From: Alphaproteobacteria bacterium
GTDB lineage: Bacteria; Pseudomonadota; Alphaproteobacteria; UBA7887
Reading direction: 5' to 3'
Length of the DNA: 64,000 nucleotides
Assembly: GCA_965216755.1 (NCBI GenBank)
Contig: CBDCGL010000011.1
Span: 3,626,963-3,690,962, forward strand
In this document: positions 1 to 64,000 of the stretch, piece after piece
Numbering within the stretch: position 1 is the stretch's first letter
Layout: every line of letters starts with the position of its first letter
Made by a program: the position numbers and the translations under genes
The notes under the pieces: generated by a model
The model's input: the letters and a program-made list of their open reading frames with translations, nothing else
Told to the model about the DNA's origin: nothing
The model's database searches: none

Positions 1-1218
1 GCCTGCGACTGGGTCATTTTGGTTGATGATGGCGCCAGCGCGGTGTCGCTGCCGGAAGTGCCGTTGCTGGCAGTGCTACCAGGTACGGGTGGCCTGACGC
101 GGCTGGTCGACAAACGCAAAGTGCGTCGTGACCGCGCCGACTTTTTCTGCACCACAGCCGAGGGCTTGCGCGGACAACGGGCGCTAGACTGGGGTCTGGT
201 GGACGAACTGATCAAGCCGTCGGCGTTGCAAGACGGCGCCCGCGCCCGGGCGCAAACACTGGCCGGGACAACCAATTCCGGGCGCATTGGGATAACACTG
301 GATCCGCTAGCCCGCACCGTCACTGACGACCTGTTGCGCTATCCCTTTTTGGAGGTCGCCTTGGATCGGGGCGCGGGCATTGCGACCTTTCGCATTGATG
401 GCCCAGACCCGGCGCCGCCTGCCGATGCAGCCGGGCTGCATGCCCAAGGCGCCGACTGCTGGCCGTTGGCTTTGGCCCGGTCGCTTGACGACGCAATTCT
501 GACCTTGCGCAGCAATCACCCGGACATCGGAACTTGGGTGATCACGACGTCCGGTGATGCCGGCCAAGTCGCCGCCTACGACGATTTCCTGCTCGGTCAC
601 GAGGGGGATTGGCTGGCGCGCGAAATTCGTGATTACTGGAAGCGGGTGCTCAAGCGCTTGGATCTATCGGCACGGAGTCTGATCGCCGTCATCGGCCCAG
701 GGTCGTGTTTTGTCGGCACCTTGCTGGAATTGTCTTTGGCCGCCGACCGCAGTTACATGCTCGATGGGCCGATGAATGATCAATTGCCGCCAATCATCCG
801 AATGACCGCCATGAATGCCGGTCGGTTGCCGATGGCGACCGGCCTCAGTCGCTTGCATACCCGCTTCATCAACGATGCGGATGGGCTGGCGGCGGCGGAG
901 GCGGTGATCGGTCAGGATTTGGACGCCGCGGCGGCGGACGCGGCCGGCCTGGTGACCTTCACGCCCGATGACATCGACTGGGACGACGAAGTCCGACTGG
1001 CGATTGAAGAGCGCGCGAGTTTTTCGCCGGATGCGTTGACCGGCATGGAAGCCAATTTGCGTTTTCCCGGACCTGAGACATTGGAAAGCAAGATTTTCGG
1101 TCGTTTATCGGCATGGCAAAACTGGATTTTCCAGCGCCCCAACGCCGCCGGCGACCAAGGCGCGCTGAAACTCTACGGCACGGGTCAACGCGCCAAGTTT
1201 GACAAAACGAGGACATGA
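1..1218 (+). CDS. boxC: benzoyl-CoA-dihydrodiol lyase (BoxC, crotonase superfamily), 5' end cut by window edge
   Basis: The frame is open from base 1. SLPEVPLLAVLPGTGGLTRLVDKRKVRRD...LRGQRALDWGLVDE resembles BoxC as I remember it. The stop overlaps the boxB start (ATGA). Confidence 0.7.
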   Translation, partial: ACDWVILVDDGASAVSLPEVPLLAVLPGTGGLTRLVDKRKVRRDRADFFCTTAEGLRGQRALDWGLVDELIKPSALQDGARARAQTLAGTTNSGRIGITLDPLARTVTDDLLRYPFLEVALDRGAGIATFRIDGPDPAPPADAAGLHAQGADCWPLALARSLDDAILTLRSNHPDIGTWVITTSGDAGQVAAYDDFLLGHEGDWLAREIRDYWKRVLKRLDLSARSLIAVIGPGSCFVGTLLELSLAADRSYMLDGPMNDQLPPIIRMTAMNAGRLPMATGLSRLHTRFINDADGLAAAEAVIGQDLDAAAADAAGLVTFTPDDIDWDDEVRLAIEERASFSPDALTGMEANLRFPGPETLESKIFGRLSAWQNWIFQRPNAAGDQGALKLYGTGQRAKFDKTRT

Positions 1219-2639
1219 TCGCCATGGCCATCGACTATCAAGAACGGATCCCCAACAACGTCAATTTGGCCGGCAATCGGCGCTTACAGCGGGCTCTGGA
1301 ATCGTGGCAACCTCGATTTCTCGATTGGTGGGCGGAGATGGGGCCGGCCGCTTTTCAGGCCAACGAAATTTATTTGCGCACCGCGGTCAGTGTCGAACCC
1401 GGTGGCTGGGCCAATTTCGGCCATGTCAAGATGCCTGACTATCGATGGGGCATCTTCTTGGCCGATCCGGAACCCGACCGAAAGATCGCGTTCGGCGATC
1501 AAAAAGGCGAACCGGCCTGGCAAGACGTACCCGGCGAACATCGCAGCGCCCTGCGCCGATTGATCGTCACCCAGGGCGACACCGAGCCCGCATCGGTGGA
1601 GCAACAACGCTTGCTGGGGCAAACCTGTCCGTCGCTGTACGATCTGCGCAACCTGTTCCAGGTCAATGTCGAGGAAGGCCGGCATCTGTGGGCGATGGTC
1701 TATTTGCTCGATGCATATTTCGGCCGCGACGGCCGCGAGGAAGCCGAAGCCTTGATCGAACGCCGTTCGGGCGACCCCGATCGGCCGCGCATTTTGGGCG
1801 CCTTCAACGAACGCACGCCTGATTGGTTGGCGTTTTTCATGTTTACCTATTTCACGGATCGCGACGGCAAATACCAACTGGCGTCATTGGCCGAATCGGC
1901 GTTCGATCCGTTGTCGCGCTCTTGTCGCTTCATGCTGACCGAGGAAGCGCACCACATGTTTGTTGGCGAAACCGGGGTCGGTCGTGTCGTGCAACGCGCC
2001 TGTGAACTGATGCGCGAACATAAAACCGACGACGTGCGCGCCCATGGCGGTATCGATTTGGCGACGCTGCAACGTTACATCAATTTCCATTACAGCGTAT
2101 CCGCGGATCTATTTGGCAGCGAACAATCGACCAACGCCGCGACCTATTACACGACCGGGCTCAAGGGGCGTTATCAAGAGACCAAAATCGATGACGATCA
2201 TCAGCTGAACCAGGATCATTACCGCGTGCCGATCTGCGACGACGGCGAAGTCAATGCGATCGACGCGCCGGCACTCAATGCGCTCAATGAACGCTTGCGT
2301 GACGACTATCGTGTTGATTGCCAACGCGGCGTCGACCGTTGGAACAAAATCATCGCCGATCACGGCGTTGATATGATGTTGCGCCTGCCGCATGTCGCGT
2401 TTCACCGGCGTATCGGCACGTTTGCCGGGCACCATTTCACCCCTGATGGCCGCGCAGTCAACGCCGAGACGTGGCAGCGCGAGCAAAGCCGCTGGCTACC
2501 CTCCGACGCGGATCGCGCCTTTATTGCCAGCCTTATGAAACCCGTCACCGTGCCGGGACAAATGGCGCAATGGATCGCGCCGCCGGCACGCGGCATCAAT
2601 GGCCAACCGCTGGATTTCGAGTATGTGCGCTCGACGTAA
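1215..2639 (+). CDS. boxB: benzoyl-CoA 2,3-epoxidase (oxygenase) component B
   Basis: 474 aa. The N-terminus YQERIPNNVNLAGNRRLQRALESWQPRFLDWW...YLRTAVSVEPGGWANFGHVKMPDYRWGIFLA is typical of the diiron protein BoxB, and the gene is coupled to boxC. Confidence 0.8.
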   Translation: MIAMAIDYQERIPNNVNLAGNRRLQRALESWQPRFLDWWAEMGPAAFQANEIYLRTAVSVEPGGWANFGHVKMPDYRWGIFLADPEPDRKIAFGDQKGEPAWQDVPGEHRSALRRLIVTQGDTEPASVEQQRLLGQTCPSLYDLRNLFQVNVEEGRHLWAMVYLLDAYFGRDGREEAEALIERRSGDPDRPRILGAFNERTPDWLAFFMFTYFTDRDGKYQLASLAESAFDPLSRSCRFMLTEEAHHMFVGETGVGRVVQRACELMREHKTDDVRAHGGIDLATLQRYINFHYSVSADLFGSEQSTNAATYYTTGLKGRYQETKIDDDHQLNQDHYRVPICDDGEVNAIDAPALNALNERLRDDYRVDCQRGVDRWNKIIADHGVDMMLRLPHVAFHRRIGTFAGHHFTPDGRAVNAETWQREQSRWLPSDADRAFIASLMKPVTVPGQMAQWIAPPARGINGQPLDFEYVRST

Positions 2640-2663
2640 GGTGGCGGCGCGGGAGCGGCGGTT

Positions 2664-3371
2664 ATGTCCGATCTCGGCACCGCGCTCGCCCTCGCGGTCG
2701 GCCTGATTGCGGCCGGCGACGCGGCTCTCGCCGAGATTGTCGCGCGTTCGCTGTATGTTAGCCTGACGGCGACGGTACTTGCGGCGGCCATTGCCCTGCC
2801 GCTCAGTGCGCTGATTGCGGTCTATCGGTTTCCCGGCCGGCGCGCCGTGATCGTCTTGTTCAGCGCGCTGATGGGTCTGCCGCCGGTCTTTGTCGGCCTG
2901 CTTGCTTATTTGCTGTTGTCGCGCGCCGGTCCACTCGGGTTTCTCGGACTGCTCTATACGCCGACCGCGATGATCCTGGCCCAAGCGGCCCTGGTCTTGC
3001 CGATTGTGCTAACCATCGCCCACCGTTCGCTGCGCGACCTGTATGAAGACTATATGGAGCAACTATGTTCCTTGGGTGCGCGGCCATGGCAAATGATTGC
3101 CACCCTATTGTGGGACGGACGCGGGCGCTTGGCGACAGCCGTGATGGCGGGCTTTGGGCGCGCCACGGCGGAAGTTGGGGCGGTGCTGATCGTCGGTGGC
3201 AACATCGCCCATGTGACCCGGGTCATGACCACGACCATCGCGCTGGAAACCAGCAAGGGCAATCTGGCTCTGGCCTTGGCGCTCGGCATCATCTTGGTGG
3301 CGATTGCCTTGGCGGTTAACGCGGCCGTCGCGCTGATGCGCGTGCCTCGACGCGCGCGTCGGCACGCCTGA
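2664..3371 (+). CDS. ABC transporter permease (tungstate/molybdate TupB-like)
   Basis: 235-aa polytopic membrane protein immediately followed by an ABC ATPase and a TupA-type binding protein. Confidence 0.7.
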   Translation: MSDLGTALALAVGLIAAGDAALAEIVARSLYVSLTATVLAAAIALPLSALIAVYRFPGRRAVIVLFSALMGLPPVFVGLLAYLLLSRAGPLGFLGLLYTPTAMILAQAALVLPIVLTIAHRSLRDLYEDYMEQLCSLGARPWQMIATLLWDGRGRLATAVMAGFGRATAEVGAVLIVGGNIAHVTRVMTTTIALETSKGNLALALALGIILVAIALAVNAAVALMRVPRRARRHA

Positions 3372-3374
3372 AAC

Positions 3375-4088
3375 ATGGCCATTCTGCCCCTGAGCCTAGA
3401 AGCGGTGAGCTACCGCTTGGACGGCCGAACGCTGATCGACGCGGTGACTTTAACCATCGACGCCGGCCCAAAAACCATGGTTTTGGGCCATAACGGTGCC
3501 GGCAAAAGTTTGTTGATGCGTCTCTGTCATGGATTAATTGGCCCCAGTGCCGGGACCCTACGCTGGCAAGGCCCCGATGGCGCTGCCGCGCGGCGCCGGC
3601 AGGCCATGGTGTTCCAGCAGCCGACCATGTTGCGCCGTTCGGTCCGCGCCAATGTCGCCTACGGCATGAAACTGCGTGGATTGCCACGCGCCCAACGCGC
3701 CACGCGGACCGCCGCCGTGCTGACTCGCACCGGCTTGCTCGACCGCGCTGATCAAGCCGCCACCAGCCTGTCTGGTGGCGAACGCCAACGCCTGGCCTTG
3801 GCGCGCGTTTGGGCACTGCAGCCCGAGGTGCTGTTTCTCGACGAGCCCAGTGCCAATTTGGATCCCGGTGCGACCGCGGCGGTTGAAGCCATCATCGAGG
3901 AAATCCATCGCGCCGGCACGAAAATCATCATGACCACGCACGATGTGGGCCAAGCGCGACGATTGGCCGACGAAGTGCTTTTTTTACACAAGGGACAGAT
4001 CGTTGAGCGCGCTACCGCCACAGACTTTTTCGCCGGGCCGGCATCTGAGCCGGCGCGCGCGTTTCTCGAGGGTCGATTGCTATGGTGA
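3375..4088 (+). CDS. ABC transporter ATP-binding protein
   Basis: Walker A GHNGAGKS, ABC signature LSGGERQR, Walker B LFLDEP. Confidence 0.9.
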   Translation: MAILPLSLEAVSYRLDGRTLIDAVTLTIDAGPKTMVLGHNGAGKSLLMRLCHGLIGPSAGTLRWQGPDGAAARRRQAMVFQQPTMLRRSVRANVAYGMKLRGLPRAQRATRTAAVLTRTGLLDRADQAATSLSGGERQRLALARVWALQPEVLFLDEPSANLDPGATAAVEAIIEEIHRAGTKIIMTTHDVGQARRLADEVLFLHKGQIVERATATDFFAGPASEPARAFLEGRLLW

Positions 4089-4921
4089 GGATGTCGGCGC
4101 GCGTTTTTGCTTGGTTGGCGCTTTTTACCATGGTTCCCACGGTTGACGCCGGACATGCACAAGATGACTTCATCGTCGTTGCGTCAACCACATCGACCGA
4201 GAATTCCGGGTTGTTTGAGCGTATCGTGCCGATATACGTGGCTGCAACGGGCATTGACGTGCGCGTGGTCGCGGTCGGCACCGGCCAGGCGCTGCGCATC
4301 GCGCGCAATGGCGATGCCGACGTGCTGTTGGTCCACCACACATCGTCGGAAGAACAATTCGTGGCCGACGGTTTCGGCGTCGCGCGTTATGATTTGATGT
4401 ATAACGATTTCGTCATTGTTGGGCCGCGCGATGATCCGGCCGCGATTGCCGGGACTGCGGATGCGGCGGCCGCTCTGGCCAAAGTCGCCGCGGCTCAAGT
4501 CACCTTTGTCTCGCGTGGCGATGACAGCGGCACCCACAAGAAAGAACTGCGTTTGTGGCGGGCTGCGTCCGTCGATGCGGCCGCGGCCAGCGGTACATGG
4601 TACCGCGAGCTTGGCACCGGTATGGGGGCGACGCTGAACACCGCCGCCGCCATGGCCGCCTATGCCTTGACCGACCGGGCCACTTGGACGAACTTCCAAA
4701 ACCGCGACGACATGGCGATCTTGGTCGAGGGCGACCTGGCGTTGTTCAATCAATATGGCGTGATTTTGGTCAACCCGGCGCGCCACCCCCACGTCAAGGC
4801 CGAACACGGCCAGGCGTTCATCGACTGGCTGCTGTCCACAGATGGCCAAAACGCGATCGGCGCGTTTCGTGTCGACGGTCAGCAAGTGTTTTTTCCCAAC
4901 GCCGCGGTGGACCACGAGTGA
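4082..4921 (+). CDS. periplasmic oxoanion (tungstate-type) substrate-binding protein
   Basis: Signal peptide present. The VASTTSTENSGL motif is characteristic of TupA-like binding proteins. The start overlaps the ATPase stop. Confidence 0.7.
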   Translation: MVRMSARVFAWLALFTMVPTVDAGHAQDDFIVVASTTSTENSGLFERIVPIYVAATGIDVRVVAVGTGQALRIARNGDADVLLVHHTSSEEQFVADGFGVARYDLMYNDFVIVGPRDDPAAIAGTADAAAALAKVAAAQVTFVSRGDDSGTHKKELRLWRAASVDAAAASGTWYRELGTGMGATLNTAAAMAAYALTDRATWTNFQNRDDMAILVEGDLALFNQYGVILVNPARHPHVKAEHGQAFIDWLLSTDGQNAIGAFRVDGQQVFFPNAAVDHE

Positions 4922-5715
4922 GGATCGAAACCGTCGCGGCTGGCGGCCACGATGTTGCCGTTGCGTTTCATGGCCCGAAAGCGGATGCCGCGCCAACGCT
5001 GGTCTTTTTGCACGAAGGGTTGGGCAGCATTGGCCAATGGCGCGACGTGCCGCACAAGCTCGCGGTGTCCACCGGTTGCGGCGCCCTGGTTTATGACCGT
5101 TGGGGCTATGGCATGTCCGCGCCTTTGCCGCCGCCTTATGCACGGCCGGCGGATTTCATGCAACGGGAGGCACGCGGCGCCTTACCCGATCTGTTGTCCC
5201 ATTTCGGTGTTCGCGACGCCGTGCTGATCGGCCACAGCGACGGCGGCACCATCGCCCTGATTGCGGCCGCCGGCAGCGACGCCCGTATTGCCGGCGTGAT
5301 CGCGATCGCGGCCCACAGTTTCGTCGAACCGATTTCGATTGAAAGCATTCAGACCATTGGTGAACGTTGGCAAACAAGCGATTTGCGCGCCAAACTGGCA
5401 CGTTTTCACGGCGACAGGGTCGACGGTGCCTTTCTCGGCTGGGCGCGCACCTGGTTGGATCCCGAATTTCGCGATTTTGACATCCGGCCCTTGCTCGGCA
5501 AGATCGGTTGTCCGGTATTGGCCATGCAGGGAACCGACGATGCCTATGGCACTGCCGCCCAGATTTCAGCGATCGCCGACAATGTCTCCGGCCCGGTGCA
5601 GACGTTGATGATCGCAGATTGTGGTCATGCGCCGCACCACGAAGCGCCAGATCAAGTACAATCGGCGATGGTCGCGTTCATCCGAATGTGCGCGAATCGG
5701 CCCCGTTCGAAGTAA
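4918..5715 (+). CDS. alpha/beta hydrolase
   Basis: The in-frame GTG at 4918 overlaps the preceding stop. LVFLHEGLGS oxyanion region and GHSDGG nucleophile elbow. The long upstream part of ORF 4555..5715 is Arg-rich out-of-context sequence. Confidence 0.75.
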   Translation: MRIETVAAGGHDVAVAFHGPKADAAPTLVFLHEGLGSIGQWRDVPHKLAVSTGCGALVYDRWGYGMSAPLPPPYARPADFMQREARGALPDLLSHFGVRDAVLIGHSDGGTIALIAAAGSDARIAGVIAIAAHSFVEPISIESIQTIGERWQTSDLRAKLARFHGDRVDGAFLGWARTWLDPEFRDFDIRPLLGKIGCPVLAMQGTDDAYGTAAQISAIADNVSGPVQTLMIADCGHAPHHEAPDQVQSAMVAFIRMCANRPRSK

Positions 5716-5821
5716 CGCGATTGCGCCAGGGGGTCGACAGACGCGGCCACGATTGGTATCAGCAAGCGCGCCCGCCGCGCCGCGATTTTCCGATTTTGTT
5801 TCTGACTAAAGGAGATGGACC

Positions 5822-8503
5822 GTGACCGCATTTGGTCGTGACAGCCTGAACCTGCGCCGCACGCTGACCGTCAACGGACGTGACTATGATTATTTCAGCA
5901 TAACCGAGGCTTCCAAGGCCGGCCTGGGGGACGTGGCGCGGTTGCCCTTCTCCTTGAAGGTGTTATTGGAAAACTTGCTCCGCTATGAAGATGGTCAGTC
6001 GGTGACGCCGGACGACGCCCGGGCGGTGGCGGCATGGCTCAAGGAGCGTCGCTCCGATCGCGAGATCGCCTACCGACCGGCGCGCGTGTTGATGCAGGAT
6101 TTTACCGGCGTGCCGGCCGTCGTCGACTTGGCGGCGATGCGCGACGCGATGGTCGCGCTTGGCGGCGATCCCAAGCGGATCAATCCTTTGTCACCGGCCG
6201 ACCTGGTTATCGACCATTCGGTGCAGGTAGATAGCTTTGGCTCCGCCGACGCCTTCAAATCCAATGTGGATTTGGAAATGGGCCGCAATGGCGAGCGCTA
6301 TGCCTTCCTGCGTTGGGGCCAACATGCCTTCGATAATTTCCGGGTCGTGCCGCCAGGCACCGGCATATGCCACCAAGTCAATCTCGAACATCTGGCTCAG
6401 ACCGTGTGGACCGCCGATGACGATGGGCGCACCGTGGCCTACCCGGACACGCTGGTCGGTACTGATAGCCACACCACCATGGTCAACGGTCTTTCGGTGT
6501 TGGGCTGGGGCGTCGGCGGCATCGAAGCGGAGGCCGCCATGCTCGGCCAGCCGATTTCCATGCTGATTCCGGAAGTCATTGGGGTGCGCCTGACCGGCGC
6601 CGTGCCCGAAGGCACGACGGCGACGGATTTGGTGCTGACCGTCACCGAAATGCTGCGCGCCGAGGGCGTGGTCGGCAAGTTCGTCGAGTTTTTTGGCGAT
6701 GGCCTTGGTCATCTGCCGCTCGCCGATCGCGCGACAATCGCCAATATGGCGCCCGAATATGGCGCGACTTGCGGATTCTTCCCGGTCGATGCTGAGACGA
6801 TCCGTTTTCTCGAATTCACCGGCCGTGCACCGGAACGGGTCGCCCTGGTCGAAGCCTACGCCCGCGCCCAAGGCTTGTGGCGTGACGCCGATGCACCCGA
6901 TCCGCTGTTTACCAAGACCTTGTCGCTTGACATGGCAACGGTCGAGCCCAGCTTGGCGGGGCCGAAGCGGCCGCAGGATCGCATTGCGTTATCGGGTGCG
7001 GCTGACGCGTTCGGCAAACTGTTGGCGGATGGGTACGGACGCTCAGCCGGCAAACGGGTGCCGGTCGACGGCGCGGGCCACGACTTGGGCGATGGCGACG
7101 TCGTTATTGCGGCGATCACCAGTTGTACCAACACATCGAATCCAAGTGTCATGGTCGCGGCCGGATTGGTGGCGCGCAACGCCCTGGCGCGCGGCTTGAA
7201 GGTCAGGCCGTGGGTGAAAACCTCGTTGGCGCCGGGATCGAAAGTGGTGACCGACTACTTGGCGGCCGCCGACCTGCAAAAAGATCTCGACGCGCTCGGC
7301 TTCAATTTGGTCGGCTATGGCTGTACCACGTGTATTGGCAATTCGGGGCCGCTGCCAGGGCCGATCGGCGAAGCGATCACCAATGGCGATTTGGTCGCGG
7401 CGTCGGTGCTGTCGGGCAATCGCAACTTCGAAGGCCGTGTTCACCAGTTGGTGCGCGCCAATTATCTCGCCTCGCCGCCACTGGTCGTGGCCTATGCGCT
7501 GGCCGGATCCCTGCAGGTTGACTTACGCAAAGACCCGATCGGCACGGGAACCGACGGCCAGGACGTTTATCTGAAGGATATCTGGCCGTCGAATGCCGAT
7601 GTACAGGCGGCGCTTGGGGCGGCGGTCAAGCCGGCCATGTTCGCCACCCAATATGCCAATGTTTCCGAAGGCGATGACGCATGGCGGGCGATTGCGGTGC
7701 CGACCGGTGATACTTATGCCTGGCCCGAGTCGACCTATGTCCGCAACCCGCCTTATTTTGCGCAAATGAGCCGTGACATCGGCGCCGTCACCGATATCGA
7801 AGGTGCGCGCATATTGGCGTTGCTAGGCGACAGCGTGACGACCGACCATATTTCACCTGCCGGATCGATCCCGAAAGACACCCCGGCGGGGCAATATCTG
7901 ATTGCCCAAGGCGTCGCTCCGGCCGATTTCAACAGCTTCGGCGCGCGCCGTGGCAATCACGAAGTGATGATGCGCGGCACTTTCGCCAATATCCGCTTGC
8001 GCAACGAGTTGGCGCCGGGCACCGAAGGCGGTTGGACACGCCACATGCCCGCCGGCGAACAAATGTCGATTTACGACGCGGCAATGCAATATGCCGACGA
8101 AGGTGTGCCGTTGGTGGTGATTGCCGGCAAGGAATACGGCACCGGGTCATCGCGGGACTGGGCCGCCAAGGGCACCAATCTGCTCGGCATTCGGGCGGTA
8201 ATCGTGGAGAGTTTCGAGCGGATCCACCGGTCCAACTTGGTCGGCATGGGCGTCTTGCCCCTGCAGTTCGCTGCCGGCACGTCGCGCAAGACTTTGGCCC
8301 TCGACGGCACGGAAACGCTCAGCCTGACCGGCTTGTCACGGGATCTTGAACCGCGCGCCACCTTGACCTGCCGGATCGATCGCGCCGATGGCCGCCAAGA
8401 GCTCGTACCCTTGACCTGTCGCATCGATACCGAGGACGAGTTGAGCTATTATAAGAACGGCGGAATTCTTCACTATGTCCTGCGCAACCTGGCGGCGGTA
8501 TGA
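5822..8503 (+). CDS. acnA: aconitate hydratase A
   Basis: 893 aa with [17 protein letters not shown] and CTTCIGNSG Fe-S cluster ligand motifs; overall AcnA/IRP architecture. Confidence 0.95.
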
Positions 8504-8628
8504 CCGACCGGCCGCCAAGGCGGTGAACGGCGCTCTGGTCCGTTCACGCGCGCCTCAATCAGAAGTGATTGGCCGCTGCGTCTGACGATGCCTACGTTTT
8601 AGAACCGACCTGGGCGAAGTAGGCGAGC

Positions 8629-9357
8629 ATGAAACGGTACATTTATATCGCTGCACTATCCATAGGGCTTGTCTGGCCGTTGGCGACCGCCGGCGCCGGC
8701 GACACGCCCATTTTGGTGGAGATGTTCACGTCAGAGGGTTGTTCCTCATGCCCACCAGCCGACCGGTTCGCGGGCGAGCTGCGGCAGCGCGACGACGTTG
8801 TGGTGTTGAGCTTTCACGTCAACTATTGGGACTATATCGGCTGGGCCGACCGGTTCGCGACCGATGAGACCACCAATCGCCAACACGCTTACGCGCGTGC
8901 CCTGGGGCAGACCCATGTCTATACGCCGCAGGCCGTGATCCATGGTACGACGCACAAGGTCGGTTCGGATCACGGCGCGGTCAATGCCGCGATCCGCGCC
9001 GCCGCGCTGGGTCAAAGCCCGCAGCCCTCAATCGCCTTTGAACAAATCCATCGGTCGACGGTGCGGATCAGCATTGGTGACGCGCCCACAGACGAACCGG
9101 CGGAGGTTTTCCTGGTCGGTTTCGCGAGTGAGGGGGAAAGCGAGGTCAGACGCGGCGAAAACGCGGGCCGCACCCTGAAAACCTACAATGTGGTGCACGA
9201 TATCCGCCGGCTGGGAACCTGGTCCGGCGCCGCCACGGTGTTTGATTTGGCGGCCACCGAAATCATGGCTGACGGCAGCGACAATTGCGCGGTCATTGTG
9301 CAGGCGCGCGGCAACGGTCCGGTTTTCGCGGTCGCCGCATTCGAGATGGCCAAATAA
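8629..9357 (+). CDS. DUF1223-family secreted thioredoxin-like protein
   Basis: Signal peptide, FTSEGCSSCPPAD motif, about 240 aa. Confidence 0.7.
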   Translation: MKRYIYIAALSIGLVWPLATAGAGDTPILVEMFTSEGCSSCPPADRFAGELRQRDDVVVLSFHVNYWDYIGWADRFATDETTNRQHAYARALGQTHVYTPQAVIHGTTHKVGSDHGAVNAAIRAAALGQSPQPSIAFEQIHRSTVRISIGDAPTDEPAEVFLVGFASEGESEVRRGENAGRTLKTYNVVHDIRRLGTWSGAATVFDLAATEIMADGSDNCAVIVQARGNGPVFAVAAFEMAK

Positions 9358-9379
9358 ACGGTTATTGCCGGTTGTTGCG

Positions 9380-11257
9380 TTAACCGACCGCGATTCCTTT
9401 TTCCATCATTGTTGTCATGCGTTTGGAAAACGCCGCTGGGTCGGGGATCGTGTCGCCTTCGATGATGCGCGCTTGGTCCAACAGCAACCAGGCAGCATCG
9501 TCGATAAGTGAATCCGCCGGGTGGTCCTTGGCCCGCGCCACCAATGCCCTGATCAGTCCGTTTTTCGGATTGACCTCCAGAATACGTTGCGACACGCCGT
9601 GCATTTGATCGTGTTGGCGCAACATCCGTTCAAGATGCATATCCAGGCCGGTTTCATCCGCGACCAGACAGACGGCACTGTCGGTCAGTCGGCGCGAGAC
9701 TCGGACGTCTTTGACCGCTTCGCCGAGGGCTGTCTTGAGGCGCGCGATCAACAGGCCAACATCGGCCTGCGCCGGTGATTCGCCGTCGTCTTTGGTTTCG
9801 GCCGGCCCACAGGGTGCGTCGATCTTGTCCAAGTCGATATCGCCGCGGGTCACCGATTTAAACGGTTTGTCGGCGAAACTGTCGACGCGTGACAGCCAAA
9901 ACTCATCGACCGGATCGGTCAGCAGCAACACTTCGACTCCGCGGGCAACCAAGCCTTCGATCTGTGGCGAATTGCGCAATTGTTGCTCGGCGTCGCCCGC
10001 GACATAGTAGATCGCGTCTTGCCCGGGACGCATCCGCCCGACATAGTCGTCCAACGTAACCAGGTCGTCGCCATGGGTCGATTGGCATCGCAACAATGCC
10101 AAGAGCTGTTCGCGCGCGCCGTCTTCCTCGTACAGGCCTTCTTTGATCACCGCGCCGAAATTGTCCCAGAAGGTGGCGAACGCTTCTGGTTCCTTGTCGG
10201 CTTTCTTTTTCAATTCATTGAGCACACGTTTGACGAGTGCGGCGCGAATCTTGGCAACGATCGGATTGTGCTGCAGCATCTCGCGACTGATGTTGAGCGG
10301 CAGATCTTCGGAATCGACAATGCCGGTCACGAAGCGTAGCCAGCTCGGCATCAGGTCTTTGCAGTCGTCGGTAATAAACACCCGGCGCACGTAAAGCTTC
10401 ACGCGGTGTTTGCGCTCCGGCTGGAACAGGTCGAACGGCCGCGTGGACGGTACGAACAGAAGCGACGCATATTCCAGCCGCCCTTCGGCCTTCATGTGCA
10501 CGGTCAGCCACGGATCATCGAATGCGTGCGCCACGTGATGGTAGAACTCTTTGTATTGTTCTTCGCTGATCTCGTTCTTGGGGCGCGTCCACAGGGCCGA
10601 TGCGGTGTTGATGGTGTCTTCCTTGCCGTCTTCCGCCAGCAAGATCGGCAGGGCGATATGGTCGGAATAGGTCTTGACGATCTGCCGCAGTCGCGCGGTC
10701 TCCAGAAACTCGCTTTCGCCCTTGCGCAAATGCAGGACCACTTCCGTGCCGCGACGTTCGCGTGGCACCTCGTCGATGGTGTATTCGCCCGTGCCGGCCG
10801 AGCGCCATTGCCACGCTGTATCCGCGCCGGCTTTCGCCGTGGTTACGGTCACATCATCGGCGACCATGAAAGATGAATAAAATCCAACACCGAACTGGCC
10901 AATCAGCGTCGCGTCTTTGGCCTGGTCGCCGGTCATCTGGTCGACGAATGCGGCGGTCCCCGAGCGCGCGATGGTGCCTAAATTCTCGACCAGGTCGTCG
11001 CGATTCATGCCTATGCCATTATCGGTGACGCTGATGGTGCGTTTTTTTGCGTCGACGGCGATGGTGACTTTGAGATTGGGGTCGTCAACCAGCAACTCCG
11101 GCTGTGTCAGACCGGCATAGCGCAACCGGTCGCAGGCGTCGGATGCGTTGGAAATCAGTTCACGCAGGAAAATATCTTTGTGACTGTAAAGCGCGTTGAC
11201 CATGAGGTTGAGCAGCTTGCTGACCTCGGCCTCAAACGCGCGCGTTTCAGCGCCCAT
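9380..11257 (-). CDS. htpG: molecular chaperone HtpG (Hsp90)
   Basis: FEAEVSKLLNLMVNALYSHKDIFLRELISNASDA and GQFGVGFYS motifs. Start set at the internal ATG (11257), because the upstream 38 codons of the ORF are Arg-rich and not Hsp90-like. Confidence 0.95.
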   Translation of the reverse strand: MGAETRAFEAEVSKLLNLMVNALYSHKDIFLRELISNASDACDRLRYAGLTQPELLVDDPNLKVTIAVDAKKRTISVTDNGIGMNRDDLVENLGTIARSGTAAFVDQMTGDQAKDATLIGQFGVGFYSSFMVADDVTVTTAKAGADTAWQWRSAGTGEYTIDEVPRERRGTEVVLHLRKGESEFLETARLRQIVKTYSDHIALPILLAEDGKEDTINTASALWTRPKNEISEEQYKEFYHHVAHAFDDPWLTVHMKAEGRLEYASLLFVPSTRPFDLFQPERKHRVKLYVRRVFITDDCKDLMPSWLRFVTGIVDSEDLPLNISREMLQHNPIVAKIRAALVKRVLNELKKKADKEPEAFATFWDNFGAVIKEGLYEEDGAREQLLALLRCQSTHGDDLVTLDDYVGRMRPGQDAIYYVAGDAEQQLRNSPQIEGLVARGVEVLLLTDPVDEFWLSRVDSFADKPFKSVTRGDIDLDKIDAPCGPAETKDDGESPAQADVGLLIARLKTALGEAVKDVRVSRRLTDSAVCLVADETGLDMHLERMLRQHDQMHGVSQRILEVNPKNGLIRALVARAKDHPADSLIDDAAWLLLDQARIIEGDTIPDPAAFSKRMTTMMEKGIAVG

Positions 11258-11343
11258 TGTGTCCCGTCCCCTTCGTTTCATCCGATCTTCGAGCCGCGCG
11301 CGGCCCCGCACGGTGCGTGCGCGCGCGACCGTCCCCGCGCTCG

Positions 11344-11372
11344 ATATGTGGAAGCCCGCTAAACAGTTCAAG
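11344..11372 (-). promoter_or_regulatory. candidate sigma-32 (RpoH) heat-shock promoter of htpG
   Basis: Minus strand reads CTTGAA-N15-CCACATAT about 87 nt upstream of the htpG ATG; compare the E. coli consensus CTTGAA-N13-17-CCCCATNT. Confidence 0.5.
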
Positions 11373-11463
11373 GCGTGTGGTAATTGAGGCGCCCGCGAAA
11401 GCGACCCGCGCGTTGGCCTTAACCCTTGTCAGGGCGATCTAAAATGCCCATTCTCAAGTCCGC

Positions 11464-13977
11464 ATGCAGGTTCAGACCGCGAACGGCCGCATCACAGCCG
11501 TCCTCGGCCCGACCAATACGGGCAAGACGTATTTGGCCGTCGAGCGCATGCTCGGCCACGCCAGTGGCATGATCGGGTGCCCCTTACGCCTATTGGCGCG
11601 CGAGATTTACGATCGCGTGTGTGCGATACGGGGGACCGGGCAGACGGCCCTGATCACCGGTGAAGAGCGGATCATTCCCGCGCGGCCGCGCTATTTCATT
11701 TGCACGGTCGAATCGATGCCGATCGACCGACAGGTCGAATTCGTCGCGATCGATGAAATTCAGCTCGCCGCCGATCCCGACCGCGGCCATGTTTTCACCG
11801 ATCGCTTGCTGCATGCGCGTGGTTTGTCAGAGACCATGTTTCTGGGCGCCGAAACCATGGCGCCGATCATTCGGCAATTGGTCCCGAAGGCCCAATTCGT
11901 GTCGCGGCCGCGCTTTTCAACCTTGCGATACACGGGCGAACGGAAACTCACCCGGTTGCCGCCCCGCAGCGCCGTGGTCGCGTTTTCGGCGGCCGAAGTT
12001 TACGCTTTGGCGGAAGTCATTCGCCGCGTGCGTGGCGGTACCGCGGTGGTGTTGGGCGCCCTGAGTCCGCGCACACGCAATGCCCAAGTGGAGTTGTATC
12101 AATCGGGCGAGGTCGATTATCTGGTTGCCACGGACGCGGTCGGCATGGGTCTCAACATGAACGTCGACCATGTCGCGCTGGCGGCGACGCGGAAGTTCGA
12201 CGGGCGCATGCTCAGGTCCCTGCACGCCGCCGAAATCGCCCAGATTGCTGGCCGTGCGGGCCGCCACATGCGCGACGGCACCTTTGGCACGACCGCAAAT
12301 ATCGGCGCTCTGGATGGTGCGGATGTGTTGGCCGTTGAGAGCCACACTTTTCCCGCCTCGGCCTCGGTGTTTTGGCGCAACACGGATTTGGATTTGTCAT
12401 CGGTCGCCGGCTTGTTGGCCGACTTGGAGCGAAAGCCACGCGCCGATTGTCTACGTCGCGCGCCCGAGGGCGAGGACCTGATCTCGCTGCGCGCGCTTGC
12501 CGCCATGCCCGCGGTCGCGGCCCGCGCCACCGATTACGATCGTGTATCGCTGCTGTGGGACGTGTGCCGTATTCCCGATTTTCGCAAGGTCATGGTCGAC
12601 GCACACTTCCGCTTGCTGGCACAGATCTATGGCCATCTCACGGGTCCCAGCGAACAGCTGCCAGACGCTTGGGTTGCGCGCTTGGTCAACCATCTTGATC
12701 GCACCGAAGGTGATATCGACACCCTGGCACAGCGGATCGCCCATATTCGCACCTGGAACTATGTTGCGCACCGGCCGGGTTGGGTGGTCGATGCCGCCGG
12801 TCTGCAGGATCGTGCTCGCGCCATTGAAGACCGTCTGTCTGATGCCTTGCACCGGGCCCTGACCAATCGCTTTGTCGATCGACGCACGGCGGCGCTGGTG
12901 CGGGGGTTGCGCGCCCGCGACACGACCTTGGCGTCGGTTGGATCGGACGGCACCGTCTGTATCGAAGGTGAGCCGGTCGGCCGCCTGACTGGCCTGTCAT
13001 TCTCACCCGACAACCGCACATCTTGGCAGGCCGATCGAACCCTGCAAGCCGCGGTGCGCAGGGTCTTGATACCGGCGGTCGAAGGTCGCGCCGCGCGGTT
13101 GATCGCGTCCCGCGATGACACTTTCGCGGTCGGACAAGACGGCACGCTCTTGTGGCGCCAGGCGCCGGTTGGTCGGATCGTGCCCGGGCCCTCGTGGCAA
13201 GATCCAGCCGTGCGCATGGCCGGTAACGACTATCTCGATGGGGCGCGGCGCGAACTGGTTCGCGGTCGTTTGCAGGCGTGGCTGCGCCGCTACATCGATC
13301 AAGCGTTTGCCACCTTGCGCCGTGCCCAGCAGAGTGACACCAGCGCTGCGGTGCGCGGTTTGATGTTTCAACTGGCCGAGGCCGGGGGATCGATGCGCCG
13401 CGCCGATGTCGATGCCCAAATCAAGCTGTTGGATCGCGCCGACCGACGGCAACTCGCGCGTCTTGGAATCCGGTTGGGGCGCGACAGCGTTTATGCGCTG
13501 GACATGATCAAACCGCACGCGATCGCGGCACGGCGGCTGTTGTGGCAGGCCCAGCACGGTGAGGCCCCCGATCTGCCACCGGCGGGGGCCACGTCGGTGC
13601 CAGACGACGGCAGCGTGACACCGGATTTCTATGAGGCCATTGGCTATCGGGTGGTTGGCCCGCGGGCGATCCGGATCGACATTTTCGAGCGACTCACCGC
13701 TGCCTTGCGTCAGCGGGCGCGGACCGGGCCGTTTCCGGCCGATGCCGCGTTGCTGGCGCAAGCTGGTTGCCGCCGGGACGAGTTCGATAGTCTACTCAAG
13801 GCGTTGGGTTATACGGCCGTGGCCCGCGACGGTGCCGACGGACCCCAGCTTTACGCCTTTAAACGCCGACAGACTCGCAAAAGGCGTGCGCGGTCAAAGG
13901 CCGACGGCGCGCAGCGGCGCGGGTCACCCTTTGCGGTTCTCGCGCAGTTGCGCGGCGCCACCCAGCGTTCCACATAG
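11464..13977 (+). CDS. Suv3-like ATP-dependent helicase-related protein
   Basis: Walker A GPTNTGKT, DEIQ box, ATDAVGMGLN and QIAGRAGR helicase motifs, with a long C-terminal extension. Confidence 0.8.
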   Translation: MQVQTANGRITAVLGPTNTGKTYLAVERMLGHASGMIGCPLRLLAREIYDRVCAIRGTGQTALITGEERIIPARPRYFICTVESMPIDRQVEFVAIDEIQLAADPDRGHVFTDRLLHARGLSETMFLGAETMAPIIRQLVPKAQFVSRPRFSTLRYTGERKLTRLPPRSAVVAFSAAEVYALAEVIRRVRGGTAVVLGALSPRTRNAQVELYQSGEVDYLVATDAVGMGLNMNVDHVALAATRKFDGRMLRSLHAAEIAQIAGRAGRHMRDGTFGTTANIGALDGADVLAVESHTFPASASVFWRNTDLDLSSVAGLLADLERKPRADCLRRAPEGEDLISLRALAAMPAVAARATDYDRVSLLWDVCRIPDFRKVMVDAHFRLLAQIYGHLTGPSEQLPDAWVARLVNHLDRTEGDIDTLAQRIAHIRTWNYVAHRPGWVVDAAGLQDRARAIEDRLSDALHRALTNRFVDRRTAALVRGLRARDTTLASVGSDGTVCIEGEPVGRLTGLSFSPDNRTSWQADRTLQAAVRRVLIPAVEGRAARLIASRDDTFAVGQDGTLLWRQAPVGRIVPGPSWQDPAVRMAGNDYLDGARRELVRGRLQAWLRRYIDQAFATLRRAQQSDTSAAVRGLMFQLAEAGGSMRRADVDAQIKLLDRADRRQLARLGIRLGRDSVYALDMIKPHAIAARRLLWQAQHGEAPDLPPAGATSVPDDGSVTPDFYEAIGYRVVGPRAIRIDIFERLTAALRQRARTGPFPADAALLAQAGCRRDEFDSLLKALGYTAVARDGADGPQLYAFKRRQTRKRRARSKADGAQRRGSPFAVLAQLRGATQRST

Positions 13978-13991
13978 CCGATGAGAGCAAT

Positions 13992-14420
13992 TTGAGCGAC
14001 GCACCGGATGCCGCTAACCAGGCGGTCCAAAATGGCACTGAGAATGGTGGCGCTTTGCGGCTCGACAAATGGCTTTGGTATGCACGCTTTTTCAAATCGC
14101 GCAGCCTTGCTGCACGGCTTTGTGCCGGCCAACATGTGCGCCTCAACCGACGCCGCGTGAGCAAGCCGCACACGCCCGTTCGCGTCGGCGACACACTGAC
14201 TTTTCCCCAAGGGCGAACGATCCGCGTGGTGCGCGTGGCGGCGCTCGGGGTGCGCCGCGGGCCGGCCCGCGAAGCCGCCTTGTTGTATGAGGACCTGTCG
14301 CCGGCGGCCACCGATGGTGGCGCCACGCGGCCCACGACGGCGGCACAGCGGGCGCCGGGCGCCGGACGGCCGACCAAGGTCGAACGACGCGCGATGGAAC
14401 GGCTCAAGGGTCACTCTTGA
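13992..14420 (+). CDS. RNA-binding S4 domain protein (Hsp15/HslR-like)
   Basis: LRLDKWLWYARFFKSRSLAARLC is an S4 motif. The start is non-ATG (TTG at 13992) and uncertain. Confidence 0.65.
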   Translation: MSDAPDAANQAVQNGTENGGALRLDKWLWYARFFKSRSLAARLCAGQHVRLNRRRVSKPHTPVRVGDTLTFPQGRTIRVVRVAALGVRRGPAREAALLYEDLSPAATDGGATRPTTAAQRAPGAGRPTKVERRAMERLKGHS

Positions 14421-14582
14421 GCCGAAGGTCCAACTTGCTCACCGACAAAGGCGTGTGATAGATGAGGCGCGGTTCGGGACCGACGATTTCAGCGGCACTA
14501 TCCGGCATGGCCCGATACCCAGCGGCGTGGGTGATCCCGCGAACCGACGCAACGGCTGTAAGAACCCCAGGTTAAGGTCGTC

Positions 14583-15047
14583 ATGATTAAGAAGATCGCG
14601 GCGCTTTTTCAAGCCGAGCCAGCGGCCGTCGCGCGCACCGCGACACACGACGATGACGACAAACGCGTCGCGGCGGCGGCCTTGTTGATCGAAGCGGCGA
14701 TGATGGACAGCCAGTTCGATGATGATGAGCGCGCGACGATCGCGGCGCTGGTGCAGCAGCGTTTCGACTTGGAACCCGACGAAAGCGAAGAATTGATCGC
14801 GCGCGCGGCGCGTGCCGTCGACGAGACCCAGCAGCTTTATCGATTTACCCGCGTCATCAACGACACATTCGCGCCCGAGGAACGTGTCGAACTGATCGAA
14901 ATGTTGTGGGCGGTGGTCTATGCCGATGGCGAACTGCATCACTATGAGGCCAACCTGCTGCGCCGCGTCGCCGGATTGTTGTATGTCAGCGACAAGGACC
15001 GGGGCCTGGCCAAGCGGCGAGTCTTACAGCGTTTGGGCCTCAGCTAA
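14583..15047 (+). CDS. TerB-family (tellurite-resistance-like) protein
   Basis: 154 aa. The acidic helical pattern ...MLWAVVYADGELHHYEANLLRRVAGLLYV is typical of TerB-like domains. Confidence 0.6.
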   Translation: MIKKIAALFQAEPAAVARTATHDDDDKRVAAAALLIEAAMMDSQFDDDERATIAALVQQRFDLEPDESEELIARAARAVDETQQLYRFTRVINDTFAPEERVELIEMLWAVVYADGELHHYEANLLRRVAGLLYVSDKDRGLAKRRVLQRLGLS

Positions 15048-15195
15048 CGTTCTTGCGCGCAGTGCGCGCCTGCCGAACACAAGAATTCATTGAATAAAGT
15101 GTCCGCGTGGGCCAGAAACAGGCGGTTGAGACAACGGGGCTACTGTTGGCGCTGTGCCCGGGCCGCCGATGCGCCGGTTTGAGGAGAGGGTGAGA

Positions 15196-15537
15196 ATGAC
15201 CTACGTCGTGATCGATTCATGCATTCGCTGCAAATACATGGATTGTGTTGAAGTGTGCCCGGTGGACTGCTTCTACGAAGGTGAAAACATGCTGGTCATT
15301 CATCCGGATGAATGCATCGATTGCGGCGTTTGCGAACCGGAGTGCCCGGCCGAGGCGATATTGCCCGACAGTGAGGGCGAGCTCGACAAATGGCTGAAAT
15401 TGAATCGCGATTATGCCGAGAAGTGGCCGAATATTACGCGCAAGGGCGAGTCACCGCCGGACGCCGATGAATACAAGGATATGGATGGCAAGTTCGAAAA
15501 GTTTTTCAGCGACAAGCCGGGCAATACGGACGGTTAG
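15196..15537 (+). CDS. fdxA: 7Fe ferredoxin FdxA
   Basis: [29 protein letters not shown]...[12 protein letters not shown] cluster motifs; GAGGAG RBS region upstream of the ATG at 15196. Confidence 0.9.
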
Positions 15538-15936
15538 CTGGCGTACTGGCCCGGGCGCGATCGCTGGCCGGGCCGGGTGACGCGAATGATCCAATGCGAA
15601 CTTTCCCTGCCGCCGCGGATCACGTCGCCCTGAGCGTGACGGGTATGGCAGCTACGCGGGCCGTTTCTGCCAAAACATTGTATTTCTGCAACAATTTGTG
15701 ATACTTTCTTGAAGCTGGTTAGTGGGAAGTCGTTCGTGCCCCGCCGTAACAATGGCCGGGGTGTCATCATCCGAGCACTGACGAACGAGACTGTCGCGGG
15801 CAGGCCTTAGAACGTGGGGCTGGCGCCGTGAAGGTGACGGTTCGCCAATTTGGCCATCAACGCTATTGCCTATGCCCAGCGCCCGCGGCGACAGCCAAAG
15901 CCGCATTGAACCTAAGCGGGAAGAAAGACTTTTGAC

Positions 15937-16434
15937 ATGATGGACAAGCGGAAATTCGACGCGGGTGACTTTGTCGTCTATCCGTCGCATGGCCTGGGCC
16001 GTGTCATCGGCCTGGAACAACAGACCATAGGCGGGATGGAGCTCAATCTGTATGTGATTGATTTCGCTAAAGATAAGATGACGTTGCGGGTGCCGATCGA
16101 AAAGGCTCTGGATTCAGGTATGCGGCCCATCAGCTCCCACGCGCAAATGGGTAAGGCGGTCAAGACTCTGAAGGGCCGCGCCCGCGTCAAGCGCACGATG
16201 TGGAGCCGGCGCGCACAGGAATATGAGGCCAAGCTCAATTCGGGCGACCCAGTATCAATTGCCGAAGTCCTGCGCGATCTGCACCGCGCGGCGGGGCAAC
16301 CCGAGCAATCCTATAGCGAGCGACAACTTTATGAAGCCGCGCTTGACAGGCTGGCGCGTGAGTTCGCCGCCGTCGAGAATATCGATACGGATGCGGCGAC
16401 CAAAAAACTTGAAGAGGTCCTGGAGGCGGCCTAG
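15937..16434 (+). CDS. carD: CarD/CdnL family transcriptional regulator
   Basis: FDAGDFVVYPSHGLGRVIGLEQQTIGGMELNLYVIDF is the N-terminal Tudor-like CarD motif; 165 aa. Confidence 0.9.
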   Translation: MMDKRKFDAGDFVVYPSHGLGRVIGLEQQTIGGMELNLYVIDFAKDKMTLRVPIEKALDSGMRPISSHAQMGKAVKTLKGRARVKRTMWSRRAQEYEAKLNSGDPVSIAEVLRDLHRAAGQPEQSYSERQLYEAALDRLAREFAAVENIDTDAATKKLEEVLEAA

Positions 16435-16623
16435 CGTGGCCTGAACGTCGTCGACCGGTTATCGTTCCATCGATATCACTTGTGTTGCGTTAGCGTGCCA
16501 CGCCAAGCACCGACCGCGATGGCGGTTGGTTGTCGTCGCCGCGCCAGTGGGTATGATGCACTTTGTGGCGACCTTGCCGAATTGATTGCGGCAAGTCGTC
16601 GGTGTTGAGGGCCGTCGACGCGC

Positions 16624-17430
16624 GTGGCTGGGGGGCAACAGGGTAAATTTGCAGTGTTGGCGCATCCGCGCCGGGTTTGGGCCGTGGCAGCCGTCCACGG
16701 CGCTGCGGCACGACTGCGTGCCCTCCACGACAGTTTGGAGCGCCGGTTCGTCGCCGGCGATCGCTTGGTTTACACGGGCAATCTGTTGGGCCGCGGCGAT
16801 GCCGTTCGCGAAACGGCGGACGAGGTTCTGCTGTTTCGACGCGCCTTGTTGGCGCGCTTTCTTTTGCAAAACGAGGACATCGTCATATTGCGCGGTGGCC
16901 AGGAAGAGATGTGGCACAAGCTTCTGCAGCTGCATCTGGCGCACGCACCGGCCCAGGTCGCGGAATGGATGTTCGCCAATGGCGCCGCCGCGACCCTGGC
17001 TTCATACGGCGGTGATGCGGACGAAGCGCGCATGCGCTGTCGCGAAGGCGCGCTGGCGTTGGCGCGATGGACCGGTCAACTGCGCGAGGCGGTGCGCCGC
17101 CATTCCGGTCACGAAGAGCTGTTGTTTTCACTCCGGCGCGCGGCCGTCAGCGACAATGGCCGCTTATTGTTTGTTCATTGTGGTCTCGACATCACGCGGC
17201 CCCTGGCCGATCAGGCCGACAGCTTTTGGTGGGGCGCCAGCGATTTTCAGGCCATCAATGAACCCTACGAAGGGTTTGCGCGTATTGTGCGCGGCTACGA
17301 TCCCAATCATGCCGGCGCCGACAATGGCGCCGTTGCCATAACGATCGACGGCAACTGCGGTTTTGGCGGCGAATTGGTCGCGGTGTGTTTTGACTCCGAT
17401 GGCGCGATGGTTGATCAGATCACTGTCTGA
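16624..17430 (+). CDS. metallophosphoesterase-like protein with degenerate metal-binding motifs
   Basis: PPP-family layout, but the motifs read AAVHG (GDxHG), GNLLGRG (GDxVDRG) and RGGQEE (GNHE). GTG start. Confidence 0.55.
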   Translation: MAGGQQGKFAVLAHPRRVWAVAAVHGAAARLRALHDSLERRFVAGDRLVYTGNLLGRGDAVRETADEVLLFRRALLARFLLQNEDIVILRGGQEEMWHKLLQLHLAHAPAQVAEWMFANGAAATLASYGGDADEARMRCREGALALARWTGQLREAVRRHSGHEELLFSLRRAAVSDNGRLLFVHCGLDITRPLADQADSFWWGASDFQAINEPYEGFARIVRGYDPNHAGADNGAVAITIDGNCGFGGELVAVCFDSDGAMVDQITV

Positions 17431-17608
17431 GCGCTGATCATTCGGCGGTCGCCGACCGAACGTGTTCCCCAATTTGAGCTGTATTTCCGCGGTTTCTGCG
17501 TAAGCCATTGGCCCTTAACGCTTTGGTAAGCATTGGCGGTTGTTAATACATTCACCGTCAAGAAATAGGCGGGCAATTATTCAACCAAGAATGTGGTCAG
17601 GTTCAACA

Positions 17609-18487
17609 ATGGCTGTTGCAGAAAATCCCGCCACGCAAAGTGCAAATCGGCGGTACATCAATCGGTCCATGAAGACGGCGCTGCTGACGCGTGAACGCGA
17701 GTTCGAGCTGGCGCGTCGGTGGCGCGATTCGCAGGATGAAGAGGCATTGCACGAATTGGTCAATGCCTACTCTCGGCTGGTCATCAAGATCGCGGCGCGG
17801 TTCCGCAACTACGGGCTGCCCATGAGTGACCTTGTGCAAGAAGGCAACATCGGCATCTTGCAGGCGGCGGCGCGTTTCGAGCCGGAACGCGAGATCCGCT
17901 TTTCGACCTACGCCTCTTGGTGGATTCGCTCGGCGATGCAGGACTATGTGCTGCGCAACTGGTCGATTGTCCGTACCGGAACGACCGCCGCTCAAAAAGC
18001 GTTGTTCTTTAATCTACGCCGCATGCGCGCCAAATATGCGCGCGATTTGGACGGCTGGCTGGATGAAAAAAGCACACGAAAAATCGCCGACGAGCTACGC
18101 GTCAACACCTCGGATGTTGGCGACATGGAAATGCGCTTGGCCGCCAATGACCAGTCGCTGAATGCCTCCGTCGCCGATTCTAGCGAGGACGAGTGGCAGG
18201 ATTTCTTGCAAGACGACCAAGCTGGCCCGGAAGAGGTGGTCGTTGAAATGCGCGACCACGAGACCCGCTCGCGTTGGCTTGCTCAGGCGCTAGAGGAGCT
18301 GTCGCCACGTGAACGGACGATCATCAGCGAACGGCGCTTGCGCGAAAACGCGGTGACTCTGGAGGAACTTGGCAAGACCTTGGGAATCAGCAAGGAGCGC
18401 GTCCGCCAGATCGAACATAAGGCTTTGCAAAAACTGCGCACGTCGGTCACCAAGCGCGAGAATCCCGAACTCGATCAGGCGGCGTAG
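17609..18487 (+). CDS. rpoH: RNA polymerase sigma-32 factor
   Basis: DLVQEGNIGILQAAARFEPEREIRFSTYASWWIRSAMQDYVLRNWSIVRTGTTAAQKALFFNLRRM includes the RpoH box. The start could be 17591 or 17609. Confidence 0.9.
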   Translation: MAVAENPATQSANRRYINRSMKTALLTREREFELARRWRDSQDEEALHELVNAYSRLVIKIAARFRNYGLPMSDLVQEGNIGILQAAARFEPEREIRFSTYASWWIRSAMQDYVLRNWSIVRTGTTAAQKALFFNLRRMRAKYARDLDGWLDEKSTRKIADELRVNTSDVGDMEMRLAANDQSLNASVADSSEDEWQDFLQDDQAGPEEVVVEMRDHETRSRWLAQALEELSPRERTIISERRLRENAVTLEELGKTLGISKERVRQIEHKALQKLRTSVTKRENPELDQAA

Positions 18488-18532
18488 TTTCGACGCGTTG
18501 CCAATCTGATTGCGCGCGCCGGGGCCGAGTGG

Positions 18533-19339
18533 TCAGAACAACAGCTCGATTTGTTCGGGGTGGGTCGCATCGATGACCGGGCCATTGAATTCCTCGATCC
18601 AGCCCCGCGCCCGCAAATCACGGCCGACCAGCTCCTCGAACACATAGCCCTCGGCCTCAAATAGGCGGCGGTCGCGCGGGGCGATGGATATGGTGAAGTC
18701 ACTTCGCCAATCTTCGCCAAAGTTCAAATAGGCGCGGCCGCGCACCACCGCCGCCGAAACCACTGTGCCCTCGACCAACTGGAAGCTGCCAATATCATCG
18801 TCGACCTCGACCACGTCCCGGATCGCGTAAAAGGGGTGGCGCCAAATTCCCGCCGCCGCCTCGCGGGCGGCACGCTCGCGGTCAAGCAAATCGCTGACGC
18901 AAGATCGATTGTCGGCAAAAGTGTAGACGCGCGCCATCCCGGCGCTGACCATCTCACCCTGCACCCACAGCGAATCATCCAAATATAGATGAGCCAGCAA
19001 TCGACCATGGCGGTCGACCTCGCGGCCGCCATGCGCCAGCTGCACGTTACGTCCCAGGACCAATTTTTCCAACGCCTGCTGGGCCTCGTCGGCGAGCGGC
19101 CAAGCCACGAAGTTGCGGCGTCCAAGTGGCAACTTCGGCGCTTGGGTGCCGACCAGGCGGACTTCTCGGCCGCTCTCAAGGACGACCGTGTCACCGTCAA
19201 TCACTTCAACAACCTGTTGGCCCGGACCGACACGCTCAAGATCGCAGGCATCGGCCGGTTTGCCCCAGATCATGAGCGCCAGCGCCGGCAGCAATCCAGC
19301 AAGCAAACGACCACGGCCATGTTTTTGCCATGATGTCAT
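18533..19339 (-). CDS. thermonuclease (SNase-like) family protein
   Basis: Signal/TM segment, then VIDGDTVVL...VRLVGTQAPK...DRHGRLLAHLY...QGEMVSAGMARVY staphylococcal-nuclease motifs. Confidence 0.75.
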   Translation of the reverse strand: MTSWQKHGRGRLLAGLLPALALMIWGKPADACDLERVGPGQQVVEVIDGDTVVLESGREVRLVGTQAPKLPLGRRNFVAWPLADEAQQALEKLVLGRNVQLAHGGREVDRHGRLLAHLYLDDSLWVQGEMVSAGMARVYTFADNRSCVSDLLDRERAAREAAAGIWRHPFYAIRDVVEVDDDIGSFQLVEGTVVSAAVVRGRAYLNFGEDWRSDFTISIAPRDRRLFEAEGYVFEELVGRDLRARGWIEEFNGPVIDATHPEQIELLF

Positions 19340-19379
19340 CGCGTCGCTAGTATCCCCCTTCTTCACTTCACCATCGTCG

Positions 19380-20339
19380 ATGTCACAGATCAACCTTTAC
19401 CCGACCATCGAGCCCTTTGCCAGCGGCCGGCTGCCGCTTGGTTCGCCGCATGTCATGTATTGGGAACAATCGGGCCATCCGGACGGCTGCCCGGTTGTCT
19501 TCTTGCATGGCGGGCCGGGCGCCGGGGCGTCACCGTCCAACCGGCGTTATTTCGATCCGACCCACTATCGCATCATCATCTATGACCAACGCGGCGCCGG
19601 CCGCTCGGCCCCTTTGGGCAGCTTGGTTGACAACACGACGCAACATTTAATCGACGACCTTGAGCAGCTGCGGCGGTTCCTGAAAATAGAGTCATGGATC
19701 GTGTTTGGCGGTTCCTGGGGCAGCACACTTGCGTTGGCATACGCCGAGGCGCATCCAGAGCGGTGTCAAGCGCTTGTATTACGGGGCATTTTTTTGTGCC
19801 AGCCGGAAGAGATCGAATGGTTTCTGCACGGCATGGGGCGGTTCTTTCCAGAGGCCTGGACCGAGTTTGTGGGCCATCTGCGGGCCGACGAACGCGACGA
19901 CATTCTCGCCAACTATTATCGGCGCCTCATCGATTCCGATCCGGCCGTACACGTGCCGGCAGCGCTCGCCTGGAGCCGCTATGAAGGGCGTTGCTCGACC
20001 TTGTTGCCGAGCCTCGAGACCGAACAAGCCTTTGGCAAGGAACGAATGGCCTTGGGGCTCGCCCGAATCGAAGCCCATTACTTTGTCAATCGGCTGTTCT
20101 TGCCAAGTGGCGCTTTGCTGACGGCGATCAAACGGATCCACGATATTCCCGGCTATATCGTACAGGGCCGCTACGACATGGTGTGTCCGCCCCGCACCGC
20201 CGACATGCTGCATCGCGCTTGGCCAAGGTCGCGTTTGAAAATGGTTCCCGAGGCCGGGCATTCGTCACTGGAGCCGGGCATTAGTCGCGCTTTGGTCGCC
20301 GTTATGGACACATTGCGCGACCAAGGCTCGGGCGGGTAA
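19380..20339 (+). CDS. pip: prolyl aminopeptidase (proline iminopeptidase)
   Basis: YPTIEPFASGRLPLGSPHVMYWEQSGHPDGCPVVFLHGGPGAG and GGSWGSTLALAYA motifs. Start at the ATG at 19380. Confidence 0.9.
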   Translation: MSQINLYPTIEPFASGRLPLGSPHVMYWEQSGHPDGCPVVFLHGGPGAGASPSNRRYFDPTHYRIIIYDQRGAGRSAPLGSLVDNTTQHLIDDLEQLRRFLKIESWIVFGGSWGSTLALAYAEAHPERCQALVLRGIFLCQPEEIEWFLHGMGRFFPEAWTEFVGHLRADERDDILANYYRRLIDSDPAVHVPAALAWSRYEGRCSTLLPSLETEQAFGKERMALGLARIEAHYFVNRLFLPSGALLTAIKRIHDIPGYIVQGRYDMVCPPRTADMLHRAWPRSRLKMVPEAGHSSLEPGISRALVAVMDTLRDQGSGG

Positions 20340-20406
20340 ACAGGTCAACACTGCGCCAGTTTGGGCGCGCATTCGCAAGAACAAGCGATATCGAAAGATC
20401 TGGGGG

Positions 20407-20925
20407 GTGACGATGCGAGCGATGCGGGTGGCCGTGTTATTGGCTGTATGGTGTGCGACATTGATAGCAGGCGCGCGCGGCGTGCGCGCCGCCGACGAAC
20501 CGGATTTCCTGGTACTTGGGGTCGGCGCCTACGATGTTCTTGATGACTTCATCGCGACAGAGTTCGACGCGCAGTTTCGTTTCAATGAACGGCTTTGGTT
20601 TATTCGACCGATGGTCGGCGCGATGGCCACCACCGACAGCGCTTTTTTCGCTTATGCCGGGATATTTGCCGACATCAACCTTGGTCAGAGACTGGTCGTG
20701 ACACCAAGTTTTGGCGCCGGCATCTACCACGAAGGCGACGGCAAGGATTTGGGCGGCAATCTGCAATTCCGCTCGGCGGTAGAATTCGCCTATCGATTCG
20801 ATGATCGGGCGCGATTGGGGGTTGAACTCGGCCATTTGTCGAACGGCAGTATTTTGGATACCAATCCGGGCGAGGAATTTATCATCGTCAACTATTCACT
20901 GCCGACCGATGTGTTCACACGATAA
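20407..20925 (+). CDS. acyloxyacyl hydrolase (PagL-like lipid A deacylase family)
   Basis: Signal peptide and small beta-barrel pattern, with a C-terminal GHLSNG...NPG motif containing the His/Ser typical of PagL-like proteins. Confidence 0.65.
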   Translation: MTMRAMRVAVLLAVWCATLIAGARGVRAADEPDFLVLGVGAYDVLDDFIATEFDAQFRFNERLWFIRPMVGAMATTDSAFFAYAGIFADINLGQRLVVTPSFGAGIYHEGDGKDLGGNLQFRSAVEFAYRFDDRARLGVELGHLSNGSILDTNPGEEFIIVNYSLPTDVFTR

Positions 20926-21518
20926 CCGGCGCGCAACCGTCGATATCGCAGGAAAATGATCGTCGCGAAGATCGGCGCGCCCACCGCCGCCAAGATCAAG
21001 AACGGCTGCAACCAGCCAAGCCACGCGACTGGCGCAACGATGAACAATGTGTCGTCCGGGTCAAAACCACCACGGCCGGGAATGGCCTGCGTGCCCGGAG
21101 GTAGCATCGCGTCGATTTGGGCGGCCAGCCAAAAGGTCGCGGTGACCGCCAGCCCCGCGAGTACACCCATGGCCGGCGCCCACCAACCGAGCCCGCTGTT
21201 GACCAGGCCGGCGCCGATACCGACAAAAAGCAGTGCCGTGACGACATTGTCACAAATCAGATCATAGACGTGACCCCAGGCGGATGATTGGCTGGTCATG
21301 CGCGCCAACACGCCGTCGGCACGGTCCAAAAGCATCGATAACACATAGACGATTGCGGCCACCCAATTCCACGTCGCCGCGCCCATCGCGAACAGACCCG
21401 CCGCCGCCAGCCCCGTCACCAGGCGGGCGGTGGTCAAGTGATTCGGCGTGACGGCGGTCCCGGCCAATGGCCGCACCGCCGCCGTAACCACTCGGTGCGC
21501 CCAGGTATTATGACTCAT
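20892..21518 (-). CDS. CDP-alcohol phosphatidyltransferase family protein
   Basis: Perfect D-x2-DG-x2-AR-x8-G-x3-D-x3-D motif (DRADGVLARMTSQSSAWGHVYDLICD) in a polytopic membrane protein. Confidence 0.9.
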   Translation of the reverse strand: MSHNTWAHRVVTAAVRPLAGTAVTPNHLTTARLVTGLAAAGLFAMGAATWNWVAAIVYVLSMLLDRADGVLARMTSQSSAWGHVYDLICDNVVTALLFVGIGAGLVNSGLGWWAPAMGVLAGLAVTATFWLAAQIDAMLPPGTQAIPGRGGFDPDDTLFIVAPVAWLGWLQPFLILAAVGAPIFATIIFLRYRRLRAGYRVNTSVGSE

Positions 21519-22284
21519 CGCCGTTGCCCGCCGTCGCCGGTGATTGGGGAAGGGGCTGAAGTTGCGGCCAAACACAGCGTTCGGCCATGTCGATGTCGTC
21601 GGGAAAATCGATCTCGGTCCAGGGCAGTCCGGTAATGTCCTCGAAGCCGAAAGCCCCCGGCGGTTCCGCGATCAACAAGTCGCGCAGCGCCTCATCATAG
21701 TAGTCGGTGGTTTGGCCGGCATCGATATAGCGGCGAGTGGCGTCGGCCAGGCGTCTGGCCATGTGCCCGGACAGGCGGAAAAAGCCGACCGATTCACCGT
21801 GCCAATCGTGAGCATGCTCTGGTTGTTTGCGAAAGTCGACCAATTGGCCGTTCTTCACGCAAAGTTTCGCCGGCTCGTCACCGGGTTCGATATTACGGTC
21901 AAGCAAGAAGCAGTTGGCGTGGCGCGAACCGAGCAGTCGCGCGATCATGCGCTGATCGTAAAGGACATCGCCGTCCATCAGCAACACGTCGTCGCCGGCC
22001 GACAAATGGGCGCGCAGCGCCCATTGGGTCACGATGCTGCCCGCGCGATAGTCCGGATTGTGGACCGTCTCAATCGGAATGCCGGCAACGGACTGGGCCA
22101 GTTCGTGCGTGATATCGGCGGCACGATAACCGGTTGCGACGACAATTCTATCGACTCCGCAACTCTGCAATATGCGAACATGTCTTTCCAACAGTGTGTG
22201 GCCGCCAAAGCGCAGCAGAATCTTCGGCCCGTCAACGCCGATCAACCGGTCGCCGACACCGGCGGCAAACAGACACGCGCGCAT
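21508..22284 (-). CDS. LicC-like nucleotidyltransferase (phospho/phosphono-alcohol cytidylyltransferase type)
   Basis: AAGVGDRL (GxGxRL) N-terminal motif and NTP_transferase fold pattern. The ATG at 22284 overlaps the upstream stop; the 106-codon upstream extension is Arg-rich and rejected. Confidence 0.8.
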   Translation of the reverse strand: MRACLFAAGVGDRLIGVDGPKILLRFGGHTLLERHVRILQSCGVDRIVVATGYRAADITHELAQSVAGIPIETVHNPDYRAGSIVTQWALRAHLSAGDDVLLMDGDVLYDQRMIARLLGSRHANCFLLDRNIEPGDEPAKLCVKNGQLVDFRKQPEHAHDWHGESVGFFRLSGHMARRLADATRRYIDAGQTTDYYDEALRDLLIAEPPGAFGFEDITGLPWTEIDFPDDIDMAERCVWPQLQPLPQSPATAGNGDES

Positions 22285-23270
22285 CAAGATACGCCGCGCG
22301 ACCGCGCGCGCCACCAGCGGTGCCCCTCGATCGCCTGCCAGGCAATCAGGCCGGGGACGCCGCCCAGGATTTCGCGCATCCGTCTGACGATCGCAATGGC
22401 GAGGCCGACATCGGCGCCGAGACCCAACACGCCAGCCACGATCATATAGCCGCCTTCCTGAAGGCCGAGCCCGCCGGGTACGGCGAACGCCGCGCTGCGC
22501 ACCGCTTGCACCAAGCCCTGAATGATCAAGGCTTCGACCATGCCCGCCGGGACCCCCATGAATGCCAATGCCAGATACACTTCGCCGGCGCCGAGCGCCC
22601 AACTCACCAGATGATAGACCGAAGCGACCGCCATCTCGCGGCGTCTGCCATAGGTCGCGCGTACGGCGCGGTCCAACCGGCGCGCACCGCCAACCAAGTT
22701 TGCCAGACTGTCGCCGCCCAAGCGCTCGATAAATCCGGCAAGAAACCCAAACAAGCCGCGTTGTTGAACGGCGGCGAAGCCGACAACGGCGGCAAAGAAC
22801 AATGCAGTAACCGCAAGCACAGCGCCGGTTAACTCGCGACCGCCATCATGGTGCGCAACCAAAAGGCCCAAGGCCACCAAGGTAAACAGGGCCTGCATCA
22901 GCACGATCAACGTCATATCGACGACCAAACTGGCCGCGGCCAGCGGCCCCGGCATGCCGCGCACGATCAAAAGTCGCGCCACCACCACATCGCCGCCGAT
23001 CTGTGCGACCGGCAGCAGTTGGTTTACCGACTGGCGAATCCAACGCATTTTCCACGCCACCAACAGCGACGGGCGCGCCCGGGTCGCCGCCACGCGACGC
23101 CAGCCAAAGGCGTCGGCCAATAGCGGAATGGCATCGAAGGCGACGATGATCAAGATCCCCCAGCCAACCGTGACTAAGGCTTCGGCCAAGGTATCGGCGC
23201 CACGCCACACAACCAAACCCGTAAACAGCGCCAAGCCGGCCAAACCAAACAGGACCATGAGCCGTTTCAT
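22284..23270 (-). CDS. UPF0104 / lysylphosphatidylglycerol-synthase-TM-region (HpnL-like, flippase-like) membrane protein
   Basis: 328-aa polytopic protein starting MKRLMVLFGLAGLALFTGLVVWRG..., resembling the HpnL/UPF0104 family. Overlaps both neighbours by 1-4 nt. Confidence 0.7.
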   Translation of the reverse strand: MKRLMVLFGLAGLALFTGLVVWRGADTLAEALVTVGWGILIIVAFDAIPLLADAFGWRRVAATRARPSLLVAWKMRWIRQSVNQLLPVAQIGGDVVVARLLIVRGMPGPLAAASLVVDMTLIVLMQALFTLVALGLLVAHHDGGRELTGAVLAVTALFFAAVVGFAAVQQRGLFGFLAGFIERLGGDSLANLVGGARRLDRAVRATYGRRREMAVASVYHLVSWALGAGEVYLALAFMGVPAGMVEALIIQGLVQAVRSAAFAVPGGLGLQEGGYMIVAGVLGLGADVGLAIAIVRRMREILGGVPGLIAWQAIEGHRWWRARSRGVS

Positions 23271-25900
23271 GGCTCTTGGGTCCTCGCCGTGGCGATCGTC
23301 ATCAGGGCCGGCAACAATAGGATCGTGGCCGCGAATGTTACGCCAACGCCAATGATCAGCAGCATACCCATACTTGCCGTGCCGACATGTTCGGACACGG
23401 CCAAGGCCCCGAAACCAGCCATGGTGGTCGCCGCGCTCAACAAGGCGGCGCGCGCCGTCGATGTCGCCAGGACGGGTTGTGCCGGCGCGGCGCGCTGGCG
23501 CCGCATCAGGTGAATGGCGCTGTCGACACCAATGCCCAGCAGCAGGGGCAGTACGATGACATTGGCGAAGTTGAAGGTCATCCCGGCAAGCGTCATGATC
23601 GCGGCCGTCAACAGCGCGCCCAGCAACAGCGGTGCCATCACCAAGGCGACGTCGATCGGACGCCGGGTTACGATCAGCAACAATGCGGCGATCGAAACCA
23701 ATGCGGCCAGCAGAGCCTGAATAAAAGCCGTTATCACGGTATCGCCTGCTTCCAACACCAAAACCGGTTGATCGGTGATATCTTCAGCAACCGTTCGCAC
23801 GGCATCGACAAAGCGCACCAAGGCGTCATTGTTGGCGACGATGTCCTCGGCCGGGAAGACCTGAACCCGTTGGCCGCCATCGCGCGCCTGGAATTGCGCC
23901 CGCAGGTCCTCTGGCAGCGCCGATTCGGTAAACGGCGCGGCGGTAAGCGATGCGTCCAACAGGGCGATCTGATAGGGCAATGCACCGAGCCAGGCGTCGC
24001 GAATAGCCGCCAGTGAGATCGACCTGTCGTCACCGGCGCGCAGGGCGCGATCCAATGCGGTGCGCAGGTCGGATACGCCGGCGGGCGCGTCAGGGCGCGC
24101 TGTGGCAACTTGGTCAAGTGCGCGCAGCAGGGCCTTCAAGGCGAGCTGTTCTTCATCCGGTGTGCTCGCGGTGCCGGGCGCCAAAGCAAACGGATCTGGT
24201 TCAGACACAAACGCAATGTCTTGGATGATTTCGTATTTCGTATCTTGATCTGCGGGCACGAAGTCGTCCAATGTGATGGCTTCGTCAACTTCGGGCAGCT
24301 GTTCGAAGGCGGTCTTGAGAGACGCCGCCTCGGCGCGGTCGGCGGCGACAACGGACGCGGTCCACGGCTTGGTCTGGGTGTCGTCCAGCAAAGTGCGCAG
24401 CGCGGTGACCGATTCACGTGCCGGATTTTGTAGGTTGAGCGGGTTCGGGTCGAAGCCGACCTGTGGCGCCACCGCCAAGCCGACCAGTGCCAGCACGGCG
24501 GCACCAATCGCGATCGGGCGCGCGTTGCGGTGCGGCCAGTGCGCGAATCGGTTTGCGCGTTGTGACCGCGGGCGCACTGAGCCGGGTGGCAACACCAGCG
24601 TCAACAGCGCCGGCAAAACCGTCAGGTTGGCGAAGAGACTGACGAACATGCCCGTGCCGGCGATAACGCCCAACTCCGACACACCGTCATAGTCGGTCAG
24701 CAAAAAGGCATAAAACCCGACCGCGGTCGACACGGCGCACAAGGTCAGGGCACCGCCGACGGCGCGTCCGGCTTTGGCAACGGCCGCGGTTGGATCGAAG
24801 CCGGCGGCGACCATCTCGCGGAAACGCAATCCATAGTGGATGCTGGCATCGATCCCAAGACTGACGAACAGAACCGCAAACGCGATCGAGATCAGGTTCA
24901 AATGTCCGACCAGGACCGCGGCAAACCATGCCGTCCACACCAGGCCGATGGCCAACGTCACCAATGCGGCGATCACCAAGCGGATAGAGCGTAAGCCAAC
25001 TAACAAAATCACCGCGACCAAGAACAACGCCACCAGTCCGGCGTGCTGCGCGCCCAATTGGGCGGATTCAAGCTCGTCATGGCCAAGCGCAACCGTGCCT
25101 GTCAATGACACCGTGACTCCGTTGGTCGGCGTTAGGGCCGCCGCGGCCGCGATATCGCGAATCGACTGTAGAACCGCCGCGCCCGGCATCAGCTGCGCGT
25201 AGTCGAGTGCGGCCGGCTGGACAACGATCACGGCGCGTAGGTCGGCCGCGGTCGGCGCGGTCCCGTGCATGATCTCAACCCAAGACAACTGCGCCGGGAC
25301 GCCGTCCAACAGGTTCTCGATCACACGCCCCATGCGTGTGAACAGCAACGCCAAATCTTCCAGCGGAGCCGCTTTGGTCAAGGCATCGTCGATGCCCAAC
25401 CGCAAGACCGCGGAAAGACCGCGCAGGCTCATGTCCTGGCGCAGGCGCTGCAACAGCGGCTGTGCCTCGCCCAAATCGTCGAGCAGGTCGAGAAGTTCCG
25501 CCTCGCTGAGATAGAACAAACCATTGTTGGCAAAAAACGCGCCGGCGCCCGGGGCGTAGACATAGGGAAAATGTTCCGGCTGGGCGTTAAGCGCGGTGGT
25601 GAGTGTGTCGCGCGCGGCGCGGACGCGATCGGGCGTGTCTGCTTCCAACAGAACGGTGACCGTGTCGTTCAGGCGCGGGAACTGCGCCTTGTAGGCTTTG
25701 TAAGTTCTCAGAAACGGTGTTTCGTCGGAGATCAAGTCCAAGGTGTCGGTATCGATTGTCATGGTCGCGACCGTATAGGGAACGGTCGCGGCGGCGCTGA
25801 CAATGGCCAAGATCACGACCCACACTGCGTATCGCTGAACAGTACCGAGCCACGTCGCCAAGACACGATCGAGCGGGGCTGTCGGTTGGCGATCAGACAA
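23267..25900 (-). CDS. HpnN-like RND/MMPL family lipid exporter
   Basis: 877 aa with two 6-TM bundles and two periplasmic loops. The N-terminal ...TIDTDTLDLISDETPFLRTYKAYKAQFP... matches the hopanoid-transporter HpnN-type pattern. Confidence 0.8.
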   Translation of the reverse strand: MSDRQPTAPLDRVLATWLGTVQRYAVWVVILAIVSAAATVPYTVATMTIDTDTLDLISDETPFLRTYKAYKAQFPRLNDTVTVLLEADTPDRVRAARDTLTTALNAQPEHFPYVYAPGAGAFFANNGLFYLSEAELLDLLDDLGEAQPLLQRLRQDMSLRGLSAVLRLGIDDALTKAAPLEDLALLFTRMGRVIENLLDGVPAQLSWVEIMHGTAPTAADLRAVIVVQPAALDYAQLMPGAAVLQSIRDIAAAAALTPTNGVTVSLTGTVALGHDELESAQLGAQHAGLVALFLVAVILLVGLRSIRLVIAALVTLAIGLVWTAWFAAVLVGHLNLISIAFAVLFVSLGIDASIHYGLRFREMVAAGFDPTAAVAKAGRAVGGALTLCAVSTAVGFYAFLLTDYDGVSELGVIAGTGMFVSLFANLTVLPALLTLVLPPGSVRPRSQRANRFAHWPHRNARPIAIGAAVLALVGLAVAPQVGFDPNPLNLQNPARESVTALRTLLDDTQTKPWTASVVAADRAEAASLKTAFEQLPEVDEAITLDDFVPADQDTKYEIIQDIAFVSEPDPFALAPGTASTPDEEQLALKALLRALDQVATARPDAPAGVSDLRTALDRALRAGDDRSISLAAIRDAWLGALPYQIALLDASLTAAPFTESALPEDLRAQFQARDGGQRVQVFPAEDIVANNDALVRFVDAVRTVAEDITDQPVLVLEAGDTVITAFIQALLAALVSIAALLLIVTRRPIDVALVMAPLLLGALLTAAIMTLAGMTFNFANVIVLPLLLGIGVDSAIHLMRRQRAAPAQPVLATSTARAALLSAATTMAGFGALAVSEHVGTASMGMLLIIGVGVTFAATILLLPALMTIATARTQEP

Positions 25901-25915
25901 GGGACGCGTGAGACC

Positions 25916-27097
25916 TTAGACGGTGGCCAAATGGCGGCGCAATCGTTGCGCGACCGCTGCTGGCGTGACCGTTGGGCGCGGCAGACCAGCCGGGACGCCG
26001 GGCCGGGTGGGCAGGTGCACAAAGTGCGGCCCGGGCCCCTGTTCGCCCAATCTATTCGCCAATACATGCGGCGTCGTGACACGTTGGGTGGTGGCATAGC
26101 CGCACGCGGCTGCGACCGCGCAAAAATCGACGGTGTGCGAAACGGTCGCTTGACCGCCGGTCGATTCATGCATGCCGTTGTCGAATAGAATATGCACCAG
26201 ATTGTTGGGGCGCGCCGCGCCGATCGTGGCCAGTGCACCAAGGCGCATCAAGGCGGCACCATCGCCATCCAAGGCAATCACGCGCACGTCTGGCCGCGCC
26301 AGCGCGAGCCCCAGCGCAAGGCTGGATACGCAGCCCATCGAACCGACCATGTAGAGCTGGTTTGGCCGGTCTTCCAACCCATAAAGGGCGCGGCCGGTAA
26401 ACCCCGTCGTGGCGATGATCACGTCGCGCGCGCCGCTCGTCGCCTGCACCGCCGCCAGCAGTTCGTGGCGCGTCGCGTCGGCGGGCGTCGCGACCGTCGG
26501 TATAGCGGTGCGCGGCGCCGGTCGGTTGGTCTCGTTCTGGGCTAGGGGATAGGGCGCGACACTCCCCTTCGACATCAAAAGGGCATACGGGCGACCGGTC
26601 TTGCGGCGCTGCGCGTCGGCGCGGTCAAAAACGCCGGCGACCGCTTCGGATGTGCGCGGAAACGGCTCCCACGGCACCTGCAACAGTTCCAATTGGCGAC
26701 CGGTTATGGGGCCCATCAGCCCATGTTGCGGTTCATCCCCGGCGCCGCCCGGCTGGCCCCGCCAAGTGACGATCAGCAGCAACGGGATGTTGAAGATGTG
26801 GGTCAACGACGACAATGGGCTGACCGCGTTGCCTAGCCCGGAGTTTTGCATCATCACCACACTGCGCCGACCACCGAGCTCGGCACCCGCCGCAATGGCG
26901 ACCGCATCGCCTTCATTCGTCGCACCGACATAGTCCAATCCGTCGGCCCCAATCACGTAGTTGATGAACGGGGTCAGATAGGAACAAGGCACGCCTGTGA
27001 ACAGATCGTAGCCGCGCGCTTTGGCGGCGCCTATAAACGCCTCGGCGTCGATCACAATGTCACACGAAATTGCCGGCGACCAACAGGTCGTCGACAT
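25916..27097 (-). CDS. ppd: phosphonopyruvate decarboxylase
   Basis: [10 protein letters not shown]-terminus; ThDP motif [31 protein letters not shown]. Start uncertain: ATG 27097/27100 (overlaps pepM) or GTG 27055 just after the pepM stop. Confidence 0.9.
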
Positions 27098-28721
27098 CAT
27101 CGATGTCGAGCCAATGCCCGGTTGTGTAGACGACCCGCACCTTCTGGCCCGCGCCAACCAAGCGATTGAACAACGCATCGATGCCGGCGTTTTCGAACGC
27201 CACGCGATCGTCGTCGCGCCAGCCCGTGAGGGTTTCAAAGGCCACCTGCGCGCCGGCGGCCGTGAAGCGCGCCACCCCCATCCACTCGCCGTGGATCTTG
27301 CCGGATAGTGCCGGTCCCATCTCGGCCAGCCAGACCGGGGCATAGTAGGCCTCGCGGCTATTGGGCAGTGAACATTTAACATAGTCGGCCGCCCGATTGG
27401 CGCCGCGATTGCGGCTGGTTTTCCAGTTGGTATCGACGGCAATGGTGATGTCGGCGTCGCTTTCCGTCAGCATGTCCAGCACATAACGACGAAACAGCAC
27501 GTCGCCATAGGATACGAACACGTCCCTGGTCGCAGGTTGCAGTGCCAGCGCCAGGGACACGATCTCTTGCGTGGTGTCGTAAGCGAGATTGTCGACATAA
27601 TCGAGGGCGGGCAGGTCGATCTTGTGCTTGGCATAGCCGCGCACCACGGTGATGTCTTTGACATCGGCTTTGCGGTAAACCTCGGCTATGTGCGCCAAGA
27701 TCGGCTTGCCGGCCACATCCAGCATTGCTTTCGGCTTGTGCTCGGTCAGGGCGCCCAATTCGCGGCCGCGCGAGGCAGCCAAAATGATCGCCGTCGCGGC
27801 GCCCTGGCTGGGTAGATAAGTTTCCTCGGCCCGCTTCAGTTCATCGGCGCCTTGCAAGCGAAACACTTCCGCCACCGGCGCGATCGCGTGTTCGACGCCA
27901 AGCAAATTTTCGTCGTCATGAATGGTCGCCGCGGTGCGCTGCATGGCGGTGATTGCCGCGCGCAGCAAATGATTGGCCCAAATCACCATCGAAACGCCGT
28001 GATCGCGGAACGCGTCGGTGGGGGTGGTGTAGTATTTGGTCGGTACCAACACCACCGGGCAGCGCCGATCCCAGGCGCGCAAGAAGCTGAACACTTCATC
28101 AGCGTTGGATCCGGCACTGTGAATCAAGATCGCGTCGGCACCAGCCGCATGATAGGCGCGCGCCCGGCGCAAGGCCTCCTCGAGCCCCCAACCGGCAATG
28201 AATGCTTCGACCCGTGCGACAATGGAAAAATCCGGATCGTGCTGGGCCGCCTTGCCGGCCCGAATCTTGCCGCAAAACTCATCGATGTCAGCCAGCGGCT
28301 GTGTGGCGCCGGCAATGAAGCTGTTGGTCTTCGGGAACTGTTTGTCCTCGATGCAGACCGCCGCCACGCCACGGCTTTCCAACTTTTGCACGAGCCGGCG
28401 CATATTGTTGAAATTGCCATATCCAGTGTCGCCGTCGAGCATGATCGGCACGGTGCACGCGTCGTTCATGAATTCGACCACTTCAAGCACCTGGGTCCAG
28501 CTGGCCTCATTGTTGTCGCGCACACCAAGCGCCGCCGCCATTGACAAGCCACTGGCCCAAACCGCGCCGAACCCGGCCTCCTCGGCGATTTTCGCGCTCA
28601 GGCCGTTATGTGCCTCGCACACAAAACTAAGTTCCGGGGTGTTCAAGGCGGCGCGGAAACGGGCAGCGCGCGACAGTTGCGCGCGTGGCGCGGTCTCGAT
28701 CGGTACGGCAGGTGCCTGCAT
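27060..28721 (-). CDS. pepM: phosphoenolpyruvate mutase fused to a C-terminal nucleotidyltransferase domain
   Basis: PepM-specific EDK-x5-NS motif ([13 protein letters not shown]) in the N-terminal ~300 aa. The C-terminal ~250 aa has [10 protein letters not shown]...KPKAML (GxG-type NTP-transferase motif). Confidence 0.9.
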
Positions 28722-28820
28722 TATGGTGCTATACAGATCGCTTCAATGGTCCACAATGTCCGTTTGCGTCCGCGGCGGACGCATTCCAAACCGAACGGCG
28801 GCACCATAGCACGTGTGACG

Positions 28821-29153
28821 ATGGCAAAGGCACCCTCAACCGGTTCTGATCGTGTCGCCAGCGACAAGGTGGTGTGTCGGACGCCGACACCCAACAAACG
28901 GCCGACTCGGATTCCACGTTGGAAATTCGACGCGGTGGCCGACGCTATTCGCACCGTAGTCCCGCGGGCGGGAGATGGCGTGGTGTTCAAAGACCTTCCG
29001 GGCTTGGTGGCCGGTGTGCTTGGCGACGATGTCAAACACCAGCTGGGATCTGTGGGCTGGCATGTGGCGACGGTCAAGTTGGAGCTGGAAGTACGCGGCG
29101 AGTTGGTTCGCGTGCCCCGCGCCAAACCGCAGCGCCTGCGGCGCCGTTCGTGA
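28821..29153 (+). CDS. hypothetical protein (110 aa, basic)
   Basis: ATG at 28821, high GC3 and a coherent sequence; divergent from pepM. No motif recognised. Confidence 0.45.
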   Translation: MAKAPSTGSDRVASDKVVCRTPTPNKRPTRIPRWKFDAVADAIRTVVPRAGDGVVFKDLPGLVAGVLGDDVKHQLGSVGWHVATVKLELEVRGELVRVPRAKPQRLRRRS

Positions 29154-29293
29154 CCCCGATTGCGCGTTTGTGTTCCGTACCTGGTGTGCGGACGGTGCAT
29201 AGCGTCGATGTGTCGCCGGATGCGTGTGCGATTGCCGAGAATATGAAATGATCGCCGGCGGCGTGGCGCTTAGCGGAGAGGGACTTAGGCAAA

Positions 29294-30268
29294 ATGAAAG
29301 CGATCCTGGCGCATGAATTCGGCGGACCCGAGGTTCTGAAGTACGAACAGACGGCGGACCCGGTCGCCGGCCCTGGCGACGTCGTGATCGACGTGAAAGC
29401 CGCCGGAATTAATCCGGCAGACACCTACATGCGCGGTGGCGCCTATGCGATTGTGCCGCCCTTGCCGTACACGCCGGGCGGCGATGCGGCGGGTGTGATC
29501 GCCGCCGTCGGTGCGGGGGTCAGTGATTTCGCAGTTGGCGACCATGTCTTCGTTGGCACGGCGATGGGCTTTAACATGACCGGCTGCTACGCGGAAAAAG
29601 TCGTGCGGCCGGCAACCGATGTGCTGCCGTTGCCCAAAGGCGTCAGCTTCGCCCAGGCCGCCGCCCTCGGCGTGCCGTATGCCACCGCGCACTACGCCCT
29701 GTTCGCGCGCGGCGGCGCCGAAACGGGCGAAACCGTATTCGTCCATGGTGCGTCGGGCGCCGTTGGCACGGCCGCGATCCAGCTTGCCAAACGCGCCGGT
29801 CTGACCGCAATGGGTTCCGCCGGTACAGAACGCGGATTGACTTTGGTGCGCGAACAGGGCGCGGCGCACGCCGTCGATCACAGCAAAGAGGGATATATCG
29901 AACAGCTCCGCGGGCTAACCGGCGGTACCGGGCCGGCGCTCATTCTGGAAATGTTGGCCAACGTCAATCTCGCCGCCGATCTTGATCTGGTGGCGAAATA
30001 TGGTCGCATCGTCGTGATTGGCAATCGCGGCGAAATCACCATCAACGCGCGCGTGGCCATGATGAAGGAATTGGACGTGCGCGGCATCGCCCTGTTCAAT
30101 GGCGCGGCGGCCCAGATGCGCGAGATCATGACAGATCTGGTCGCGGGGCTTGAAGATGGGACGCTCAACCCGATTGTCGGTCGCGAGATGCCGCTGGCTG
30201 AAGCGGCGGCGGGCCATGTCGCCGTGTTGGAGCCTGGCGCTTTCGGCAAGATCGTGCTTGTGCTTTGA
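29294..30268 (+). CDS. NADPH:quinone oxidoreductase (MDR/zeta-crystallin family)
   Basis: MKAILAHEFGGPEVLKYE...PGGDAAGVIAAVG...VHGASGAVGTAAIQLAK Rossmann motif. Confidence 0.85.
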   Translation: MKAILAHEFGGPEVLKYEQTADPVAGPGDVVIDVKAAGINPADTYMRGGAYAIVPPLPYTPGGDAAGVIAAVGAGVSDFAVGDHVFVGTAMGFNMTGCYAEKVVRPATDVLPLPKGVSFAQAAALGVPYATAHYALFARGGAETGETVFVHGASGAVGTAAIQLAKRAGLTAMGSAGTERGLTLVREQGAAHAVDHSKEGYIEQLRGLTGGTGPALILEMLANVNLAADLDLVAKYGRIVVIGNRGEITINARVAMMKELDVRGIALFNGAAAQMREIMTDLVAGLEDGTLNPIVGREMPLAEAAAGHVAVLEPGAFGKIVLVL

Positions 30269-30278
30269 AATTGTTGGC

Positions 30279-30746
30279 ATGCGTCGCGGCGCTGGCACCC
30301 CGGCGTTGTTCATGGCGATGGTGCTTGCGCTGGTTTCGGCCCATCGGGGCGCGATCGCCAATGACGCCGATGGCGTGTTCCGATTGGCGAATGTGGCCTG
30401 GCCTAACTATTGTCTTGGCACCGACGGGCGCAACATACGCTTGACCCGGTGCGACCTGGCACCGCAATGGACCGTGAGCCGCGATGGTCAATGGTCAATC
30501 TCGGCTGCCGGCCGGCCGACCTGTCTCACCGCGCAGATCACGGCCGGCGTTCCGGACCTCCACTCGCACCTGCGCATTTTGGCGTGCAGCGGCGCGGTGA
30601 TGCAGCGATTCTCGGTGGGCGATGGTCGCTTACGTGGTGCCGATGGCCGGCGCGCAACAGCCGCCGGACCTGACTTGCCGGTACGCTACGGCGGGAAAGC
30701 TTCGTTGGTGGGCACGGATATGTGGCGCCGTTTGCACGGGCCCTAA
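30279..30746 (+). CDS. secreted protein, possible ricin-B-type beta-trefoil lectin domain
   Basis: Signal peptide, paired Cys residues and QxW-like motifs (PQW, GQW). Weak assignment. Confidence 0.4.
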   Translation: MRRGAGTPALFMAMVLALVSAHRGAIANDADGVFRLANVAWPNYCLGTDGRNIRLTRCDLAPQWTVSRDGQWSISAAGRPTCLTAQITAGVPDLHSHLRILACSGAVMQRFSVGDGRLRGADGRRATAAGPDLPVRYGGKASLVGTDMWRRLHGP

Positions 30747-31046
30747 GGCGGGGCCGATGTGACCATTGTCGGCGCTGGCTTGGTATCGTTGCGGGACCCC
30801 GTGTTGGGCCCGCGGCGGCGGGCGCGATCGGCGGCGCAATCAGCACCGTCGCCGACGCGATCAATCTTCGTTGATACGATTGCCTTTGAAGGAAGCCAAT
30901 TTCATCGATATCAAATAGATAGAGCAAGTCATGCGGAAGTATCTGAGCGTGACATGCTCTAGACTTTGGTGCGGAAGTTCGATCAGACCGCGGACAACGG
31001 ACGTTCAACTGTTAATCTGGCGTGGCGACGTACAAGTGGGTCCGAA

Positions 31047-32252
31047 ATGGCGTTGCATACCGTCTTCATAACCTTGGGTGGGCTGTTTATCGTCGGGCTG
31101 GCGACGGACGAGATCGGCCGGCGCACGCGATTGCCGCGGGTCACCTTGCTGATCTTGTTGGGCGTTCTGGCTGGCCCGGTGGGCTTTGATGTGCTGCCGT
31201 CAGAGGTCGCGGATTGGTTCGAGTTCTTGGCGACAACGGCGCTGACGATGGTGGCTTTTTTGCTCGGCGGCAAATTGTCGCGCGACCAGCTGCGCGATCA
31301 TGGTCGCGAGATCTTGGTGATTTCGCTTGCGGTGGTGGTCGCAACGGTGATCCTTGTCGGCGGCGGGTTGATGGCGATCGGCGTCGCCCCGGAACTGGCG
31401 ATTTTGTTGTCCGCCATCGCCACCGCCACCGCACCGGCGGCAACCCAAGATGTCATCCGGCAAAGCGGCGCCAAGGGACCGTTCACAGACACTTTGCAGG
31501 GCATCGTCGCGATCGATGACGCGTGGGGCCTGATCGTGTTTTCGATGATCTTGATTGGCGTCAATGCGATGCTTGGCAACGGCACGGTGGCGGTGCTGCA
31601 ACAAGGATTGTGGGAGCTGGGCGGCGCCATCGCTGTCGGTGTCGGCATTGGTGTGCCGGCGGCCTATCTCACCGGCCGCCTACGCCCGGGCGAGCCGCTC
31701 CAGGCCGAAGCTCTCGCCGTTGTCTTTTTGTGCGCCGGCGTGTCGGTGTGGCTCGACTTGTCCTTTTTGCTTGTGGGTATTGTCGCGGGCATGATCGTGG
31801 TTAACTTTGCCGAGCATCACACGCGCGCTTTTCACGAGATCGAGAATGTCGAATGGCCATTTATGATCTTGTTTTTCTTTCTTGCCGGCGTGTCGCTCCA
31901 TGTTGAGGGGGGGCGCGGCTTTGGCCTGATCATTTTCGGCTGCTTGCTGCTGCGCACGGTCGCGCGGATCGTTGGCGCTTGGTTTGGTGCGCGGGCGGTT
32001 GCCGCGCCGCCGATCTATCGGCGATGGATGGGGGGCGCCTTGTTGCCGCAAGCCGGCGTGGCCATGGGCATGGCCTTGGTCGCCGGCAACAATGTTCCGG
32101 AATATCGCGAGGTCGTGCTGGCCGTAACCATCGCGACGACCGTTGTCTTCGAGCTGTTCGGGCCTTATGCGACCTTGGTCGCGCTGAGCCGGGCGGGTGA
32201 GACCGAAGCAGCGAATACGGAGCCTGGCGCATTGTCGAACACAGAACATTGA
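31047..32252 (+). CDS. cation:proton antiporter (CPA family)
   Basis: About 400-aa polytopic protein. The N-terminus LGGLFIVGLATDEIGRRTRLPRVTLLILLGVLAGP is typical of Na+/H+ exchanger family proteins. Confidence 0.8.
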   Translation: MALHTVFITLGGLFIVGLATDEIGRRTRLPRVTLLILLGVLAGPVGFDVLPSEVADWFEFLATTALTMVAFLLGGKLSRDQLRDHGREILVISLAVVVATVILVGGGLMAIGVAPELAILLSAIATATAPAATQDVIRQSGAKGPFTDTLQGIVAIDDAWGLIVFSMILIGVNAMLGNGTVAVLQQGLWELGGAIAVGVGIGVPAAYLTGRLRPGEPLQAEALAVVFLCAGVSVWLDLSFLLVGIVAGMIVVNFAEHHTRAFHEIENVEWPFMILFFFLAGVSLHVEGGRGFGLIIFGCLLLRTVARIVGAWFGARAVAAPPIYRRWMGGALLPQAGVAMGMALVAGNNVPEYREVVLAVTIATTVVFELFGPYATLVALSRAGETEAANTEPGALSNTEH

Positions 32253-32431
32253 TCGAAACGGTGCACCCGAGACACGTCCATGAGATGGCGGCACTGTCTG
32301 ACGCCCGTGCCACAGGTCTTGATCAAGGGCTGCTAAAGTTCAGTTCGCCAACTGTCCGTTCGAAATGAGGCGCGTTCATCAGGGAGGAATTGGCCGACAT
32401 GGCGGCCGTTGATGTGGTGTCAACCGCGCCA

Positions 32432-32926
32432 TCACTCTTGCGGGCTCGTCGGTGTGGCCGCCCATTCGCTCGCTAATCGTTGTGATTTGGCGATCTGTTC
32501 CGAGGTCATCAGCTGCGCGACGAAATCGCGGTCTTTGGCGGCGCCGGTGTCACCCTGTGCGGCGGCGATGTCCAGCCACATATGGGCTTGGACGAGATCT
32601 TGCGCGATTCCGCGACCGTTGGCGTACATTAGCGCCAGATTGTATTGTGCGTTGGTGTAGCCCTGGTCGGCCGCCAGGCGATACCATTTGATCCCGGCGG
32701 CATGATCGCGCGGCACGCCGATCTCGTTGTCATACATGAATGCCAAGTTGTATTGGGCCGGCGCACTGCCTTGTTCCGCCAATTGACGCCACAGTTCAAA
32801 CGCGGTGTCGTAGTCGCCCTGATCGAAGGCGGCGACCGCATCGTCGAATGGCTCGGCGGCGGCCGGCACGGCGAGCGCCCAAAGTGCGGTCATGGCGACC
32901 AGAATCGCTTGAATCATTTTTTGCAC
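32432..32926 (-). CDS. Sel1-repeat (TPR-like) secreted protein
   Basis: Signal peptide plus three Sel1 repeats (AQYNLAFMYDNEIGVPRD..., AQYNLALMYANGRGIAQD...). Confidence 0.85.
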   Translation of the reverse strand: MQKMIQAILVAMTALWALAVPAAAEPFDDAVAAFDQGDYDTAFELWRQLAEQGSAPAQYNLAFMYDNEIGVPRDHAAGIKWYRLAADQGYTNAQYNLALMYANGRGIAQDLVQAHMWLDIAAAQGDTGAAKDRDFVAQLMTSEQIAKSQRLASEWAATPTSPQE

Positions 32927-33097
32927 GGTCTCCTCCTCGCTATTGTTGGTGCTCGGGAAATTTCGATCGACAAATCGCGATCACGCATGGGCGCCCGAAC
33001 GCATGGCGTCTGCCAACATCGAACGATGCAAACGTGCCACTATGCTCACAGCACAATCGGCCGCTGTCAAAACATCGATTCCCACAGCGCTCGAAAA

Positions 33098-34054
33098 TCA
33101 ATTGCCCGATACTGAGTCCACTGCGCCAAAGAGCACATGGAGCCGTTCCAGGCACGGCGCGGCCAGTGGCTCGTCCAGCAATGACGAGACATTCGCCGCC
33201 AGGTGGTCAACGCGTCCGGTCCCGGTCAGGACCACATCAACGCCGGCCTGATGTCGGCAAAATCGATAGGCGCCATCGACGATTGATCGTGCGCCCCCCA
33301 ATTCGACAAGGAAGCCCAACGGGTTGTCGCGCCGCACGGCGTCGCGTTCGATGACAGCGCCACGCAACAGGTCGTCGATCACGACCATCAAGGCCTCAGG
33401 GTCGCTCAGGGCGCGGCGCACCGCGAACATGACCAATGTGCCGATGTGCCGGGCCCGCGCCGGCGCCAGGACGCGCGCAGCGGCCGACGGATTGATCACA
33501 TTGAAACCGGTCATCACCACGTCCCAATGCGTATCGTCAAGCGCACGCACCAGCATGCGGTGTTGGGGGTCGTGGATGAAACGCTCCGTCAGGCCCAGAA
33601 ACCGAACCTTGCCTTGGCCCCGGAATCGATCAAGCACGGGCAGCAACATCTCGATGCAATAGTCATATTGATCCGGCATGACGCCGTGCAGATGCAGGAT
33701 ATCGATGTGACTTGTGCGAAGCCGGCCCAGGCTGGCCTCTATGTCGCGGCCGAATGCGGCCGGGTCGACCATTGTACTTCCCGTTGGCGACGCGCCACGC
33801 GCGACGACCCGCACTTTGGTCGAAAGCACCACCGAGTCGCGGCGTGCGCGGACAGCCTCGCCGACAATCTCTTCGGTGCCGTAGGCGGCGGCCGTGTCGA
33901 TGACGTTGATGCCGAGATCAAGGGCCTCTTCGAGCACGCGCAACGAATCACTGCGGCTCAAACCATAGCTTTGGCCCAGGCGGCTGTGGCCGCCGCAGCC
34001 GAGACCGGCGACACTGACCCGCAATCCCGTGCGACCGAGCGTGACGTATTCCAT
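33098..34054 (-). CDS. aldo/keto reductase
   Basis: MEYVTLGRTGLRVSVAGLGCG...INVIDTAAAYG... AKR motifs. Confidence 0.85.
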   Translation of the reverse strand: MEYVTLGRTGLRVSVAGLGCGGHSRLGQSYGLSRSDSLRVLEEALDLGINVIDTAAAYGTEEIVGEAVRARRDSVVLSTKVRVVARGASPTGSTMVDPAAFGRDIEASLGRLRTSHIDILHLHGVMPDQYDYCIEMLLPVLDRFRGQGKVRFLGLTERFIHDPQHRMLVRALDDTHWDVVMTGFNVINPSAAARVLAPARARHIGTLVMFAVRRALSDPEALMVVIDDLLRGAVIERDAVRRDNPLGFLVELGGARSIVDGAYRFCRHQAGVDVVLTGTGRVDHLAANVSSLLDEPLAAPCLERLHVLFGAVDSVSGN

Positions 34055-34290
34055 GGCGGCTCCGACGGTTTCACACAACCTCGGCCAGCGTAAAGCTTAT
34101 CGCTGGCACGCGCGATCCCCAGCCATGGTCAGGTTGGTTTGTAAACACGAACCATCGGCGCCAGCATGCCTCGCTGGCGATTGTGTCGATCAATGGTCGA
34201 CCCGAAGCCCGGCGGGATTCGGACTTGCCGGCAAAGCCGCGCCAGGCGATGGTGCCAAACATCAATTCCCAATCGAAGGAGCGATTTGTG

Positions 34291-34926
34291 ATGGCGTTGG
34301 ATGTCATCGATGTTGGGCTCGGCCGCACCGGGACCATGTCTCTCAAACTGGCGCTGGAACAGCTCGGGTTTGGTCCTTGCCACCACATGGAGGAAGTGCT
34401 CAAGGCGCCAGACCAGGCGCAGCAATGGCTGGCCGCTGCCGATGACAACCCGGTCGATTGGGATGCGGTATTCAACGGATATCGCGCGGCCGTCGACTGG
34501 CCGACTGCGCGCTTCTGGCGCGCGATCATAGATCAATACCCCGACGCCAAAATCATTCTGACGACGCGCGACCCGAACAGCTGGTTCAAGAGTATCTCGG
34601 GAACCATTCATTTGGTTCTTGAGGGGCGTGAGAAAATCGGCAACCCGGTCATGCGCCAGGTCATGGATATGGCGCATCGCATCATTTCCGATCAGACATT
34701 TGCCGGTCGTCTCGGCGAGGCCGCGCACGCAACAGAGGTCTTTCGACGACATAATGCGGCGGTGATCGAAGCGGTGCCGCCGGATCGTCTGCTCGTGTTT
34801 GAGGTTGCGCAAGGTTGGGGGCCGCTCTGCGACTATCTCGGATGCCCGGCGCCGGATACGCCGTTTCCGCGGGTCAACAGCACGAAAGAATTTTGGGAAC
34901 TGGTCGAACAGGCAAGCGGTGGTTGA
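34291..34926 (+). CDS. sulfotransferase family protein
   Basis: VIDVGLGRTGTMSL (PAPS 5'-phosphosulfate-binding loop-like) and ILTTRDPNSWFKS (3'-phosphate-binding-like). AAGGAG RBS upstream. Confidence 0.65.
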   Translation: MALDVIDVGLGRTGTMSLKLALEQLGFGPCHHMEEVLKAPDQAQQWLAAADDNPVDWDAVFNGYRAAVDWPTARFWRAIIDQYPDAKIILTTRDPNSWFKSISGTIHLVLEGREKIGNPVMRQVMDMAHRIISDQTFAGRLGEAAHATEVFRRHNAAVIEAVPPDRLLVFEVAQGWGPLCDYLGCPAPDTPFPRVNSTKEFWELVEQASGG

Positions 34927-34937
34927 GTGCGAGCGCG

Positions 34938-35489
34938 TTAGAGATTGAGTCCGGGGATTGGCCCAATCGGCGCCGGTGAGGCCCGGCGCTGTTCCGTGTG
35001 TCGCTGCCAGAACCCGACATCGTGCCAGCGACCAAACTTGTAGCCAATTTCGGTCAGCGTGCCGATATGGCGAAACCCGAATGTCTCGTGCAGGCCAACA
35101 CTGGCATCGTTGGGTAAGCCGATAACGGCCACCTGGGTGTGAAACCCCTGTTGATCGGCGAGCGCCATGAGCTGTTCATAAAGGGCGCGGCCAATGCCCC
35201 GGCGTGCTGCGTCGGCGGCGACATAAACTGTTGATTCGACGCACCAATCATATGCGGCCCGAGTATGCCAGGGCGAGACATAGGCAAGCCCCACCACACG
35301 CCGGTCTCGGCTTGCCACCAGCCACGGGTAGTGCGTGTGCGACTTTTGCCAATCTGCCGTCCAATCGCTGGGGTCTTGCGGCGCAGTGCGGAAATTGATC
35401 ACCGTGGTGCGAATGTAGTGATTCACAATCTCGCACACGGCCGTCATATCGGCGGCCTCGGCAAAACGTACGCTTACGGCTGACGACAT
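34938..35489 (-). CDS. GNAT N-acetyltransferase, phosphinothricin/methionine-sulfoximine acetyltransferase-like
   Basis: IVNHYIRTTVINFRT...RRGIGRALYEQL...GFRHIGTL...GYKFGRWHDVGFWQ is typical of the PAT/Bar family. Confidence 0.8.
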   Translation of the reverse strand: MSSAVSVRFAEAADMTAVCEIVNHYIRTTVINFRTAPQDPSDWTADWQKSHTHYPWLVASRDRRVVGLAYVSPWHTRAAYDWCVESTVYVAADAARRGIGRALYEQLMALADQQGFHTQVAVIGLPNDASVGLHETFGFRHIGTLTEIGYKFGRWHDVGFWQRHTEQRRASPAPIGPIPGLNL

Positions 35490-35698
35490 AACTTCTCTGC
35501 CAAAAGGCGATTACAGCTGAAAAGGATAGCGCGATGCCGGACAAGGCTCCAACCAACGCGTCTGTCGCCGATGATCCATGCCGGCACTCTGTTGCGTGGC
35601 CGTTTAACACGGCACGACGGTACGGTCTACTTTGGGTCAGCTCAACATAAATGCGGCGATGTTCGTATGCGCGCGTGTCGTCTGCGGTGGTTGCTTGA

Positions 35699-36030
35699 TT
35701 ATCGAAGCTGAAGACCGGCCATATATGTCGCGACGGCGCCGATCTCGTGCGCGGTCAATTGGCGATCGGGCATATGCCTGTGTGACATGCGTAGTGTTTG
35801 CGCGAGGCGATGGTAGTCGGCATCGGGGCGGCCGGCCAAGTTGGCAAATGACGGATACCAGAGTGTGTCGGTCTGCGATTGCCCCCGGCAACTCCGTGGC
35901 ACCCGGAACATTTCTCAACCGCTACGGCTTTGCCGCGATCGGCACCCACGGCCGTCACTGTGGTCGACTGCAGCATGCCGCCACACAAAACCGCAGCCAA
36001 GGTCACACGAACGATCGCCGTCGACGCCAT
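35699..36030 (-). pseudogene. class I c-type cytochrome interrupted by a 1-nt frameshift in a G5 (plus-strand C5) run
   Basis: The N-terminal frame gives a signal peptide plus CSGCHGVAGG. The continuation QSQTDTLWYPSFANLAGRP...HRHMPD...TYMAGL is in another frame, and the two join if the run at 35882..35886 had one more base. Confidence 0.7.
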
Positions 36031-36086
36031 TGCCGCTCCGACGGGGTGTTCGAAATTCCCGTCGCACAGCGCAATAGACGGGTCTT

Positions 36087-36380
36087 TCACTCCGATGCCT
36101 TAGCAACCAATTCGGCGAACGAGTGCATATAGCTGCTGTCGCCATACGGGCGATGGCACGCCAGGCACGCAGTGGCATCGTTGTTCTTGATCTCGCCAGC
36201 CGCGCTGAACAGGCCGTAATCCCAGTCGCCGTTGCGCAGTTCGTCGCTATAGGCGGCGCCCCAGCCGGCGCGCTTTTCCATCACCGCGATCGCTGCCAGA
36301 TCGCCCGGGGCCATCCGGTTGGCATAATCGCGCAGAATGTTTCCGGACTCGTCCATCTTGGGTTTGTAGACTTCCATCAC
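36087..36380 (-). pseudogene. cytochrome P460-family remnant (C-terminal part only)
   Basis: 97-aa ORF with heme motif CLACH near the C-terminus and P460-like MEVYKP...AIAVMEKRAGWG. No signal peptide or N-terminal ~50-70 aa in frame; an in-frame stop lies 35 codons upstream. A P460-like stretch (LRWHRTIGDPNEIELR) appears in a different frame further upstream. Confidence 0.55.
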
Positions 36381-36633
36381 GACCTGGGCGCCAACGGTCC
36401 TGGGAGCGTCGCTGGCGGATTCAATCAGTCCCCATTCGTTTCTTGTCGATCCGGAGCTCGATCTCGTTGGGATCGCCGATGGTCCGATGCCATCTCAGAT
36501 CTTCGCCGCGCGGTCTGGCACCACGCAAGTTGCCGAAATTAGCGATGGCTTGTCCGAGCGGTTTATGGCCGGGGGCCCAACACATGCGCATGTCGCCCCG
36601 CCATCAATCCGCAGCGGTCATAGTGCCGCAAGC

Positions 36634-36993
36634 GTTGTCGATGTCAGTGTATTGGAGACGTTTACCGTTTCCACCGAGCAAAAGGTTGTCTCGGTCTTGC
36701 CGGTGATGGCAAACGGCACTTATCGTTTCGATCGAGGCGGCCCGTTCACGCCATATGTCGGCGGAGGTATCGGTTTCGCCTTTGTCGAGGCGGACCTCTA
36801 TCGCCCTGGCGCGCCGTCAGGTGACACGGCATTGGCCTATCAAGGCGTTGCCGGTGCCGACTACGAGATCTCCGACAAGATATCGGTGGGCCTGCGCTAC
36901 AATTATTTGGCGACTATGGGCCGCTTCCACGGCGGTACAGAACCCGCCGTAACAGCACATAGCGTCAGCGCCATCGCGCGTTTCGTGCCGTAG
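36634..36993 (+). pseudogene. outer-membrane beta-barrel (Omp25/OMP_b-brl type) C-terminal fragment
   Basis: ...VMANGTYRFDRGGPFTPYVGGGIGFAFVE...LAYQGVAGADYEISDKISVGLRYNYL...SAIARFVP shows alternating beta-strand patterns and a terminal aromatic residue. There is no signal peptide or N-terminal half. Confidence 0.55.
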
Positions 36994-37088
36994 TGTTTTG
37001 GGCTCTTTTTTGACAATATCGAGCCTGAGCTCGCAAGGCACGAGGGACTTCACCCTGGGTGCCCCGCGAGCTGTGTCCCACCTCCGAA

Positions 37089-37532
37089 CTATTGTTCTTG
37101 TGGGATGAAATCGGCCCTTTTGTGCTGGTGTAAGAAAATGATGCAGTCCTCTGGCCCGATACAGGCGTCGCCATGCATGGCTTCGCCGGGTTGGAAGACA
37201 TACGATCCGGGCGCCAGTTCCCGTTCTTCGCCGGTGTCGAACGAATGACGCCAGTTGCCGGTCAGATTGATCCCGTGATAGTCGCCGGTATGGGCGTGAA
37301 CAGGCGCGACGAATCCCGCCGGCAGTTTGACCAACCGGCCATGGTCGCCGTCCGCTTCCGCTGGATCGCCCCAAAGCACGGCGATGCTGACGGGTGATCC
37401 GGGCCGCGCCGGCGCCCACTCAACGTCGGTGGCCAATGTCATCGTGCCGTGATTGGCATGACCGGCCGCGTAACCCAATCCCGCCGCGGCGATCAGCGAC
37501 ATGCCGACCGCCAGAGCTAGTTTCTTGGTCAT
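37089..37532 (-). CDS. secreted cupin-domain protein (DUF4437/ChrR-cupin-like)
   Basis: Signal peptide, then ...KLPAGFVAPVHAHTGDYHGINLTGNW...PGSYVFQPGEAMHGD cupin His motifs. Confidence 0.65.
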   Translation of the reverse strand: MTKKLALAVGMSLIAAAGLGYAAGHANHGTMTLATDVEWAPARPGSPVSIAVLWGDPAEADGDHGRLVKLPAGFVAPVHAHTGDYHGINLTGNWRHSFDTGEERELAPGSYVFQPGEAMHGDACIGPEDCIIFLHQHKRADFIPQEQ

Positions 37533-37799
37533 CGTTCTCTCCCGTTTCGGTTTTTTTTCCTCGCAGATTCCGGCCGTCACGACGGAGTTGGTCGCTACCG
37601 CGCATGACTGTTTGCCTTTCGCGCGGCTGTCGGTCGACCTATCGAAAGCCTATTCGCATGGCGGCCACGCGCGCAAGCGTGCGGCTAGAGCCTTTCACGC
37701 TCACCTGCGTTCACGTGTGAGGCTTTATCTCTTTGATATCGGTCAACTTATCTTCGATCAAACGATTCCGTTTGATCGCAGGTTGATCTGGCGGGGTGC

Positions 37800-38141
37800 T
37801 TATGGCGTGTCTGTCAGGCTCAAGAAATACGCCAGGACGTCTTCGCGCGTCTGGCCGTCAAGACGGGGGATCGGCATCAGCAAATGGGTCTTGGTCAAGG
37901 TTTCGCGAAATGCCGCGTCGTCGGCGGCCTGGTCACGGGCGATGGATCGGAAATCCGGCGGCGCGATGGTCAGATCCGGCGCCGGCGGCACACCGGTTTC
38001 GGTCTCGTGACAAGGGGCGCACCATTCGGCGACAAAAGCTCGTCCCCGCTCACTCTCCAGCGATGGAGACGCGTGGACAAGTGCCGCGGCCGTGCCGGCA
38101 ACCGAGGCGGTGATGACAACAGTGCGGGCAAACGACATCAT
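37800..38141 (-). CDS. c-type cytochrome (monoheme)
   Basis: Signal peptide, CAPCH heme-binding motif and a downstream LLMP candidate Met ligand. Confidence 0.75.
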   Translation of the reverse strand: MMSFARTVVITASVAGTAAALVHASPSLESERGRAFVAEWCAPCHETETGVPPAPDLTIAPPDFRSIARDQAADDAAFRETLTKTHLLMPIPRLDGQTREDVLAYFLSLTDTP

Positions 38142-38314
38142 TCATAGGCCTTGCTTCTGGTCTTGGGGTTGTCACGGTGGTGACACGACTCGTTTAACTC
38201 ATTTACGTGCGTCAAAGTGCTGATCTTGATCAGGGAACGGCCCCCCATGGCACATGAAAATGAACCTGCCGCCCCGGTGGTCGGCCGCGGCTGTCTGTTG
38301 TGGTGTGAACGCGC

Positions 38315-39463
38315 GTGACCGCGAAACTTTTTGAGATCGGGTTTGTTCTTAATCCTATAGCTGGCATGGGTGGCCGCGTCGGTCTCAAGGGTACAGACGG
38401 CGTCGCCCCGGAAGCACGTCGGCGCGGCGCGACACCGACGGCGCCGGGCAAGGCTGCGTTGGCGCTGGGCGCCTTGCGGGATTTGCTGGGCAAAATGCGG
38501 CCGCCGCTGGATCTGATATGGCGCACCGGCGGTGGCGTTTTGGGGGCAACGGCACTCAGCGAAGCGGGATTTCGTATCGTTGACATTGTCCATGAACCCG
38601 CTGGTGCGACAACCGCGACAGATACGAAAACAGTGGCTCGTGCGGTCCTTGAACGGGGCGTCGACTTGATTCTTTTTTGCGGTGGCGATGGCACGGCGCG
38701 CGATATCGCCGCGACGGTCGGTGAGCGCGTCCCGATACTGGGTATACCCGCCGGCGTGAAAATGTACTCTGGTGTATTCGGCGTCACGCCGGCCCGCACG
38801 GCCGAAATCGTGGTTGCATTCGCGCGCGGTGCAATCACGGCGGAAACAGTCGAGATTCTCGACCTGGATGAAGAGCGCTATCGGCAGGGCGTATGGGCTG
38901 TGCGTTTGTATCACGCGGCGCGCACGCCGATCGCGCCGGCTTTTACCCAAGCCAGTAAGGCACTGATCACGGCGTCCAGCGAAGACGATGCCAAGGCGGA
39001 TATTGCCAAGACACTTATCGAAGATTTCGCTGGTGCGTCTACGATCTTGATTCTGCTAGGGCCGGGCAGCACCGTCCGTGCGTTTGGCGATGCGTTGGGG
39101 ATCGAGACCACTCTGCTCGGCGTGGACGCAATTGTTGGTGGCGTGCTTGTGGGCGCCGATCTCTCGGAACGAGGGATTCTGGAATTGCTCGATCGTTATC
39201 CGGAATGCAAATTGATCCTCAGCCCAATCGGCGCGCAAGGTTTTATCCTCGGGCGCGGCAACCTGCAGCTCAGTCCCAAGGTGATCCGTCGGATCGGACG
39301 CGACAATATCGTTGTCGTGGCGACGCCCGCCAAACTTCGGCAGACCAACGCCCTGCGTTTTGACATGGGCGACAGGGACCTCGACGAAGCTCTCGCCGGC
39401 ACCGGATATGTTTCCGTTCTGGTCGGCTATCGCACCAGTCAGCTTGTGAAAATAGCAACATAG
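38315..39463 (+). CDS. ATP-NAD kinase family protein (AcoX-like)
   Basis: NPIAGMGGRVGLKGTDG, FCGGDGTARD and GIPAGVKMYSGVFG motifs. GTG start. Confidence 0.8.
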   Translation: MTAKLFEIGFVLNPIAGMGGRVGLKGTDGVAPEARRRGATPTAPGKAALALGALRDLLGKMRPPLDLIWRTGGGVLGATALSEAGFRIVDIVHEPAGATTATDTKTVARAVLERGVDLILFCGGDGTARDIAATVGERVPILGIPAGVKMYSGVFGVTPARTAEIVVAFARGAITAETVEILDLDEERYRQGVWAVRLYHAARTPIAPAFTQASKALITASSEDDAKADIAKTLIEDFAGASTILILLGPGSTVRAFGDALGIETTLLGVDAIVGGVLVGADLSERGILELLDRYPECKLILSPIGAQGFILGRGNLQLSPKVIRRIGRDNIVVVATPAKLRQTNALRFDMGDRDLDEALAGTGYVSVLVGYRTSQLVKIAT

Positions 39464-39715
39464 GTCGCGCGGCCACATCCGGCATATGGTGCGATACAGA
39501 ATCCCAAGTACCGGCGGAAGCGCCGGTCGCTACGCCGTGCACGCACAACAGCCCATGTTCGCGCGCATTTGTTTGGTTATCGCGGCGCGCGTATCGTAAC
39601 AGTAGAAAGCACGTGGCCGGCGCGGGGATCGATCCGTATTTGGCGCAATCGTGGTGTACGAGCATCCTGTTGTCGCGCCAGGTCGATCCCCCAAAATGTT
39701 GTGGAGGAAACGGCA

Positions 39716-40798
39716 ATGGCTGTGCAGCGTCGATCATTCCTGAAAGGGGGTGCCGCTGGCGCGTTGGTGGCCGCGTCAACGTTGCCGAAACCGGCACTAT
39801 CGCAAGGCCGCTTACGGTGGAAAATGGTCACCTGCTGGCCAAAGAACTTTCCTGGCCTCGGCATGACCGCCAATCAGATTGGCGAGCAAATCACCAAAAT
39901 GAGCGAAGGCCGGCTTGAGGTGCGGGTCTACGGCGCGGGTGAAATCGTGCCCGCGTTCGAAGTCTTTGATGCCGTGCGCAGCGGCATCGCCGAACTTGGT
40001 CATGGCTGGGATGGCTATTGGATAGCCAAGCATCCAGGGGCGCCGTTCTTTGGCGGCGTGCCAAACGGATTAGGGCCACATGAGCAAGTATCTTGGATCA
40101 TGCACGGCGGCGGCCAGGAATTGTGGGAAGAGCTGTACGCGGACTTTGACGTGCAACCGTTCATCGCCGGAGTCAATCCGCCGTCATTTTTCGGCTGGTA
40201 TCGTCGCCCGGTCGAATCGCTTGACGACCTCGGTGGCTTGAAAATTCGTATGGCCGGGTTGCCGGGAGAGGTTCTCAATCGTCTCGGTGCGACGTCGGTC
40301 AACATCCCTGGCGGCGAGATCATGAGTGCCCTGCAAGCCGGCGTCGTCGATGCCGTTGAATGGGGCGGTGCATGGGCGGATCTTGCCTTCGGTTTCCAGA
40401 AGATCGCCAAAATTTGCTATTGGCCGGGCATACACGAGCCCGGGGCGTCGAATTCCTTGCTGGTCAACAAGGCTTTGTTCGATGCACTGTCCGATGACTT
40501 GAAAGAGATCGTCAAGGTCGCATCGCACAACGGGATCAATCGGCTTTATGCCGAATCCACCCATCAAAACGCGATCAGCTACCAAGTCCTGCAAGACAAA
40601 CATGATGTTGCGTTCAAACGGCTGCCGGATGATGTGATCGCTGCATTCCTGAAAGTTAGCTTGGATGTGATGCGCGAAACAGCCGAGAAAGACTCCTTGG
40701 CCTTGCGTATCCACGATCATTTCATGGCGTTTCGCGAACGGGCGAGCGCCATAGCCCCTGTGGTCGAGCTCGGCTATCTAAGTGCCCGCTCGGCGTGA
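39716..40798 (+). CDS. TRAP transporter substrate-binding protein (DctP family), Tat signal
   Basis: RRSFLKGGAAGAL twin-arginine signal and DctP-like body. GGAGGA RBS. No dctQ/dctM adjacent. Confidence 0.8.
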   Translation: MAVQRRSFLKGGAAGALVAASTLPKPALSQGRLRWKMVTCWPKNFPGLGMTANQIGEQITKMSEGRLEVRVYGAGEIVPAFEVFDAVRSGIAELGHGWDGYWIAKHPGAPFFGGVPNGLGPHEQVSWIMHGGGQELWEELYADFDVQPFIAGVNPPSFFGWYRRPVESLDDLGGLKIRMAGLPGEVLNRLGATSVNIPGGEIMSALQAGVVDAVEWGGAWADLAFGFQKIAKICYWPGIHEPGASNSLLVNKALFDALSDDLKEIVKVASHNGINRLYAESTHQNAISYQVLQDKHDVAFKRLPDDVIAAFLKVSLDVMRETAEKDSLALRIHDHFMAFRERASAIAPVVELGYLSARSA

Positions 40799-40843
40799 CG
40801 CGATCACCATGCGGACTACAAACTGGCGACGGAGGAGCAGCTG

Positions 40844-41749
40844 ATGACCCTGACCATAACGCCGCTCGATGCGACCCTCGGTGCCGTTGTTCGAGGTGTC
40901 GACTTGGCCTCGATCGACGATACGCAATGGCACCAGATCGAGGACGCGTTTCACCACTTTGCGCTGTTGGTTTTTCCCGACCAAAATTTGGGCGAAGACG
41001 CGCAAATCGCGTTCGCGCGCCGCTTTGGCGAGATCGAATTGTTGCGCCCGGAGTCCGATCAAAAGGCGGTCGAGATCAGCAACAAGAAACCGGACGGTTC
41101 GGTTGTTGCCGCCGACGAGTATCACTACAAGGTGTTGCGCGGCAACGAGGGCTGGCACACGGACAGCTCATATATGCCACTGGCGGCCAAAGCTTCGGTA
41201 TTGTCGGCTCAGGTCGTGCCGCCCGCGGGCGGTGAAACCGAGGTGGCCGACATGCGCGCCGCTTACGACGCGCTCGACCAAGACACCAAGGATCGCATCA
41301 GTACTTTGTCGGCCCATCATTCTCTTTATCAGTCGCAAGCCAAGATCGGCTATGAGATCGAAACCGGCGCTGGCTACGGCTACCACACCAAGGGCGCGCC
41401 GCTGCGCCCCTTGGTGAAGGTACATCCGGTGACTGGCCGCAAGGCCCTGTTCATTGGCCGTCACGCTTTTCGCATACCGGGTCTCGACGACGGCGCGGCG
41501 CAAAAACTGCTGGATGATTTGGTCGCGTTCGCCTGTCAGCCGCCGCGCACTTACACGCATCATTGGCAGGTCGGCGACGTCATCATGTGGGACAACCGCT
41601 GCGTCCTGCATCGGGCACGCCCCTATGATTACGGTGTGCCGCGCGTTCTCAGGCATACCCGTATCGCCGGCGATCCGGCCAGCGAGCTAGCGCCGACCGC
41701 GCCGGACGAACGGGCCAGCGGCTATGAAGCGTCGACGTCAAACCGCTAA
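40844..41749 (+). CDS. TauD/TfdA family Fe(II)/2-oxoglutarate dioxygenase
   Basis: WHTDSSY (HxD facial triad), ...ETEVADM..., downstream His and ...R..RHTRIAG. Confidence 0.85.
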   Translation: MTLTITPLDATLGAVVRGVDLASIDDTQWHQIEDAFHHFALLVFPDQNLGEDAQIAFARRFGEIELLRPESDQKAVEISNKKPDGSVVAADEYHYKVLRGNEGWHTDSSYMPLAAKASVLSAQVVPPAGGETEVADMRAAYDALDQDTKDRISTLSAHHSLYQSQAKIGYEIETGAGYGYHTKGAPLRPLVKVHPVTGRKALFIGRHAFRIPGLDDGAAQKLLDDLVAFACQPPRTYTHHWQVGDVIMWDNRCVLHRARPYDYGVPRVLRHTRIAGDPASELAPTAPDERASGYEASTSNR

Positions 41750-41776
41750 CGCCTTCGGGGCAAAAGGGGCTCCACA

Positions 41777-42865
41777 ATGAAAATCGATCGTCTTGATGTG
41801 GACTTGTTCCGGATCCCCTTACCGGAACCGGTGGAAGCAGCGGCCGCGGGCGTTATCGCCGGTTTCGACATGGTCACCGTCCGCATCACCGACAGCGATG
41901 GCGCCGCCGGCATTGGCTATACGGTTTTGCACCAACACCAAGGCGCGGCCGTCGCAACGATCATTGACAAAGTCTTTCGCGGCATGTTGCGCGACGCCGA
42001 TCCGCGCTTGATCGAACAGCTCTGGCAACGCTTGTGGCGCGCCCACCATTATGCCGGACGCGGCGCGCCGCTGAGCTTTGCGTTGGCCGCGGTGGACACC
42101 GCCCTTTGGGACTTGCGCGGTCGCAGTTTGGGTGAACCCTTGTGGCGCTTGCTGGGCGGTTATGCGCCACGGGTCAAGGCCTATGCCGGCAATATCGATT
42201 TGAATTTTCCCTTGGTGAAACTGTTGGCCGGGGCCAGCGCCAGCCTGGCGCAAGGGCACACGTCGGTCAAAATGCGGCTGGGTCGGCCGAGTTTGCGCGA
42301 AGACATCGCGCGGGTTGCCGCCATGCGCGAACATCTCGGCCCGGATATCGAGCTTATGGCCGATGCCAACGAAGCCTGGCGGGTCGATCAAGCGGCGCGC
42401 GCGCTGAACGCGTTGCAGGCGTTTGACTTGGTGTGGCTCGAGGAACCCATCGCGCCCGATAATTTCGCCGGCTATGCACATTTGCGCCGTCTCGGCCGGA
42501 TTCCGTTGGCGGCCGGAGAGAACCTGCACACGGTGGCTGAGTTCGCCCAATTGATCGCTGCCGGGGGCGTCGATTTTCCCGAACCTGATCTGACCACATG
42601 CGGCGGCATTACACCCTTCATGAAAATCGCGCGGCTGGCTCAGGCGCATGACCTGCCCGTGATTTCGCACGGGGCACACGACGTGCACGTGCACTTGTTG
42701 GCGGCGTGCCCGAATGGCGCTTACCTGGAGATACACGGCTTCGGGCTTGAGAAGTTCATGGCCACGCCGATGGTCGTGTCGGACGGCCATGCGGTGGCGC
42801 CCGATCGACCGGGTCACGGCATCGATTTCGATATGGGCGGTCTGGCCGTCTATCGCGTGGATTGA
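41777..42865 (+). CDS. mandelate racemase/muconate lactonizing enzyme family (enolase superfamily) protein
   Basis: KMRLG...MADANEAW...WLEEP...AAGENL metal-ligand spacing (D, E, E/D) is typical of the MR subgroup. Confidence 0.85.
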   Translation: MKIDRLDVDLFRIPLPEPVEAAAAGVIAGFDMVTVRITDSDGAAGIGYTVLHQHQGAAVATIIDKVFRGMLRDADPRLIEQLWQRLWRAHHYAGRGAPLSFALAAVDTALWDLRGRSLGEPLWRLLGGYAPRVKAYAGNIDLNFPLVKLLAGASASLAQGHTSVKMRLGRPSLREDIARVAAMREHLGPDIELMADANEAWRVDQAARALNALQAFDLVWLEEPIAPDNFAGYAHLRRLGRIPLAAGENLHTVAEFAQLIAAGGVDFPEPDLTTCGGITPFMKIARLAQAHDLPVISHGAHDVHVHLLAACPNGAYLEIHGFGLEKFMATPMVVSDGHAVAPDRPGHGIDFDMGGLAVYRVD

Positions 42866-42890
42866 GGGTCCGAGCGATGGCGTATCGAGC

Positions 42891-43808
42891 GTGGACGAGC
42901 TTGAGCCGATTACAAACGTGACCTTTTTTCCGGGCTTTGAACTGCGGCATGTTGCCGTGCCTGGCGGCACGCTCAGATTGCGTCGGGGTGGCAATGGCCC
43001 ACCGCTGTTGTTGCTGCACGGCAATCCGCAGACTCATGCCATGTGGCATCGGATCGCGCCACGTCTCGCCGACAACTTCGACGTGGTTTGCCCCGACTTG
43101 CGCGGCTATGGCGGGTCGTTCAAGCCGGCGGCCAGCGCCGATCACGCGCCCTATGCCAAACGGGAAATGGCGAATGACATGGTGGCGTTGATGTCGGCTC
43201 TTGGTCACGAGGGCTTCCATTTGGTCGGCCACGACCGTGGCGCGCGGGTCGCCCATCGCCTGGCGCTCGACCATCCGCGTTCCGTGGGCAAATTGGCGCT
43301 GCTCGATATCGTGCCGACGCTCGAGCATTTCGAGCGCGCCGACATGGCCTTTGGTCTGGGCTACTACCACTGGTTCTGGTTGGCCCAGCCGCACCCCTTT
43401 CCGGAGACTCTGATCAACGCGGCACCCGAGGCCTGGTTCCACGCCCATACATCGCGGGAGCCGAAGCCCGACGATTTTTTCGATCGCGCTGCGCGCGCCG
43501 ATTATCTGTCGGCGGTGCGCCAGCCGGCGATGATCACGGCCATGTGCGAGGATTATCGTGCCGCCGCGTCGATCGATTTGGTTCACGATCGCGAAAGCCG
43601 CGCGCGTGGCGACAAGATCCAGTGCCCGTTGCTTGTGCTGTGGGGATCCAAAGGCAGAATCGGCCAATGGTATGATCCGCTGCCGCTGTGGTCGTCCTAC
43701 AGTGCTCGCCCGGTCACCGGCGGCGCGGTCGAGAGTGGCCATTATCTGGCGGAAGAAGCGCCGGCGACAGTGCTCGATCACCTGGTGCGGTTCTTGGACG
43801 ATCGGTGA
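42891..43808 (+). CDS. fluoroacetate/haloacetate dehalogenase-like alpha/beta hydrolase
   Basis: Close to my recollection of R. palustris RPA1163: PPLLLLHGNPQTHAMWHR, GHDRGARV (Asp nucleophile plus Arg pair), YYHWFWLAQP (His-Trp halide site), CEDYRAA, ESGHYLAEEAP. GTG start at 42891 (alternative 42918). Confidence 0.8.
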   Translation: MDELEPITNVTFFPGFELRHVAVPGGTLRLRRGGNGPPLLLLHGNPQTHAMWHRIAPRLADNFDVVCPDLRGYGGSFKPAASADHAPYAKREMANDMVALMSALGHEGFHLVGHDRGARVAHRLALDHPRSVGKLALLDIVPTLEHFERADMAFGLGYYHWFWLAQPHPFPETLINAAPEAWFHAHTSREPKPDDFFDRAARADYLSAVRQPAMITAMCEDYRAAASIDLVHDRESRARGDKIQCPLLVLWGSKGRIGQWYDPLPLWSSYSARPVTGGAVESGHYLAEEAPATVLDHLVRFLDDR

Positions 43809-43886
43809 CAGCTTACTAAATATGCTAAATAGAGCCGCTCCAAAACATAGGCATGCAAAATGTAGTGTATTTAGTAAACTGTCACC
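43804..43886. repeat. AT-rich palindromic element copy 1 (MITE/REP-like), ~19-bp terminal inverted repeats
   Basis: GGTGACAGCTTACTAAATA...TATTTAGTAAACTGTCACC with one mismatch between arms. The left arm contains the dehalogenase stop codon. A second copy is at 60458..60539. Confidence 0.8.
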
Positions 43887-44043
43887 AGAACTAAGCCACT
43901 GGCATGTCGACTATGATTCGCGACGGTGGTCGGGGCTCTGACGACAACCGCCTATGGGGCGATACCAGCGCTGCCCGGTCGCGCGCAGGTTGACGCAACC
44001 CGCGCCGTGCCGACCTGACAAATCTCACAGACGAAGAGACGCC

Positions 44044-44865
44044 TCAGTCCGGCCAGACGACATTGGCGGACAAATCAGGCCAGCCGATCGGTGCACCCGC
44101 CTTTTCCGCGGCTTCGGCGGGATCAATTCTCGGATCCCAATGGCCACCGACAAAGCGACGGCCGGTCACCCGATCTGCCGCTTGTGACACCAACCAGCGC
44201 AAGGGCGGCCCCATCACTTCGGGGCGCAACATTTTGGATCGGTCCAACTTTGAGCCCGCGCCGATAAACGGCGTATCGGTGGGGCCGCCCGGGACCAATA
44301 CATTGACCGTCACCCCCGTGCCGTCCAGCTCTGCCGCCCAAACCGCCGACGCAGCTTCCAAGGCCGCTTTCGAGGCGCCATAGGGCAGCAGGCGCAACAT
44401 GGTGAAAAAACTGGTGGTGTTATTGATTACGCGTCCCCAGCCGCGTTTCGCCATATGCGGCGTCGCCAGGCGCGTCAACATGAACGGCCCGGCGACATTG
44501 ACATCGAAAAAGCGCCGCCATGTGTCGGGCGTGATCTCGGCCAGGCCGGGGTGGTTGGTTTCGGCGTCTGGACGGATCGAACTTGCGCCAATCCCGGCAT
44601 TGTTGATCAGCACATCCAGCGACCCAAATCGGTCGAGGACATGGTCGATCGCCCGCGCGCAGTCGGCCGCATCGGCGACGTCGCCCAGCACTGCCGATGT
44701 GCGCGCGCCTAATGTGGCGGCAACCGCCTCTGCGGCGCTTTGCGGCAAGTCCATCAACACGACCCTGACTCCGTCGGCCAAAAGGCTGTCGGCCATGGCT
44801 TGCCCAATGCCTCCGGCGCCGCCTGTGATCAAGGCAACACGGCCGTTTTGCGTTTCACTTGTCAT
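44044..44865 (-). CDS. SDR family oxidoreductase
   Basis: TGGAGGIG cofactor motif, NNAG, and YGASKAAL catalytic YxxxK. Confidence 0.9.
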   Translation of the reverse strand: MTSETQNGRVALITGGAGGIGQAMADSLLADGVRVVLMDLPQSAAEAVAATLGARTSAVLGDVADAADCARAIDHVLDRFGSLDVLINNAGIGASSIRPDAETNHPGLAEITPDTWRRFFDVNVAGPFMLTRLATPHMAKRGWGRVINNTTSFFTMLRLLPYGASKAALEAASAVWAAELDGTGVTVNVLVPGGPTDTPFIGAGSKLDRSKMLRPEVMGPPLRWLVSQAADRVTGRRFVGGHWDPRIDPAEAAEKAGAPIGWPDLSANVVWPD

Positions 44866-44949
44866 GGGTTGCGCTCACTCGCTCGTGCTGGATCGGTGCA
44901 CAGCCTATCGCCGTGTCACGTCTGAGTCTCGCCGTCTACGGTATCACCC

Positions 44950-45969
44950 TCAGGCACTTTCGCGACGGACGATCTCAAAGCCGAAATCAAGCCGTGCGGG
45001 ATGCGCGGTGACCGCGCTCAGCCGATCCAAGATGACCTGGGCGGCGGTTCGCCCGATATCGTAACGGGCAATGCGCACGGTGGTCAGCGCCGGCACCGTT
45101 TGGGCGGCGATCTCGAAATCCCCGAACCCGGCAATTGCGATCCGTCCGGGCACCGGCCAGCCGCGCCGCTGGCAGGCAAACAACGCGCCGGCGGCGGCAC
45201 TGTCACTGGCCGCGAACACCGCTTCGGTCGCCGGGTGATCTGACAGCAACGCTTCAACGGCGCGCCCGGCGGCAGCCATATGATGGCTGTCGACGCTGAT
45301 CGTGCGCGCGTGGTCCGATAGACCATGTGCCGCGAGGCAGCGTTGATATCCGGATTGGCGCGCGACGCTGCGCGATTCATCGGACCTGCCCAGAAATGCA
45401 ATCCGCTGATAGCCGGCCGCGACCAAGGCTTCGGTCATGGCGTAGCCGGCAGCCTGGTTGGAAAAGCCGACGACACTATCGATGGGTGTATCGGTCAATG
45501 TCCAGGTCTCGACCACGGGCAACCGGGCTTGCAGAAGCATGTCGCGCAAAGCGCCGGTGTGTGCGGCGCCGGTCAGAATGAGCCCGTCGGGGCGCCGGCC
45601 GAGCATGGCGCGCGCCAATCGTTCTTCGCCAGCGAGCGAATAGCGCGATTCACCGATGATCAGTTGGTAACCCGCGGCGCCTATACAGTCAGAGATCCCT
45701 TGAACGCTGTCGTCGAATATGGAGCTGGCCACCGTTGGCACGATGACGGCAATAATCCCGCTGTGCCGTGACGCCAGGCTGGAGGCGACCAAATCGGGCA
45801 CATAGCCAAGATCGTGCATCGCCGCTTCGACCCGTTGGCGCGTGGCCGCGGCAACCTTGTCAGGCGCCCGCAAGGCGCGCGACACGGTCATCGCAGAAAC
45901 ACCGGCCAGCGCTGCGACGGCTTTCATATCAGGACGCTGCCGCGCGGCGCTTCGCTCGGTTCTGGCCAT
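44950..45969 (-). CDS. LacI family transcriptional regulator
   Basis: MKAVAALAGVSAMTVSRAL HTH plus a periplasmic-binding-protein-like effector domain. Confidence 0.9.
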   Translation of the reverse strand: MARTERSAARQRPDMKAVAALAGVSAMTVSRALRAPDKVAAATRQRVEAAMHDLGYVPDLVASSLASRHSGIIAVIVPTVASSIFDDSVQGISDCIGAAGYQLIIGESRYSLAGEERLARAMLGRRPDGLILTGAAHTGALRDMLLQARLPVVETWTLTDTPIDSVVGFSNQAAGYAMTEALVAAGYQRIAFLGRSDESRSVARQSGYQRCLAAHGLSDHARTISVDSHHMAAAGRAVEALLSDHPATEAVFAASDSAAAGALFACQRRGWPVPGRIAIAGFGDFEIAAQTVPALTTVRIARYDIGRTAAQVILDRLSAVTAHPARLDFGFEIVRRESA

Positions 45970-46002
45970 TGTGGACAGGGCGTGTCGGCCGGGTGGCCTT
46001 GC

Positions 46003-46863
46003 CTAGCTCAGCAAGTGCGGGCGTCCGGTGGCGCGCTGGTTCTCGTAAATCGACCCTTGATGGATGGCCGGCGGAAATGGCATGCGCACCGGCACCGGCT
46101 CAAGCCGCGGTTCGACCGACGGCGCGCCCGTCAACAGCAGCGACTTAAAATAGTCCGGGTCCAAGGTCTCGTGGATCGGCCATGCATCGGCGGCCCGATA
46201 CTGATGCAGCAACAAGCGGCGCGGCCCGTGCGAGAGATTGGGCGTAGACCCATGCACAATGCGAACATGGTGGATGCTGATGGCGCCGGCCCGGCCGGTC
46301 AGCGGTACCGCTTGAGCATACAGTGGATCGGCCGCCGCATCGGTGATGGCGCCGCAAAACCGCCCATCCGCATGGTGATCGTAGATCGGCCCGCGGTGGC
46401 TGCCGGGCACGACCATGAGCGGGCCGTTTTCTAGCGTCACGTCGTCGAGCATGAACCCAACGGCGCACAAATCATCGTTGGTGTGCGGGTAAAACGCCCA
46501 ATCTTGATGCCATTCGACGGCCGCGCCACCCGCCGCCGCTTTGACGTTCAGCTTACTGTTGTCAAAACGGACACCGGGTCCAATCAACGCTTCCATGACT
46601 TCTAGGACAAGCGGATGGGTGACCATGGCGTGATAGGTCTTGTGCCATTTGTGCGGCGTCTTGATGCGCCGCACCCGCGGCTGATCGGGCTTGTGATCAT
46701 CTTCCAAGTCATAGACTTCGTTATGGGCGGTGACGTCGCCCGACTGGCGAATAAGCGCATCGGTCGTCGCGCGTAGGCGGTCGATCTCGTCGGCACCCAA
46801 CACGTCGTCCACAACCAAATATCCGTTCTCGCGATAAAATGTGACGTCGGCGTCAGCGAGCAT
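46003..46863 (-). CDS. phytanoyl-CoA dioxygenase (PhyH) family protein
   Basis: FYRENGYLVVDDVL..., WHQDWAFYPHTNDD (HxD) and a distal His ...ISIHHVRIVHGS. Start at the ATG at 46863. Confidence 0.8.
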   Translation of the reverse strand: MLADADVTFYRENGYLVVDDVLGADEIDRLRATTDALIRQSGDVTAHNEVYDLEDDHKPDQPRVRRIKTPHKWHKTYHAMVTHPLVLEVMEALIGPGVRFDNSKLNVKAAAGGAAVEWHQDWAFYPHTNDDLCAVGFMLDDVTLENGPLMVVPGSHRGPIYDHHADGRFCGAITDAAADPLYAQAVPLTGRAGAISIHHVRIVHGSTPNLSHGPRRLLLHQYRAADAWPIHETLDPDYFKSLLLTGAPSVEPRLEPVPVRMPFPPAIHQGSIYENQRATGRPHLLS

Positions 46864-47090
46864 CGGCGTTTCTCCAACCTTCGTATCCGACCCTAGGGCG
46901 CGCCCGCACGTTAGCGCTAACATTGGCCCAAGACAAGAGCTGACTGACGCACCCCGGCTGGCCATGGCTGTCTCCGGGTTTGTTCAATAAGTCAAACGTG
47001 TAGGTCGAAGATTTGGTGTCAGAAAGTTTACACGGGACCTGACCCGGTTCGTCGTGCGCATGTGGCGAGGCTGCGTCATACGCTGGTTTC

Positions 47091-47121
47091 AAAAACCGCC
47101 AAATTCAGCTCTTTTTGGCGG
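47091..47121 (-). terminator. hairpin plus T-run (read on the minus strand) inside the long intergenic region
   Basis: Minus strand: CCGCCAAA-N10-TTTGGCGG followed by TTTTT. No annotated minus-strand gene lies upstream of it. Confidence 0.35.
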
Positions 47122-47292
47122 CTGTCGGGTGGCCGGATCAGGGCCGTCGCCGGCACCGCCCGCGGCTTTTCCGGTTGATCGTTAACTTTTGCGTTTCGGC
47201 GTTGAAACAAACGTCGCGCGGCTATCGCTTAACTCTGTGAGGTATTTCTAATTTCTAAAATGAAATCAATTAAATAGTAATTTTTCGAAAAT

Positions 47293-47308
47293 TGGCACGG
47301 GTCTTGCT
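47293..47308 (+). promoter_or_regulatory. sigma-54 (-24/-12) promoter
   Basis: TGGCACG-GGTC-TTGCT exactly fits TGGCACG-N4-TTGCW. It lies about 145 nt upstream of the ATG at 47453 and directly follows the only strongly AT-rich stretch in the window (47236..47290). Confidence 0.75.
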
Positions 47309-47452
47309 GGGAAGGGGCCGCTAGGTAGTGAGGCGCACGACGCTGTTCATGACCTGGGGGGTCTTGGCGTGTGTCGACAAAGGGAACGCAACAAGCCAGA
47401 CACGCGCGATGGCCCCGCTCATGAGGACATAGGGACCTAGGAGAACAAAATA

Positions 47453-48640
47453 ATGAGGACCGGTACCTTGCTTTCCGCAGCCTCGGTCTTGGCGTTCAGC
47501 ATCGCGCTGAGCGGCACCGCCGCAGGTCAGACGCTCGACGACAACCAGCTCAATGTTGGCGCGTTGTTTGGGCAAGCAAATGGCAACGCAAATGATCGCA
47601 GCCGCGCAGACAACGACTTCATCGACGCCGACGTAACGCTGACCGACAACAATGCCGGGTTCGGCAACGCGTCGGGCGGCAGCACGGCCGACAATGACGG
47701 CATCGACAATAAGGGTGGCACGATCGACAACGATGGCTACGACATCGACGTCAAAGATGTCACCGTCAAGGCTTCCAACGTCGAAGACAGCAACAACAGC
47801 AACGCCCTGTATTGGTGGTACAACTCGCTCAACACCGTGAATGTCGATCACAGTATTCACGACAACATCGCGATGCTCAGCCGCACCGATCTCGAAGCCA
47901 TGGTGTCGGGCGTCAACATGTTCAACCTGAACGCCCATGGCGCGGCCACCGGCGGTGCCGGCCTCGCGTATGCTGGCGGCGAAGCCAATGCGAAAGCCAA
48001 GGGCAAGGTCAAAGCCAAAGCTGACGGCGACTCGACGGCGCGCAACAAAAACCGCACCGACGCCGACTCTGGCGGATTCGCGCTGGGCGCGGCCGGCGGC
48101 AACACGGGCGGCGACGCCACCAACACGGCCGGCAGCTCGACGGCCCATGGCGGCGGTGCACTCAACGCCACCGATGGTACGGCAGCCGGAATCTTCATCG
48201 GCTTTGCGGCGAACAAGACCGAATCCACGGACGGCAGCGGCGACGCGGCCGGCGCGTCGGGTGCGGGCGGCACGGCAGCCGGCGATGCCGGCGATGTCGG
48301 CGACACCTTGGGACTCGCGGTGGTCGATGCCGACGCCACGTCAGGTGCGGCCAAGGCCGACGCCAAGTCCGGCAATATCGGCAACATGGCAGCAGCCGGT
48401 AACACTTCCAGCGCGGACGCCAGCAACAACTCGGCAGCGACCATCGAAGGTGGCACGCAAACAACAACCCTGGATGTCAACTTCGCCACCGGCAGCATCT
48501 CCAGCATGATCAGTGATCTGCGCGGCATCAACCCGATCGTTCAGAACACTGGCTTTGCTTCCAACCAAAACGTCTCGATCAGCGTCAACGCGATGGTCGC
48601 CAGCGTCAACGGCGGCGGCACCATCGGTAGCGGCCGCTAA
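47453..48640 (+). CDS. secreted Gly/Ala/Asn/Asp/Thr-rich protein of unknown family (paralog A)
   Basis: AGGAG RBS, Sec signal peptide (…SIALSGTAAG), 395 aa, no Cys. Alignable end-to-end with the downstream gene. Confidence 0.8.
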   Translation: MRTGTLLSAASVLAFSIALSGTAAGQTLDDNQLNVGALFGQANGNANDRSRADNDFIDADVTLTDNNAGFGNASGGSTADNDGIDNKGGTIDNDGYDIDVKDVTVKASNVEDSNNSNALYWWYNSLNTVNVDHSIHDNIAMLSRTDLEAMVSGVNMFNLNAHGAATGGAGLAYAGGEANAKAKGKVKAKADGDSTARNKNRTDADSGGFALGAAGGNTGGDATNTAGSSTAHGGGALNATDGTAAGIFIGFAANKTESTDGSGDAAGASGAGGTAAGDAGDVGDTLGLAVVDADATSGAAKADAKSGNIGNMAAAGNTSSADASNNSAATIEGGTQTTTLDVNFATGSISSMISDLRGINPIVQNTGFASNQNVSISVNAMVASVNGGGTIGSGR

Positions 48641-48685
48641 TCGATTGTCGTCAAAGGTTTGAAGCAGGCTCTCTAGGAGGCAAAA

Positions 48686-49861
48686 ATGAGAAAACTCACC
48701 TTGTTGACCGCTGCGTCGGCCATGGCCCTGGGCTTGGGTCTTGCGCAGTCGGCGCAGGCCGTGGATGTGACCAACAACCAAGCCAATGTTGGTATCCTCG
48801 GCACCGCCAACAACAACGCCAACGATCGCAGCGTCACCGACAATGACGGTCTGGATCTGGATGTCAAAGCCGACAGCAACAATATCGGCTTCGGCAATGC
48901 CAGTGGCGAATCGACCGCAGACAACGACTTCGTCGACAACAAAGAAGGCACCATCGACAATGATGAGGTCGACGTCGACGTCACCGGCGTGGATATCACC
49001 CTGTCCAACAAAGAGCGCAGCGGCAACACCGCCGTCTGGGCGATGATGTGGGGCTCGGGCAACAGCGCGTCATATGACGGCAGCATCCACAACAACATCG
49101 CGCAGCTGAGCCACACCCAGCTGAGCGCTGCGGTGACCGAAATCCAGATGTTCGATATCGAAGCCGGTGGCTACGCCTTTGGTGGCCTCGGCGCCGCGGT
49201 TGCCGACGGCGAAGCCAAAGCCCGGGCCAAGGGCAAGGTCCGCGCTAAGGCCGATGGTGACTCGACGGCCAAGAACCGCAACAAAGCGGATGCTGACGCG
49301 TTTGGCGCCACGGCGGCGGCGGCTGGCCACAACGAAGGTGGCACGGTCGAAAACGAAGCCGGCAACTCCGCCGCCAATGGCGGCTTGGCCATTAACCTCA
49401 CCGATGGTGACGCGATCGCCTTGCTCGGTGCCGCGGCCAACTGGACCAAGTCCGAAGATGGCGGCAACGATGCCAAGGGCATGTCCGACAAGGGCGGCAG
49501 CGCCGAAGGTGCCGGCGGCGACGTCGGCGACACTGCCGCGGTTGCTTTGGTCGATGCCGACGCCAACTCTGGCGACGCCACCGCGACGGCGACGTCGGGT
49601 GACGTGGCCAACACGGCCGTTGGTGTCAACGAGTCGACGGCCACGGCGTCGAACGACACCGAAGCCACGCTTGGCGGCTCCAGCCAAGAAACCAAAGTGG
49701 CGTTCAACTTCACGACCGGCGGCCTCCTCGGGTCGGTCGGAAGCCTGCGCGGAATCAATCCGGTCATGCAAAATACCGGCTTCGCGCACAATCAGAACGT
49801 TGGCGTCAGCGTTAACGCGTTGGTCGGCAGCGTCAACGGCTCGGGCTCGATCCGGCCGTAG
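48686..49861 (+). CDS. secreted Gly/Ala/Asn/Asp/Thr-rich protein of unknown family (paralog B)
   Basis: AGGAGG RBS, signal peptide (…GLAQSAQA), 391 aa. Shares the NANDRS..DND, AKGKVxAKADGDSTA and LRGINPxxQNTGFAxNQNV blocks with paralog A. Confidence 0.8.
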   Translation: MRKLTLLTAASAMALGLGLAQSAQAVDVTNNQANVGILGTANNNANDRSVTDNDGLDLDVKADSNNIGFGNASGESTADNDFVDNKEGTIDNDEVDVDVTGVDITLSNKERSGNTAVWAMMWGSGNSASYDGSIHNNIAQLSHTQLSAAVTEIQMFDIEAGGYAFGGLGAAVADGEAKARAKGKVRAKADGDSTAKNRNKADADAFGATAAAAGHNEGGTVENEAGNSAANGGLAINLTDGDAIALLGAAANWTKSEDGGNDAKGMSDKGGSAEGAGGDVGDTAAVALVDADANSGDATATATSGDVANTAVGVNESTATASNDTEATLGGSSQETKVAFNFTTGGLLGSVGSLRGINPVMQNTGFAHNQNVGVSVNALVGSVNGSGSIRP

Positions 49862-49891
49862 TAGCAACAACAGTCCTTCGACACACACACT

Positions 49892-49927
49892 GCGGTGGGA
49901 GGCCCCCCTCCCACCGCTTTTTTTTTT
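49892..49927 (+). terminator. Rho-independent terminator of the paralog pair
   Basis: GCGGTGGGAGG-CCCC-CCTCCCACCGC followed by T10. Confidence 0.9.
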
Positions 49928-49946
49928 GTTCCGATCAGAAGCGCCG

Positions 49947-50951
49947 CTAACGCGGTAACTCGATCGCGTAATCGGGCAGCGGCGCCGGCGCCTCGATCAA
50001 ACCTTGTTCGGCCAGGAACGCGGCGAAACGCTGGTAACGATTTTGATCCAAACTGCCCGGTCGCAACGCAAATCGCGGCAGCGTGTCGCGCCAGGCACGC
50101 CGGTTCAGCTCGTCATTGATGCTGTCACGATAGGCGACGAACAAGTCCCAAGACTCATCAGGATGATTGACCAAAAAATGGGCGGCGCGTTCCAGGGCGT
50201 CGACGAACCGGCCCAAGCGCGGCTGGTCGATCGCATTGCGTTGCGCGACGATGATCAGCTCGTCGTAAGCGGGCACGCCATGTTCCTCGACAAAGAAAGC
50301 ACGGCCTTGATGGCCCTCGATGGCCAGCTGGTTGAGTTCAAAATTGCGATAAGCACCGATGACCGCGTCAACCTGACCCGACAGTAACGCCGGGCTCAAC
50401 GCGAAATTCACGTTGATCAGTTCCACATCGGCCAGTGCCACCCCATGCTTGGCCAGCATGGTGCCCAAGAGCGCATCTTCGAAGCCGCCGACGGAGTAGC
50501 CAACCTTGCGCCCCGCCAAGTCGGCGATTTTCGTGATCGGCCCGTCGTCGAGCACCAGCAATGTGTTTAGTGGCGTCGCCACCAAGGTGGCCACGCGCAC
50601 CAAGGGCAGCCCCTCCGCGACGTGCAAATGCAATTGCGGCTGATAGCTGACGGCCAAATCCACTTGTCCGGCGGCCACCAATTTTGGCGGCAATGTCGGA
50701 TCGGCTGGTTCGCTCATGGCGACTTCAAGCCCGGCTTCGGCGAAATAACCCTTTTGCTCGGCAATGACCAAAGTGGCGTGATCGGGATTGAGAAACCAAT
50801 CCAACATCAGCGACAGCGGCTCGGCCGTGGCCTTGCTGGCGCCGCCGGCATTCAAGGCAACAAGGAAAACGAGCGTCAGCGCCCTTGCCACGACCGGTCG
50901 ACGAAGACCGCCAAGACTATGTCCAAAATTGAATTGTCGGGTTCTCGACAT
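49947..50951 (-). CDS. NMT1/THI5-like (ThiY-like) periplasmic substrate-binding protein
   Basis: Signal peptide; LMLDWFLNPDHATLVIAEQKGYFAEAGLEV...DLAVSYQP is typical of the NMT1/ThiY family. Preceded by a TPP riboswitch. Confidence 0.8.
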   Translation of the reverse strand: MSRTRQFNFGHSLGGLRRPVVARALTLVFLVALNAGGASKATAEPLSLMLDWFLNPDHATLVIAEQKGYFAEAGLEVAMSEPADPTLPPKLVAAGQVDLAVSYQPQLHLHVAEGLPLVRVATLVATPLNTLLVLDDGPITKIADLAGRKVGYSVGGFEDALLGTMLAKHGVALADVELINVNFALSPALLSGQVDAVIGAYRNFELNQLAIEGHQGRAFFVEEHGVPAYDELIIVAQRNAIDQPRLGRFVDALERAAHFLVNHPDESWDLFVAYRDSINDELNRRAWRDTLPRFALRPGSLDQNRYQRFAAFLAEQGLIEAPAPLPDYAIELPR

Positions 50952-51029
50952 TCGCGCCGCCTCCGCTGCAATGGGCGTGCGGGAAGGGGCGGTTCGGCCT
51001 CACGGCGCGCATGTGTGTGCGAACGGCAA

Positions 51030-51130
51030 TCGGTTCCGCTCCCTTCGCCGGCATGACCCGGATCAGGTTCAGAGGGTCACCGCCTGCACGGTATCTCAGC
51101 CCTTCAACAAGGCCCCCCTGGGATGACGGC
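51030..51130 (-). ncRNA. TPP (THI-box) riboswitch
   Basis: Minus strand reads GGGGGGCC..GGGCUGAGAUACC...ACCCUCUGAACCUGAUCCGGGUCAUGCCGGCGAAGGGAGC. This matches the conserved CUGAGA and ACCUGAUCnGGnUnAUnCCnGCGnAGGGA cores, about 80 nt upstream of the binding-protein ATG. Confidence 0.9.
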
Positions 51131-51176
51131 CATGGTGACGACTTGCCACCCCCCGGTCAAGCATGGGGCGTCGCGC

Positions 51177-51464
51177 CTAGAGTGCGAACAGCAGAAACGC
51201 GCCGAGTGTCACCACATAAATAAAGCCGTAGACCATGACCTCTTCGCGATCCATGTGGCCATTGGTATCGCGGTCGATGGGCAATGTAGGCTGGCTTCGC
51301 GGCTGGCCCTGGGCAAGCGCGTTTTTGACCATGGCGACGGTCTCTTCCTCGCGTTGTGGCTCTCGTCGCTGCTTAACTTTGATCATCTCACTGGTCAAGC
51401 TCGCCGCTTCATGGCCCGCGGCCTCGGCGTGCGTATCGGTTTCGGTGATTGTTGTCGCGGTCAT
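51177..51464 (-). CDS. small tail-anchored membrane protein with a single EF-hand-like loop
   Basis: 95 aa with an acidic/charged N-terminal part. DRDTNGHMDREE fits the EF-hand loop positions 1,3,5,6,8,12, and the C-terminal TM segment is VMVYGFIYVVTLGAFLLFAL. It starts 15 nt after the RHH gene. Confidence 0.5.
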   Translation of the reverse strand: MTATTITETDTHAEAAGHEAASLTSEMIKVKQRREPQREEETVAMVKNALAQGQPRSQPTLPIDRDTNGHMDREEVMVYGFIYVVTLGAFLLFAL

Positions 51465-51478
51465 GAGTGACAACCCCA

Positions 51479-52051
51479 CTAATTGCGTTTGGATCGGGCG
51501 AGCGGCCGGATCCGACGGCCGTCCGTAGCCGACGTCGCGTCGTCTGCTTTGGGATGGAGGCACGCGCACGATTTTGCCGCGCCGTCATCGACGGCATGGC
51601 TGACATACGCATCAATGGCGTCGGTGAGGGCATCTTGGATGTGCAGGCGACGGTGTGCGGCGATCAGACGTAATTTGAAGTGACGCTGTGGGTCTAGCCG
51701 CACTGAAAGCCGCACCCGTCCGGTGCGGTCGCGCTTCAATTCCGCCTCGGCGGCAATCTCCACCGCGCGCGGCGATCGCTGTTTGGTGTTCGACCGGGTG
51801 CTGGGCACAGCGTCGGTTGCCAACCGATCCAAGTCAGGCGCGCTCAATTCGGCAACGGCAGGACGTGGCGGCGCCAGACGGAGCAATGCGTCCGAATCTT
51901 CAATGGCCGGCAATAAGGCCAAATGATCGGCGATGTCGCTGAGGTCGTCCCGATGGTCGACGTCGCGCGCGAGCGGCGCGTCGCCAAGTCGCGACGGTGC
52001 CGCCGCACCCTTGCGGGCCAAAAGGCGGCTGGTCAAGGGCGCCGACTTCAT
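51479..52051 (-). CDS. ParG-like partner protein: disordered N-terminus plus C-terminal ribbon-helix-helix-like domain
   Basis: The ATG overlaps the parA-like stop (ATGA). RVRLSVRLDPQRHFKLRLIAAHRRLHIQDALTDAIDAYV resembles an RHH/CopG fold. Confidence 0.55.
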   Translation of the reverse strand: MKSAPLTSRLLARKGAAAPSRLGDAPLARDVDHRDDLSDIADHLALLPAIEDSDALLRLAPPRPAVAELSAPDLDRLATDAVPSTRSNTKQRSPRAVEIAAEAELKRDRTGRVRLSVRLDPQRHFKLRLIAAHRRLHIQDALTDAIDAYVSHAVDDGAAKSCACLHPKADDATSATDGRRIRPLARSKRN

Positions 52052-52752
52052 ACAGCGGCCATCCGCGTCGGGCCGACAATGGCATCGCTGCCGGTGCCCG
52101 TGCGCGCCGAGGTAAACGCCGGTGGTGTCGCGGCGCGGGCGAGGCGCACCGCCAAATATTGCCACAGGTCATGGATCTCCTGCGCTGATTTGGAGCGTTC
52201 ATTGAGCTCCATCACGGTGCGACCGTCGATCATGCTGGCGGCGAAATCGGTCCTTTGGTGAATGGTTATCGGCGCCACGGTGCCATGCTGCGACAAGGCG
52301 ATTGCCGCCTCGGCCGTGATCCGGGCCCGTGGCGCGGCGCCGTTGATGACAAATGTCAGGGGTTTGCCCAGCCGTTCGACCAATTCGACCGTCGCGCCGG
52401 CGGCGCGCAAGTCATGTGGGCTCGGTCGTGTCGGAATTGCCACCAAGTTGGCCAAGCGCACGACATGTTCGATGGTTGCGGTGTTGGCTGGTGGTGTGTC
52501 GAAGATCAACAATTTGATGCCACGTGCGCGCATGGCCTGCATGTCTTCCGCCAACCGCGCGACAAATGTATGTGCGAAGACGGGCGTGTCGGCCGCGCGT
52601 TCGTTCCACCAGTCAGCCAAACTGCCTTGGGGGTCCGTATCGATCATCGCAACCGGGCCGTGGCCGGCGCGTTCGGCTTGCACGGCCATATGGCCGGCCA
52701 AGGTGGTCTTTCCGGAACCGCCTTTTTGCGATGTAAAAGCCAATACTTGCAT
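52048..52752 (-). CDS. ParA/MinD-family P-loop ATPase (small type Ib-like ParA)
   Basis: Deviant Walker A SQKGGSGKTT, IDTDPQGS, and LLIFDTPP Walker B. Confidence 0.85.
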   Translation of the reverse strand: MQVLAFTSQKGGSGKTTLAGHMAVQAERAGHGPVAMIDTDPQGSLADWWNERAADTPVFAHTFVARLAEDMQAMRARGIKLLIFDTPPANTATIEHVVRLANLVAIPTRPSPHDLRAAGATVELVERLGKPLTFVINGAAPRARITAEAAIALSQHGTVAPITIHQRTDFAASMIDGRTVMELNERSKSAQEIHDLWQYLAVRLARAATPPAFTSARTGTGSDAIVGPTRMAAV

Positions 52753-53006
52753 GTGCCATCCTTCCGCGCATCAATGGGTCTTGCCAGTCCGGCGCGTTGA
52801 TGTTCGCGTGGCAAATCACGCTGGCGCCCGAACCGTGGCCATTGTTCGGCGAGAGATGGTCGAAAAAACATACCGCTCGTCACATATGCGCCAAATAATG
52901 CCGCGCCATGGCACCGTGCGGCGTGACACCCGCAATGCTGGCGTCGTGGCCCCGCCAAATGCACGTAGTGGGATACCTCGCGGGACCGTGACGATGTTCA
53001 AATTGC

Positions 53007-53042
53007 AGAAAAACCAAGGGCCGGCCCCATTGGGTCCGGCCC
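53007..53042 (-). terminator. candidate intrinsic terminator after the gcrA-like gene
   Basis: Minus strand: GGGCCGG...CCGGCCC GC-rich hairpin followed by TTGGTTTTT. Confidence 0.5.
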
Positions 53043-53077
53043 CATCCCATAATGAAATTATCGCCGCATCAATGCGA

Positions 53078-53416
53078 TCAGGCGGCCTCCTCCGCCTTGC
53101 CCCTATAGGCTAACGCGCAATGTTCGCGACAATATGGCCGCCCCTGTTGCCGGGGTTCGGCACAGAACCGAAAGCCGGGTTCGCCCGGATGACCAATCGG
53201 CCAACGACACATACGTTCGGTCAAATTCAATCCGCTGATCCGTTCCGCCGCGTCTGAGGTACGCGGCTTGCCCCGATTTGATAGGCCCAACCGATGAGCC
53301 TTGCCGATAACGGCGTTGCGGCTGATGTTGCCGAGGCGCTCCCCTATTTTTCGCGCACTCAAGCCCTCAGCCCAAAGGGTCTTCAAGGTATTAATGGCCT
53401 CCTCGGTCCATTCCAT
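53078..53416 (-). CDS. gcrA: GcrA-family cell-cycle regulator (short form)
   Basis: MEWTEEAINTLKTLWAEGLSARKIGERLGNISRNAVIGKAHRLGL and a C-terminal CRWPIGHPGEPGFRFC...GRPYCREHCALAY. Confidence 0.85.
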   Translation of the reverse strand: MEWTEEAINTLKTLWAEGLSARKIGERLGNISRNAVIGKAHRLGLSNRGKPRTSDAAERISGLNLTERMCRWPIGHPGEPGFRFCAEPRQQGRPYCREHCALAYRGKAEEAA

Positions 53417-53603
53417 GATGTGTACTTCCCTGTTATCCCTATTGGCTGCCTGCACAGATTTTGTAGGTGAATTTATCGAAGCCTACAAGATGTGGTCTTT
53501 TGGGTCGCGCAACTTCTCACGCGCATCGCTGCTTGACGAGTGAGCCACGACCGTTCGAATATTATCCGGAAAGCTGCCGGGCGAACAACCGCGAGCGACA
53601 AAT

Positions 53604-54755
53604 ATGAGTGTAGCATTGGCTCCCAATCATGATTTGATTGGCATCAAAGGTGGATTTGGCCGACTCAGCACACCGGCCTTGGTGCTCGACCTCGACGCCA
53701 TGGAGGCGAATATCCAGGCCATGGCGGCCCATTGCGGGCGCACCGGGCAAGCGCTTCGGCCGCATGCCAAGAGCCACAAGTCGGTCGCGATTGCTCGCCG
53801 GCAGATCGAGGCCGGTGCCGTCGGGCAGTGTTGCGCGACCATCCGCGAGGCCGAAGCCATGGCCGATGCGGCGGTGCCGGGTGTGCTGATCACCTCGCCG
53901 CCTACGGGGCCCGCAAAAACTGCCCGGCTCATGGCGCTGCATGCCAAAGCGCCGGACGCGATGGTGGTTGCCGATCATCCGGATACCGTCAGGGCCTTGG
54001 CCACAGCGGTGGCCGATCAGGGTGGTGGCCGGATGCTTCGCGTTTTGGTTGATTTCGATGTCGGCCTGGCGCGTACCGGCGCGGCGGATGCGGCGTCGGC
54101 AGCGGCGCTTGCACAAGCTATCGACGCGGCGCCGCAACTCAGATTTGCCGGTGTCCAAGCCTATTACGGCCAACTGCAACATGTTGCGCGCTTCGCTGAG
54201 CGGACTGATCTGGTCATGGCCCAGGCGGCGCGTGTGCGTGAACTGGTCGACCGCCTGGCCGACCAGGGTCTGGCACCCGAATTGGTCACCGGCGGCGGAA
54301 CCGGAACCCATGACATCGATCATCGTGCTGGCGTGTTCAACGAACTGCAGGCTGGCTCGTACGTGTTTACCGATGTTGACTATAACGCCGTTGACCTGAC
54401 CGCGGACCAACCGCGTCCGTTTGCCCCGGCGCTGTTCGTGATGGCGACCGTGGTCAGTGTAAGCCATGATAGCCACGCGGTTATCGATGCCGGTTTGAAA
54501 AGCTTTGCCACCGACGGGCCGGCACCGGTGTTTGGCGATGGCGCGCCGGCCGGCGCCACGTACAAATTCATGGGTGACGAACATGGTGCCGTGGTCTATG
54601 CGGGTGGCGAAAACACGCGCCTCAAAATTGGTGACGCTGTTCGATGCGTCGTGCCCCATTGTGACCCGACTGTGAACCTGTACGACCACTATCATTGCTA
54701 TCGAGACGACACTTTGGTCGATATCTGGCCGGTCGACGGTCGCGGTAATCCCTGA
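53604..54755 (+). CDS. DSD1-family PLP enzyme (D-threonine aldolase / D-serine dehydratase-like, alanine-racemase N-terminal fold)
   Basis: TPALVLDLDAMEANI...LRPHAKSHK (PLP lysine)...YVFTD and a C-terminal HCDPTVNLY. Confidence 0.8.
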   Translation: MSVALAPNHDLIGIKGGFGRLSTPALVLDLDAMEANIQAMAAHCGRTGQALRPHAKSHKSVAIARRQIEAGAVGQCCATIREAEAMADAAVPGVLITSPPTGPAKTARLMALHAKAPDAMVVADHPDTVRALATAVADQGGGRMLRVLVDFDVGLARTGAADAASAAALAQAIDAAPQLRFAGVQAYYGQLQHVARFAERTDLVMAQAARVRELVDRLADQGLAPELVTGGGTGTHDIDHRAGVFNELQAGSYVFTDVDYNAVDLTADQPRPFAPALFVMATVVSVSHDSHAVIDAGLKSFATDGPAPVFGDGAPAGATYKFMGDEHGAVVYAGGENTRLKIGDAVRCVVPHCDPTVNLYDHYHCYRDDTLVDIWPVDGRGNP

Positions 54756-54835
54756 TCTGCTCATGTCGCGCGGCGCGCGGCCGCCAATACCGCTATAGTG
54801 CTGGCCGCACCGATTGTGGCAATGAAGAAACAGCT

Positions 54836-57166
54836 ATGGAAAAGTTTGGTGTTGGCCAACCGCTGACCCGAAAAGAGGACCTGCGTCTGCTCACTGGTCG
54901 TGGCCGCTTCATCGAAGACGCCACAGCCACCAACATGGTGCACGCCCGTTTCGTGCGGGCGCCCCATGCGCATGCACGCATTGCCGGGATCGACGCGGCG
55001 GCGGCGCGCGCCTTGCCCGGGGTGGTGGCGATCGTAACCGGCGACGATCTGGCCGATCAGGGGCTTGGCACCATGCCATGTGTGTTTCAACCCAAAGGTG
55101 TTGATGGTCGCCCGCCGATCGTGCCGAGCTATGGGCTGTTGGCGGTTGACCGCGTGCGCTTTGTCGGTGATTTGGTGGCGATGGTGATCGCCGACAGCGC
55201 GGCGCAGGCCGCCGACGCGGCCGAAGCCGTCGCGGTCGACTATGAGGCGCTGGCAGCGGTCACCGATCTGCGCGCCGCCGCGGCGCCCGATGCGGTGTCG
55301 GTTTGGCCCGAGGCACCCGGAAATGTCAGCCTAGAGTGGCAATTGGGCGACGCTGTGGCGACGGCGGCGGCGTTCGAACGCGCCGCGCAGACCGTGACCT
55401 TGACCGTGATCAACAACCGGGTCGCTGTCACCGCCATGGAAACGCGCGGCGCCTTGGCGGCGTATCACGCCGACAGCAATCGTTGGACGCTCATTACGAC
55501 CACCCAGTTGCCGCACCCGATGCGCGCAGAAATTGCCGAGGTGCTGGGTGTTGATGCCGACCGCCTGCGCATAGTGGTGAAAGACGTTGGGGGCGGTTTC
55601 GGGGCCAAGAACTCGGCCTATCCGGAGCAGGTGTTGGTGTGTTGGGCGGCGCGCGCTTACGGCCGGCCGGTGCGTTGGATCGAGGAGCGCGCCGAGTCTT
55701 TTCTGGCCACGTATCATTGCCGCGACAATGTGACCGAGGCCAGCCTGGCGCTGGACGAGAACGGCCGCTTTCTGGGCCTCAAGGTCGACACGCTGGCCAA
55801 TCTTGGCGCGTACATATCGGGCCGCGGCGCACTATCGCCGATAAACAACGCCGCCGCGCTGATCAACACCTATCGGACGGGCGTTGCCCATGTTCGGGTC
55901 CGCGAGCTGTTCACCCATACGGTGCCGACCGATGTCTATCGCGGTGCCGGCCGGCCCGAGGCGCTATACGCCATCGAACGGCTGGTCGATGTCGCTGCGC
56001 TCACCTTGGGCCTGGATCCGGCCGTGCTACGGCGGCGCAACATGATTCCACCCGACGCGCTGCCTTATGAGACACCGCTTGGGCTGACTTACGACAGTGG
56101 CCTCTACGAGCAGACCATGGATGATGGCCTCGCCGCCGCCGATCTCACCGGCTTTGCCGATCGCCGCGCGGCGGCCGGCGCCCGTGGGATCTTGCGGGGA
56201 CTCGGCTTTGCCAATTTTGTCGAACGCTGCGGGGCTGGGGTCAGCGAGGCGGCCGAACTGCGGATAACGGAGGATGGTCGCGCGCAGGTCCTGATCGGGA
56301 CCATGTCAAATGGCCAGGGTCATGAAACCGCTTTCGCCCAGGTGGCCGGCGATTTGCTGGGGCTTGATCCGGCGTTGGTCGACGTCATTGAGGGTGATAC
56401 CGATCGGGTGCGTGATGGCAAGGGTACCGGCGGATCGCGTTCAATCCCGCTTGGCGGCGCGGCCATTAAGCTGACCAGCGAGATATTGATCGACAAGGCG
56501 CGCACCATCGCCGGCCACCATTTGGAGGCGGCGGTGGCTGACATCGAATTCGTCGGCGGGCGATTCGCTGTCGCGGGGACCGATCGCGTGCTGACATGGG
56601 CCGAGCTGGCGCGCATTGCCGGTGATCCGGCGGTGCTCCCCGATGGCATGGCGCCGGGTTTGGAGGCCCATGCCACGTTCAATCCGCCCAACCATACGTT
56701 CCCCAACGGCTGCCATGTCTGTGAGGTCGAGATCGATCCCGACACCGGCGCATTGACGGTGGCCCGCTACACTGTTGTCCATGATTTCGGGCGGATCCTG
56801 AATCCGCTTTTGCTCACTGGTCAGGTTCATGGCGGCGTCGCCCAGGGATTGGGCCAGGCCATGTTCGAACAGATCGCTTATGACCCGGGGTCCGGTCAGC
56901 TTCTATCGGGTTCGTTTATGGATTATCCAATCCCACGCGCCAGCCAGGTCCCCATGTTTGACGTCACCAATCCGCAGACGCCGTGTCCGTCGAACCCGAT
57001 GGGGTTCAAGGGCTGTGGCGAGGCCGGTGCAGCCGGCGCGCCGCCAGCCTTGGTCAACGCGGCGATCAACGCCTTGTCGCCGTTAGGTATCCGTCACATC
57101 GATATGCCGCTCACCCCGGAACGGGTTTGGCGGGCCATTCAGCAGGCGAAGGAAACACAGCTATGA
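54836..57166 (+). CDS. xanthine dehydrogenase/CoxL-family molybdopterin-binding large subunit
   Basis: 776 aa: GVGQPLTRKEDLRLLTGRGRFIED N-terminus, ...GGGFG..., and a C-terminal ...GCGEAGAAGAPPA. Confidence 0.9.
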   Translation: MEKFGVGQPLTRKEDLRLLTGRGRFIEDATATNMVHARFVRAPHAHARIAGIDAAAARALPGVVAIVTGDDLADQGLGTMPCVFQPKGVDGRPPIVPSYGLLAVDRVRFVGDLVAMVIADSAAQAADAAEAVAVDYEALAAVTDLRAAAAPDAVSVWPEAPGNVSLEWQLGDAVATAAAFERAAQTVTLTVINNRVAVTAMETRGALAAYHADSNRWTLITTTQLPHPMRAEIAEVLGVDADRLRIVVKDVGGGFGAKNSAYPEQVLVCWAARAYGRPVRWIEERAESFLATYHCRDNVTEASLALDENGRFLGLKVDTLANLGAYISGRGALSPINNAAALINTYRTGVAHVRVRELFTHTVPTDVYRGAGRPEALYAIERLVDVAALTLGLDPAVLRRRNMIPPDALPYETPLGLTYDSGLYEQTMDDGLAAADLTGFADRRAAAGARGILRGLGFANFVERCGAGVSEAAELRITEDGRAQVLIGTMSNGQGHETAFAQVAGDLLGLDPALVDVIEGDTDRVRDGKGTGGSRSIPLGGAAIKLTSEILIDKARTIAGHHLEAAVADIEFVGGRFAVAGTDRVLTWAELARIAGDPAVLPDGMAPGLEAHATFNPPNHTFPNGCHVCEVEIDPDTGALTVARYTVVHDFGRILNPLLLTGQVHGGVAQGLGQAMFEQIAYDPGSGQLLSGSFMDYPIPRASQVPMFDVTNPQTPCPSNPMGFKGCGEAGAAGAPPALVNAAINALSPLGIRHIDMPLTPERVWRAIQQAKETQL

Positions 57167-57876
57167 TCCCATCCGCGGTCAAGGCGCTTACGTTCGACGT
57201 GTTTGGCACGGTCGTTGATTGGCGCAGTTCGATCATTCGCGAAGGGGCGGCGTTCAATGAACGTCACAACACCGGGGTGGATTGGACCGCCTTTGCCGAT
57301 GCCTGGCGCGGCATGTACCAGCCGGCCATGGAAGAAGTGCGCGCCGGTCGCGCGCCATGGGCCAATCTGGATCACTTGCACCGCCAAAGCCTGGACCAGC
57401 TTTTGCCGCAATTCGATCTGGACCATCTGGATGAAGTGTCGCGCGATCAACTTAATCGCGTCTGGCATCGGCTGGATCCGTGGCCGGATTCGGTCGCCGG
57501 GCTGTCCCGCCTGAAGCGCGATTTCGTGTTGGCGACATTGTCCAACGGCAATGTCGCGCTGCTGGTCAATATGGCAAAACGGGCCGGCTTGCCTTGGGAC
57601 GCGGTGCTGGGCGCCGAAGTGGCCGGCCACTATAAGCCGCAACCGGAGGCGTATCTCAAAACGGCCGCGTTCCTCGGATTGCCACCGACGAACGTGATGC
57701 TGGTCGCCGCTCACAATGGTGACTTGGCGGCGGCTGCCGCATTGGGTTTTCGCACCGGCTTCATTTATCGTCCGACCGAATATGGGCCCGATCAAACAAC
57801 CGATCTGGCGCCGACCGGCGATTGGGACGTGGTTGCCGACGATCTTGTCGATCTTGCGGAAAAGCTTGGTTGCTAA
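57163..57876 (+). CDS. haloacid dehalogenase type II (L-2-haloacid dehalogenase-like HAD)
   Basis: LTFDVFGTVVDW (DxxGT-type nucleophile motif), LSNGN, HYKPQPEAY, AAHNGDL. The ATG overlaps the coxL-like stop. Confidence 0.8.
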   Translation: MIPSAVKALTFDVFGTVVDWRSSIIREGAAFNERHNTGVDWTAFADAWRGMYQPAMEEVRAGRAPWANLDHLHRQSLDQLLPQFDLDHLDEVSRDQLNRVWHRLDPWPDSVAGLSRLKRDFVLATLSNGNVALLVNMAKRAGLPWDAVLGAEVAGHYKPQPEAYLKTAAFLGLPPTNVMLVAAHNGDLAAAAALGFRTGFIYRPTEYGPDQTTDLAPTGDWDVVADDLVDLAEKLGC

Positions 57877-57879
57877 GCG

Positions 57880-58773
57880 ATGACGATTCCGTTCCGGCGC
57901 GATCTGGCCTTTGCATATGGCGCGGTTGCCCAGGTCACACCCTTGATACGGCGGGTGGTGGCGCGCAACCCAAGCCCGTTCACTTTTCATGGCACGGGCA
58001 CCTATATCGTTGGCCGAGGCGATGTCGCGATCATCGATCCGGGCCCGGATAACGACGCCCATACCGCGGCATTATTGGATGCGGTGGCAGGCGAAACCGT
58101 GACCCACATCTTGGTCACCCACACCCATATCGACCATTCACCGGCGACGGCGGCAATCAAGGTCGCGACCGGCGCGCCGTCCTATGGGTTCGGCCCACAC
58201 GGCACCGGCCCGGGGGGGCCGGACGTGGAAGAGGGCGCCGATTTCGGCTTTGTCCCGGATCACACATTGGCGCATGGCGATATGGTCACGAGCCGAGACT
58301 GGTCGATTGAGGCGGTCCATACACCGGGCCACACGTCGAACCATCTCTGTTTCGCGCTGGCCGAGGAGAACACGTTGTTTTCCGGCGATCATGTCATGGG
58401 ATGGTCGACCACGGTGGTGTCGCCGCCCGATGGCGACATGGCGGCCTATATGGCATCGCTGCGCCTGTTGCGCGGCCGTGGCGATACGCTCTATGTCCCG
58501 ACCCATGGCCCGACAATCCCCGACCCGGGGCCCTTTGTCGATGCGTTGATCCATCACCGACAGGAGCGCGAAAGCCAAATTCTGCGGTGCCTGGCGGACG
58601 GCATCGAGACGATCCCGGACATGGTTGAACGGCTTTACGCCGATGTGGATCGCCGCCTCCACGGAGCCGCCGGGTGCTCGGTTTTGGCCCATCTGATCCA
58701 TTTGGTCGAGACCGGCCGCGTGCAATGCGACGGTATTGCCGGGTCAAGCTCTGCCTATCGTCTGTTGCCCTGA
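57880..58773 (+). CDS. MBL-fold metallo-hydrolase
   Basis: THTHIDH metal motif and downstream HTPGHT. Confidence 0.85.
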   Translation: MTIPFRRDLAFAYGAVAQVTPLIRRVVARNPSPFTFHGTGTYIVGRGDVAIIDPGPDNDAHTAALLDAVAGETVTHILVTHTHIDHSPATAAIKVATGAPSYGFGPHGTGPGGPDVEEGADFGFVPDHTLAHGDMVTSRDWSIEAVHTPGHTSNHLCFALAEENTLFSGDHVMGWSTTVVSPPDGDMAAYMASLRLLRGRGDTLYVPTHGPTIPDPGPFVDALIHHRQERESQILRCLADGIETIPDMVERLYADVDRRLHGAAGCSVLAHLIHLVETGRVQCDGIAGSSSAYRLLP

Positions 58774-58792
58774 TTTGCCGGGTCGTTAGCGA

Positions 58793-59491
58793 CTAATCTT
58801 GTTCAAATGAGTCGCGGCCGCGCACCCTGTGGTAAAGCGGCACGTGGCGGCGCGTTCGCCCGACATCGTCCAACTTGACCAGGCCGGCGACCTCGGCCAG
58901 GACCTGAATGGTGATCTTGGGCAGCGGCAGTTGCAGGGCGTCATCGACGGGCACCCAATGAATGTGCTGCAGCTCGCCGTCACTACGGATCTCGCCGCGC
59001 AGGAGATCGGCATCGGCCATGAAGAACCGCGCATTAAAGCGCCGTGGCCGCTGGGGCGGCGTGATGGCGCGAAATATGTAGTCGAGTGCGTCCAGCGCCG
59101 GCGCCAAACCATGTGCCGCGAAGGCCGGCCAAGGGGCGGTTTGTCGCGCCAGCCCCTCCGTCGCGGCGGGTTTGCCGAGCAACAGGCCGGTTTCCTCGAA
59201 CGTCTCGCGGATCGCGGCGATGGCCAAGGCTCGCGCCCGCGGCGCCGTCGCCGACCGCCGCAAACACAAAGCCACATCGTCGCGCAGTTCGGTCGCGGCC
59301 GGGACCCGATGGTCATTGGGGTCGACGCGGCCGCCGGGAAACACATAGCGGTTGGGCATAAAGACATGACCGCTGTGGCGTTGCCCCAGCAATACCGAGG
59401 GGGTCGCGCCGTCACGTTTCACCAGAACCAGTGTCGCGGCGTCTTTGGGTCGTAGGGTTGCGCGATCCTGACGCGGCAATGAGGCATCCAT
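58793..59491 (-). CDS. NUDIX hydrolase
   Basis: FPGGRVD...AAIRETFEETGLLL Nudix box. Confidence 0.8.
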   Translation of the reverse strand: MDASLPRQDRATLRPKDAATLVLVKRDGATPSVLLGQRHSGHVFMPNRYVFPGGRVDPNDHRVPAATELRDDVALCLRRSATAPRARALAIAAIRETFEETGLLLGKPAATEGLARQTAPWPAFAAHGLAPALDALDYIFRAITPPQRPRRFNARFFMADADLLRGEIRSDGELQHIHWVPVDDALQLPLPKITIQVLAEVAGLVKLDDVGRTRRHVPLYHRVRGRDSFEQD

Positions 59492-59613
59492 GGCGGCAGT
59501 CTAGATGAGGTGCCCCCGGTTCGGATAGCCCGCTTGCAATTATCGCAGCTGTTCCTTTTTTTCCGCCATGGTTTGATGCCGCCGCACGCAATTCTCGCGC
59601 GAAGGGCAGTTCG

Positions 59614-60432
59614 ATGGCGACAATCAACACCGATCATGGCCGCATATGGTTCGAGAGTTTCGATATGACCGCACCATGGATCGACAATCCGGAAACGGTG
59701 GTTTTTCATCATGGCGTCGGCATCGACCATGGGATCTGGAGCCGCTGGTTGCCGCTCTTGGCGGATCGCTACCGGTTGGTGTGGTTCGACATGCTGGGGT
59801 TCGGTGCGTCGGAAATTCCGCCCGATAATTACGAATGGTCGATGGCGGCCCTGGCCGATTGCGCCCTGGCCGTGGCCGATGCCGTCGAGGCGCCACGCTT
59901 TCACTATGTCGGCGAGTCGCTGGGCGGCGCGCTTGGCTTTTATTTGGCCCTACACTATGCGGGGCGATTGTTCTCGATCACGCCCTGCGCGGCGCCGGCC
60001 CACGGTGCGGCGGTCGACTGGCTCCAGGAATGGCGCCAGTTCATTGCCGATAATGGCATGGCCGCCTGGTCGAAACGGATGATGGAGCGCCGCTTTCCGC
60101 CCGGTGTAATCAGTGCCGATTTGTGGGCATGGTTTGATGGCGTGCAGGCGGCATGCGCGCCCGAGTCGATCCTGGGTAGCGGTGAAATGCTGATCGGTGT
60201 CGACCTGCGCGCACAACTGCCGAATATTCGCACCCCGACATTGCTCATTACCGCCGATCGAAGCCCGTTTGTGACCGTCCCGATGTCGCTCGCGAACCGG
60301 GACTTGATACCGGATTCCGACCTGACCATCATGGCTGGTTCGCGCCACGGCGCGGTGTTTTCCCATGGGCCGGCCTGCGCGCGCGCGTTTCGCGCTTTCC
60401 TCGATCGCCGCGGCCCATTTGCGTTGGATTAG
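59614..60432 (+). CDS. alpha/beta hydrolase (3-oxoadipate enol-lactonase-like)
   Basis: VVFHHGVG and GESLGG nucleophile elbow, plus a C-terminal ...GSRHG... Confidence 0.8.
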   Translation: MATINTDHGRIWFESFDMTAPWIDNPETVVFHHGVGIDHGIWSRWLPLLADRYRLVWFDMLGFGASEIPPDNYEWSMAALADCALAVADAVEAPRFHYVGESLGGALGFYLALHYAGRLFSITPCAAPAHGAAVDWLQEWRQFIADNGMAAWSKRMMERRFPPGVISADLWAWFDGVQAACAPESILGSGEMLIGVDLRAQLPNIRTPTLLITADRSPFVTVPMSLANRDLIPDSDLTIMAGSRHGAVFSHGPACARAFRAFLDRRGPFALD

Positions 60433-60457
60433 GGGCGATTGGGCATCTCTCTATTTT

Positions 60458-60539
60458 GGTGACAGTTTACTAAATACACCATATGTTGGCGATGCTCATA
60501 GAGAAGCACCGTATGTGGTGTATTTAGTAAACTGTCACC
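60458..60539. repeat. AT-rich palindromic element copy 2 (MITE/REP-like), perfect 23-bp terminal inverted repeats
   Basis: GGTGACAGTTTACTAAATACACC-N36-GGTGTATTTAGTAAACTGTCACC, extended to 27 bp by flanking TTTT/AAAA. Lies between convergent genes. Confidence 0.85.
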
Positions 60540-60568
60540 AAAAGTCCAAAAGTCACCAAAAAATGTGA

Positions 60569-60898
60569 CTAGGCCGGCACCGCTACCCGTGCCTTGATAT
60601 CGTCGACATAGCGGCCGATGGCGTCGGCGCGCGCGCCCCAGGCGGGTTGCCCCATGGTTTGCATATCCATGCCCGCATCCAGGGCTTTTGCGCACGTGGC
60701 CATGGCGTCCTTATGGGCCGGATTGCTGTCAACGGCGCTGCGCAAGGCGTTCACGTGCGGCGACAAGCGTTGCCACGCTTCCGCCATAAGTTGCTCTCGC
60801 TGTGCGCCGCCGCGGGACAGCTTCATACGAAACCGGTGCAGTTCGTTGCCGACAATCGTGGCGTGACGACGGATTTCATGCTGAGAGATCGAGCTCAT
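60569..60898 (-). CDS. hypothetical helical protein (109 aa)
   Basis: Internal ATG at 60898 and a coherent charged/helical sequence. The upstream part of the ORF is Arg/Pro-rich and overlaps the neighbouring gene. Confidence 0.45.
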   Translation of the reverse strand: MSSISQHEIRRHATIVGNELHRFRMKLSRGGAQREQLMAEAWQRLSPHVNALRSAVDSNPAHKDAMATCAKALDAGMDMQTMGQPAWGARADAIGRYVDDIKARVAVPA

Positions 60899-61026
60899 GG
60901 GTTCCCGGTGCCTGCGAGTTGGAATGGGCCGAGCCGGTCGGCGGTCATCAAGGGAAATAAGCTCAAAAGCCGATCTGTAAAGACGTGTGGGCGGTGGCAC
61001 ATGCGACTCCGCCCGCACGGGGCCCG

Positions 61027-61842
61027 TCAATAGATCTTGCCAAAATCGCCATGGCGGCCGAGCCCATCCTTGAAACGGGTCGCACCGGCAATTCCTTCGG
61101 CTACCAGTGCCGGGCGGCCATTGTACCATTCCTGAATCAACGCATCGCGCATGTCCAAGCCATGGCTGCGGATCGCCGAGCGCCGGTCGGCGCGCGCGCA
61201 GACTTGTGGAAACCGGGCAATCTGATGGGCGATCTCTTCAGCGGCCTCACGGGCCGTGCCGTTCGCCACCACATATTCGCACAAGCCGATTCGCAAGCAT
61301 TCTTCCGCCGGCACCTTGCGGCCGGTCAAAATGATTTCCAGCGCGCGCCCTTGGCCGACCAGCCGGGGCAGGCGCACCGTGCCGCCATCGACCAGTGGGA
61401 CGCCCCAACGGCGACAGTAGACGCCGAGATAGGCATCTTCCTGCATCACGCGAAAGTCGCACCAGAGAGCCAATTCCATGCCGCCGGCGACCGCCGGGCC
61501 GGCAATCGCGGCGATGACCGGTTTGTCGAGCTCGAGGCGCGACGGCCCCATCGGCCCGCGCGGGATGTCGCCGCCATTGCCGCGCGCCTGCGCCGGTGGG
61601 ATATCGAGGTGGTCCAGCGGGCCGTCTTGATCGAGACTGCTGGCATATTTCAGATCGAAGCCGGCGCAAAAGGCGCCACCGGCGCCGTAAAAGACCGCAA
61701 CCGCGGCGTCGGGATCTGCATCGAAGGCCAAGAATGCATCGGTCAGGGCGTCCGCGCTGGCCGGATCCATCGCGTTGCGCGCCTCTGGCCGATCGTGAAC
61801 CACGGTCCAGACTTTGTCATGTTTGTCGATCGTCACTGTCAT
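61027..61842 (-). CDS. enoyl-CoA hydratase/isomerase (crotonase) family protein
   Basis: RPEARNAMD...VFYGAGGAFCAGFDLK oxyanion-hole motif. Start at the ATG at 61842. Confidence 0.85.
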   Translation of the reverse strand: MTVTIDKHDKVWTVVHDRPEARNAMDPASADALTDAFLAFDADPDAAVAVFYGAGGAFCAGFDLKYASSLDQDGPLDHLDIPPAQARGNGGDIPRGPMGPSRLELDKPVIAAIAGPAVAGGMELALWCDFRVMQEDAYLGVYCRRWGVPLVDGGTVRLPRLVGQGRALEIILTGRKVPAEECLRIGLCEYVVANGTAREAAEEIAHQIARFPQVCARADRRSAIRSHGLDMRDALIQEWYNGRPALVAEGIAGATRFKDGLGRHGDFGKIY

Positions 61843-61997
61843 CTTGGGGCTCCTGGTGAGCGGCCACAGAACCGTTTGCGCGCCATGCGCACGGGTCATG
61901 GCCTTGATCAAGTTGGGCGGGTCGGGAAAGATAACGCATGCCGGTCGCGCGCCTTGCACAAAGCGGCGCCCAACATCATCGAAAGGAGCCGCCTGCC

Positions 61998-62993
61998 ATG
62001 CGACACACGGTCTTTGCTTTGGCTGCATTGCTGGTCTTGACCGCCGCGTCGATCGCGCGGTCCGCGGATGCCGACGAGTTCGCCATCGAGGCACCGCCAC
62101 AAACTGTCGCCGCCGGCTCTATCGGTGGCTCTTGGTTTATTATTACGACGTCGTTTTTCGAGTTGTTCGCCAACCACATCGAGAATCTGCAATACACCAT
62201 CGTGCCCGGCGGCGCGATCTCCAACCCGATCGCGGTCGACCAAGGCATGGCGACCCTGGCCATGGGTTACACATCGATGCTGAAGGCCGCGCAAGACGGT
62301 GTGCATCCGTTTCAGAGCGCCATGCCGGATTTGCGCGGCATCGCCAATATCAATGCCGCGGGCGTCGTGCACGCGTTCGTTTTGGCCGACTCGGGGATCG
62401 AGGCGTGGGAAGACTTGGCGGCCAAATCCTATCCGCTCAAGGTCGATACTGGTCCCCGTGGCACCGGCGGCGAGCTGGCCGCGAGTCGGGCCCTGACGCT
62501 GGTTGGCGCCGGCTACGACGCATTGCGCGATTGGGGCGGATCCATCACCCATTCGTCGTATCGTGAGGCGACCGACCGCATGAAGGACGGTCACATCGAA
62601 GCGTTTATCAATGACGACATCATTGGCAATCCCACATTTGTCGATCTGGCCTTGGCGCGCGACGTCGTGTTGTTGCCAATGCAACAGACTATGATCGACG
62701 AGATGGTGGCGACACACGGTTACGTGCCCGCCGTCATCCCGGCCAACACCTATGAAGGTCAAACGGTGGACATACCGTCGACGGCGCAGCATTTCGTTTT
62801 CATGGGCCACAAGGACACACCGGACGATCTGGTCTATGCGATGACCAAACTAATTTTTGAGAACAAGGACCATCTGGTCGCCACGCATCAGATCTTCGCC
62901 GCGCTCGACGTTGCGGTCGGACCCCGGCATTTTCCGATCCCGTTGCATCCGGGGGCGGCGCGCTACTACCGCGAGGTCGGCGTGCTCGACTAG
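61998..62993 (+). CDS. TAXI-family TRAP transporter solute-binding subunit
   Basis: AAGGAG RBS and signal peptide, ...AAGSIGGSWFIITTSF..., and a C-terminal PLHPGAARYYRE typical of TAXI receptors. Confidence 0.85.
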   Translation: MRHTVFALAALLVLTAASIARSADADEFAIEAPPQTVAAGSIGGSWFIITTSFFELFANHIENLQYTIVPGGAISNPIAVDQGMATLAMGYTSMLKAAQDGVHPFQSAMPDLRGIANINAAGVVHAFVLADSGIEAWEDLAAKSYPLKVDTGPRGTGGELAASRALTLVGAGYDALRDWGGSITHSSYREATDRMKDGHIEAFINDDIIGNPTFVDLALARDVVLLPMQQTMIDEMVATHGYVPAVIPANTYEGQTVDIPSTAQHFVFMGHKDTPDDLVYAMTKLIFENKDHLVATHQIFAALDVAVGPRHFPIPLHPGAARYYREVGVLD

Positions 62994-63004
62994 GGCGCGG
63001 ACCC

Positions 63005-64000
63005 ATGGCGTCCGCGATTTCAGTCGGCGGTCAGCGCGATCTGCGGCGTTGGGCCGGCGTCGCTGTGCGTTGGTTTTGCGTCGCCATCATTGGCTATCAT
63101 TTGGCGGCGGCCCAATTCGGCGCGCCCGAGGTGCTCAAGTTCCGGCCCACGCACATGGCCATGTATGTCTGCCTGATCATGCTGGTCTATGGCCTGCGCG
63201 GGCGCGACGAACGCCATGTGCCGCCCTGGTGGGACTGGGTGTTGGCCGCCTCGGCGTGGGCGCCGGTGGCCTATATCTACGCCAACTATAGCTATGTGGT
63301 TGAGCGCTATCCGTACGTGACGCTTCTCAAGCCCGCGGATTGGGTGGTTGGCGTGCTCGCCATTTTGCTGGTCGTCGAAGCATGCCGTCGCGCGGTTGGC
63401 CTGACGCTGGTGCTGCTGCTGCTGTTCTTTGTTCTCCACGCGCTGTTCGGACCCTATTTTCCCGGACCGTTGGCGCAAGCGGCAGTGGCGCCAATGCGCC
63501 TGGTCGATCATCTGTTCATGACCACATCGGGTTTGTACGGATCGATCACCGGTATTTCCGCCACCTACGTGCTGATGTTCGTGTTGCTGGGGGCGATGCT
63601 GGAACAGGCCCGTGGCGGCGATCTATTCATGAACTTGGCCGCCGGGCTGATGGGCCGCGCACCGGGCGGGCCGGGCAAGGCGGCTGTATTGGCGAGCGGC
63701 TTGTTTGGTTCGATTTCCGGGGCGGCCGTCGCCAATGTCTACGCGACCGGCACGTTTACCATTCCACTGATGATCCGGACCGGGTTTCAGCGGCGATTCG
63801 CCGCCGCTGTCGAGGCGGTCGCGTCCGCGAGTGGCCAATTGGTGCCGCCGATTATGGGCTCGGCGGCGTTCCTGATCGCTGATTTTACCCGCACCCCCTA
63901 TCTGGACGTGGCCGCCGCCGCCGCCGTGCCGGCGTTGTTCTATCTTTTTGCCGTTTACGTGATGGTCCATTTGGAAGCAATGCGTTTCGACCTGCCGGCG
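63005..64000 (+). CDS. TRAP transporter fused permease (TAXI-associated DctQM type), 3' end beyond window
   Basis: Not in the ORF track because there is no stop. Translating from the ATG at 63005 gives an uninterrupted polytopic sequence (…LLLLFFVLHALFGPYFPGPL…LFGSISGAAVANVYATGTFTIPLM…) to base 64000. Confidence 0.8.
   Translation, partial: MASAISVGGQRDLRRWAGVAVRWFCVAIIGYHLAAAQFGAPEVLKFRPTHMAMYVCLIMLVYGLRGRDERHVPPWWDWVLAASAWAPVAYIYANYSYVVERYPYVTLLKPADWVVGVLAILLVVEACRRAVGLTLVLLLLFFVLHALFGPYFPGPLAQAAVAPMRLVDHLFMTTSGLYGSITGISATYVLMFVLLGAMLEQARGGDLFMNLAAGLMGRAPGGPGKAAVLASGLFGSISGAAVANVYATGTFTIPLMIRTGFQRRFAAAVEAVASASGQLVPPIMGSAAFLIADFTRTPYLDVAAAAAVPALFYLFAVYVMVHLEAMRFDLPA

What the first reader, a model, noticed from the sequence alone, without database searches (positions are those of the whole stretch)
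20892..28721. Six-gene phosphonate operon combining PepM/Ppd with lipid-headgroup transferase and hopanoid-type (HpnN/HpnL-like) export genes
All six genes are on the minus strand with overlapping or nearly abutting start and stop codons. They are a PepM-NTase fusion, Ppd, an HpnN-like RND/MMPL transporter, a UPF0104 (HpnL-like) membrane protein, a LicC-like nucleotidyltransferase and a CDP-alcohol phosphatidyltransferase.

The enzyme signatures are unambiguous:
- EDK-x5-NS for PepM
- the GDG...NN ThDP motif for Ppd
- D-x2-DG-x2-AR-x8-G-x3-D-x3-D for the transferase

The logic suggests a C-P headgroup is made, nucleotide-activated, transferred to a lipid alcohol, then flipped and exported to the outer membrane. 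Phosphonolipid synthesis via CMP-aminoethylphosphonate and a CDP-alcohol-type transferase is known from eukaryotes, and similar clusters have been predicted bioinformatically in bacteria. As far as I know, a bacterial operon of this composition, especially with an HpnN/HpnL-type pair, has not been characterised biochemically.

The acceptor could be diacylglycerol, or speculatively a hopanoid polyol. A PagL-like lipid A deacylase converges on the operon end and overlaps it by 34 nt (20892..20925).
Basis: partly seen in the sequence, partly recalled or inferred. Interest (0 to 1): 0.8.

Follow-up and report, generated by a model that had tools for sequence, protein, structure and literature searches.

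The report
Phosphonate-lipid operon carrying hopanoid export genes
Six co-transcribed genes in an uncultured alphaproteobacterium make a carbon-phosphorus head group, activate it and very likely attach it to a membrane lipid and export it. Comparison with related loci suggests that lipid may be a hopanoid, which would be a lipid class nobody has yet observed.

Summary
Six tightly packed minus-strand genes (20892-28721) encode a PepM-nucleotidyltransferase fusion, Ppd, an HpnN-family RND transporter, an HpnL-family MprF-flippase-like protein, a PntC-like nucleotidyltransferase and a CDP-alcohol phosphotransferase. A PagL-like gene converges on the operon and overlaps it by 34 nt.

The operon is a variant of the catalogued but biochemically uncharacterised 'Group 1 phosphonolipid / Burkholderiales_CDP-OH' pepM neighbourhood. 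It lacks that cluster's AEP transaminase and 2OG oxygenase and gains hpnN. HpnL is a core gene of that cluster.

New here: this phosphonate/CDP-OH/HpnL gene set is repeatedly embedded in hopanoid (hpn) gene islands:
- Roseomonas, Mycetohabitans and many metagenome contigs show the arrangement.
- Orthologues of the CDP-OH transferase sit in hpnL-hpnI-hpnJ-hpnK-CDPOH operons with no pepM.
- Natural CDP-OH::HpnL fusions exist.
- The window's RND protein nests among hopanoid-cluster HpnNs.

I commit to a CMP-phosphonate head group transferred to a bacteriohopanepolyol, flipped by HpnL and exported by HpnN (about 0.4). Diacylglycerol as acceptor is the main rival (about 0.3).

Unresolved:
- No transaminase lies in the operon or the window.
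- The genome's hopanoid capacity is unknown.
- No phosphono-hopanoid has ever been reported.

Verdict: a new variant of a known kind, with interest about 0.68.

The parts
27060..28721 (-). pepM-NTase fusion: PEP mutase domain (residues ~17-305) plus a C-terminal MobA/LicC-type nucleotidyltransferase domain (residues ~308-553)
   Evidence: TIGR02320 scores 381.9, above the 319.6 cutoff, and PF12804 is present. The motif [10 protein letters not shown] is at residue 125. The best solved structure is Mytilus PEP mutase 1M1B, E 1e-121, and the NTase part matches LicC 1JYK. The fused NTase signature [10 protein letters not shown] is a variant conserved across PepM fusions.
25916..27055 (-). ppd, phosphonopyruvate decarboxylase (ThDP-dependent); GTG start 4 nt after the pepM stop
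   Evidence: TIGR03297 scores 420.3, above the 312.5 cutoff. The start was set by DNA reading and comparison with the Ppd N-terminus in L001.
23267..25900 (-). hpnN-family RND (HAE3/MMPL) inner-membrane lipid transporter
   Evidence: TIGR03480 scores 885.5, above the 751.9 cutoff. NF052374 scores 651, below its 1100 cutoff, but hopanoid-island HpnNs from L089 and L090 also score only 720-743 on that model. The protein matches B. multivorans HpnN 5KHN over its full length, E 9e-125. Equivalents of D344, T818, T819 and L826 are conserved. It nests among hopanoid-cluster HpnNs in an NJ tree.
22284..23270 (-). hpnL-family membrane protein (stand-alone MprF-type flippase-like domain); ATGA overlap with hpnN
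   Evidence: PF03706 is present, TIGR03476 scores 306.2 against a 195.7 cutoff, and TIGR00374 'flippase-like domain' also matches. The AlphaFold model has pLDDT 90.3. The four best Foldseek hits are all MprF, TM 0.58-0.60, and every other hit has TM at or below 0.30. Natural CDP-OH::HpnL fusions exist.
21508..22284 (-). pntC-like stand-alone nucleotidyl(cytidylyl)transferase; 1-nt overlap with hpnL
   Evidence: PF12804 is present. The best solved structure is T. denticola PntC (Tde1415, 6PD1), E 1e-11 over residues 2-242. It is 45-52% identical to the PntC genes of the Roseomonas and Mycetohabitans clusters.
20892..21518 (-). CDP-alcohol phosphotransferase family membrane enzyme (the longest ORF starts at 21575; the conserved start MSHNTW is at 21518, overlapping pntC by 11 nt)
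   Evidence: PF01066 is present and the canonical motif D65..D90 is invariant in alignment A1. The profile's best solved matches are AF2299, CEPT1, PIPS, IPCT-DIPPS and CHPT1. Orthologues lie next to hpnN, hpnL, hpnIJK, shc or pepM in metagenome loci.
20407..20925 (+). PagL-like outer-membrane protein, convergent with the operon, with a 34-nt 3' overlap on the CDP-OH gene; its link to the system is uncertain
   Evidence: PF09411 scores 65.9 bits. There is no NCBIfam hit. The convergent position is conserved in L001, L003, L004 and L007. A pip-PagL pair also flanks an hpnL-hpnIJK-CDPOH operon in L147.

Best explanation
The operon builds and exports a phosphonate-capped membrane lipid. I think the most likely lipid is an extended hopanoid (a bacteriohopanepolyol).

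Proposed steps:
1. PepM converts PEP to phosphonopyruvate. The enzyme identity is shown here.
2. Ppd decarboxylates it to phosphonoacetaldehyde. The enzyme identity is shown here.
3. A transaminase or reductase encoded elsewhere converts this to 2-aminoethylphosphonate or a close relative. This step is inferred: the enzyme is missing from the operon.
4. One or both nucleotidyltransferases make the CMP-phosphonate. This is inferred from PntC homology.
5. The CDP-alcohol-type transferase moves the phosphonyl head group from CMP onto a lipid hydroxyl at the cytoplasmic face. This is inferred. I take the acceptor to be a bacteriohopanepolyol side-chain hydroxyl.
6. HpnL, a stand-alone homologue of the MprF flippase domain, flips the product. 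This is inferred from fold and from natural fusions.
7. The HpnN-family RND pump passes it towards the outer membrane. This is inferred from homology with B. multivorans HpnN.
For: Enzyme identities and tight operon structure are established.

Relation to the known cluster:
- All six proteins have counterparts at 35-57% identity in the Roseomonas and Mycetohabitans clusters. Five of these belong to the phosphonate cluster; the sixth is the MMPL/HpnN gene of the adjoining hopanoid island.

Evidence for a hopanoid link:
1. In Roseomonas marmotae p1318-3 the phosphonate genes lie between hpnN/VacJ and ispH-hpnH-hpnG-shc-hpnEDC.
2. In Mycetohabitans pBRH01 they abut dxs, hpnN, hpnM, ispH, hpnH and hpnA.
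3. In L090, hpnG sits between the CDP-OH gene and the oxygenase and PntC genes.
4. A metagenome scan seeded with the CDP-OH alignment returned 79 independent loci. Of these, 30 have hpnL adjacent, 12 have hpnN and 14 have hpnI/J/K. The superclusters L096, L145 and L171 run shc-hpnG-hpnH-ispH-hpnA-pntC-pepM-ppd-CDPOH-hpnN-hpnL-hpnM.
5. Of the 30 loci that are at least 8 kb long, 24 carry at least one hpn-associated gene and only 1 carries neither hpn nor phosphonate genes.
6. In L113 and 13 other loci the orthologous CDP-OH gene is next to hpnI, hpnJ or hpnK. The complete ones, including L113, read hpnL-hpnI-hpnJ-hpnK-CDPOH. In L113, HpnI, HpnJ and HpnK pass their equivalog cutoffs, and the gap between hpnK and the CDP-OH gene is 0-40 nt in most loci.
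7. The window's RND protein nests among hopanoid-island HpnNs and keeps the HpnN relay and hinge residues.
8. CDP-OH::HpnL fusion proteins exist, and HpnL has the MprF transmembrane fold.
9. Independent data from bioRxiv 10.1101/2025.07.29.667474: the supplement lists 'CDP-alcohol phosphatidyltransferase' 1409 times near 3662 shc loci, comparable to hpnG (1398) and hpnN (1333). It also reports PepM and Ppd presence correlating with SHC presence, r 0.33-0.38.
10. PMC12583986 reports hpnL absent from all alphaproteobacterial genomes that lack hpnH.
Against: - No phospho- or phosphono-hopanoid has been reported. The 2025 UHPLC-MS survey of 52 alphaproteobacteria lists 63 BHP structures, and my search of that paper for 'phospho' and 'phosphate' turned up none that is P-linked.
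- The window (64 kb) and its relatives' loci contain no shc, hpnH, hpnG or hpnCDE, so hopanoid synthesis in this organism is unproven.
- In Burkholderia and Cupriavidus the seven-gene core is more than 12-20 kb from any hopanoid gene.
- L123-type loci and the L088 fusion sit in non-hopanoid contexts.
- The eukaryotic precedent for CMP-AEP transfer uses diacylglycerol or ceramide (my own knowledge).
- No transaminase or reductase for phosphonoacetaldehyde is present.
- The metagenome scan was seeded with CDP-OH sequences, some of which came from hopanoid islands. That biases it towards similar contexts.
Confidence: 0.4

Rival explanations
1. This is a classical phosphonolipid pathway. The same head-group chemistry applies, but the CDP-alcohol transferase uses diacylglycerol (or another glycerolipid or ceramide) as acceptor. 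That would give a phosphonate analogue of phosphatidylethanolamine. HpnL flips it, and the HpnN-type pump has been recruited to move this lipid, not hopanoids, to the outer membrane.
For: - The cluster family is already predicted to make phosphonolipids (Group 1, PMC8942020).
- The CDP-OH profile matches CEPT1 and CHPT1, which use diacylglycerol acceptors.
- Burkholderia and Cupriavidus cores, and L123-type loci, are not adjacent to hopanoid genes.
- No hopanoid biosynthetic gene lies in the 64-kb window.
- MprF, the fold relative of HpnL, flips a glycerophospholipid.
Against: - It does not explain why orthologous CDP-OH genes sit inside hpnL-hpnIJK operons and shc islands.
- It does not explain why HpnL's distribution is confined to hopanoid producers.
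- No such phosphonolipid has been detected in Burkholderia despite cluster expression (PMC8942020).
- HpnN-family pumps are so far known only for hopanoids.
Confidence: 0.3
2. Two functions share one transcript. hpnN and hpnL are simply the organism's hopanoid export genes. The pepM, ppd, pntC and CDP-OH genes decorate something else, such as a glycan, lipid A or a soluble alcohol as in DIPP synthase. They are co-regulated with hopanoid export because both remodel the outer membrane.
For: - The NTase plus CDP-OH pair resembles IPCT/DIPPS, whose substrates are soluble.
- A PagL-like lipid A deacylase gene is conserved next to the operon.
- HpnL occurs in a hopanoid island with no phosphonate or CDP-OH genes (L089).
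- Most pepM clusters with NTases are thought to tailor glycans (PMC6697681).
Against: - CDP-OH::HpnL fusions argue that the transferase's product is HpnL's substrate.
- hpnN and hpnL are wedged between ppd and pntC with overlapping codons.
- No glycosyltransferase, LicD-type or polysaccharide export genes are in the operon.
Confidence: 0.15
3. The operon is a decaying or incomplete remnant. With no transaminase, oxygenase or reductase it makes no finished head group, and it persists only because hpnN and hpnL are needed.
For: - AEPT and the oxygenase are missing here and in the relatives whose loci span the whole operon and its flanks (L001, L003, L004, L007).
- L090 shows apparently fragmented pepM and ppd.
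Against: - All six ORFs are intact with catalytic motifs.
- Gene order and coupling are conserved across lineages whose PepM is only 63-72% identical and whose HpnN is 47-52% identical. That implies long-term purifying selection.
- Reversible PhnW-type transaminases are common elsewhere in bacterial genomes (my own knowledge).
- L096 also lacks AEPT within a complete supercluster.
Confidence: 0.08

Closest known systems
'Group 1 phosphonolipid' / 'Burkholderiales_CDP-OH' pepM gene neighbourhoods (Yu et al. 2013 as summarised by Li & Horsman 2022, PMC8942020)
   Same: Both have a PepM-NTase fusion, Ppd, a second PntC, a CDP-alcohol phosphatidyltransferase and an LPG_synthase_TM (HpnL) protein. 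The window's versions are 35-57% identical to the Mycetohabitans and Roseomonas members. The product is uncharacterised in both.
   Different: The window lacks the AEP transaminase and the 2OG/PhyH oxygenase of the seven-gene core. It contains an hpnN-family RND gene inside the operon, between ppd and hpnL, and has a different gene order.
Hopanoid (hpn) gene islands with HpnN (B. multivorans, PDB 5KHN) and HpnL (TIGR03476)
   Same: The RND protein matches HpnN over its full length and passes TIGR03480. The membrane protein passes TIGR03476. The hpnN-hpnL adjacency is the same as in L096, L110, L130 and L145.
   Different: No shc, hpnH, hpnG, hpnCDE or hpnIJK lies within the 64-kb window. The pair is co-transcribed with phosphonate genes instead. 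HpnL function is unknown in the hopanoid literature, and those papers do not mention phosphonates.
MprF (lysyl-phosphatidylglycerol synthase/flippase)
   Same: A head-group-adding enzyme is paired with a PF03706 flippase-type membrane domain. The HpnL model superposes on MprF transmembrane domains, TM 0.58-0.60. The CDP-OH::HpnL fusions mimic MprF's two-module design.
   Different: The synthase module belongs to an unrelated family (CDP-alcohol transferase, not aminoacyl-tRNA-dependent). In the window it is a separate gene. No sequence-level PDB hit was found.
Kennedy-type CMP-AEP / CDP-alcohol phosphotransferases (CEPT1/CHPT1) and archaeal IPCT-DIPPS / AF2299
   Same: The two-step logic is the same: an NTase makes a CMP-activated head group, then a membrane CDP-alcohol transferase moves it to an alcohol. 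These are the best solved matches of the CDP-OH profile and of the free NTase.
   Different: Similarity is distant (E 1e-5 to 1e-11, motif region only). The acceptor is unknown here. The bacterial context includes hopanoid exporters.
PntC phosphonate cytidylyltransferases (T. denticola Tde1415, A. rimae Ari1348; PMC6697681)
   Same: The free NTase aligns over its full length with the Tde1415 NTase domain (6PD1). A PF12804 domain fused to PepM is the commonest PepM fusion.
   Different: The characterised PntCs belong to phosphonoglycan-type clusters of oral anaerobes. The substrate here is untested. The PepM-fused domain has a variant N-terminal signature, LAA(S/A)RGxELG.

Membership tests
PEP mutase (PepM/Ppm/AepX) | EDK-x5-NS catalytic motif and a score above the TIGR02320 equivalog cutoff | tested here: met
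   [10 protein letters not shown] is at residue 125. TIGR02320 scores 381.9 against 319.55. Mytilus PEP mutase 1M1B matches at E 1e-121.
Phosphonopyruvate decarboxylase (Ppd/AepY) | Full-length match above the TIGR03297 cutoff, with both ThDP-binding domains | tested here: met
   TIGR03297 scores 420.3 against 312.5 over profile positions 1-360 of 360. PF02776 and PF02775 are both present.
PntC (phosphonate-specific cytidylyltransferase) | LicC/MobA-type NTase fold located in a pepM cluster | tested here: met
   PF12804 occurs in both NTases. The free NTase's best solved match is Tde1415 PntC 6PD1.
PntC (phosphonate-specific cytidylyltransferase) | Preference for AEP over phosphocholine | not testable with these tools
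   This needs an enzyme assay. No AEP-forming transaminase is encoded nearby.
CDP-alcohol phosphotransferase family | D-x2-D-G-x2-A-R-x8-G-x3-D-x3-D motif in a polytopic membrane protein | tested here: met
   The motif at residues 65-90 is invariant across the 9 cluster-associated homologues. PF01066 scores 55.3 against 22.
Group 1 / Burkholderiales_CDP-OH pepM cluster (seven-gene core) | PepM-NTase fusion, Ppd, second PntC, CDP-OH transferase and LPG_synthase_TM protein | tested here: met
   All five are present and homologous to the Mycetohabitans and Roseomonas members.
Group 1 / Burkholderiales_CDP-OH pepM cluster (seven-gene core) | AEP transaminase (AEPT) in the cluster | tested here: not met
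   tblastn found no AEPT homologue anywhere in the window at E<=1e-5. None was seen in L001, L003, L004 or L007.
Group 1 / Burkholderiales_CDP-OH pepM cluster (seven-gene core) | alpha-ketoglutarate/Fe(II) oxygenase in the cluster | tested here: not met
   No homologue of the Mycetohabitans 2OG oxygenase or the L090 PhyH protein is in the window. A TauD-family gene at 40844-41749 is 12 kb away and unrelated to these queries.
HpnN hopanoid transporter | Score above the family model cutoffs | tested here: inconclusive
   It passes TIGR03480 (885.5 against 751.9) but fails NF052374 (651 against 1100). HpnNs inside hopanoid islands of L089 and L090 fail NF052374 as well, scoring 720-743. The stricter model is therefore lineage-restricted.
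HpnN hopanoid transporter | Full-length similarity to structurally characterised HpnN, with the proton-relay and hinge residues present | tested here: met
   5KHN matches at E 9e-125 over residues 22-868. Equivalents of D344, T818, T819 and L826 are conserved. The roles of these residues are recalled from Kumar et al. 2017 and were not re-read here.
HpnN hopanoid transporter | Encoded in a genome that makes hopanoids, usually near hpn genes | not testable with these tools
Orthologues in L096, L145, L171, L085 and L087 do lie in hpn islands.
HpnL (TIGR03476) | Score above cutoff and an MprF-type flippase-like transmembrane fold | tested here: met
   TIGR03476 scores 306.2 against 195.65. The model has pLDDT 90.3 and its top four Foldseek hits are MprF.
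PagL lipid A 3-O-deacylase | Match to the PagL model, and catalytic residues | tested here: inconclusive
   PF09411 scores 65.9 bits but covers only profile positions 59-135. There is no NCBIfam hit. Catalytic residues were not examined.

The most novel reading that the evidence does not exclude
The operon makes phosphonate-capped bacteriohopanepolyols ('phosphonohopanoids'), a lipid class never observed. By extension, so would the whole Group 1 pepM cluster family, which accounts for 36% of the pepM neighbourhoods in the RefSeq survey of PMC8942020. On this reading the associated CDP-alcohol transferase family is a general hopanoid head-group transferase, and HpnL is the dedicated flippase that hands such polar hopanoids to HpnN. 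That would give HpnL its long-missing function and link two fields, phosphonate natural products and hopanoid biology, that currently do not cite each other.
Probability: 0.35. Interest if true: 0.85.

Novelty: new variant of a known kind. Interest (0 to 1): 0.68.

Why it matters
Two open questions become directly testable.

1. What is the product of the commonest class of bacterial pepM clusters? According to PMC8942020 it is uncharacterised despite evidence of expression.
2. What does HpnL do? It is a hopanoid-associated gene whose function two 2025-26 hopanoid papers still describe as unclear or not yet established.

The window's operon is the most compact statement of the link. It couples phosphonate synthesis, a CDP-alcohol transferase, hpnL and hpnN translationally in one transcript.

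If the acceptor is a hopanoid, there are three consequences:
- It defines a new lipid class, with consequences for outer-membrane biology in Burkholderia and its relatives.
- It affects the interpretation of hopanoid biomarkers.
- It adds a lipid-bound, acid-stable pool to the marine phosphonate (C-P) budget.

If the acceptor is diacylglycerol, HpnN-family pumps are not hopanoid-specific, which is also new.

Tried and rejected
1. An exact-protein lookup of the window's PepM found no record. I used homologues instead.
2. I considered the neighbouring alpha/beta-hydrolase (19113-20339) as an extra component, because homologues lie next to the cluster in B. multivorans and in L147. I rejected it: it is a prolyl aminopeptidase (TIGR01249 scores 363.9 against 259.8), a housekeeping enzyme.
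3. I considered the divergent Zn-ADH/quinone oxidoreductase (29294-30268) as the missing phosphonoacetaldehyde reductase. I rejected it: it is absent from all relatives' loci and belongs to the PIG3-type quinone reductase family.
4. I first read the failure of NF052374 as evidence that the RND protein is not HpnN. I rejected that after calibrating against HpnNs from hopanoid islands.
5. The sigma-70 promoter and terminator scans were uninformative: 0 promoters, and terminators at background level.
6. A sequence search of HpnL against the PDB gave nothing. Only the fold comparison worked.
7. Yu et al. 2013 (PMC3870699) is not held. I rely on Li & Horsman's summary of it.
8. I could not determine whether the window's genome encodes shc or an AEPT elsewhere. 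AcnA is only 72-76% identical to anything named, so the organism is an unplaced Rhodospirillales-like alphaproteobacterium.
9. The 80 closest PepM-fusion loci outside the window's clade (Nitrospira, spirochaetes, Gemmatimonadota and others) lack CDP-OH, HpnL and HpnN. PepM similarity alone does not track this cluster type.

Full report
**1. Observation**

The window (GC about 0.62, no compositional anomaly) carries six minus-strand ORFs between 20892 and 28721.

Pfam and NCBIfam assign them as follows:
- PepM with a C-terminal MobA/LicC-type NTase: TIGR02320 scores 381.9 against 319.6.
- Ppd: TIGR03297 scores 420.3 against 312.5.
- An RND/MMPL protein that passes TIGR03480 'HpnN' (885.5 against 751.9).
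- A PF03706 membrane protein that passes TIGR03476 'HpnL' (306.2 against 195.7).
- A second PF12804 NTase.
- A PF01066 CDP-alcohol phosphotransferase.

The PepM motif [10 protein letters not shown] and the full CDP-OH motif are present.

Refined starts put ppd at GTG 27055, the NTase at ATG 22284 and the transferase at ATG 21518. The junctions are then a 4-nt gap, a 15-nt gap, an ATGA overlap, a 1-nt overlap and an 11-nt overlap. Terminator-like sites are at background level.

A PagL-like gene (PF09411) converges on the operon with a 34-nt overlap.

The same order, followed by PagL, pip and an SNase gene, recurs in Rhodospirillaceae-like MAG contigs whose PepM is 63-72% identical and whose HpnN is only 47-52% identical. 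The arrangement is therefore old and maintained.

**2. Surroundings and organism**

The flanks are core chromosome:
- On one side: aconitase, htpG, carD, rpoH, a nuclease and prolyl aminopeptidase.
- On the other: a DUF6958 gene, a quinone oxidoreductase, a Na/H exchanger and others.

AcnA is at most 76% identical to anything in the database. Named hits are scattered over Rhodospirillales-like families. The host is a poorly sampled alphaproteobacterium.

The window contains no AEP transaminase, 2OG/PhyH oxygenase, shc, hpnH, hpnG, hpnCDE, ispH or MlaA/MlaC homologue. It also lacks the UbiE-type methyltransferase that lies upstream of pepM in three relatives.

**3. What it is related to**

Li & Horsman (PMC8942020) describe a 'Burkholderiales_CDP-OH' family, equal to Group 1 phosphonolipids of Yu et al. 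It covers 36% of the RefSeq pepM neighbourhoods in their survey. Its seven-gene core is:
- a PepM-PntC fusion;
- Ppd;
- AEPT;
- a 2OG oxygenase;
- a second PntC;

The product has never been characterised.

I retrieved members from Mycetohabitans, Roseomonas, Burkholderia and Cupriavidus replicons. The two 'phospholipid' genes are a CDP-OH transferase and an LPG_synthase_TM protein that passes TIGR03476 HpnL.

The window's six proteins are 35-57% identical to counterparts in the Roseomonas and Mycetohabitans loci. The operon is thus a variant of this known, uncharacterised cluster: minus AEPT and the oxygenase, plus hpnN.

**4. The hopanoid connection**

Named replicons and one metagenome contig:
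- In Roseomonas marmotae the phosphonate genes lie between hpnN/VacJ and ispH-hpnH-hpnG-shc-hpnE-hpnD-hpnC.
- In Mycetohabitans they abut dxs, hpnN, hpnM, ispH, hpnH and hpnA.
- In L090, hpnG sits between the CDP-OH gene and the oxygenase and PntC genes.

A metagenome scan seeded with an alignment of the cluster's CDP-OH transferases (A1) gave 79 independent loci:
- 30 have hpnL next to the transferase, 12 have hpnN and 14 have hpnI/J/K.
- L096, L145 and L171 are full superclusters (shc ... hpnA-pntC-pepM-ppd-CDPOH-hpnN-hpnL-hpnM).
- Six of the nine loci that contain pepM or ppd also carry hopanoid-associated genes.
- Among the 30 loci of at least 8 kb, 24 have at least one hpn-associated gene and only one has neither hpn nor phosphonate genes.

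The hpnI/J/K group was not anticipated by the seed. The complete loci, such as L113, read hpnL-hpnI-hpnJ-hpnK-CDPOH. In L113, HpnI, HpnJ and HpnK pass their equivalog cutoffs. The transferase starts 0-40 nt after hpnK in most loci. No pepM is present. This places the CDP-OH family inside the operon that tailors the hopanoid side chain.

Independent support comes from bioRxiv 10.1101/2025.07.29.667474:
- Its supplementary table lists 'IPR000462 CDP-alcohol phosphatidyltransferase' 1409 times among genes within 20 ORFs of 3662 shc loci. For comparison, hpnG appears 1398 times, hpnN 1333 and hpnL 379.
- Its correlation table gives Ppd r = 0.385 and PepM r = 0.334 with SHC presence in one proteobacterial column.
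- Its main text mentions neither finding.

Hopanoid papers call HpnL's function unknown and never mention phosphonates. Phosphonate papers never mention hopanoids. Only one genome-mining paper remarks on a possible 'terpene-phosphonate' in Acetobacteraceae (PMC8776678).

**5. The two membrane proteins**

The RND protein:
- It aligns end to end with B. multivorans HpnN (5KHN, E 9e-125).
- It keeps the equivalents of D344, T818, T819 and L826. The roles of these residues are from my memory of Kumar et al. 2017.
- It fails the strict NF052374 model. So do HpnNs embedded in the hopanoid islands of L089 and L090.
- In an NJ tree the window clade nests among hopanoid-island HpnNs.

HpnL:
- It has no sequence match in the PDB.
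- A confident AlphaFold model (pLDDT 90.3) matches only MprF transmembrane domains, TM 0.58-0.60, with all other hits at or below 0.30.
- Natural fusion proteins with an N-terminal CDP-OH transferase and a C-terminal HpnL domain exist (P0177, P0185, P0186, P0196).
- Together these reproduce the MprF design of synthase plus flippase. They argue that HpnL handles the transferase's product.

**6. Mechanism**

Shown by family assignments: PEP is converted to phosphonopyruvate by PepM, then to phosphonoacetaldehyde by Ppd.

Inferred steps:
- Conversion to AEP or a relative, by an enzyme that is not in the operon.
- Cytidylylation by the PntC-like NTase. Its best solved match is Tde1415 PntC. The PepM-fused domain may also contribute. 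It carries a conserved variant signature, LAA(S/A)RGxELG.
- Transfer of the phosphonyl head group to a lipid hydroxyl by the CDP-OH enzyme. The profile's nearest solved relatives include AF2299/DIPPS, CEPT1 and CHPT1, which use soluble CDP-alcohol donors, alongside the CDP-diacylglycerol-dependent PIPS.
- Flipping by HpnL.
- Delivery to the outer membrane by HpnN.

From the context evidence I rank a bacteriohopanepolyol as the most likely acceptor (about 0.4), ahead of diacylglycerol (about 0.3).

**7. Caveats**

- No P-linked hopanoid has been reported, including in a 52-strain UHPLC-MS survey.
- The window and its relatives' loci lack hopanoid biosynthetic genes.
- The Burkholderia and Cupriavidus cores are not adjacent to hpn genes.
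- L123-type loci (ABC importer, sulfatase, PntC, oxygenase, CDP-OH, AEPT; no pepM) and the L088 fusion (sulfotransferase context) lie outside hopanoid islands.
- HpnL also occurs in a hopanoid island with no CDP-OH gene (L089).
- The missing transaminase is unexplained. L096, a complete supercluster, lacks it too.

**8. Verdict**

The finding is real. The operon is a variant of a catalogued cluster family. The 'speculative' hopanoid acceptor is the better-supported option.

Novelty: a new variant of a known kind. Interest is about 0.68, because it gives a concrete, testable bridge between an uncharacterised but very common phosphonate cluster family and the unassigned hopanoid gene hpnL.

Noticed in passing
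window 51023-51129 (-): A TPP riboswitch (RF00059, 68.8 bits against a 54.3 gathering score) lies upstream of the 334-aa ORF at 49947-50951. It is unrelated to the operon.
   Followed up: no
window 19113-20925; L147 1108-2647: A prolyl-aminopeptidase (pip) plus PagL-like gene pair flanks the window's operon. A similar pair (51% and 39% identity) flanks an hpnL-hpnI-hpnJ-hpnK-CDPOH operon in L147. pip is housekeeping. Whether PagL is functionally tied to these lipid operons is open.
   Followed up: partly
L001 9061-9870, L003 3702-4514, L004 9094-9906: A UbiE/Methyltransf_11-type SAM methyltransferase lies upstream of pepM on the opposite strand in three relatives: directly adjacent in L001 and L004, with a cytochrome c gene between them in L003. 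It may methylate the head group. It is absent from the window, where DUF6958 (28821-29153) and a quinone oxidoreductase (29294-30268) take its place.
   Followed up: partly
P0177, P0185, P0186, P0196; L088 8880-10520: Natural fusion proteins combine a CDP-alcohol transferase with an HpnL domain. In L088 the fusion gene is followed by a sulfotransferase gene, an ABC-2 permease gene and, about 8.5 kb further on, a sulfatase gene, with no pepM or hopanoid genes. This may be a different lipid system using the same synthase-plus-flippase pairing.
   Followed up: partly
L123 1223-11800 (also L098, L116, L140, L126): These loci carry an ABC importer, a sulfatase, PntC, an oxygenase, a CDP-OH transferase and AEPT. 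They have no pepM or ppd within 10 kb. This looks like a salvage version that imports AEP instead of making it.
   Followed up: partly
L096, L145, L110, L150, L163, L164 around hpnN: Up to three paralogous CDP-alcohol transferase genes flank hpnN in the hopanoid-phosphonate superclusters. They form three separate clades in the NJ tree. The window has only one.
   Followed up: partly
window 27060-27800 (PepM residues ~308-553) and P0002-P0120: Where my pattern matched (49 of the 120 listed PepM-fusion homologues), the PepM-fused NTase domain carries the N-terminal signature LAA(S/A)RGxELG in place of the usual AAGxGxRL. Its activity has not, to my knowledge, been tested.
   Followed up: partly
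L090 14553-17149: In this interleaved hopanoid and phosphonate contig, pepM and ppd are called as fragments (356+189 aa and 212+129 aa). This suggests frameshifts or assembly errors.
   Followed up: no
window 39569-41749 and 34183-34926: A TRAP-type DctP solute-binding protein sits next to a TauD-family dioxygenase, and a Sulfotransfer_4 protein lies about 5 kb away. This suggests organosulfonate or taurine-type metabolism. I found no link to the operon.
   Followed up: no
bioRxiv 10.1101/2025.07.29.667474, supplementary Tables S7/S8: The published shc-neighbourhood tables already contain the signal: CDP-alcohol phosphatidyltransferase appears 1409 times near shc, and PepM and Ppd correlate with SHC presence. 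The main text does not discuss it.
   Followed up: yes

Follow-up and report, generated by a model that had tools for sequence, protein, structure and literature searches.

Fusions of a PEP mutase (PepM, Ppm) with a nucleotidyltransferase (NTase) domain of the family PF12804 account for 33% of Ppm proteins and are the commonest Ppm form, and clusters containing both such a fused domain and a separate NTase have already been described (Rice et al., 2019; PMC6697681). Another fusion of this general kind is Fom1 of fosfomycin biosynthesis, whose NTase domain is N-terminal, belongs to the family PF01467 and acts on 2-hydroxyethylphosphonate (HEP). Among the described gene clusters with a Ppm-PF12804 protein is the “Group 1 phosphonolipid” cluster (Yu et al., 2013), with examples from Nostoc and Burkholderia drawn in PMC5987646. 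Its seven-gene core includes, besides the fusion, phosphonopyruvate decarboxylase (Ppd), a second, PntC-like NTase, a CDP-alcohol phosphotransferase, an HpnL-family protein, an aminoethylphosphonate (AEP) transaminase (AEPT) and a 2-oxoglutarate/Fe(II) dioxygenase. According to Li and Horsman (2022; PMC8942020), these clusters correspond to the “Burkholderiales_CDP-OH” gene-cluster families, and the phosphonolipids predicted for them in the literature were never detected. An association of a phosphonate pathway with hopanoid genes has been mentioned for Roseomonas and Belnapia, where Ppm genes are linked to hopene cyclase and a “terpene-phosphonate” was suggested in a passing genome-mining remark (Guzman et al., 2021; PMC8776678).

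The window analyzed here is a stretch of 64,000 nucleotides from the genome of an alphaproteobacterium. On its minus strand, six genes (20892-28721) form a translationally coupled operon that begins with PepM~NTase and Ppd and in which neighboring genes overlap or lie no more than 15 nt apart (Table 1). The end of hpnN and the start of hpnL overlap by 4 nt, the hpnL stop and the ATG of the stand-alone NTase gene have one base in common, and the CDP-alcohol phosphotransferase gene overlaps the stop of the stand-alone NTase gene by 11 nt. The fusion, Ppd, the second NTase, the CDP-alcohol phosphotransferase and the HpnL-family protein are shared with Group 1 and are 35-68% identical to their counterparts in the Burkholderiaceae clusters (38-43% for the transferase). 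Unlike Group 1, the operon contains no AEPT, carries the gene of an HpnN-family RND exporter between ppd and hpnL, and has a different gene order. It also differs in the dioxygenase, since a Pfam scan detected no 2-oxoglutarate/Fe(II) dioxygenase in the operon; PhyH and TauD genes occur at 12-17 kb from it in unrelated contexts. By its gene content it represents a Group 1 variant with the AEPT in trans, without the dioxygenase, and with hpnN built in.

Table 1. Features of the phosphonate operon and its immediate neighbors (positions refer to the window)
Feature	Position	Strand	Evidence or remark
PepM with C-terminal PF12804 NTase	27060..28721	-	Pfam, NCBIfam, motif, alignment
PepM part (residues ~1-300)	27822-28721	-	
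NTase part (residues ~305-553)	27063-27809	-	
Ppd (phosphonopyruvate decarboxylase)	25916..27055	-	TIGR03297; GTG start 4 nt past PepM stop
HpnN-family RND/MMPL lipid exporter homologue	23267..25900	-	TIGR03480; match to 5KHN
HpnL-family membrane protein, flippase-like, PF03706	22284..23270	-	TIGR03476
Stand-alone PntC-like cytidylyltransferase (putative)	21508..22284	-	PF12804; 6PD1 relative
CDP-alcohol phosphotransferase-family head-group transferase (predicted)	20892..21518	-	PF01066; Met-20 start
PagL-family lipid A deacylase homologue	20407..20925	+	tBLASTN with PagL (PF09411) gene of L023
MDR/PIG3-type quinone oxidoreductase	29294..30268	+	Pfam, NCBIfam; judged outside the system

The first gene encodes a protein of 553 amino acids that an earlier note on this DNA had read as PepM with a C-terminal NTase domain, which agrees with the Pfam matches to PEP_mutase (PF13714; residues 22-267, 214 bits) and NTP_transf_3 (PF12804; residues 311-430). 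The protein scored 381.9 bits against the PEP mutase model TIGR02320 (cut-off 319.55), and the Ppm-specific motif EDKxxxxxNS, as given in PMC6697681, is present at residues 125-134 and does not vary among 16 aligned homologues. As frame breaks occur in several genes of this assembly, the possibility that the fusion is a frameshift artefact was considered; it was rejected, as both domains are present in the best 120 database clusters (coverage 93-100% in nearly all). The best 80 species genomes were also collinear across both domains, and in the alignment the fusion is collinear with 15 homologues from many phyla. The same note had described the domain order as that of Fom1 reversed. This interpretation could not be upheld: no PF01467 match was found in the protein by the Pfam scan, and since the two proteins differ in both the family and the position of their NTase domain, they represent non-homologous fusions, and the domain order is no reversal of that in Fom1. 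Full-length collinear homologues in many phyla show the same domain order, and by its matches the protein has the ordinary, commonest Ppm architecture described by Rice et al. (2019). Ppm-PF12804 proteins should thus not be annotated as inverted Fom1.

The fused NTase domain is closest to LicC (1JYK; E 8e-8) and in this respect appears to differ from the PntC enzymes, as it also does by an atypical loop, LAASRGxELG, which is conserved in its family. A Glu occupies the position where LicC aligns the Arg of its GxGTR loop, the canonical catalytic residue, which weighs against a role of this domain in the pathway proposed below; Lys331 of the domain is invariant.

Ppd was identified with 420.5 bits against TIGR03297 (cut-off 312.5). 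The enzymes that usually follow it are not encoded nearby, as already noticed earlier: the Pfam scan found neither a class-V aminotransferase nor an Fe-ADH in the operon or in 30 larger ORFs of the window, and a tBLASTN search of the whole genome with two AEPT queries gave no match inside the window. The accompanying suggestion that a gene elsewhere may complete the head group gained support from the genome-wide search for phnW/AEPT, which recovered a PhnW (G000:C11:1595639-1596715; TIGR02326, about 484 bits, cut-off 400.8; NF010006, 522.5 bits, cut-off 296) at a distance of 2.03 Mb, in addition to two weaker class-V aminotransferases. The genome, which is 99.8% complete and contains only one true Ppm, has no recognised C-P cleavage genes, with PhnX, PhnY, PhnA and PhnJ being absent or below cut-off. 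Of 23 genomes of the family, 9 have the operon, and 7 of these contain PhnW, which was absent from all 13 genomes without any Ppm. One of the two exceptions has a PhnW-neighbor gene at the very end of a contig; the other is a 92%-complete assembly in which this neighbor gene was not found. Both are compatible with assembly gaps. Orthologous clusters outside the family contain an AEPT directly after Ppd. The PhnW found here is of a type that mostly occurs in catabolism and is only ~37% identical to such cluster-linked AEPTs, which weighs against its proposed role.

The earlier note had held that a co-regulated AEPT encoded elsewhere would make this a standard 2-AEP pathway. A bona fide PhnW/AEPT without a catabolic partner was indeed found, so that this objection largely holds. 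As to co-regulation, a 17-bp palindrome upstream of pepM (28766-28782) was considered as an operator shared with phnW or the hpn locus, but it was rejected, having no second copy in the genome even with one mismatch, and provides no evidence of co-regulation. Since the fusion is the commonest Ppm form and an aminotransferase gene lies 2 Mb away, the pathway looks ordinary, and the gene content most likely reflects a standard route to 2-AEP whose transaminase is encoded in trans. For annotation, this would mean that an AEPT can be supplied in trans.

Alternatively, PhnW could be a leftover or a separate catabolic enzyme, and AEP could be formed by a promiscuous housekeeping aminotransferase, for which the two weaker class-V enzymes are available. 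The TIGR02326 type is usually paired with PhnX, the gene sits among dehydrogenase and regulator genes and not among lipid genes, and two operon-bearing assemblies of the family lack it. However, catabolism would be incomplete given the absence of PhnX, PhnY, PhnA and PhnJ, the two exceptions may reflect assembly gaps, and phnW has remained intact although both neighboring genes are split by frame breaks. A catabolic or vestigial PhnW is regarded as highly unlikely.

The surroundings of phnW also count against its proposed role, as its flanks resemble a catabolic island, with an Fe-ADH gene at 2.3 kb. This Fe-ADH was rejected as a PhpC-type enzyme, its 121 bits against TIGR03405 falling far short of the cut-off (424).

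The second NTase recognized in the earlier note was recovered as a PF12804 match. Its best relative of solved structure is Tde-PntC (Tde1415; PDB 6PD1, E 1e-11), to which it is homologous over the whole domain (residues 2-242 aligned to residues 4-238 of the 6PD1 chain). In Tde-PntC the amine of AEP is contacted by Glu104 and Glu196; the alignment places Asp at both positions here, as in LicC. With these replacements the head group may be bulkier than AEP or of another kind, such as HEP, produced from phosphonoacetaldehyde by an unlinked dehydrogenase and cytidylylated as in Fom1, or another non-amino phosphonate, with PhnW being unrelated to the operon. Compatible with such a head group are the absence of an AEPT in cis, the Fe-ADH gene near phnW, and the ~13% of ppm neighborhoods that lack a known branch-point enzyme (PMC8942020). 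On the other hand, Ari-PntC is LicC-like and yet prefers AEP, so that Asp at these positions does not exclude activity with AEP; the Fe-ADH scored far too low for the known family, PhnW is a full equivalog confined within the family to operon-bearing genomes, and the orthologous clusters elsewhere contain an AEPT. A head group other than AEP thus appears quite unlikely.

The MDR-family quinone oxidoreductase gene next to pepM had been put forward as a weak candidate for the missing phosphonoacetaldehyde reductase. Only its proximity speaks for it, and the gene is not conserved beside the operon and was rejected for this lack of synteny: in the relatives examined it is never adjacent to pepM, its position being occupied by a methyltransferase gene, and a homologue was found in one relative only (35% identical, ~11 kb away). 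In addition, the protein is of the PIG3 type and scores below its family cut-off, and we give this possibility almost no credence. The SAM-dependent methyltransferase that is encoded divergently to pepM in the relatives was considered as a clue to N-methylated AEP, but it is a generic UbiE/BioC-like protein from which no conclusion was drawn; its best copy here (48% identical) is located 1.1 Mb off, in the vicinity (within a few kb) of bioD, bioF and bioA. On the other side of the operon, the PagL homologue is encoded convergently and is syntenic in relatives, an association only.

With AEP as the preferred head group, the operon probably makes, activates, transfers and exports an AEP lipid head group. 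What follows on the catalytic steps, on the part played by PhnW and on the lipid acceptor is prediction from homology and gene context. The PepM domain would convert PEP to phosphonopyruvate, from which Ppd would produce phosphonoacetaldehyde. The unlinked PhnW-type transaminase would then form AEP with L-alanine as donor, and the PntC-like stand-alone NTase would synthesize CMP-AEP; the fused NTase domain may also make CMP-AEP or activate a second substrate. The CDP-alcohol phosphotransferase-family enzyme would transfer the aminoethylphosphonyl group to a hydroxyl of a membrane lipid, and the product would be moved toward the outer membrane by the flippase-like HpnL and the RND-type HpnN homologues. 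As the acceptor, bacteriohopanepolyol is given slightly less than an even chance; diacylglycerol or another glycerolipid is possible but rather doubtful, and anything else is unlikely.

The proposal of a hopanoid acceptor is based on the two transport genes and on their distribution. Both proteins show full-length homology to the hopanoid-associated families: the HpnN homologue matched TIGR03480 with 885.5 bits (cut-off 751.85) and the HpnN structure of Burkholderia multivorans (5KHN) with E 9e-125, although it remained below the strict equivalog cut-off of NF052374 (650.9 versus 1100 bits), and the HpnL homologue scored 306 bits against TIGR03476 (cut-off 195.65). The host has hopanoid genes, namely hpnC, hpnD, hpnE, shc (806 bits) and hpnH, and an hpnG-like gene just below cut-off (181.9 versus 187.1 bits). 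The hpnN and hpnL genes of the operon are the only ones in this genome; unlike known HpnN and HpnL, they are part of a phosphonate operon, 1.4 Mb from shc. Since the only flippase-like and exporter genes of hopanoid type belong to the operon, its product may be a phosphonate-capped hopanoid, which we consider plausible from the genomic context; a phosphono-hopanoid has not been reported in the literature.

The distribution of the module is consistent with this proposal. In the family, all 9 operon-bearing genomes contained shc and none of the other 14 did. In a phylum sample of 401 genomes, all 30 HpnL-bearing genomes contained shc, compared to 48 of the 401 overall; shc was found in 8 of 8 genomes with both Ppm and HpnL versus 2 of 15 with Ppm but no HpnL. 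Genomes with strong matches to the transferase subtype were shc-positive in 8 of 8 cases, and those with a match of any strength in 17 of 18. Further HpnL-bearing genomes were shc-positive in 44 of 48 cases, the four exceptions being MAGs or SAGs. All these phyletic patterns represent few independent lineages. For detection of HpnL in genome contigs an alignment query was needed, as a single protein query matched nothing. Three Salinisphaera species carry the module with shc/hpnN on one side and hpnH on the other, and it neighbors shc in Gemmatimonadales as well as in two other proteobacterial lineages. Cultured strains with the module include Salinisphaera hydrothermalis, S. aquimarina, Cupriavidus basilensis, Caballeronia glathei and the laboratory species Burkholderia thailandensis. 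Against the proposal, no shc was found at a distance of up to 10 kb from the module here or at the loci inspected in Burkholderiaceae, Cupriavidus and Caballeronia. The locus differs from those of Roseomonas and Belnapia in being detached from shc, and in carrying hpnN and hpnL.

The main competing explanation sees a classical AEP-diacylglycerol phosphonolipid as the product, with HpnL and HpnN as recruited paralogues and the hopanoid link reflecting shared outer-membrane physiology or ancestry. The closest structure to the transferase is AF2299 (4O6M); weak matches to CHPT1/CEPT1 were also obtained, and in eukaryotic CDP-alcohol phosphotransferases diacylglycerol is the acceptor. The literature prediction for Group 1 clusters, the score of the HpnN homologue under the strict cut-off and the distance between shc and the operon point in the same direction. 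Against this stand the near restriction of HpnL and the transferase subtype to shc-positive genomes, the embedding of the module in hpn loci of several lineages, the failure to detect Group 1 phosphonolipids, and the fact that this genome would otherwise lack a hopanoid exporter, whereas hpnN is present in all surveyed bacteriohopanepolyol-producing alphaproteobacteria (PMC12583986). A diacylglycerol product is possible, if somewhat doubtful. Our own model, that the operon together with PhnW in trans produces AEP-capped bacteriohopanepolyol, in which the transferase would act on a hydroxyl of the C35 hopanoid side chain, with HpnL as the flippase and HpnN as the exporter of the product, is put forward tentatively. 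For AEP-bacteriohopanetetrol, a formula of C37H68NO6P and an [M+H]+ of about 654.486 were calculated (546.465 for the bacteriohopanetetrol plus 107.014).

If correct, AEP-capped bacteriohopanepolyol would be a class of lipids that has never been observed. Group 1 clusters are the most abundant ppm neighborhoods in sequenced bacteria, including Burkholderia pathogens, and their product has never been found; HpnL, which is hopanoid-associated and uncharacterised, poses another puzzle. That HpnL and the transferase are nearly limited to hopanoid producers, that hpn loci repeatedly include the module, and that the sole hpnN and hpnL of the present genome are part of the operon suggests a link between both puzzles. 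The model would identify what the ppm cluster type that is commonest in bacteria produces and would assign a role to HpnL, and the link makes both questions testable in cultured strains.

Because every junction among the six minus-strand genes from pepM to the CDP-alcohol phosphotransferase gene is an overlap or a gap of at most 15 nt, these genes form one operon. The PepM fusion scored 381.9 bits against the PEP mutase (Ppm) equivalog TIGR02320 (cut-off 319.55) and carries the Ppm-specific motif EDKxxxxxNS at residues 125-134. Neither the operon nor the 30 larger window ORFs scanned contained an aminotransferase or Fe-ADH, and tBLASTN of two AEP transaminase (AEPT) queries against the whole genome gave no match inside the window. 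Domain scores, ORF scans and tBLASTN thus bear out the observation of the earlier note that PepM~NTase, Ppd and a second NTase occur in an operon without either enzyme. A perfect palindrome approximately 45-60 nt 5' of pepM has no second copy in the 5-Mb genome, even with one mismatch allowed, and is absent from the phnW and hpn loci. The PagL-family (lipid A 3-O-deacylase) homologue at the operon end keeps its arrangement in the six related loci compared (L023, L025, L032-L034, L037), a hint that outer-membrane lipids may be remodelled in a coordinated way. In relatives, pepM has a UbiE/BioC-like SAM methyltransferase gene as its divergent neighbour. This position is empty in the own genome, where the best-matching homologue (48% identity) is 1.1 Mb distant, within a few kb of bioD, bioF and bioA; the enzyme of the relatives could N-methylate the head group or be unrelated.

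Features of the phosphonate operon and of associated loci (window positions unless a contig or other locus is named; C11, own contig, with the window at G000:C11:3626963-3690962)
Feature	Position	Strand	Remarks
PepM~NTase fusion, 553 aa	27060-28721	minus	PF13714 PEP_mutase, residues 22-267; PF12804 NTP_transf_3, residues 311-430
Ppd	25916 to GTG start 4 nt past PepM stop	minus	TIGR03297, 420.5 bits (cut-off 312.5)
MMPL/RND gene	23267-25900	minus	
PF03706 membrane protein gene	22284-23270	minus	
Second PF12804 NTase	21508-22284	minus	
PF01066 CDP-alcohol phosphotransferase	20892-21518	minus	
Palindrome, 17 bp	28766-28782		Arms of 8 nt flanking one central base
PagL-family homologue	20407-20925	plus	Convergent with operon end
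phnW	C11:1595639-1596715		2.03 Mb from window
Split phnW neighbours	L008 (G000:C11:1586000-1605000), ORFs 8479-9051/8888-9565 and 11150-11857/11758-12243		Two overlapping ORFs each
Methyltransferase genes of relatives	L023:9061-9870, L025:9094-9906, L033:158-967, L036:100-897		
Methyltransferase homologue, own genome	C11:2547037-2547867		
shc, hpnL and transferase match of G205 (family f40)	G205:C103, shc 2409-4334, hpnL 8971-9912, transferase match 11679-12287		Frame beside hpnL and shc; adjacency from G205 alone

The domain order of the fusion had been read as a reversal of that in Fom1. The N-terminal CyTase of Fom1, however, belongs to PF01467, a different family from PF12804, and an inventory of 1485 Ppm proteins found 33% fused to PF12804 and 24% to PF01467 (Rice et al., 2019; PMC6697681). 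Clusters with a Ppm-fused NTase and a separate NTase nearby have also been noted already (PMC6697681). The best 120 clusters from a search of 5.8 billion proteins all contained both Pfam domains at 52-72% identity, nearly all spanning 93-100% of the query, and in the best 80 species genomes approximately residues 5-553 were matched in a single stretch. An alignment of 16 sequences from Gemmatimonadota, Myxococcota, Spirochaetota and Alpha-, Beta- and Gammaproteobacteria was collinear throughout. The order thus is not unusual, and the fusion is real but ordinary.

The fused NTase is closest to LicC (1JYK, E 8e-8). Throughout the protein family it has an atypical loop, LAASRGxELG, where LicC has AAGLGTRL, with a Glu at the position aligned with the Arg of the LicC GxGTR. 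Conserved residues are an Arg three positions before this Glu, the PK lysine, the YGD aspartate and the C-terminal WxD…D. The strong purifying selection apparent in these sequences argues for a function, and no assay of any Ppm-fused PF12804 domain was found in the searchable literature. The stand-alone NTase represents a different subfamily, and among solved structures its best match is the Tde1415 PntC domain (6PD1, E 1e-11 over the whole domain); whereas the two Glu residues of that domain contact the AEP amine, the stand-alone NTase has Asp at both positions, like LicC.

The 'missing' TRANSAMINASE was found elsewhere in the genome (99.8% complete), where one protein exceeded the PhnW equivalog cut-offs (TIGR02326, 483.7 bits, cut-off 400.8; NF010006, 522.5 bits). 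The genome encodes a single true Ppm. Searches for PhnX (best score 40.8 bits versus a cut-off of 220), PhnY (313 versus 636 bits), PhnA and PhnJ (none) recognised no C-P cleavage route, and PhnW therefore lacks a catabolic partner. The simplest role suggested by this gene complement would be the reverse reaction, from phosphonoacetaldehyde and alanine to AEP. The six-gene operon is present in nine of the 23 genomes from the host's family; PhnW was found in seven of them and was absent from all 13 family genomes without Ppm. In the first operon-bearing genome lacking PhnW, the conserved phnW neighbour abuts a contig end exactly at the expected phnW site; in the second (92% complete), the neighbour gene was also not found in the assembly. 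In orthologous clusters outside the family AEPT lies directly 3' of ppd. As caveats to the proposed role, PhnW is only approximately 37% identical to such cluster-linked AEPTs, it is encoded amid regulator and dehydrogenase genes, and the two genes flanking phnW are both split by frame breaks in this assembly; phnW itself is intact. Of these two genes, one belongs to the ornithine-cyclodeaminase/mu-crystallin family and the other is an SDR; they are whole in relatives (approximately 311-326 aa and 290 aa) and are here pseudogenes or homopolymer errors of the long-read assembly. The earlier note had itself named an AEPT encoded elsewhere and co-regulated as evidence against its reading. This is largely what the genome shows: the AEPT is encoded elsewhere, while the palindrome 5' of pepM has no counterpart at phnW and gives no sign of co-regulation. 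The MDR oxidoreductase named as a weak candidate for the phosphonoacetaldehyde reductase shows no synteny with the operon in relatives; with an ordinary fusion and PhnW encoded elsewhere, the previous interpretation is mostly unsupported.

Among described systems, the 'Group 1 phosphonolipid' or 'Burkholderiales_CDP-OH' cluster comes closest, with a core of Ppm~PntC, Ppd, AEPT, a 2-oxoglutarate dioxygenase, a second PntC, a CDP-alcohol phosphatidyltransferase and hpnL (PMC8942020; PMC5987646), whose phosphonolipids have never been detected (PMC8942020). Proteins of three Group 1 loci from a related-phylum family were 35-68% identical to those of the window, but the operon has no cis AEPT, no dioxygenase and an additional RND gene. 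It is a variant of a known cluster type, not previously described in this form. Many Paraburkholderia loci (L173, L175, L183, L187, L190, L193, L198, L202, L206) have CDP-OH transferase, HpnL and NTase together but no PepM, Ppd or AEPT within 10 kb, and in the Burkholderiaceae-like genome G409 this trio and PepM~NTase-Ppd-AEPT are split between two contigs (C4 and C5). The transfer and phosphonate-supply modules are therefore separable, as phnW is here. A Group-1-type cluster of Caballeronia glathei (L177; PepM~NTase, Ppd, NTase, HpnL and transferase) had no AEPT match within its 21-kb locus, and AEPT may be supplied in trans there too. Within the family, G009:C35:52000-71999 (L031) encodes a different, shorter Ppm of approximately 440 aa (35% identity), accompanied by its own Ppd, in a genome where no shc, HpnN-family gene or PhnW was found; this is a second, unrelated phosphonate cluster type.

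The RND protein scored above the cut-off of the HpnN model TIGR03480 (885 bits against 752) but below that of the stricter NF052374 (651 against 1100); its alignment with the solved Burkholderia HpnN spans the full length (5KHN, E 9e-125). The PF03706 protein is HpnL (TIGR03476, 306 bits, cut-off 196). Both are the sole members of their families in the genome, whose hopanoid locus at approximately C11:2.23-2.24 Mb contains hpnC, hpnD, hpnE, dxs, shc, hpnH, ispH and an hpnG-like gene just under the cut-off. Among the 23 family genomes, the operon and shc mark the same nine, a coincidence that probably reflects few evolutionary events. In 401 genomes drawn evenly from the phylum, shc was present in 48, HpnL in 30 and Ppm in 23. 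All 30 HpnL-bearing genomes had shc, as did all eight with Ppm and HpnL versus two of the 15 with Ppm but no HpnL. Strong matches to a head-group transferase subtype profile occurred in eight genomes, all with shc (any match, 17 of 18). Among 48 further HpnL-bearing genomes, found via an HpnL alignment, 44 had shc, the four exceptions being MAGs or SAGs; a PepM-HpnL-transferase cluster was visible in 17 of the 48, all shc-positive except one 1.8-Mb MAG. In several lineages the module also occurs within or next to hopanoid loci. Three Salinisphaera species share the order shc-hpnN-transferase-…-hpnL-NTase-PepM~NTase-Ppd-AEPT-hpnH, and the module lies beside shc in two Gemmatimonadales MAGs, one betaproteobacterial MAG and one other proteobacterial MAG. 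The searchable hopanoid literature, in which the function of HpnL is called unknown, contained no mention of phosphonates; for Roseomonas, a genome-mining paper noted linkage of Ppm with hopene cyclase and raised the idea of a 'terpene-phosphonate' of unknown identity (PMC8776678). In family f40 of another class, G205 and eight other genomes have frames of 390-450 aa with a weaker head-group transferase match, possibly IPCT/DIPPS-like NTase-transferase fusions; no Ppm was found in the f40 genomes of the sample.

With the gene identities and distributions as observed, we infer all chemistry of a route in which PepM would convert PEP to phosphonopyruvate, Ppd this to phosphonoacetaldehyde, PhnW in trans the latter to AEP, and the PntC-like stand-alone NTase AEP to CMP-AEP. 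The CDP-alcohol phosphotransferase-family enzyme would place the head group on the hydroxyl of a lipid, and the product would be flipped by HpnL and exported by HpnN. IPCT/DIPPS has two halves that this NTase and transferase resemble; it makes a CDP-alcohol and hands it to a polyol, in keeping with the proposed logic. Diacylglycerol is a possible, if somewhat doubtful, acceptor; the phyletic and synteny data favour bacteriohopanepolyol, for which the chances appear close to even. The main interest of the operon is its association with hopanoids, which is also seen beyond this window.

Follow-up and report, generated by a model that had tools for sequence, protein, structure and literature searches.

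A canonical sigma-54 promoter motif upstream of two lineage-specific genes for predicted secreted proteins

What controls the expression of two tandem genes that have no relatives outside their own genome and that lie behind an intergenic gap containing a −24/−12 promoter motif? We addressed this question in a 64-kb window (the whole stretch of DNA that was analysed), for which a preliminary description had placed a sigma-54 promoter in a regulatory gap of 590 bp. The gap covers 46864..47452 and measures 589 bp, given a start of the divergent PhyH-family gene at ATG 46863, the residue at which the alignments of its homologues begin. The genes bounding the gap, the tandem pair that we refer to as A and B, and the end of their transcription unit are the following.

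46003..46863, minus strand: divergent gene for a PhyH-family dioxygenase, bounding the gap on the left.
47453..48640, plus strand: gene A, whose predicted product is a secreted orphan of 395 aa that starts with a signal peptide, is rich in Ala, Gly, Asn and Asp and lacks Cys.
48686..49861, plus strand: gene B, a tandem paralogue encoding 391 aa that shares 54% identity with A and has a CTAGGAG ribosome-binding site of its own.
49892..49927, plus strand: intrinsic terminator ending the A–B operon, an 11-bp GC-rich stem followed by T10.

The motif TGGCACG-GGTC-TTGCT (TGGCACGGGTCTTGCT) lies at 47293..47308 on the plus strand, exactly where the preliminary description had reported it, and matches 16/16 specified positions of TGGCACG-N4-TTGCW, the sigma-54 consensus with its fixed −24/−12 geometry (PMC3538637). 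It is intergenic and on the same strand as gene A, and the distance of about 145 nt previously given between the promoter and gene A is correct when counted from the final base of the motif to the ATG at 47453 (145 nt). On both strands of the window, this is the sole exact match to TGGCACGNNNNTTGCW, for which shuffled sequences predict 0.06 and a first-order Markov model 0.04 occurrences per window. The flanks of the extended 21-nt consensus MRNRYTGGCACGRNNNTTGCW, which we take to be that of Barrios et al. 1999 (mrNrY upstream, r after TGGCACG and W after TTGC), are all present at 47288..47308, whereas the remaining sites in the window carry at least three mismatches and are found at chance level (7 found versus 7.5 expected). 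A perfect 21-mer has an expectation of 0.0013 per window and of 0.096 per 4.85 Mb, the genome, and is therefore not expected even once in the genome by chance. In its core, its flanks, its placement and its orientation, the element has every feature by which a sigma-54 promoter is recognised. Numbering it with G 47295 as −24 and C 47307 as −12 yields the following layout.

47288..47308, plus strand: extended putative sigma-54 promoter, AAAAT-TGGCACG-G-GTC-TTGC-T, with 0 mismatches to MRNRYTGGCACGRNNNTTGCW.
47294..47295 and 47306..47307, plus strand: GG of the −24 element and GC of the −12 element, respectively, of this promoter.
47319 ± 2, plus strand: predicted transcription start, 12 nt past the C of TTGC, as expected from the fixed −24/−12 geometry.
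47320..47452, plus strand: predicted 5′ untranslated leader, about 134 nt long, in which AGGAG at 47440..47444 forms the Shine-Dalgarno sequence.

Elsewhere in the window, a second exact occurrence of the shorter pattern TGGCAC-N5-TTGC was detected at 23623..23637 on the minus strand, within an MMPL-family gene and 353 nt upstream of the start of an LPG_synthase_TM gene. We rejected it as a sigma-54 promoter: it has 3 mismatches to the extended consensus, and its expectation of 0.3 per window is compatible with chance.

Genes A and B share a GC3 of 0.79, above that of the neighbouring genes, and each is preceded by a CTAGGAG ribosome-binding site and starts with a typical Sec signal peptide. 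Comparison of the two coding sequences gives a dN/dS of about 0.40 at a dS of about 1.1, indicative of purifying selection. Base composition, Shine-Dalgarno sites, signal peptides and selection all mark A and B as genuine genes. They are separated by a 45-nt spacer that contains neither a promoter nor a terminator, and a strong terminator follows B, so that the pair forms a bicistronic operon of about 2.6 kb.

Both proteins are acidic and Cys-free, with an abundance of Ala, Gly, Asn, Asp, Ser and Thr. A conserved N-terminal part of about 135 aa, which harbours repeated DNDxxDxDV motifs, and a conserved C-terminal part of about 60 aa enclose a low-complexity middle. A word-indexed search of 5.8 billion clusters and an exhaustive phmmer search of 1.84 billion representative proteins delimited the family to three members encoded on one and the same 4.85-Mb contig: A, B and P0003, a further paralogue of 422 aa. 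No relatives of A or B turned up in scans of genome contigs and metagenome contigs, and neither protein had a match in Pfam, in NCBIfam or in a profile search of the PDB. A profile built from the two conserved terminal parts also found nothing, a weak negative because it missed the three paralogues themselves, and AlphaFold2 run on the three-sequence alignment returned an unusable model (pLDDT of 28). What is unusual about this locus is its cargo, secreted low-complexity proteins whose family has three members in a single genome; the promoter itself is canonical.

As homologues of A and B are confined to this genome, there is no orthologous promoter on which conservation of the motif could be assessed. 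The flanking genes offer no substitute. Among 80 loci retrieved by means of the PhyH neighbour, the best identity was 63%, none held an A/B relative and none was syntenic; relatives of a ThiY-like neighbour were at most 73% identical, and the two contigs examined (encoding P0022 and P0005, 72–73% identical) were non-syntenic. With neither close relatives nor synteny, these neighbours do not permit phylogenetic footprinting of the promoter. The named matches of the neighbouring genes belong to Alphaproteobacteria, Kiloniellales and Fodinicurvata.

To the right of the A–B pair, a gene on the minus strand (49947..50951) encodes an NMT1/THI5-like binding protein whose homologues are named hydroxymethylpyrimidine transport substrate-binding protein, and a TPP riboswitch (RF00059, 68.8 bits, above the gathering score) lies upstream of it at 51023..51129 on the same strand. 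The riboswitch and the names of the homologues identify this neighbour as a gene for the uptake of a thiamine precursor, with no relation to A and B. Otherwise, the window codes for ordinary chromosomal functions, including aconitase, HtpG, CarD, a sigma-70-family factor, a PEP-mutase cluster, transporters and dehydrogenases. The PEP-mutase cluster (20892..28721, minus strand) comprises a PEP mutase–nucleotidyltransferase fusion, a TPP-dependent decarboxylase-like enzyme, an MMPL transporter, an LPG_synthase_TM protein, a nucleotidyltransferase and a CDP-alcohol phosphatidyltransferase, and looks like a locus for phosphonate (phosphonolipid or phosphonoglycan) biosynthesis. A gene for a ParA/VirC1-like ATPase (52048..52752, minus strand) sits between ORFs without a Pfam match (51479..52165 and 53562..54764) in an otherwise metabolic region. 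We also noted a conserved element of about 31–35 nt, ATGTGGTGTATTTAGTAAACTGTCACCAAAA, present three times in two intergenic regions (43856..43890, 60454..60488 and 60513..60543). The two copies near 60.5 kb are inverted relative to each other, with 28 nt between them and 97% complementarity, and all copies rank among the most AT-rich spots of the window; the element may be an operator or another regulatory repeat.

A promoter of this type calls for an activator, and the preliminary description had stated that no enhancer-binding protein (bEBP) is encoded in the 64-kb window and that the regulator must act in trans. Our searches agree with the first statement. Six-frame regular expressions for GAFTGA, for the bEBP Walker A motif and for ESELFGH had no match in the window, a phmmer search with E. 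coli NtrC against all six-frame stop-to-stop segments of at least 60 aa returned nothing at E ≤ 10, and no Sigma54_activat domain came up when about 54 ORFs, which together cover most of the window, were scanned against Pfam. The RpoN box likewise had no six-frame match, and no rpoN gene lies within the 64 kb. A distant bEBP gene is usual for many sigma-54 regulons, such as those of NtrC, FlbD and NifA, and its absence from the window is therefore unremarkable and no anomaly. The second statement follows from the lack of a local bEBP gene combined with established sigma-54 biology, which together imply that an activator encoded elsewhere acts in trans.

Immediately upstream of the −24 element, the gap contains a tract of extreme base composition.

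47243..47292, unstranded: AT-rich tract with 14% G+C, spanning about −27 to −76; candidate IHF site, intrinsic bend or UP-like element.
47264..47276, plus strand: best match to the IHF consensus, AATCAATTAAATA, agreeing at 12/13 positions of WATCARNNNNTTR, centred near −49 and located inside the 14%-G+C tract.

The tract abuts the −24 element, is rich in TA steps and lies 380 nt from the PhyH start. As the 50-mer with the lowest G+C content of the window (14%, versus 30% for the next lowest and a window mean of 61.8%), it bears out the earlier claim that the AT-rich segment is the only one of its kind; the coordinates attached to that claim need correction, as the quoted 47-nt string occupies 47245..47291 and not 47236..47290. 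Matches to the IHF consensus WATCARNNNNTTR (PMC2709558) that reach 12/13 positions occur 34 times in the window versus 19 expected, and we accordingly treat AATCAATTAAATA as a lead, not as evidence. Characterised sigma-54 promoters have IHF sites or intrinsic bends in the region occupied here by the tract, with the enhancer ~100–140 bp from the −12 element, and those that depend on IHF are rich in AAAA, AATT and TTTT runs (PMC2709558); sigma-54 promoters requiring IHF have been documented in Alphaproteobacteria (PMC3096577). By analogy with these promoters, a role of the tract in IHF binding or bending is plausible, and it most likely supplies the bend for an activator loop, be it through IHF, intrinsic curvature or a UP-like contact with the alpha subunit of RNA polymerase.

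The composition of the tract would also suit a platform for an AT-preferring nucleoid-associated silencer of the MucR/Ros type, or a promoter or UP element serving the divergent PhyH gene, a reading that is compatible with a real sigma-54 promoter and that we consider unlikely. This is the sole strongly AT-rich DNA, with many TA steps, in a window of 62% G+C, and it is located within a divergent intergenic region that must also house the PhyH promoter; the IHF motif match being only at chance level leaves further room for such a role. Lineage-specific genes such as those downstream are the kind often covered by silencers of this type, but A and B are not AT-rich or foreign-looking, their GC3 exceeding that of their neighbours. 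As for the PhyH gene, the minus strand of the tract carries no sigma-70 consensus promoter, and the position of the tract, directly against the −24 element and remote from the PhyH start, is one suited to the promoter of A.

A scan with the E. coli consensus, which captures alphaproteobacterial sigma-70 promoters poorly, detected no sigma-70-type promoter on either strand of the gap. This negative is therefore a weak one, and it leaves some room for the notion that the sigma-54 motif is a chance or vestigial, unused sequence and that A and B are driven by a sigma-70 or ECF promoter that escaped recognition in the gap. We regard this as very improbable in view of the position and orientation of the motif, which are the right ones, and of the rarity of a perfect 21-nt consensus (0.0013 per window and less than one per genome). 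A candidate EcfG promoter (GGAAC-N16/17-CGTT) was rejected as well, because the GGAAC at 47383 has no CGTT at the right spacing.

The predicted leader contains a GC-rich hairpin at about 47358..47416 that lacks a U-run behind it. The leader as a whole matches no Rfam family, its fold z-score of −1.7 is not significant, and no terminator is found ahead of gene A. Closed complexes of sigma-54 holoenzyme are stable without an activator, and together with the leader hairpin this could suggest that the holoenzyme chiefly forms such a complex here, acting as a roadblock, as an insulator or at a promoter for a short leader RNA instead of driving A–B, an idea that we can hardly credit given that the hairpin without a U-run provides no terminator before gene A, that the fold is not significant and unmatched in Rfam, and that no other promoter was found for A. 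Within the leader, ATGAGGAC occurs at 47421..47432, where it opens a 3-codon mini-ORF (ATG AGG ACA TAG) devoid of a Shine-Dalgarno sequence, and again at 47453..47460, where it forms the start of gene A; the duplication is probably coincidental.

Three patterns in the gap upstream of the tract could be considered as activator-binding sites.

47193..47208, unstranded: palindrome GTTTC-N6-GAAAC, centred near −119, the position expected of an enhancer; a chance-level match.
47096..47121, unstranded: perfect 8-bp inverted repeat CCGCCAAA-N10-TTTGGCGG, centred near −211; candidate upstream activator site (UAS) or minus-strand terminator-like hairpin.
47017..47032, unstranded: TGT-N10-ACA, which follows the UAS pattern of the NifA type and precedes the predicted start by about 295 nt; 0.077 expected in the gap.

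No UAS rises above chance in the gap: the GTTTC/GAAAC dyad, the 8-bp inverted repeat (for which we estimate about 0.2 occurrences by chance in the gap) and the TGT-N10-ACA pattern, which lies beyond the usual enhancer distance, are all at or near the chance level and have no comparators. Neither an NtrC-type dyad nor an ftr-like element was recognised in the gap. On the minus strand, the stem at 47096..47121 (8 bp, with 10 nt in the loop) runs into TTTTT (47095..47091), 228 nt upstream of the PhyH start, and thereby resembles a terminator, yet there is no upstream minus-strand gene to terminate. This hairpin might shield PhyH from antisense transcription, function as a leader element or serve as an activator site.

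Taken together, these data make it probable that the motif at 47293..47308 is a functional sigma-54 (RpoN)-dependent promoter of the A–B operon, kept silent until an unlinked AAA+ activator loops in with the assistance of the AT tract. As read from the sequence, the sigma-54 holoenzyme would contact the −24 GG (47294..47295) and the −12 GC (47306..47307) to form a closed complex. To leave its silent state, the complex would need an AAA+ enhancer-binding activator whose gene lies elsewhere in the genome. This activator would attach upstream of the promoter, probably in the region of about 47090..47230, and remodel the complex through a DNA loop, for which the 50-bp tract from −27 to −76 would provide the bend. 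Transcription would then start near 47319, proceed through the 134-nt leader, A and B, and stop at 49892..49927, and its products would be two Sec-exported, acidic, lineage-specific proteins rich in Ala, Gly, Asn and Asp that are made only upon the activator signal.

The promoter adds nothing new to sigma-54 biology and is an unusually clean instance of the canonical layout. What it offers in practice is a way to approach the genes that it precedes: it points to an operon under tight control, not a constitutive one, and to the prediction that the two orphan secreted proteins are off by default and are turned on by a specific AAA+ activator, which makes an orphan family experimentally tractable. 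We see an about even chance that this promoter acts as the switch, thrown by the signal of a sigma-54 activator, of a secreted protein family that is truly new, with three paralogues in a single alphaproteobacterium that is isolated phylogenetically and no member elsewhere; Ca2+ binding or a place in a matrix or surface layer are possible roles of these proteins. If so, the family would be made only in response to a relayed signal, for instance within a developmental, cyst, biofilm or starvation programme.

Several known sigma-54 systems resemble this locus in part. At the Pseudomonas putida Pu promoter (XylR, IHF, UP-like element), AT-rich DNA upstream of the −24 element serves both IHF bending and alpha-CTD contact. 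Comparable DNA occupies the same place here, but Pu resides on a catabolic plasmid and its activator and sites are known, whereas nothing upstream can be assigned at the A–B promoter. The NtrC-dependent, IHF-independent E. coli promoter glnAp2 illustrates the use of an intrinsic bend, with a distant activator gene, looping over ~100–140 bp and short A/T runs that aid bending (PMC2709558); the tract described here is far longer and more extreme, and the gap has no recognised NtrC-type dyad. The NifA-dependent nif/fix promoters of rhizobia and Klebsiella have the same TGGCACG-N4-TTGCW core (PMC3538637), and the likeness extends to an AT-rich region, here a candidate IHF site, just upstream of the −24 element and to the single TGT-N10-ACA at 47017..47032. 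This pattern, however, lies ~295 nt upstream instead of the usual 100–140 bp from the −12 element (PMC2709558), has a chance probability of about 0.08, and stands in a window without nif/fix genes. The class III/IV flagellar promoters of Caulobacter crescentus use FlbD-bound ftr enhancers, whereas no ftr-like element was identified here, and the genes of this locus are not flagellar: their products have signal peptides and no Flagellin or other Pfam match. In their architecture, these Caulobacter promoters are nonetheless similar to the A–B promoter: they combine an alphaproteobacterial −24/−12 core with an IHF or bending element between core and enhancer (PMC3096577), a role for which the AT-rich tract is a candidate at this locus, and the gene for their activator lies apart from most of the promoters that it serves (PMC3096577), just as the gene for the predicted activator of A and B lies outside the window.

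What the first reader, a model, noticed from the sequence alone, without database searches (positions are those of the whole stretch)
47453..49861. Tandem paralogous secreted low-complexity proteins with no recognisable family
Two adjacent co-oriented genes encode 395- and 391-aa proteins that align over their whole length. Shared blocks are an N-terminal NQxNVGxLGxANxNANDRSxxDND, a central GEAxAxAKGKVxAKADGDSTAxNxNxxDAD, and a C-terminal LRGINPxxQNTGFAxNQNVxxSVNAxVxSVNG.

Both have Sec signal peptides, strong RBSs and no cysteine, and both are dominated by Gly/Ala/Asn/Asp/Thr. The N-terminal third has roughly 22-25-residue quasi-repeats, each carrying an Asp cluster (DNDxxD). The C-terminal Q-x-G-x-x-N-Q-N stretch is reminiscent of, but not the same as, curlin-type repeat units.

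I cannot assign them to any family I know. They are not flagellin, RTX, autotransporter, PEP-CTERM or S-layer SLH proteins. Together with a sigma-54 promoter and a strong terminator they form an isolated two-gene unit. That fits a conditionally expressed extracellular structural protein: fibre, matrix, beta-solenoid or amyloid-like, possibly Ca-binding.
Basis: partly seen in the sequence, partly recalled or inferred. Interest (0 to 1): 0.85.

Follow-up and report, generated by a model that had tools for sequence, protein, structure and literature searches.

The report
Orphan secreted acidic protein gene pair
Two neighbouring genes, plus a third copy elsewhere in the same genome, encode real, exported, acidic Gly/Ala/Asn/Asp-rich proteins behind a textbook sigma-54 promoter; they have no detectable relative in about 15 billion public proteins, so they are a lineage-restricted family whose function can only be guessed.

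Summary
ORFs 47453-48640 and 48686-49861 (+) encode 395- and 391-aa paralogues that are 54% identical over their full length with only 2 gaps. They are real genes. The annotated frame has no stops and the lowest pN/pS of the six frames (0.58; Jukes-Cantor-corrected dN/dS about 0.4). Third codon positions are the most diverged, and GC3 is 0.79.

Both have Sec-type signal peptides, no Cys, and a net charge of -22 and -27. They share one perfect sigma-54 promoter (47293-47308) and one strong terminator (49892-49917).

No family could be assigned. Pfam, NCBIfam, PHROGs, PADLOC and PDB all gave nothing. A full HMMER profile scan of 1.84 billion cluster representatives found only the two proteins and a third paralogue (P0003) on the same 4.85-Mb contig. 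DNA and motif scans of genome, metagenome, viral, plasmid and phage collections found nothing.

Curlin resemblance failed every test: no QxGxxN unit, hhalign probability 0.3%, no csg neighbours. AlphaFold2 failed twice (pLDDT 28-29), so the beta-solenoid idea is untested, and no global sequence periodicity exists.

My best guess, at low confidence, is an abundant, conditionally expressed, beta-rich acidic extracytoplasmic structural or cation-binding protein. It is a genuine orphan family and moderately interesting.

The parts
47096..47121 (.). Perfect 8-bp inverted repeat CCGCCAAA-N10-TTTGGCGG, about 185 bp upstream of the -24 element. It is a candidate enhancer (UAS) for a sigma-54 activator. 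It could equally belong to the divergent PhyH promoter.
   Evidence: role is inferred only
47225..47292 (+). AT-rich tract (GC 22-26% in a 62% GC genome) abutting the promoter. It contains a one-mismatch IHF-like site at 47264-47276 and may be a DNA-bending element.
   Evidence: the IHF match is not significant on its own
47293..47308 (+). Sigma-54 (-24/-12) promoter TGGCAC-GGGTC-TTGCT, 145 nt upstream of the first ATG
   Evidence: perfect consensus match; 0.18 expected per 64 kb on both strands, so about 7e-4 expected for this intergenic region in this orientation (my arithmetic)
47439..47444 (+). Ribosome-binding site AGGAGA of gene 1
   Evidence: read directly from the sequence
47453..48640 (+). 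Gene 1: 395-aa orphan secreted acidic protein (P0001). Signal peptide is about codons 1-25 (47453-47527).
48675..48680 (+). Ribosome-binding site AGGAGG of gene 2, in a 45-nt intergenic spacer with no terminator
48686..49861 (+). Gene 2: 391-aa paralogue (P0002), 54% identical to gene 1. Signal peptide is codons 1-25 (AQA|VD; 48686-48760).
49892..49927 (+). Intrinsic terminator: 11-bp stem (9 GC pairs), 4-nt loop, T10

Best explanation
**Shown or strongly supported.**
- The region is a bicistronic operon, native to the chromosome.
- It is transcribed from a sigma-54 promoter. By established knowledge of sigma-54, it is therefore silent until an enhancer-binding activator is triggered.
- It ends at an intrinsic terminator.
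- It encodes two old paralogues of a three-member, lineage-restricted protein family.
- Each product carries a Sec signal peptide, has no lipobox or Cys, and has no twin-arginine motif. It is therefore exported across the inner membrane as a soluble, very acidic, Cys-free, nearly Pro-free protein rich in Gly, Ala, Asn, Asp, Ser and Thr.
- Selection acts on the protein sequence along its whole length.

**Inferred, low confidence.**
- The mature proteins are folded and beta-strand-rich rather than disordered.
- They are made in large amounts when induced.
- They act as structural components of the envelope or the extracellular matrix, perhaps as a mixed polymer or coat of the paralogues.
- The three conserved DNDxxD clusters and the overall negative charge may bind divalent cations.
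For: **The genes are real.**
- The annotated frame has no stops and the lowest pN/pS (0.58) of the six frames; the others range from 0.74 to 1.21 and all contain stops.
- Jukes-Cantor-corrected dN is 0.44 against dS 1.12.
- Identity by codon position is 0.65, 0.67 and 0.50.
- GC3 is 0.79.

**The duplication is old and there has been no recent gene conversion.** pS is 0.49-0.74 in every 65-codon window.

**Operon signals** are.

**Evidence for a folded, beta-rich protein.**
- Only 2 gaps in 391 columns at 54% identity, even through the low-complexity centre.
- pN is uniform at 0.28-0.38 along the protein.
- Period-2 hydrophobic moment is 0.761 against 0.633 +/- 0.056 in shuffles, while the helical moment is not raised.
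- Mean hydropathy of 0.46-0.47 lies on the folded side of the Uversky boundary of 0.44.

**Evidence for high expression when induced.** The two genes have the strongest C-ending codon bias of 18 window genes:
- C3 at fourfold sites is 0.58 against 0.37-0.48.
- NNC/(NNC+NNT) is 0.75 against 0.52-0.66.
- GGG is 2-3% of Gly codons.

**Cation binding.** DNDxxD occurs three times at conserved positions in all three paralogues, and net charge is -22 and -27 for the two window proteins.
Against: - No structural model exists: AlphaFold2 gave pLDDT 28.3 and 29.3 with almost no secondary structure. That is also what a disordered protein would give.
- There is no sequence periodicity of the kind beta-solenoid fibres usually show.
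- No secretion, chaperone, usher or nucleator gene is nearby. Passage beyond the periplasm is therefore not shown.
- The beta-moment excess is only about 2.3 SD.
- The codon-bias argument lacks a ribosomal-protein reference set from this genome.
- There are no expression data.
- The sigma-54 activator is unknown.
Confidence: 0.35

Rival explanations
1. The proteins are intrinsically disordered, acidic, hydrophilic periplasmic or secreted proteins (hydrophilin-like, or a cation or metal buffer). They act in solution rather than as an assembled structure.
For: AlphaFold2 gave pLDDT below 30 throughout in two runs. About 70% of residues are G, A, N, D, S or T, and net charge is -22 and -27. There is no repeat periodicity and no assembly genes are nearby.
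Against: Disordered regions normally accumulate indels and evolve fast. Here there are 2 gaps in 391 columns, and pN in the low-complexity centre is as low as elsewhere. Hydropathy lies on the folded side of the charge-hydropathy boundary, and the period-2 moment is raised. Low pLDDT is in any case expected from a 3-sequence alignment.
Confidence: 0.2
2. The proteins are extremely diverged members of a known family of secreted beta-rich proteins, beyond the reach of sequence methods. Candidates are curlin/HfaA-like amyloid subunits, Fap-like subunits, or parallel beta-helix adhesins. Their partner genes would be encoded elsewhere in the genome.
For: Composition (G/A/N/S/T/D-rich, no Cys, almost no Pro) and Sec export resemble curlin-type subunits. 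HfaA of Caulobacter is described as curlin-like and dependent on a CsgG-like HfaB (PMC6707917). Many Alphaproteobacteria carry only the curlin subunit genes plus csgH (PMC3521004). Only 64 kb of a 4.85-Mb genome could be inspected.
Against: There is no Pfam or NCBIfam hit at E <= 10. The hhalign probability against E. coli CsgA is 0.3%. All three paralogues have zero QxGxxN units, against 5 in CsgA. No csgG, csgH or hfaB-like gene lies in the window. A profile search against PDB sequences gave only low-complexity noise.
Confidence: 0.12
3. The ORFs are not functional genes: either chance open frames in GC-rich DNA, or the antisense ORFs are the real genes.
For: Long antisense ORFs of 206-275 aa overlap both genes. 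There is no homologue outside this genome.
Against: The sense frame alone is stop-free in both copies. It has the lowest pN/pS and the highest amino-acid identity. Third positions are the most diverged. RBS, signal peptide, promoter and terminator are all in place. A third paralogue is conserved over the full length. Antisense openness is expected from GCN, GGN, AAC and GAC codons.
Confidence: 0.02

Closest known systems
Curlin subunits CsgA/CsgB (Pfam Curlin_rpt)
   Same: Sec signal peptide; no Cys; almost no Pro; rich in Gly, Asn, Ala, Ser and Asp; paralogous subunit genes in tandem. Short look-alike strings are present (GFGNAS; QNTGFAxNQN).
   Different: No tandem QxGxxN repeat units (0 against 5). 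No Pfam hit. hhalign probability 0.3%. More than twice the length of E. coli CsgA, with no periodicity. No csgG, csgE, csgF or csgH nearby. Sigma-54 rather than CsgD/RpoS control.
Caulobacter holdfast anchor proteins HfaA/HfaD
   Same: Alphaproteobacterial, exported surface proteins that form SDS- and heat-resistant multimers. HfaA is described as curlin-like (PMC6707917). HfaD is, from my memory and not checked here, of a size comparable to these proteins.
   Different: No NCBIfam or Pfam model matched. No CsgG-like hfaB is adjacent, as it is in the hfaABD operon. I did not have the Hfa sequences for a direct comparison.
Parallel beta-helix / beta-solenoid passenger or ice-binding type proteins
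   Same: G/A/N/T/S/D/V-rich and Cys-poor, with alternating hydrophobic-polar strands such as DIDVKDVTV and NVSISVNAMV.
   Different: No autotransporter barrel, TPS or DUF3494 domain. No repeat period. No usable fold prediction.
RTX / beta-roll Ca-binding proteins
   Same: Acidic, Gly/Asp/Asn-rich, with Asp clusters that could bind Ca2+.
   Different: No GGxGxDxUx nonapeptides and no HemolysinCabind hit. These proteins have an N-terminal Sec signal peptide, whereas RTX proteins use a C-terminal type I signal.

Membership tests
Curlin (CsgA/CsgB) | Tandem repeat units with the minimal motif X6-Q-X-G-X2-N-X10 (definition as quoted in PMC3521004) | tested here: not met
Curlin (CsgA/CsgB) | Match to the Curlin_rpt profile, or profile-profile similarity to CsgA | tested here: not met
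   Pfam gave no family at E <= 10. hhalign of A1 against CsgA gave probability 0.3%, with 17 low-complexity columns aligned
Curlin (CsgA/CsgB) | Neighbouring csgG (and csgE/csgF, or csgH in Alphaproteobacteria) | tested here: not met
   40 Pfam scans of window ORFs show none. The rest of the genome could not be read.
Curlin (CsgA/CsgB) | Forms amyloid fibres (ThT or Congo red binding, SDS resistance) | not testable with these tools
   Needs purified protein
Holdfast anchor HfaA/HfaD | Sequence similarity to Hfa proteins, and an adjacent CsgG-like hfaB | tested here: not met
   No Pfam or NCBIfam hit to any family. No CsgG-like gene in the window. I did not verify that these libraries hold Hfa models, so the sequence part is weaker than the neighbourhood part.
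RTX / beta-roll | GGxGxDxUx nonapeptide repeats (HemolysinCabind) and a C-terminal type I secretion signal | tested here: not met
   No Pfam hit. An N-terminal Sec signal peptide is present instead.
Autotransporter / two-partner secretion exoprotein | C-terminal beta-barrel translocator, or N-terminal TPS domain | tested here: not met
   No Pfam hit. The C-termini (GSGR, SIRP, GIGN) lack the terminal aromatic residue of outer-membrane barrels.
Flagellin | Flagellin_N and Flagellin_C domains, and no signal peptide | tested here: not met
   No Pfam hit. A signal peptide is present.
Sigma-54-dependent promoter | -24 GG and -12 GC elements, consensus TGGCAC-N5-TTGCW, upstream of and facing the gene | tested here: met
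   Perfect match at 47293-47308 (+), 145 nt before the ATG
Sigma-54-dependent promoter | Dependence on RpoN and on an enhancer-binding protein bound at an upstream site | not testable with these tools
   Only a candidate inverted repeat at 47096-47121. No activator gene lies in the window.
Sec-exported (non-lipoprotein) protein | Basic n-region, hydrophobic h-region, small residues at -3 and -1, no lipobox Cys, no twin-arginine | tested here: met
   Read from the sequences. No Cys anywhere. No dedicated predictor was available.

The most novel reading that the evidence does not exclude
These three paralogues may be the founding members of a previously unseen class of sigma-54-switched, Sec-exported, acidic beta-rich structural proteins, such as a new fibre, coat or cation-binding matrix. 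The class would be confined to a deep, barely sampled alphaproteobacterial lineage, with a fold not represented among known families.
Probability: 0.2. Interest if true: 0.7.

Novelty: categorically new. Interest (0 to 1): 0.45.

Why it matters
At the sequence level this family has no relative in any resource I could query, yet it shows every sign of a functional, selected and probably highly expressed gene set. If the products prove to be a new kind of surface or matrix polymer or cation-binding coat, that would add a new building block to bacterial envelope biology. It would also give a clean sigma-54-controlled model for studying it.

The 'categorically new' label applies to the protein family only. 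No new mechanism has been demonstrated. Orphan secreted low-complexity proteins are common in poorly sampled lineages, and the nearest aconitase in 185,579 species genomes is only 72% identical. The practical interest is therefore moderate until there is expression or structural evidence.

Tried and rejected
**Family and homology searches: nothing found.**
- Pfam, NCBIfam, PHROGs and PADLOC scans at E <= 10 gave nothing, apart from signal-peptide noise to Spy.
- PDB sequence searches with a single sequence and with a profile gave only Lys/Ala low-complexity noise at E > 1.
- The word-indexed search of 5.8 billion clusters found only the three paralogues.
- The full HMMER profile scan of 1.84 billion representatives found the same three.
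- Sub-domain profiles of the N-terminal 138 aa and C-terminal 66 aa gave nothing at E <= 10.
- Back-translated pattern scans with tblastn confirmation found no relative in genome, metagenome or viral contigs.
- The degenerate DNA motif for QN[TA]GFAxNQN had 0 matches in genome contigs and metagenome contigs.
- tblastn against plasmids and phages found no match.

**Locus and context look-ups.**
- Exact look-ups of P0001 and P0003 returned 'not on record'. The P0003 locus could therefore not be examined.
- The cluster look-up showed singletons with no names.
- Synteny: 80 loci around PhyH homologues (at most 63% identity) carry no related gene and share only an occasional LacI neighbour.

**Structure and repeats.**
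- Two AlphaFold2 runs gave pLDDT 28.3 and 29.3.
- I did not run fold search, because matches from such models are meaningless.
- Repeat hunting found self-diagonal scores no better than shuffles.
- Column autocorrelation also showed nothing above shuffles.
- There are no DNA tandem repeats of note.
- An apparent 38-40-residue unit that I saw by eye in the central region did not survive the shuffle test, so I dropped it.

**Regulatory region.**
- An Rfam scan of the leader found nothing.
- The leader RNA folds only marginally better than shuffles (z = -2.1).
- The IHF consensus matches with one mismatch only, which is not significant.

**Literature.** Searches gave only the curli and holdfast analogies.

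**Readings considered and rejected.**
- Outer-membrane barrel: no terminal aromatic residue and low aromatic content.
- Lipoprotein: no Cys.
- Tat substrate: no RR motif.
- Recent horizontal island: GC content and codon usage look native.
Full report
**1. What is there**

The window holds two co-oriented ORFs at 47453-48640 (395 aa) and 48686-49861 (391 aa). They align end to end at 54% identity and 67% similarity, with two single-residue gaps (E = 2e-108).

Both proteins lack Cys and have one or two Pro. About 70% of residues are Ala, Gly, Asn, Asp, Ser or Thr. Acidic residues outnumber basic ones roughly two to one: 42 against 20, and 49 against 22.

Each starts with a classical Sec signal peptide. 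There is no lipobox and no twin-arginine motif (read).

**2. They are real genes**

I aligned the two genes codon by codon and asked which of the six frames looks selected.
- Only the annotated frame is free of stops in both copies. It has the lowest pN/pS (0.58) and the highest amino-acid identity (0.54).
- The other five frames have 1-18 stops per copy and pN/pS of 0.74-1.21.
- With Jukes-Cantor correction, dN is 0.44 and dS is 1.12.
- Identity is 0.65 and 0.67 at codon positions 1 and 2, but 0.50 at position 3.
- GC3 is 0.79, against 0.70-0.74 for the five neighbouring genes compared in the same call.

The long antisense ORFs of 206-275 aa are the expected by-product of GCN, GGN, AAC and GAC codons.

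pS is 0.49-0.74 in every 65-codon window. The similarity is therefore old and maintained by selection on the protein, not by recent gene conversion. There are no DNA microsatellites behind the low complexity.

**3. Operon anatomy**

- A perfect sigma-54 consensus, TGGCAC-GGGTC-TTGCT, lies at 47293-47308 on the coding strand, 145 nt before the first ATG.
- The pattern is expected 0.18 times in the whole window. It occurs twice; the other copy sits inside an MMPL ORF.
- Immediately upstream is a tract of 22-26% GC in a 62% GC genome. It contains a one-mismatch IHF-like site.
- About 185 bp upstream of the -24 element is a perfect inverted repeat, CCGCCAAA-N10-TTTGGCGG. These fit the usual enhancer, bend and promoter layout, but that reading is inference only.
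- Gene 1 has the RBS AGGAGA. Gene 2 has AGGAGG in a 45-nt spacer, and no terminator was found in that spacer.
- An 11-bp GC-rich hairpin followed by T10 comes after gene 2.

The flanking genes are unrelated. Upstream is a divergent PhyH-family dioxygenase with a LacI regulator. Downstream is a convergent NMT1/THI5-like gene under its own TPP riboswitch. No sigma-54 activator, secretion or assembly gene was found among the 40 window ORFs scanned.

**4. Family: none**

Pfam, NCBIfam, PHROGs and PADLOC gave nothing at E <= 10. PDB sequences gave nothing real.

The word-indexed search of 5.8 billion protein clusters returned three proteins: the two window proteins and P0003. P0003 is 422 aa, 48-49% identical, and lies on the same 4,853,305-bp contig but outside the window. 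All three are singleton clusters without names.

A profile of the three proteins was scored by HMMER against 1.84 billion representatives of about 15 billion proteins. It again found only those three.

Further searches were all empty:
- N- and C-terminal sub-profiles.
- Pattern plus tblastn scans of species-representative genomes, JGI metagenomes and IMG/VR.
- An exact degenerate-DNA scan for the most conserved motif, QN[TA]GFAxNQN; I estimate about 0.5 chance hits in 596 Gb.
- tblastn against plasmids and phages.

*Caveat.* HMMER at this database size needs roughly 45 bits, by my estimate. Relatives below about 30% identity, or ones sharing only a short domain, could escape.

*Context.* The host is an alphaproteobacterium from a poorly sampled lineage. 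Its aconitase is at most 72% identical, and its PhyH at most 63% identical, to anything in 185,579 species genomes. None of 80 PhyH loci carries a related gene. Orphan status is therefore partly a sampling effect. Even so, the saturated dS shows the family has existed for a long time.

**5. Tests of the suggested resemblances**

*Curlin.* The family is defined by tandem X6QXGX2NX10 units and, usually, csgG or csgH neighbours (PMC3521004).
- The three paralogues contain no QxGxxN unit.
- hhalign gives 0.3% probability.
- No csg-like gene is nearby.

*Holdfast anchor.* HfaA is curlin-like and HfaB is CsgG-like (PMC6707917). This is an attractive alphaproteobacterial analogy, but nothing links these genes to it.

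*Other families.* RTX, autotransporter, flagellin and outer-membrane-barrel features are absent (and inspection of the C-termini).

*Repeats.*
- The only reproducible repeat is DNDxxD, three times at conserved positions in each paralogue.
- Self-diagonal scores do not exceed shuffles.
- Column autocorrelation does not exceed shuffles either; z is about 3 at best for offsets 12, 27 and 39 in the N-terminal third.

**6. Structure**

AlphaFold2 was run twice: once with the three-sequence alignment, and once with gene 2 minus its signal peptide as the target. Mean pLDDT was 28.3 and 29.3, and pTM 0.13 and 0.12. These models are unusable, so I ran no fold search. The beta-solenoid idea remains untested.

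Indirect indicators lean towards a folded, beta-rich protein:
- The alignment is almost indel-free and pN is uniform through the low-complexity centre.
- Period-2 hydrophobic moment is 2.3 SD above shuffles, while the helical moment is not raised.
- Conserved alternating segments include DIDVKDVTV, TLDVNFATG and NVSISVNAMV.
- Charge and hydropathy values lie just on the folded side of the boundary.

A short, more ordinary segment at about residues 115-160 (WW/MW, SIHxNIAxLS) may be helical.

**7. Expression level**

The two genes have the most extreme C-ending codon preference of 18 genes in the window, and they almost avoid GGG. In GC-rich proteobacteria this pattern usually marks highly expressed native genes. 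That is established knowledge, but it was not calibrated here on ribosomal genes.

**8. Best reading**

*Shown.* This is a native, selected, bicistronic unit behind a sigma-54-type promoter, encoding Sec-exported acidic paralogues of an orphan family.

*Inferred, about 0.35 confidence.* The products are made abundantly on a specific signal and serve as beta-rich structural or matrix components outside the cytoplasm. Their Asp clusters and negative charge may bind divalent cations.

*Rivals.*
- Disordered acidic periplasmic or secreted hydrophilin or cation buffer (0.2).
- A hyper-diverged member of a known fibre or adhesin family with partners elsewhere in the genome (0.12).
- Not genes (0.02).

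The remaining probability is 'something else'.

**9. Verdict**

The fibre, amyloid, solenoid and Ca-binding reading is neither supported nor excluded, and its curlin flavour is rejected.

The family is new at the sequence level. The biology is unknown, so interest is moderate (0.45).

Noticed in passing
window 51023-51129 (-) and 49947-50951 (-): A TPP riboswitch (68.8 bits, above the gathering score) lies directly upstream of an NMT1/THI5-like gene. This is an independent thiamine-related unit, convergent with the two-gene operon.
   Followed up: partly
window 20892-28721 (-): Probable phosphonate or phosphonolipid cluster. It comprises a PEP-mutase fused to a nucleotidyltransferase (27060-28721), a TPP enzyme resembling phosphonopyruvate decarboxylase (25916-27442), an MMPL transporter (23267-25900), an LPG_synthase_TM protein (22284-23270) and a CDP-alcohol phosphatidyltransferase (20892-21575).
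   Followed up: no
window 23622-23637 (-): A second perfect TGGCAC-N5-TTGCT match lies inside the MMPL ORF. It is probably chance, but it could be an internal sigma-54 promoter for the downstream LPG_synthase_TM gene.
   Followed up: no
window 1215-2639 (+), 2664-3371 (+), 16624-17430 (+), 38138-38950 (-), 51479-52165 (-), 53562-54764 (-): Further ORFs with coding-like GC3 but no Pfam domain, including a 474-aa and a 400-aa protein. This fits a genome from a poorly sampled lineage with many unassigned genes.
   Followed up: no
window 52048-52752 (-) with 51479-52165 (-): An orphan ParA/MinD-type ATPase gene overlaps, by about 118 nt as called, a domain-less 228-aa ORF downstream. No parB or replication gene was seen next to it.
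   Followed up: no
window 47022-47041 vs 47287-47306: A 20-nt direct repeat (75% identity) places a degenerate copy of the promoter sequence (GAAAGTTTACACGGGACCTG) 265 bp upstream of the real -24/-12 element. It lacks the GG/GC dinucleotides and is probably chance.
   Followed up: no
outside the window (same 4.85-Mb contig): A third paralogue, P0003 (422 aa), has a 25-residue insertion in the central low-complexity region. Its locus could not be retrieved by any tool.
   Followed up: partly
window 17540-18487 (+): A 315-aa sigma-70-family factor with regions 1.2, 2, 3 and 4, which looks RpoH-like by size. It is unrelated to the sigma-54 promoter discussed here.
   Followed up: no
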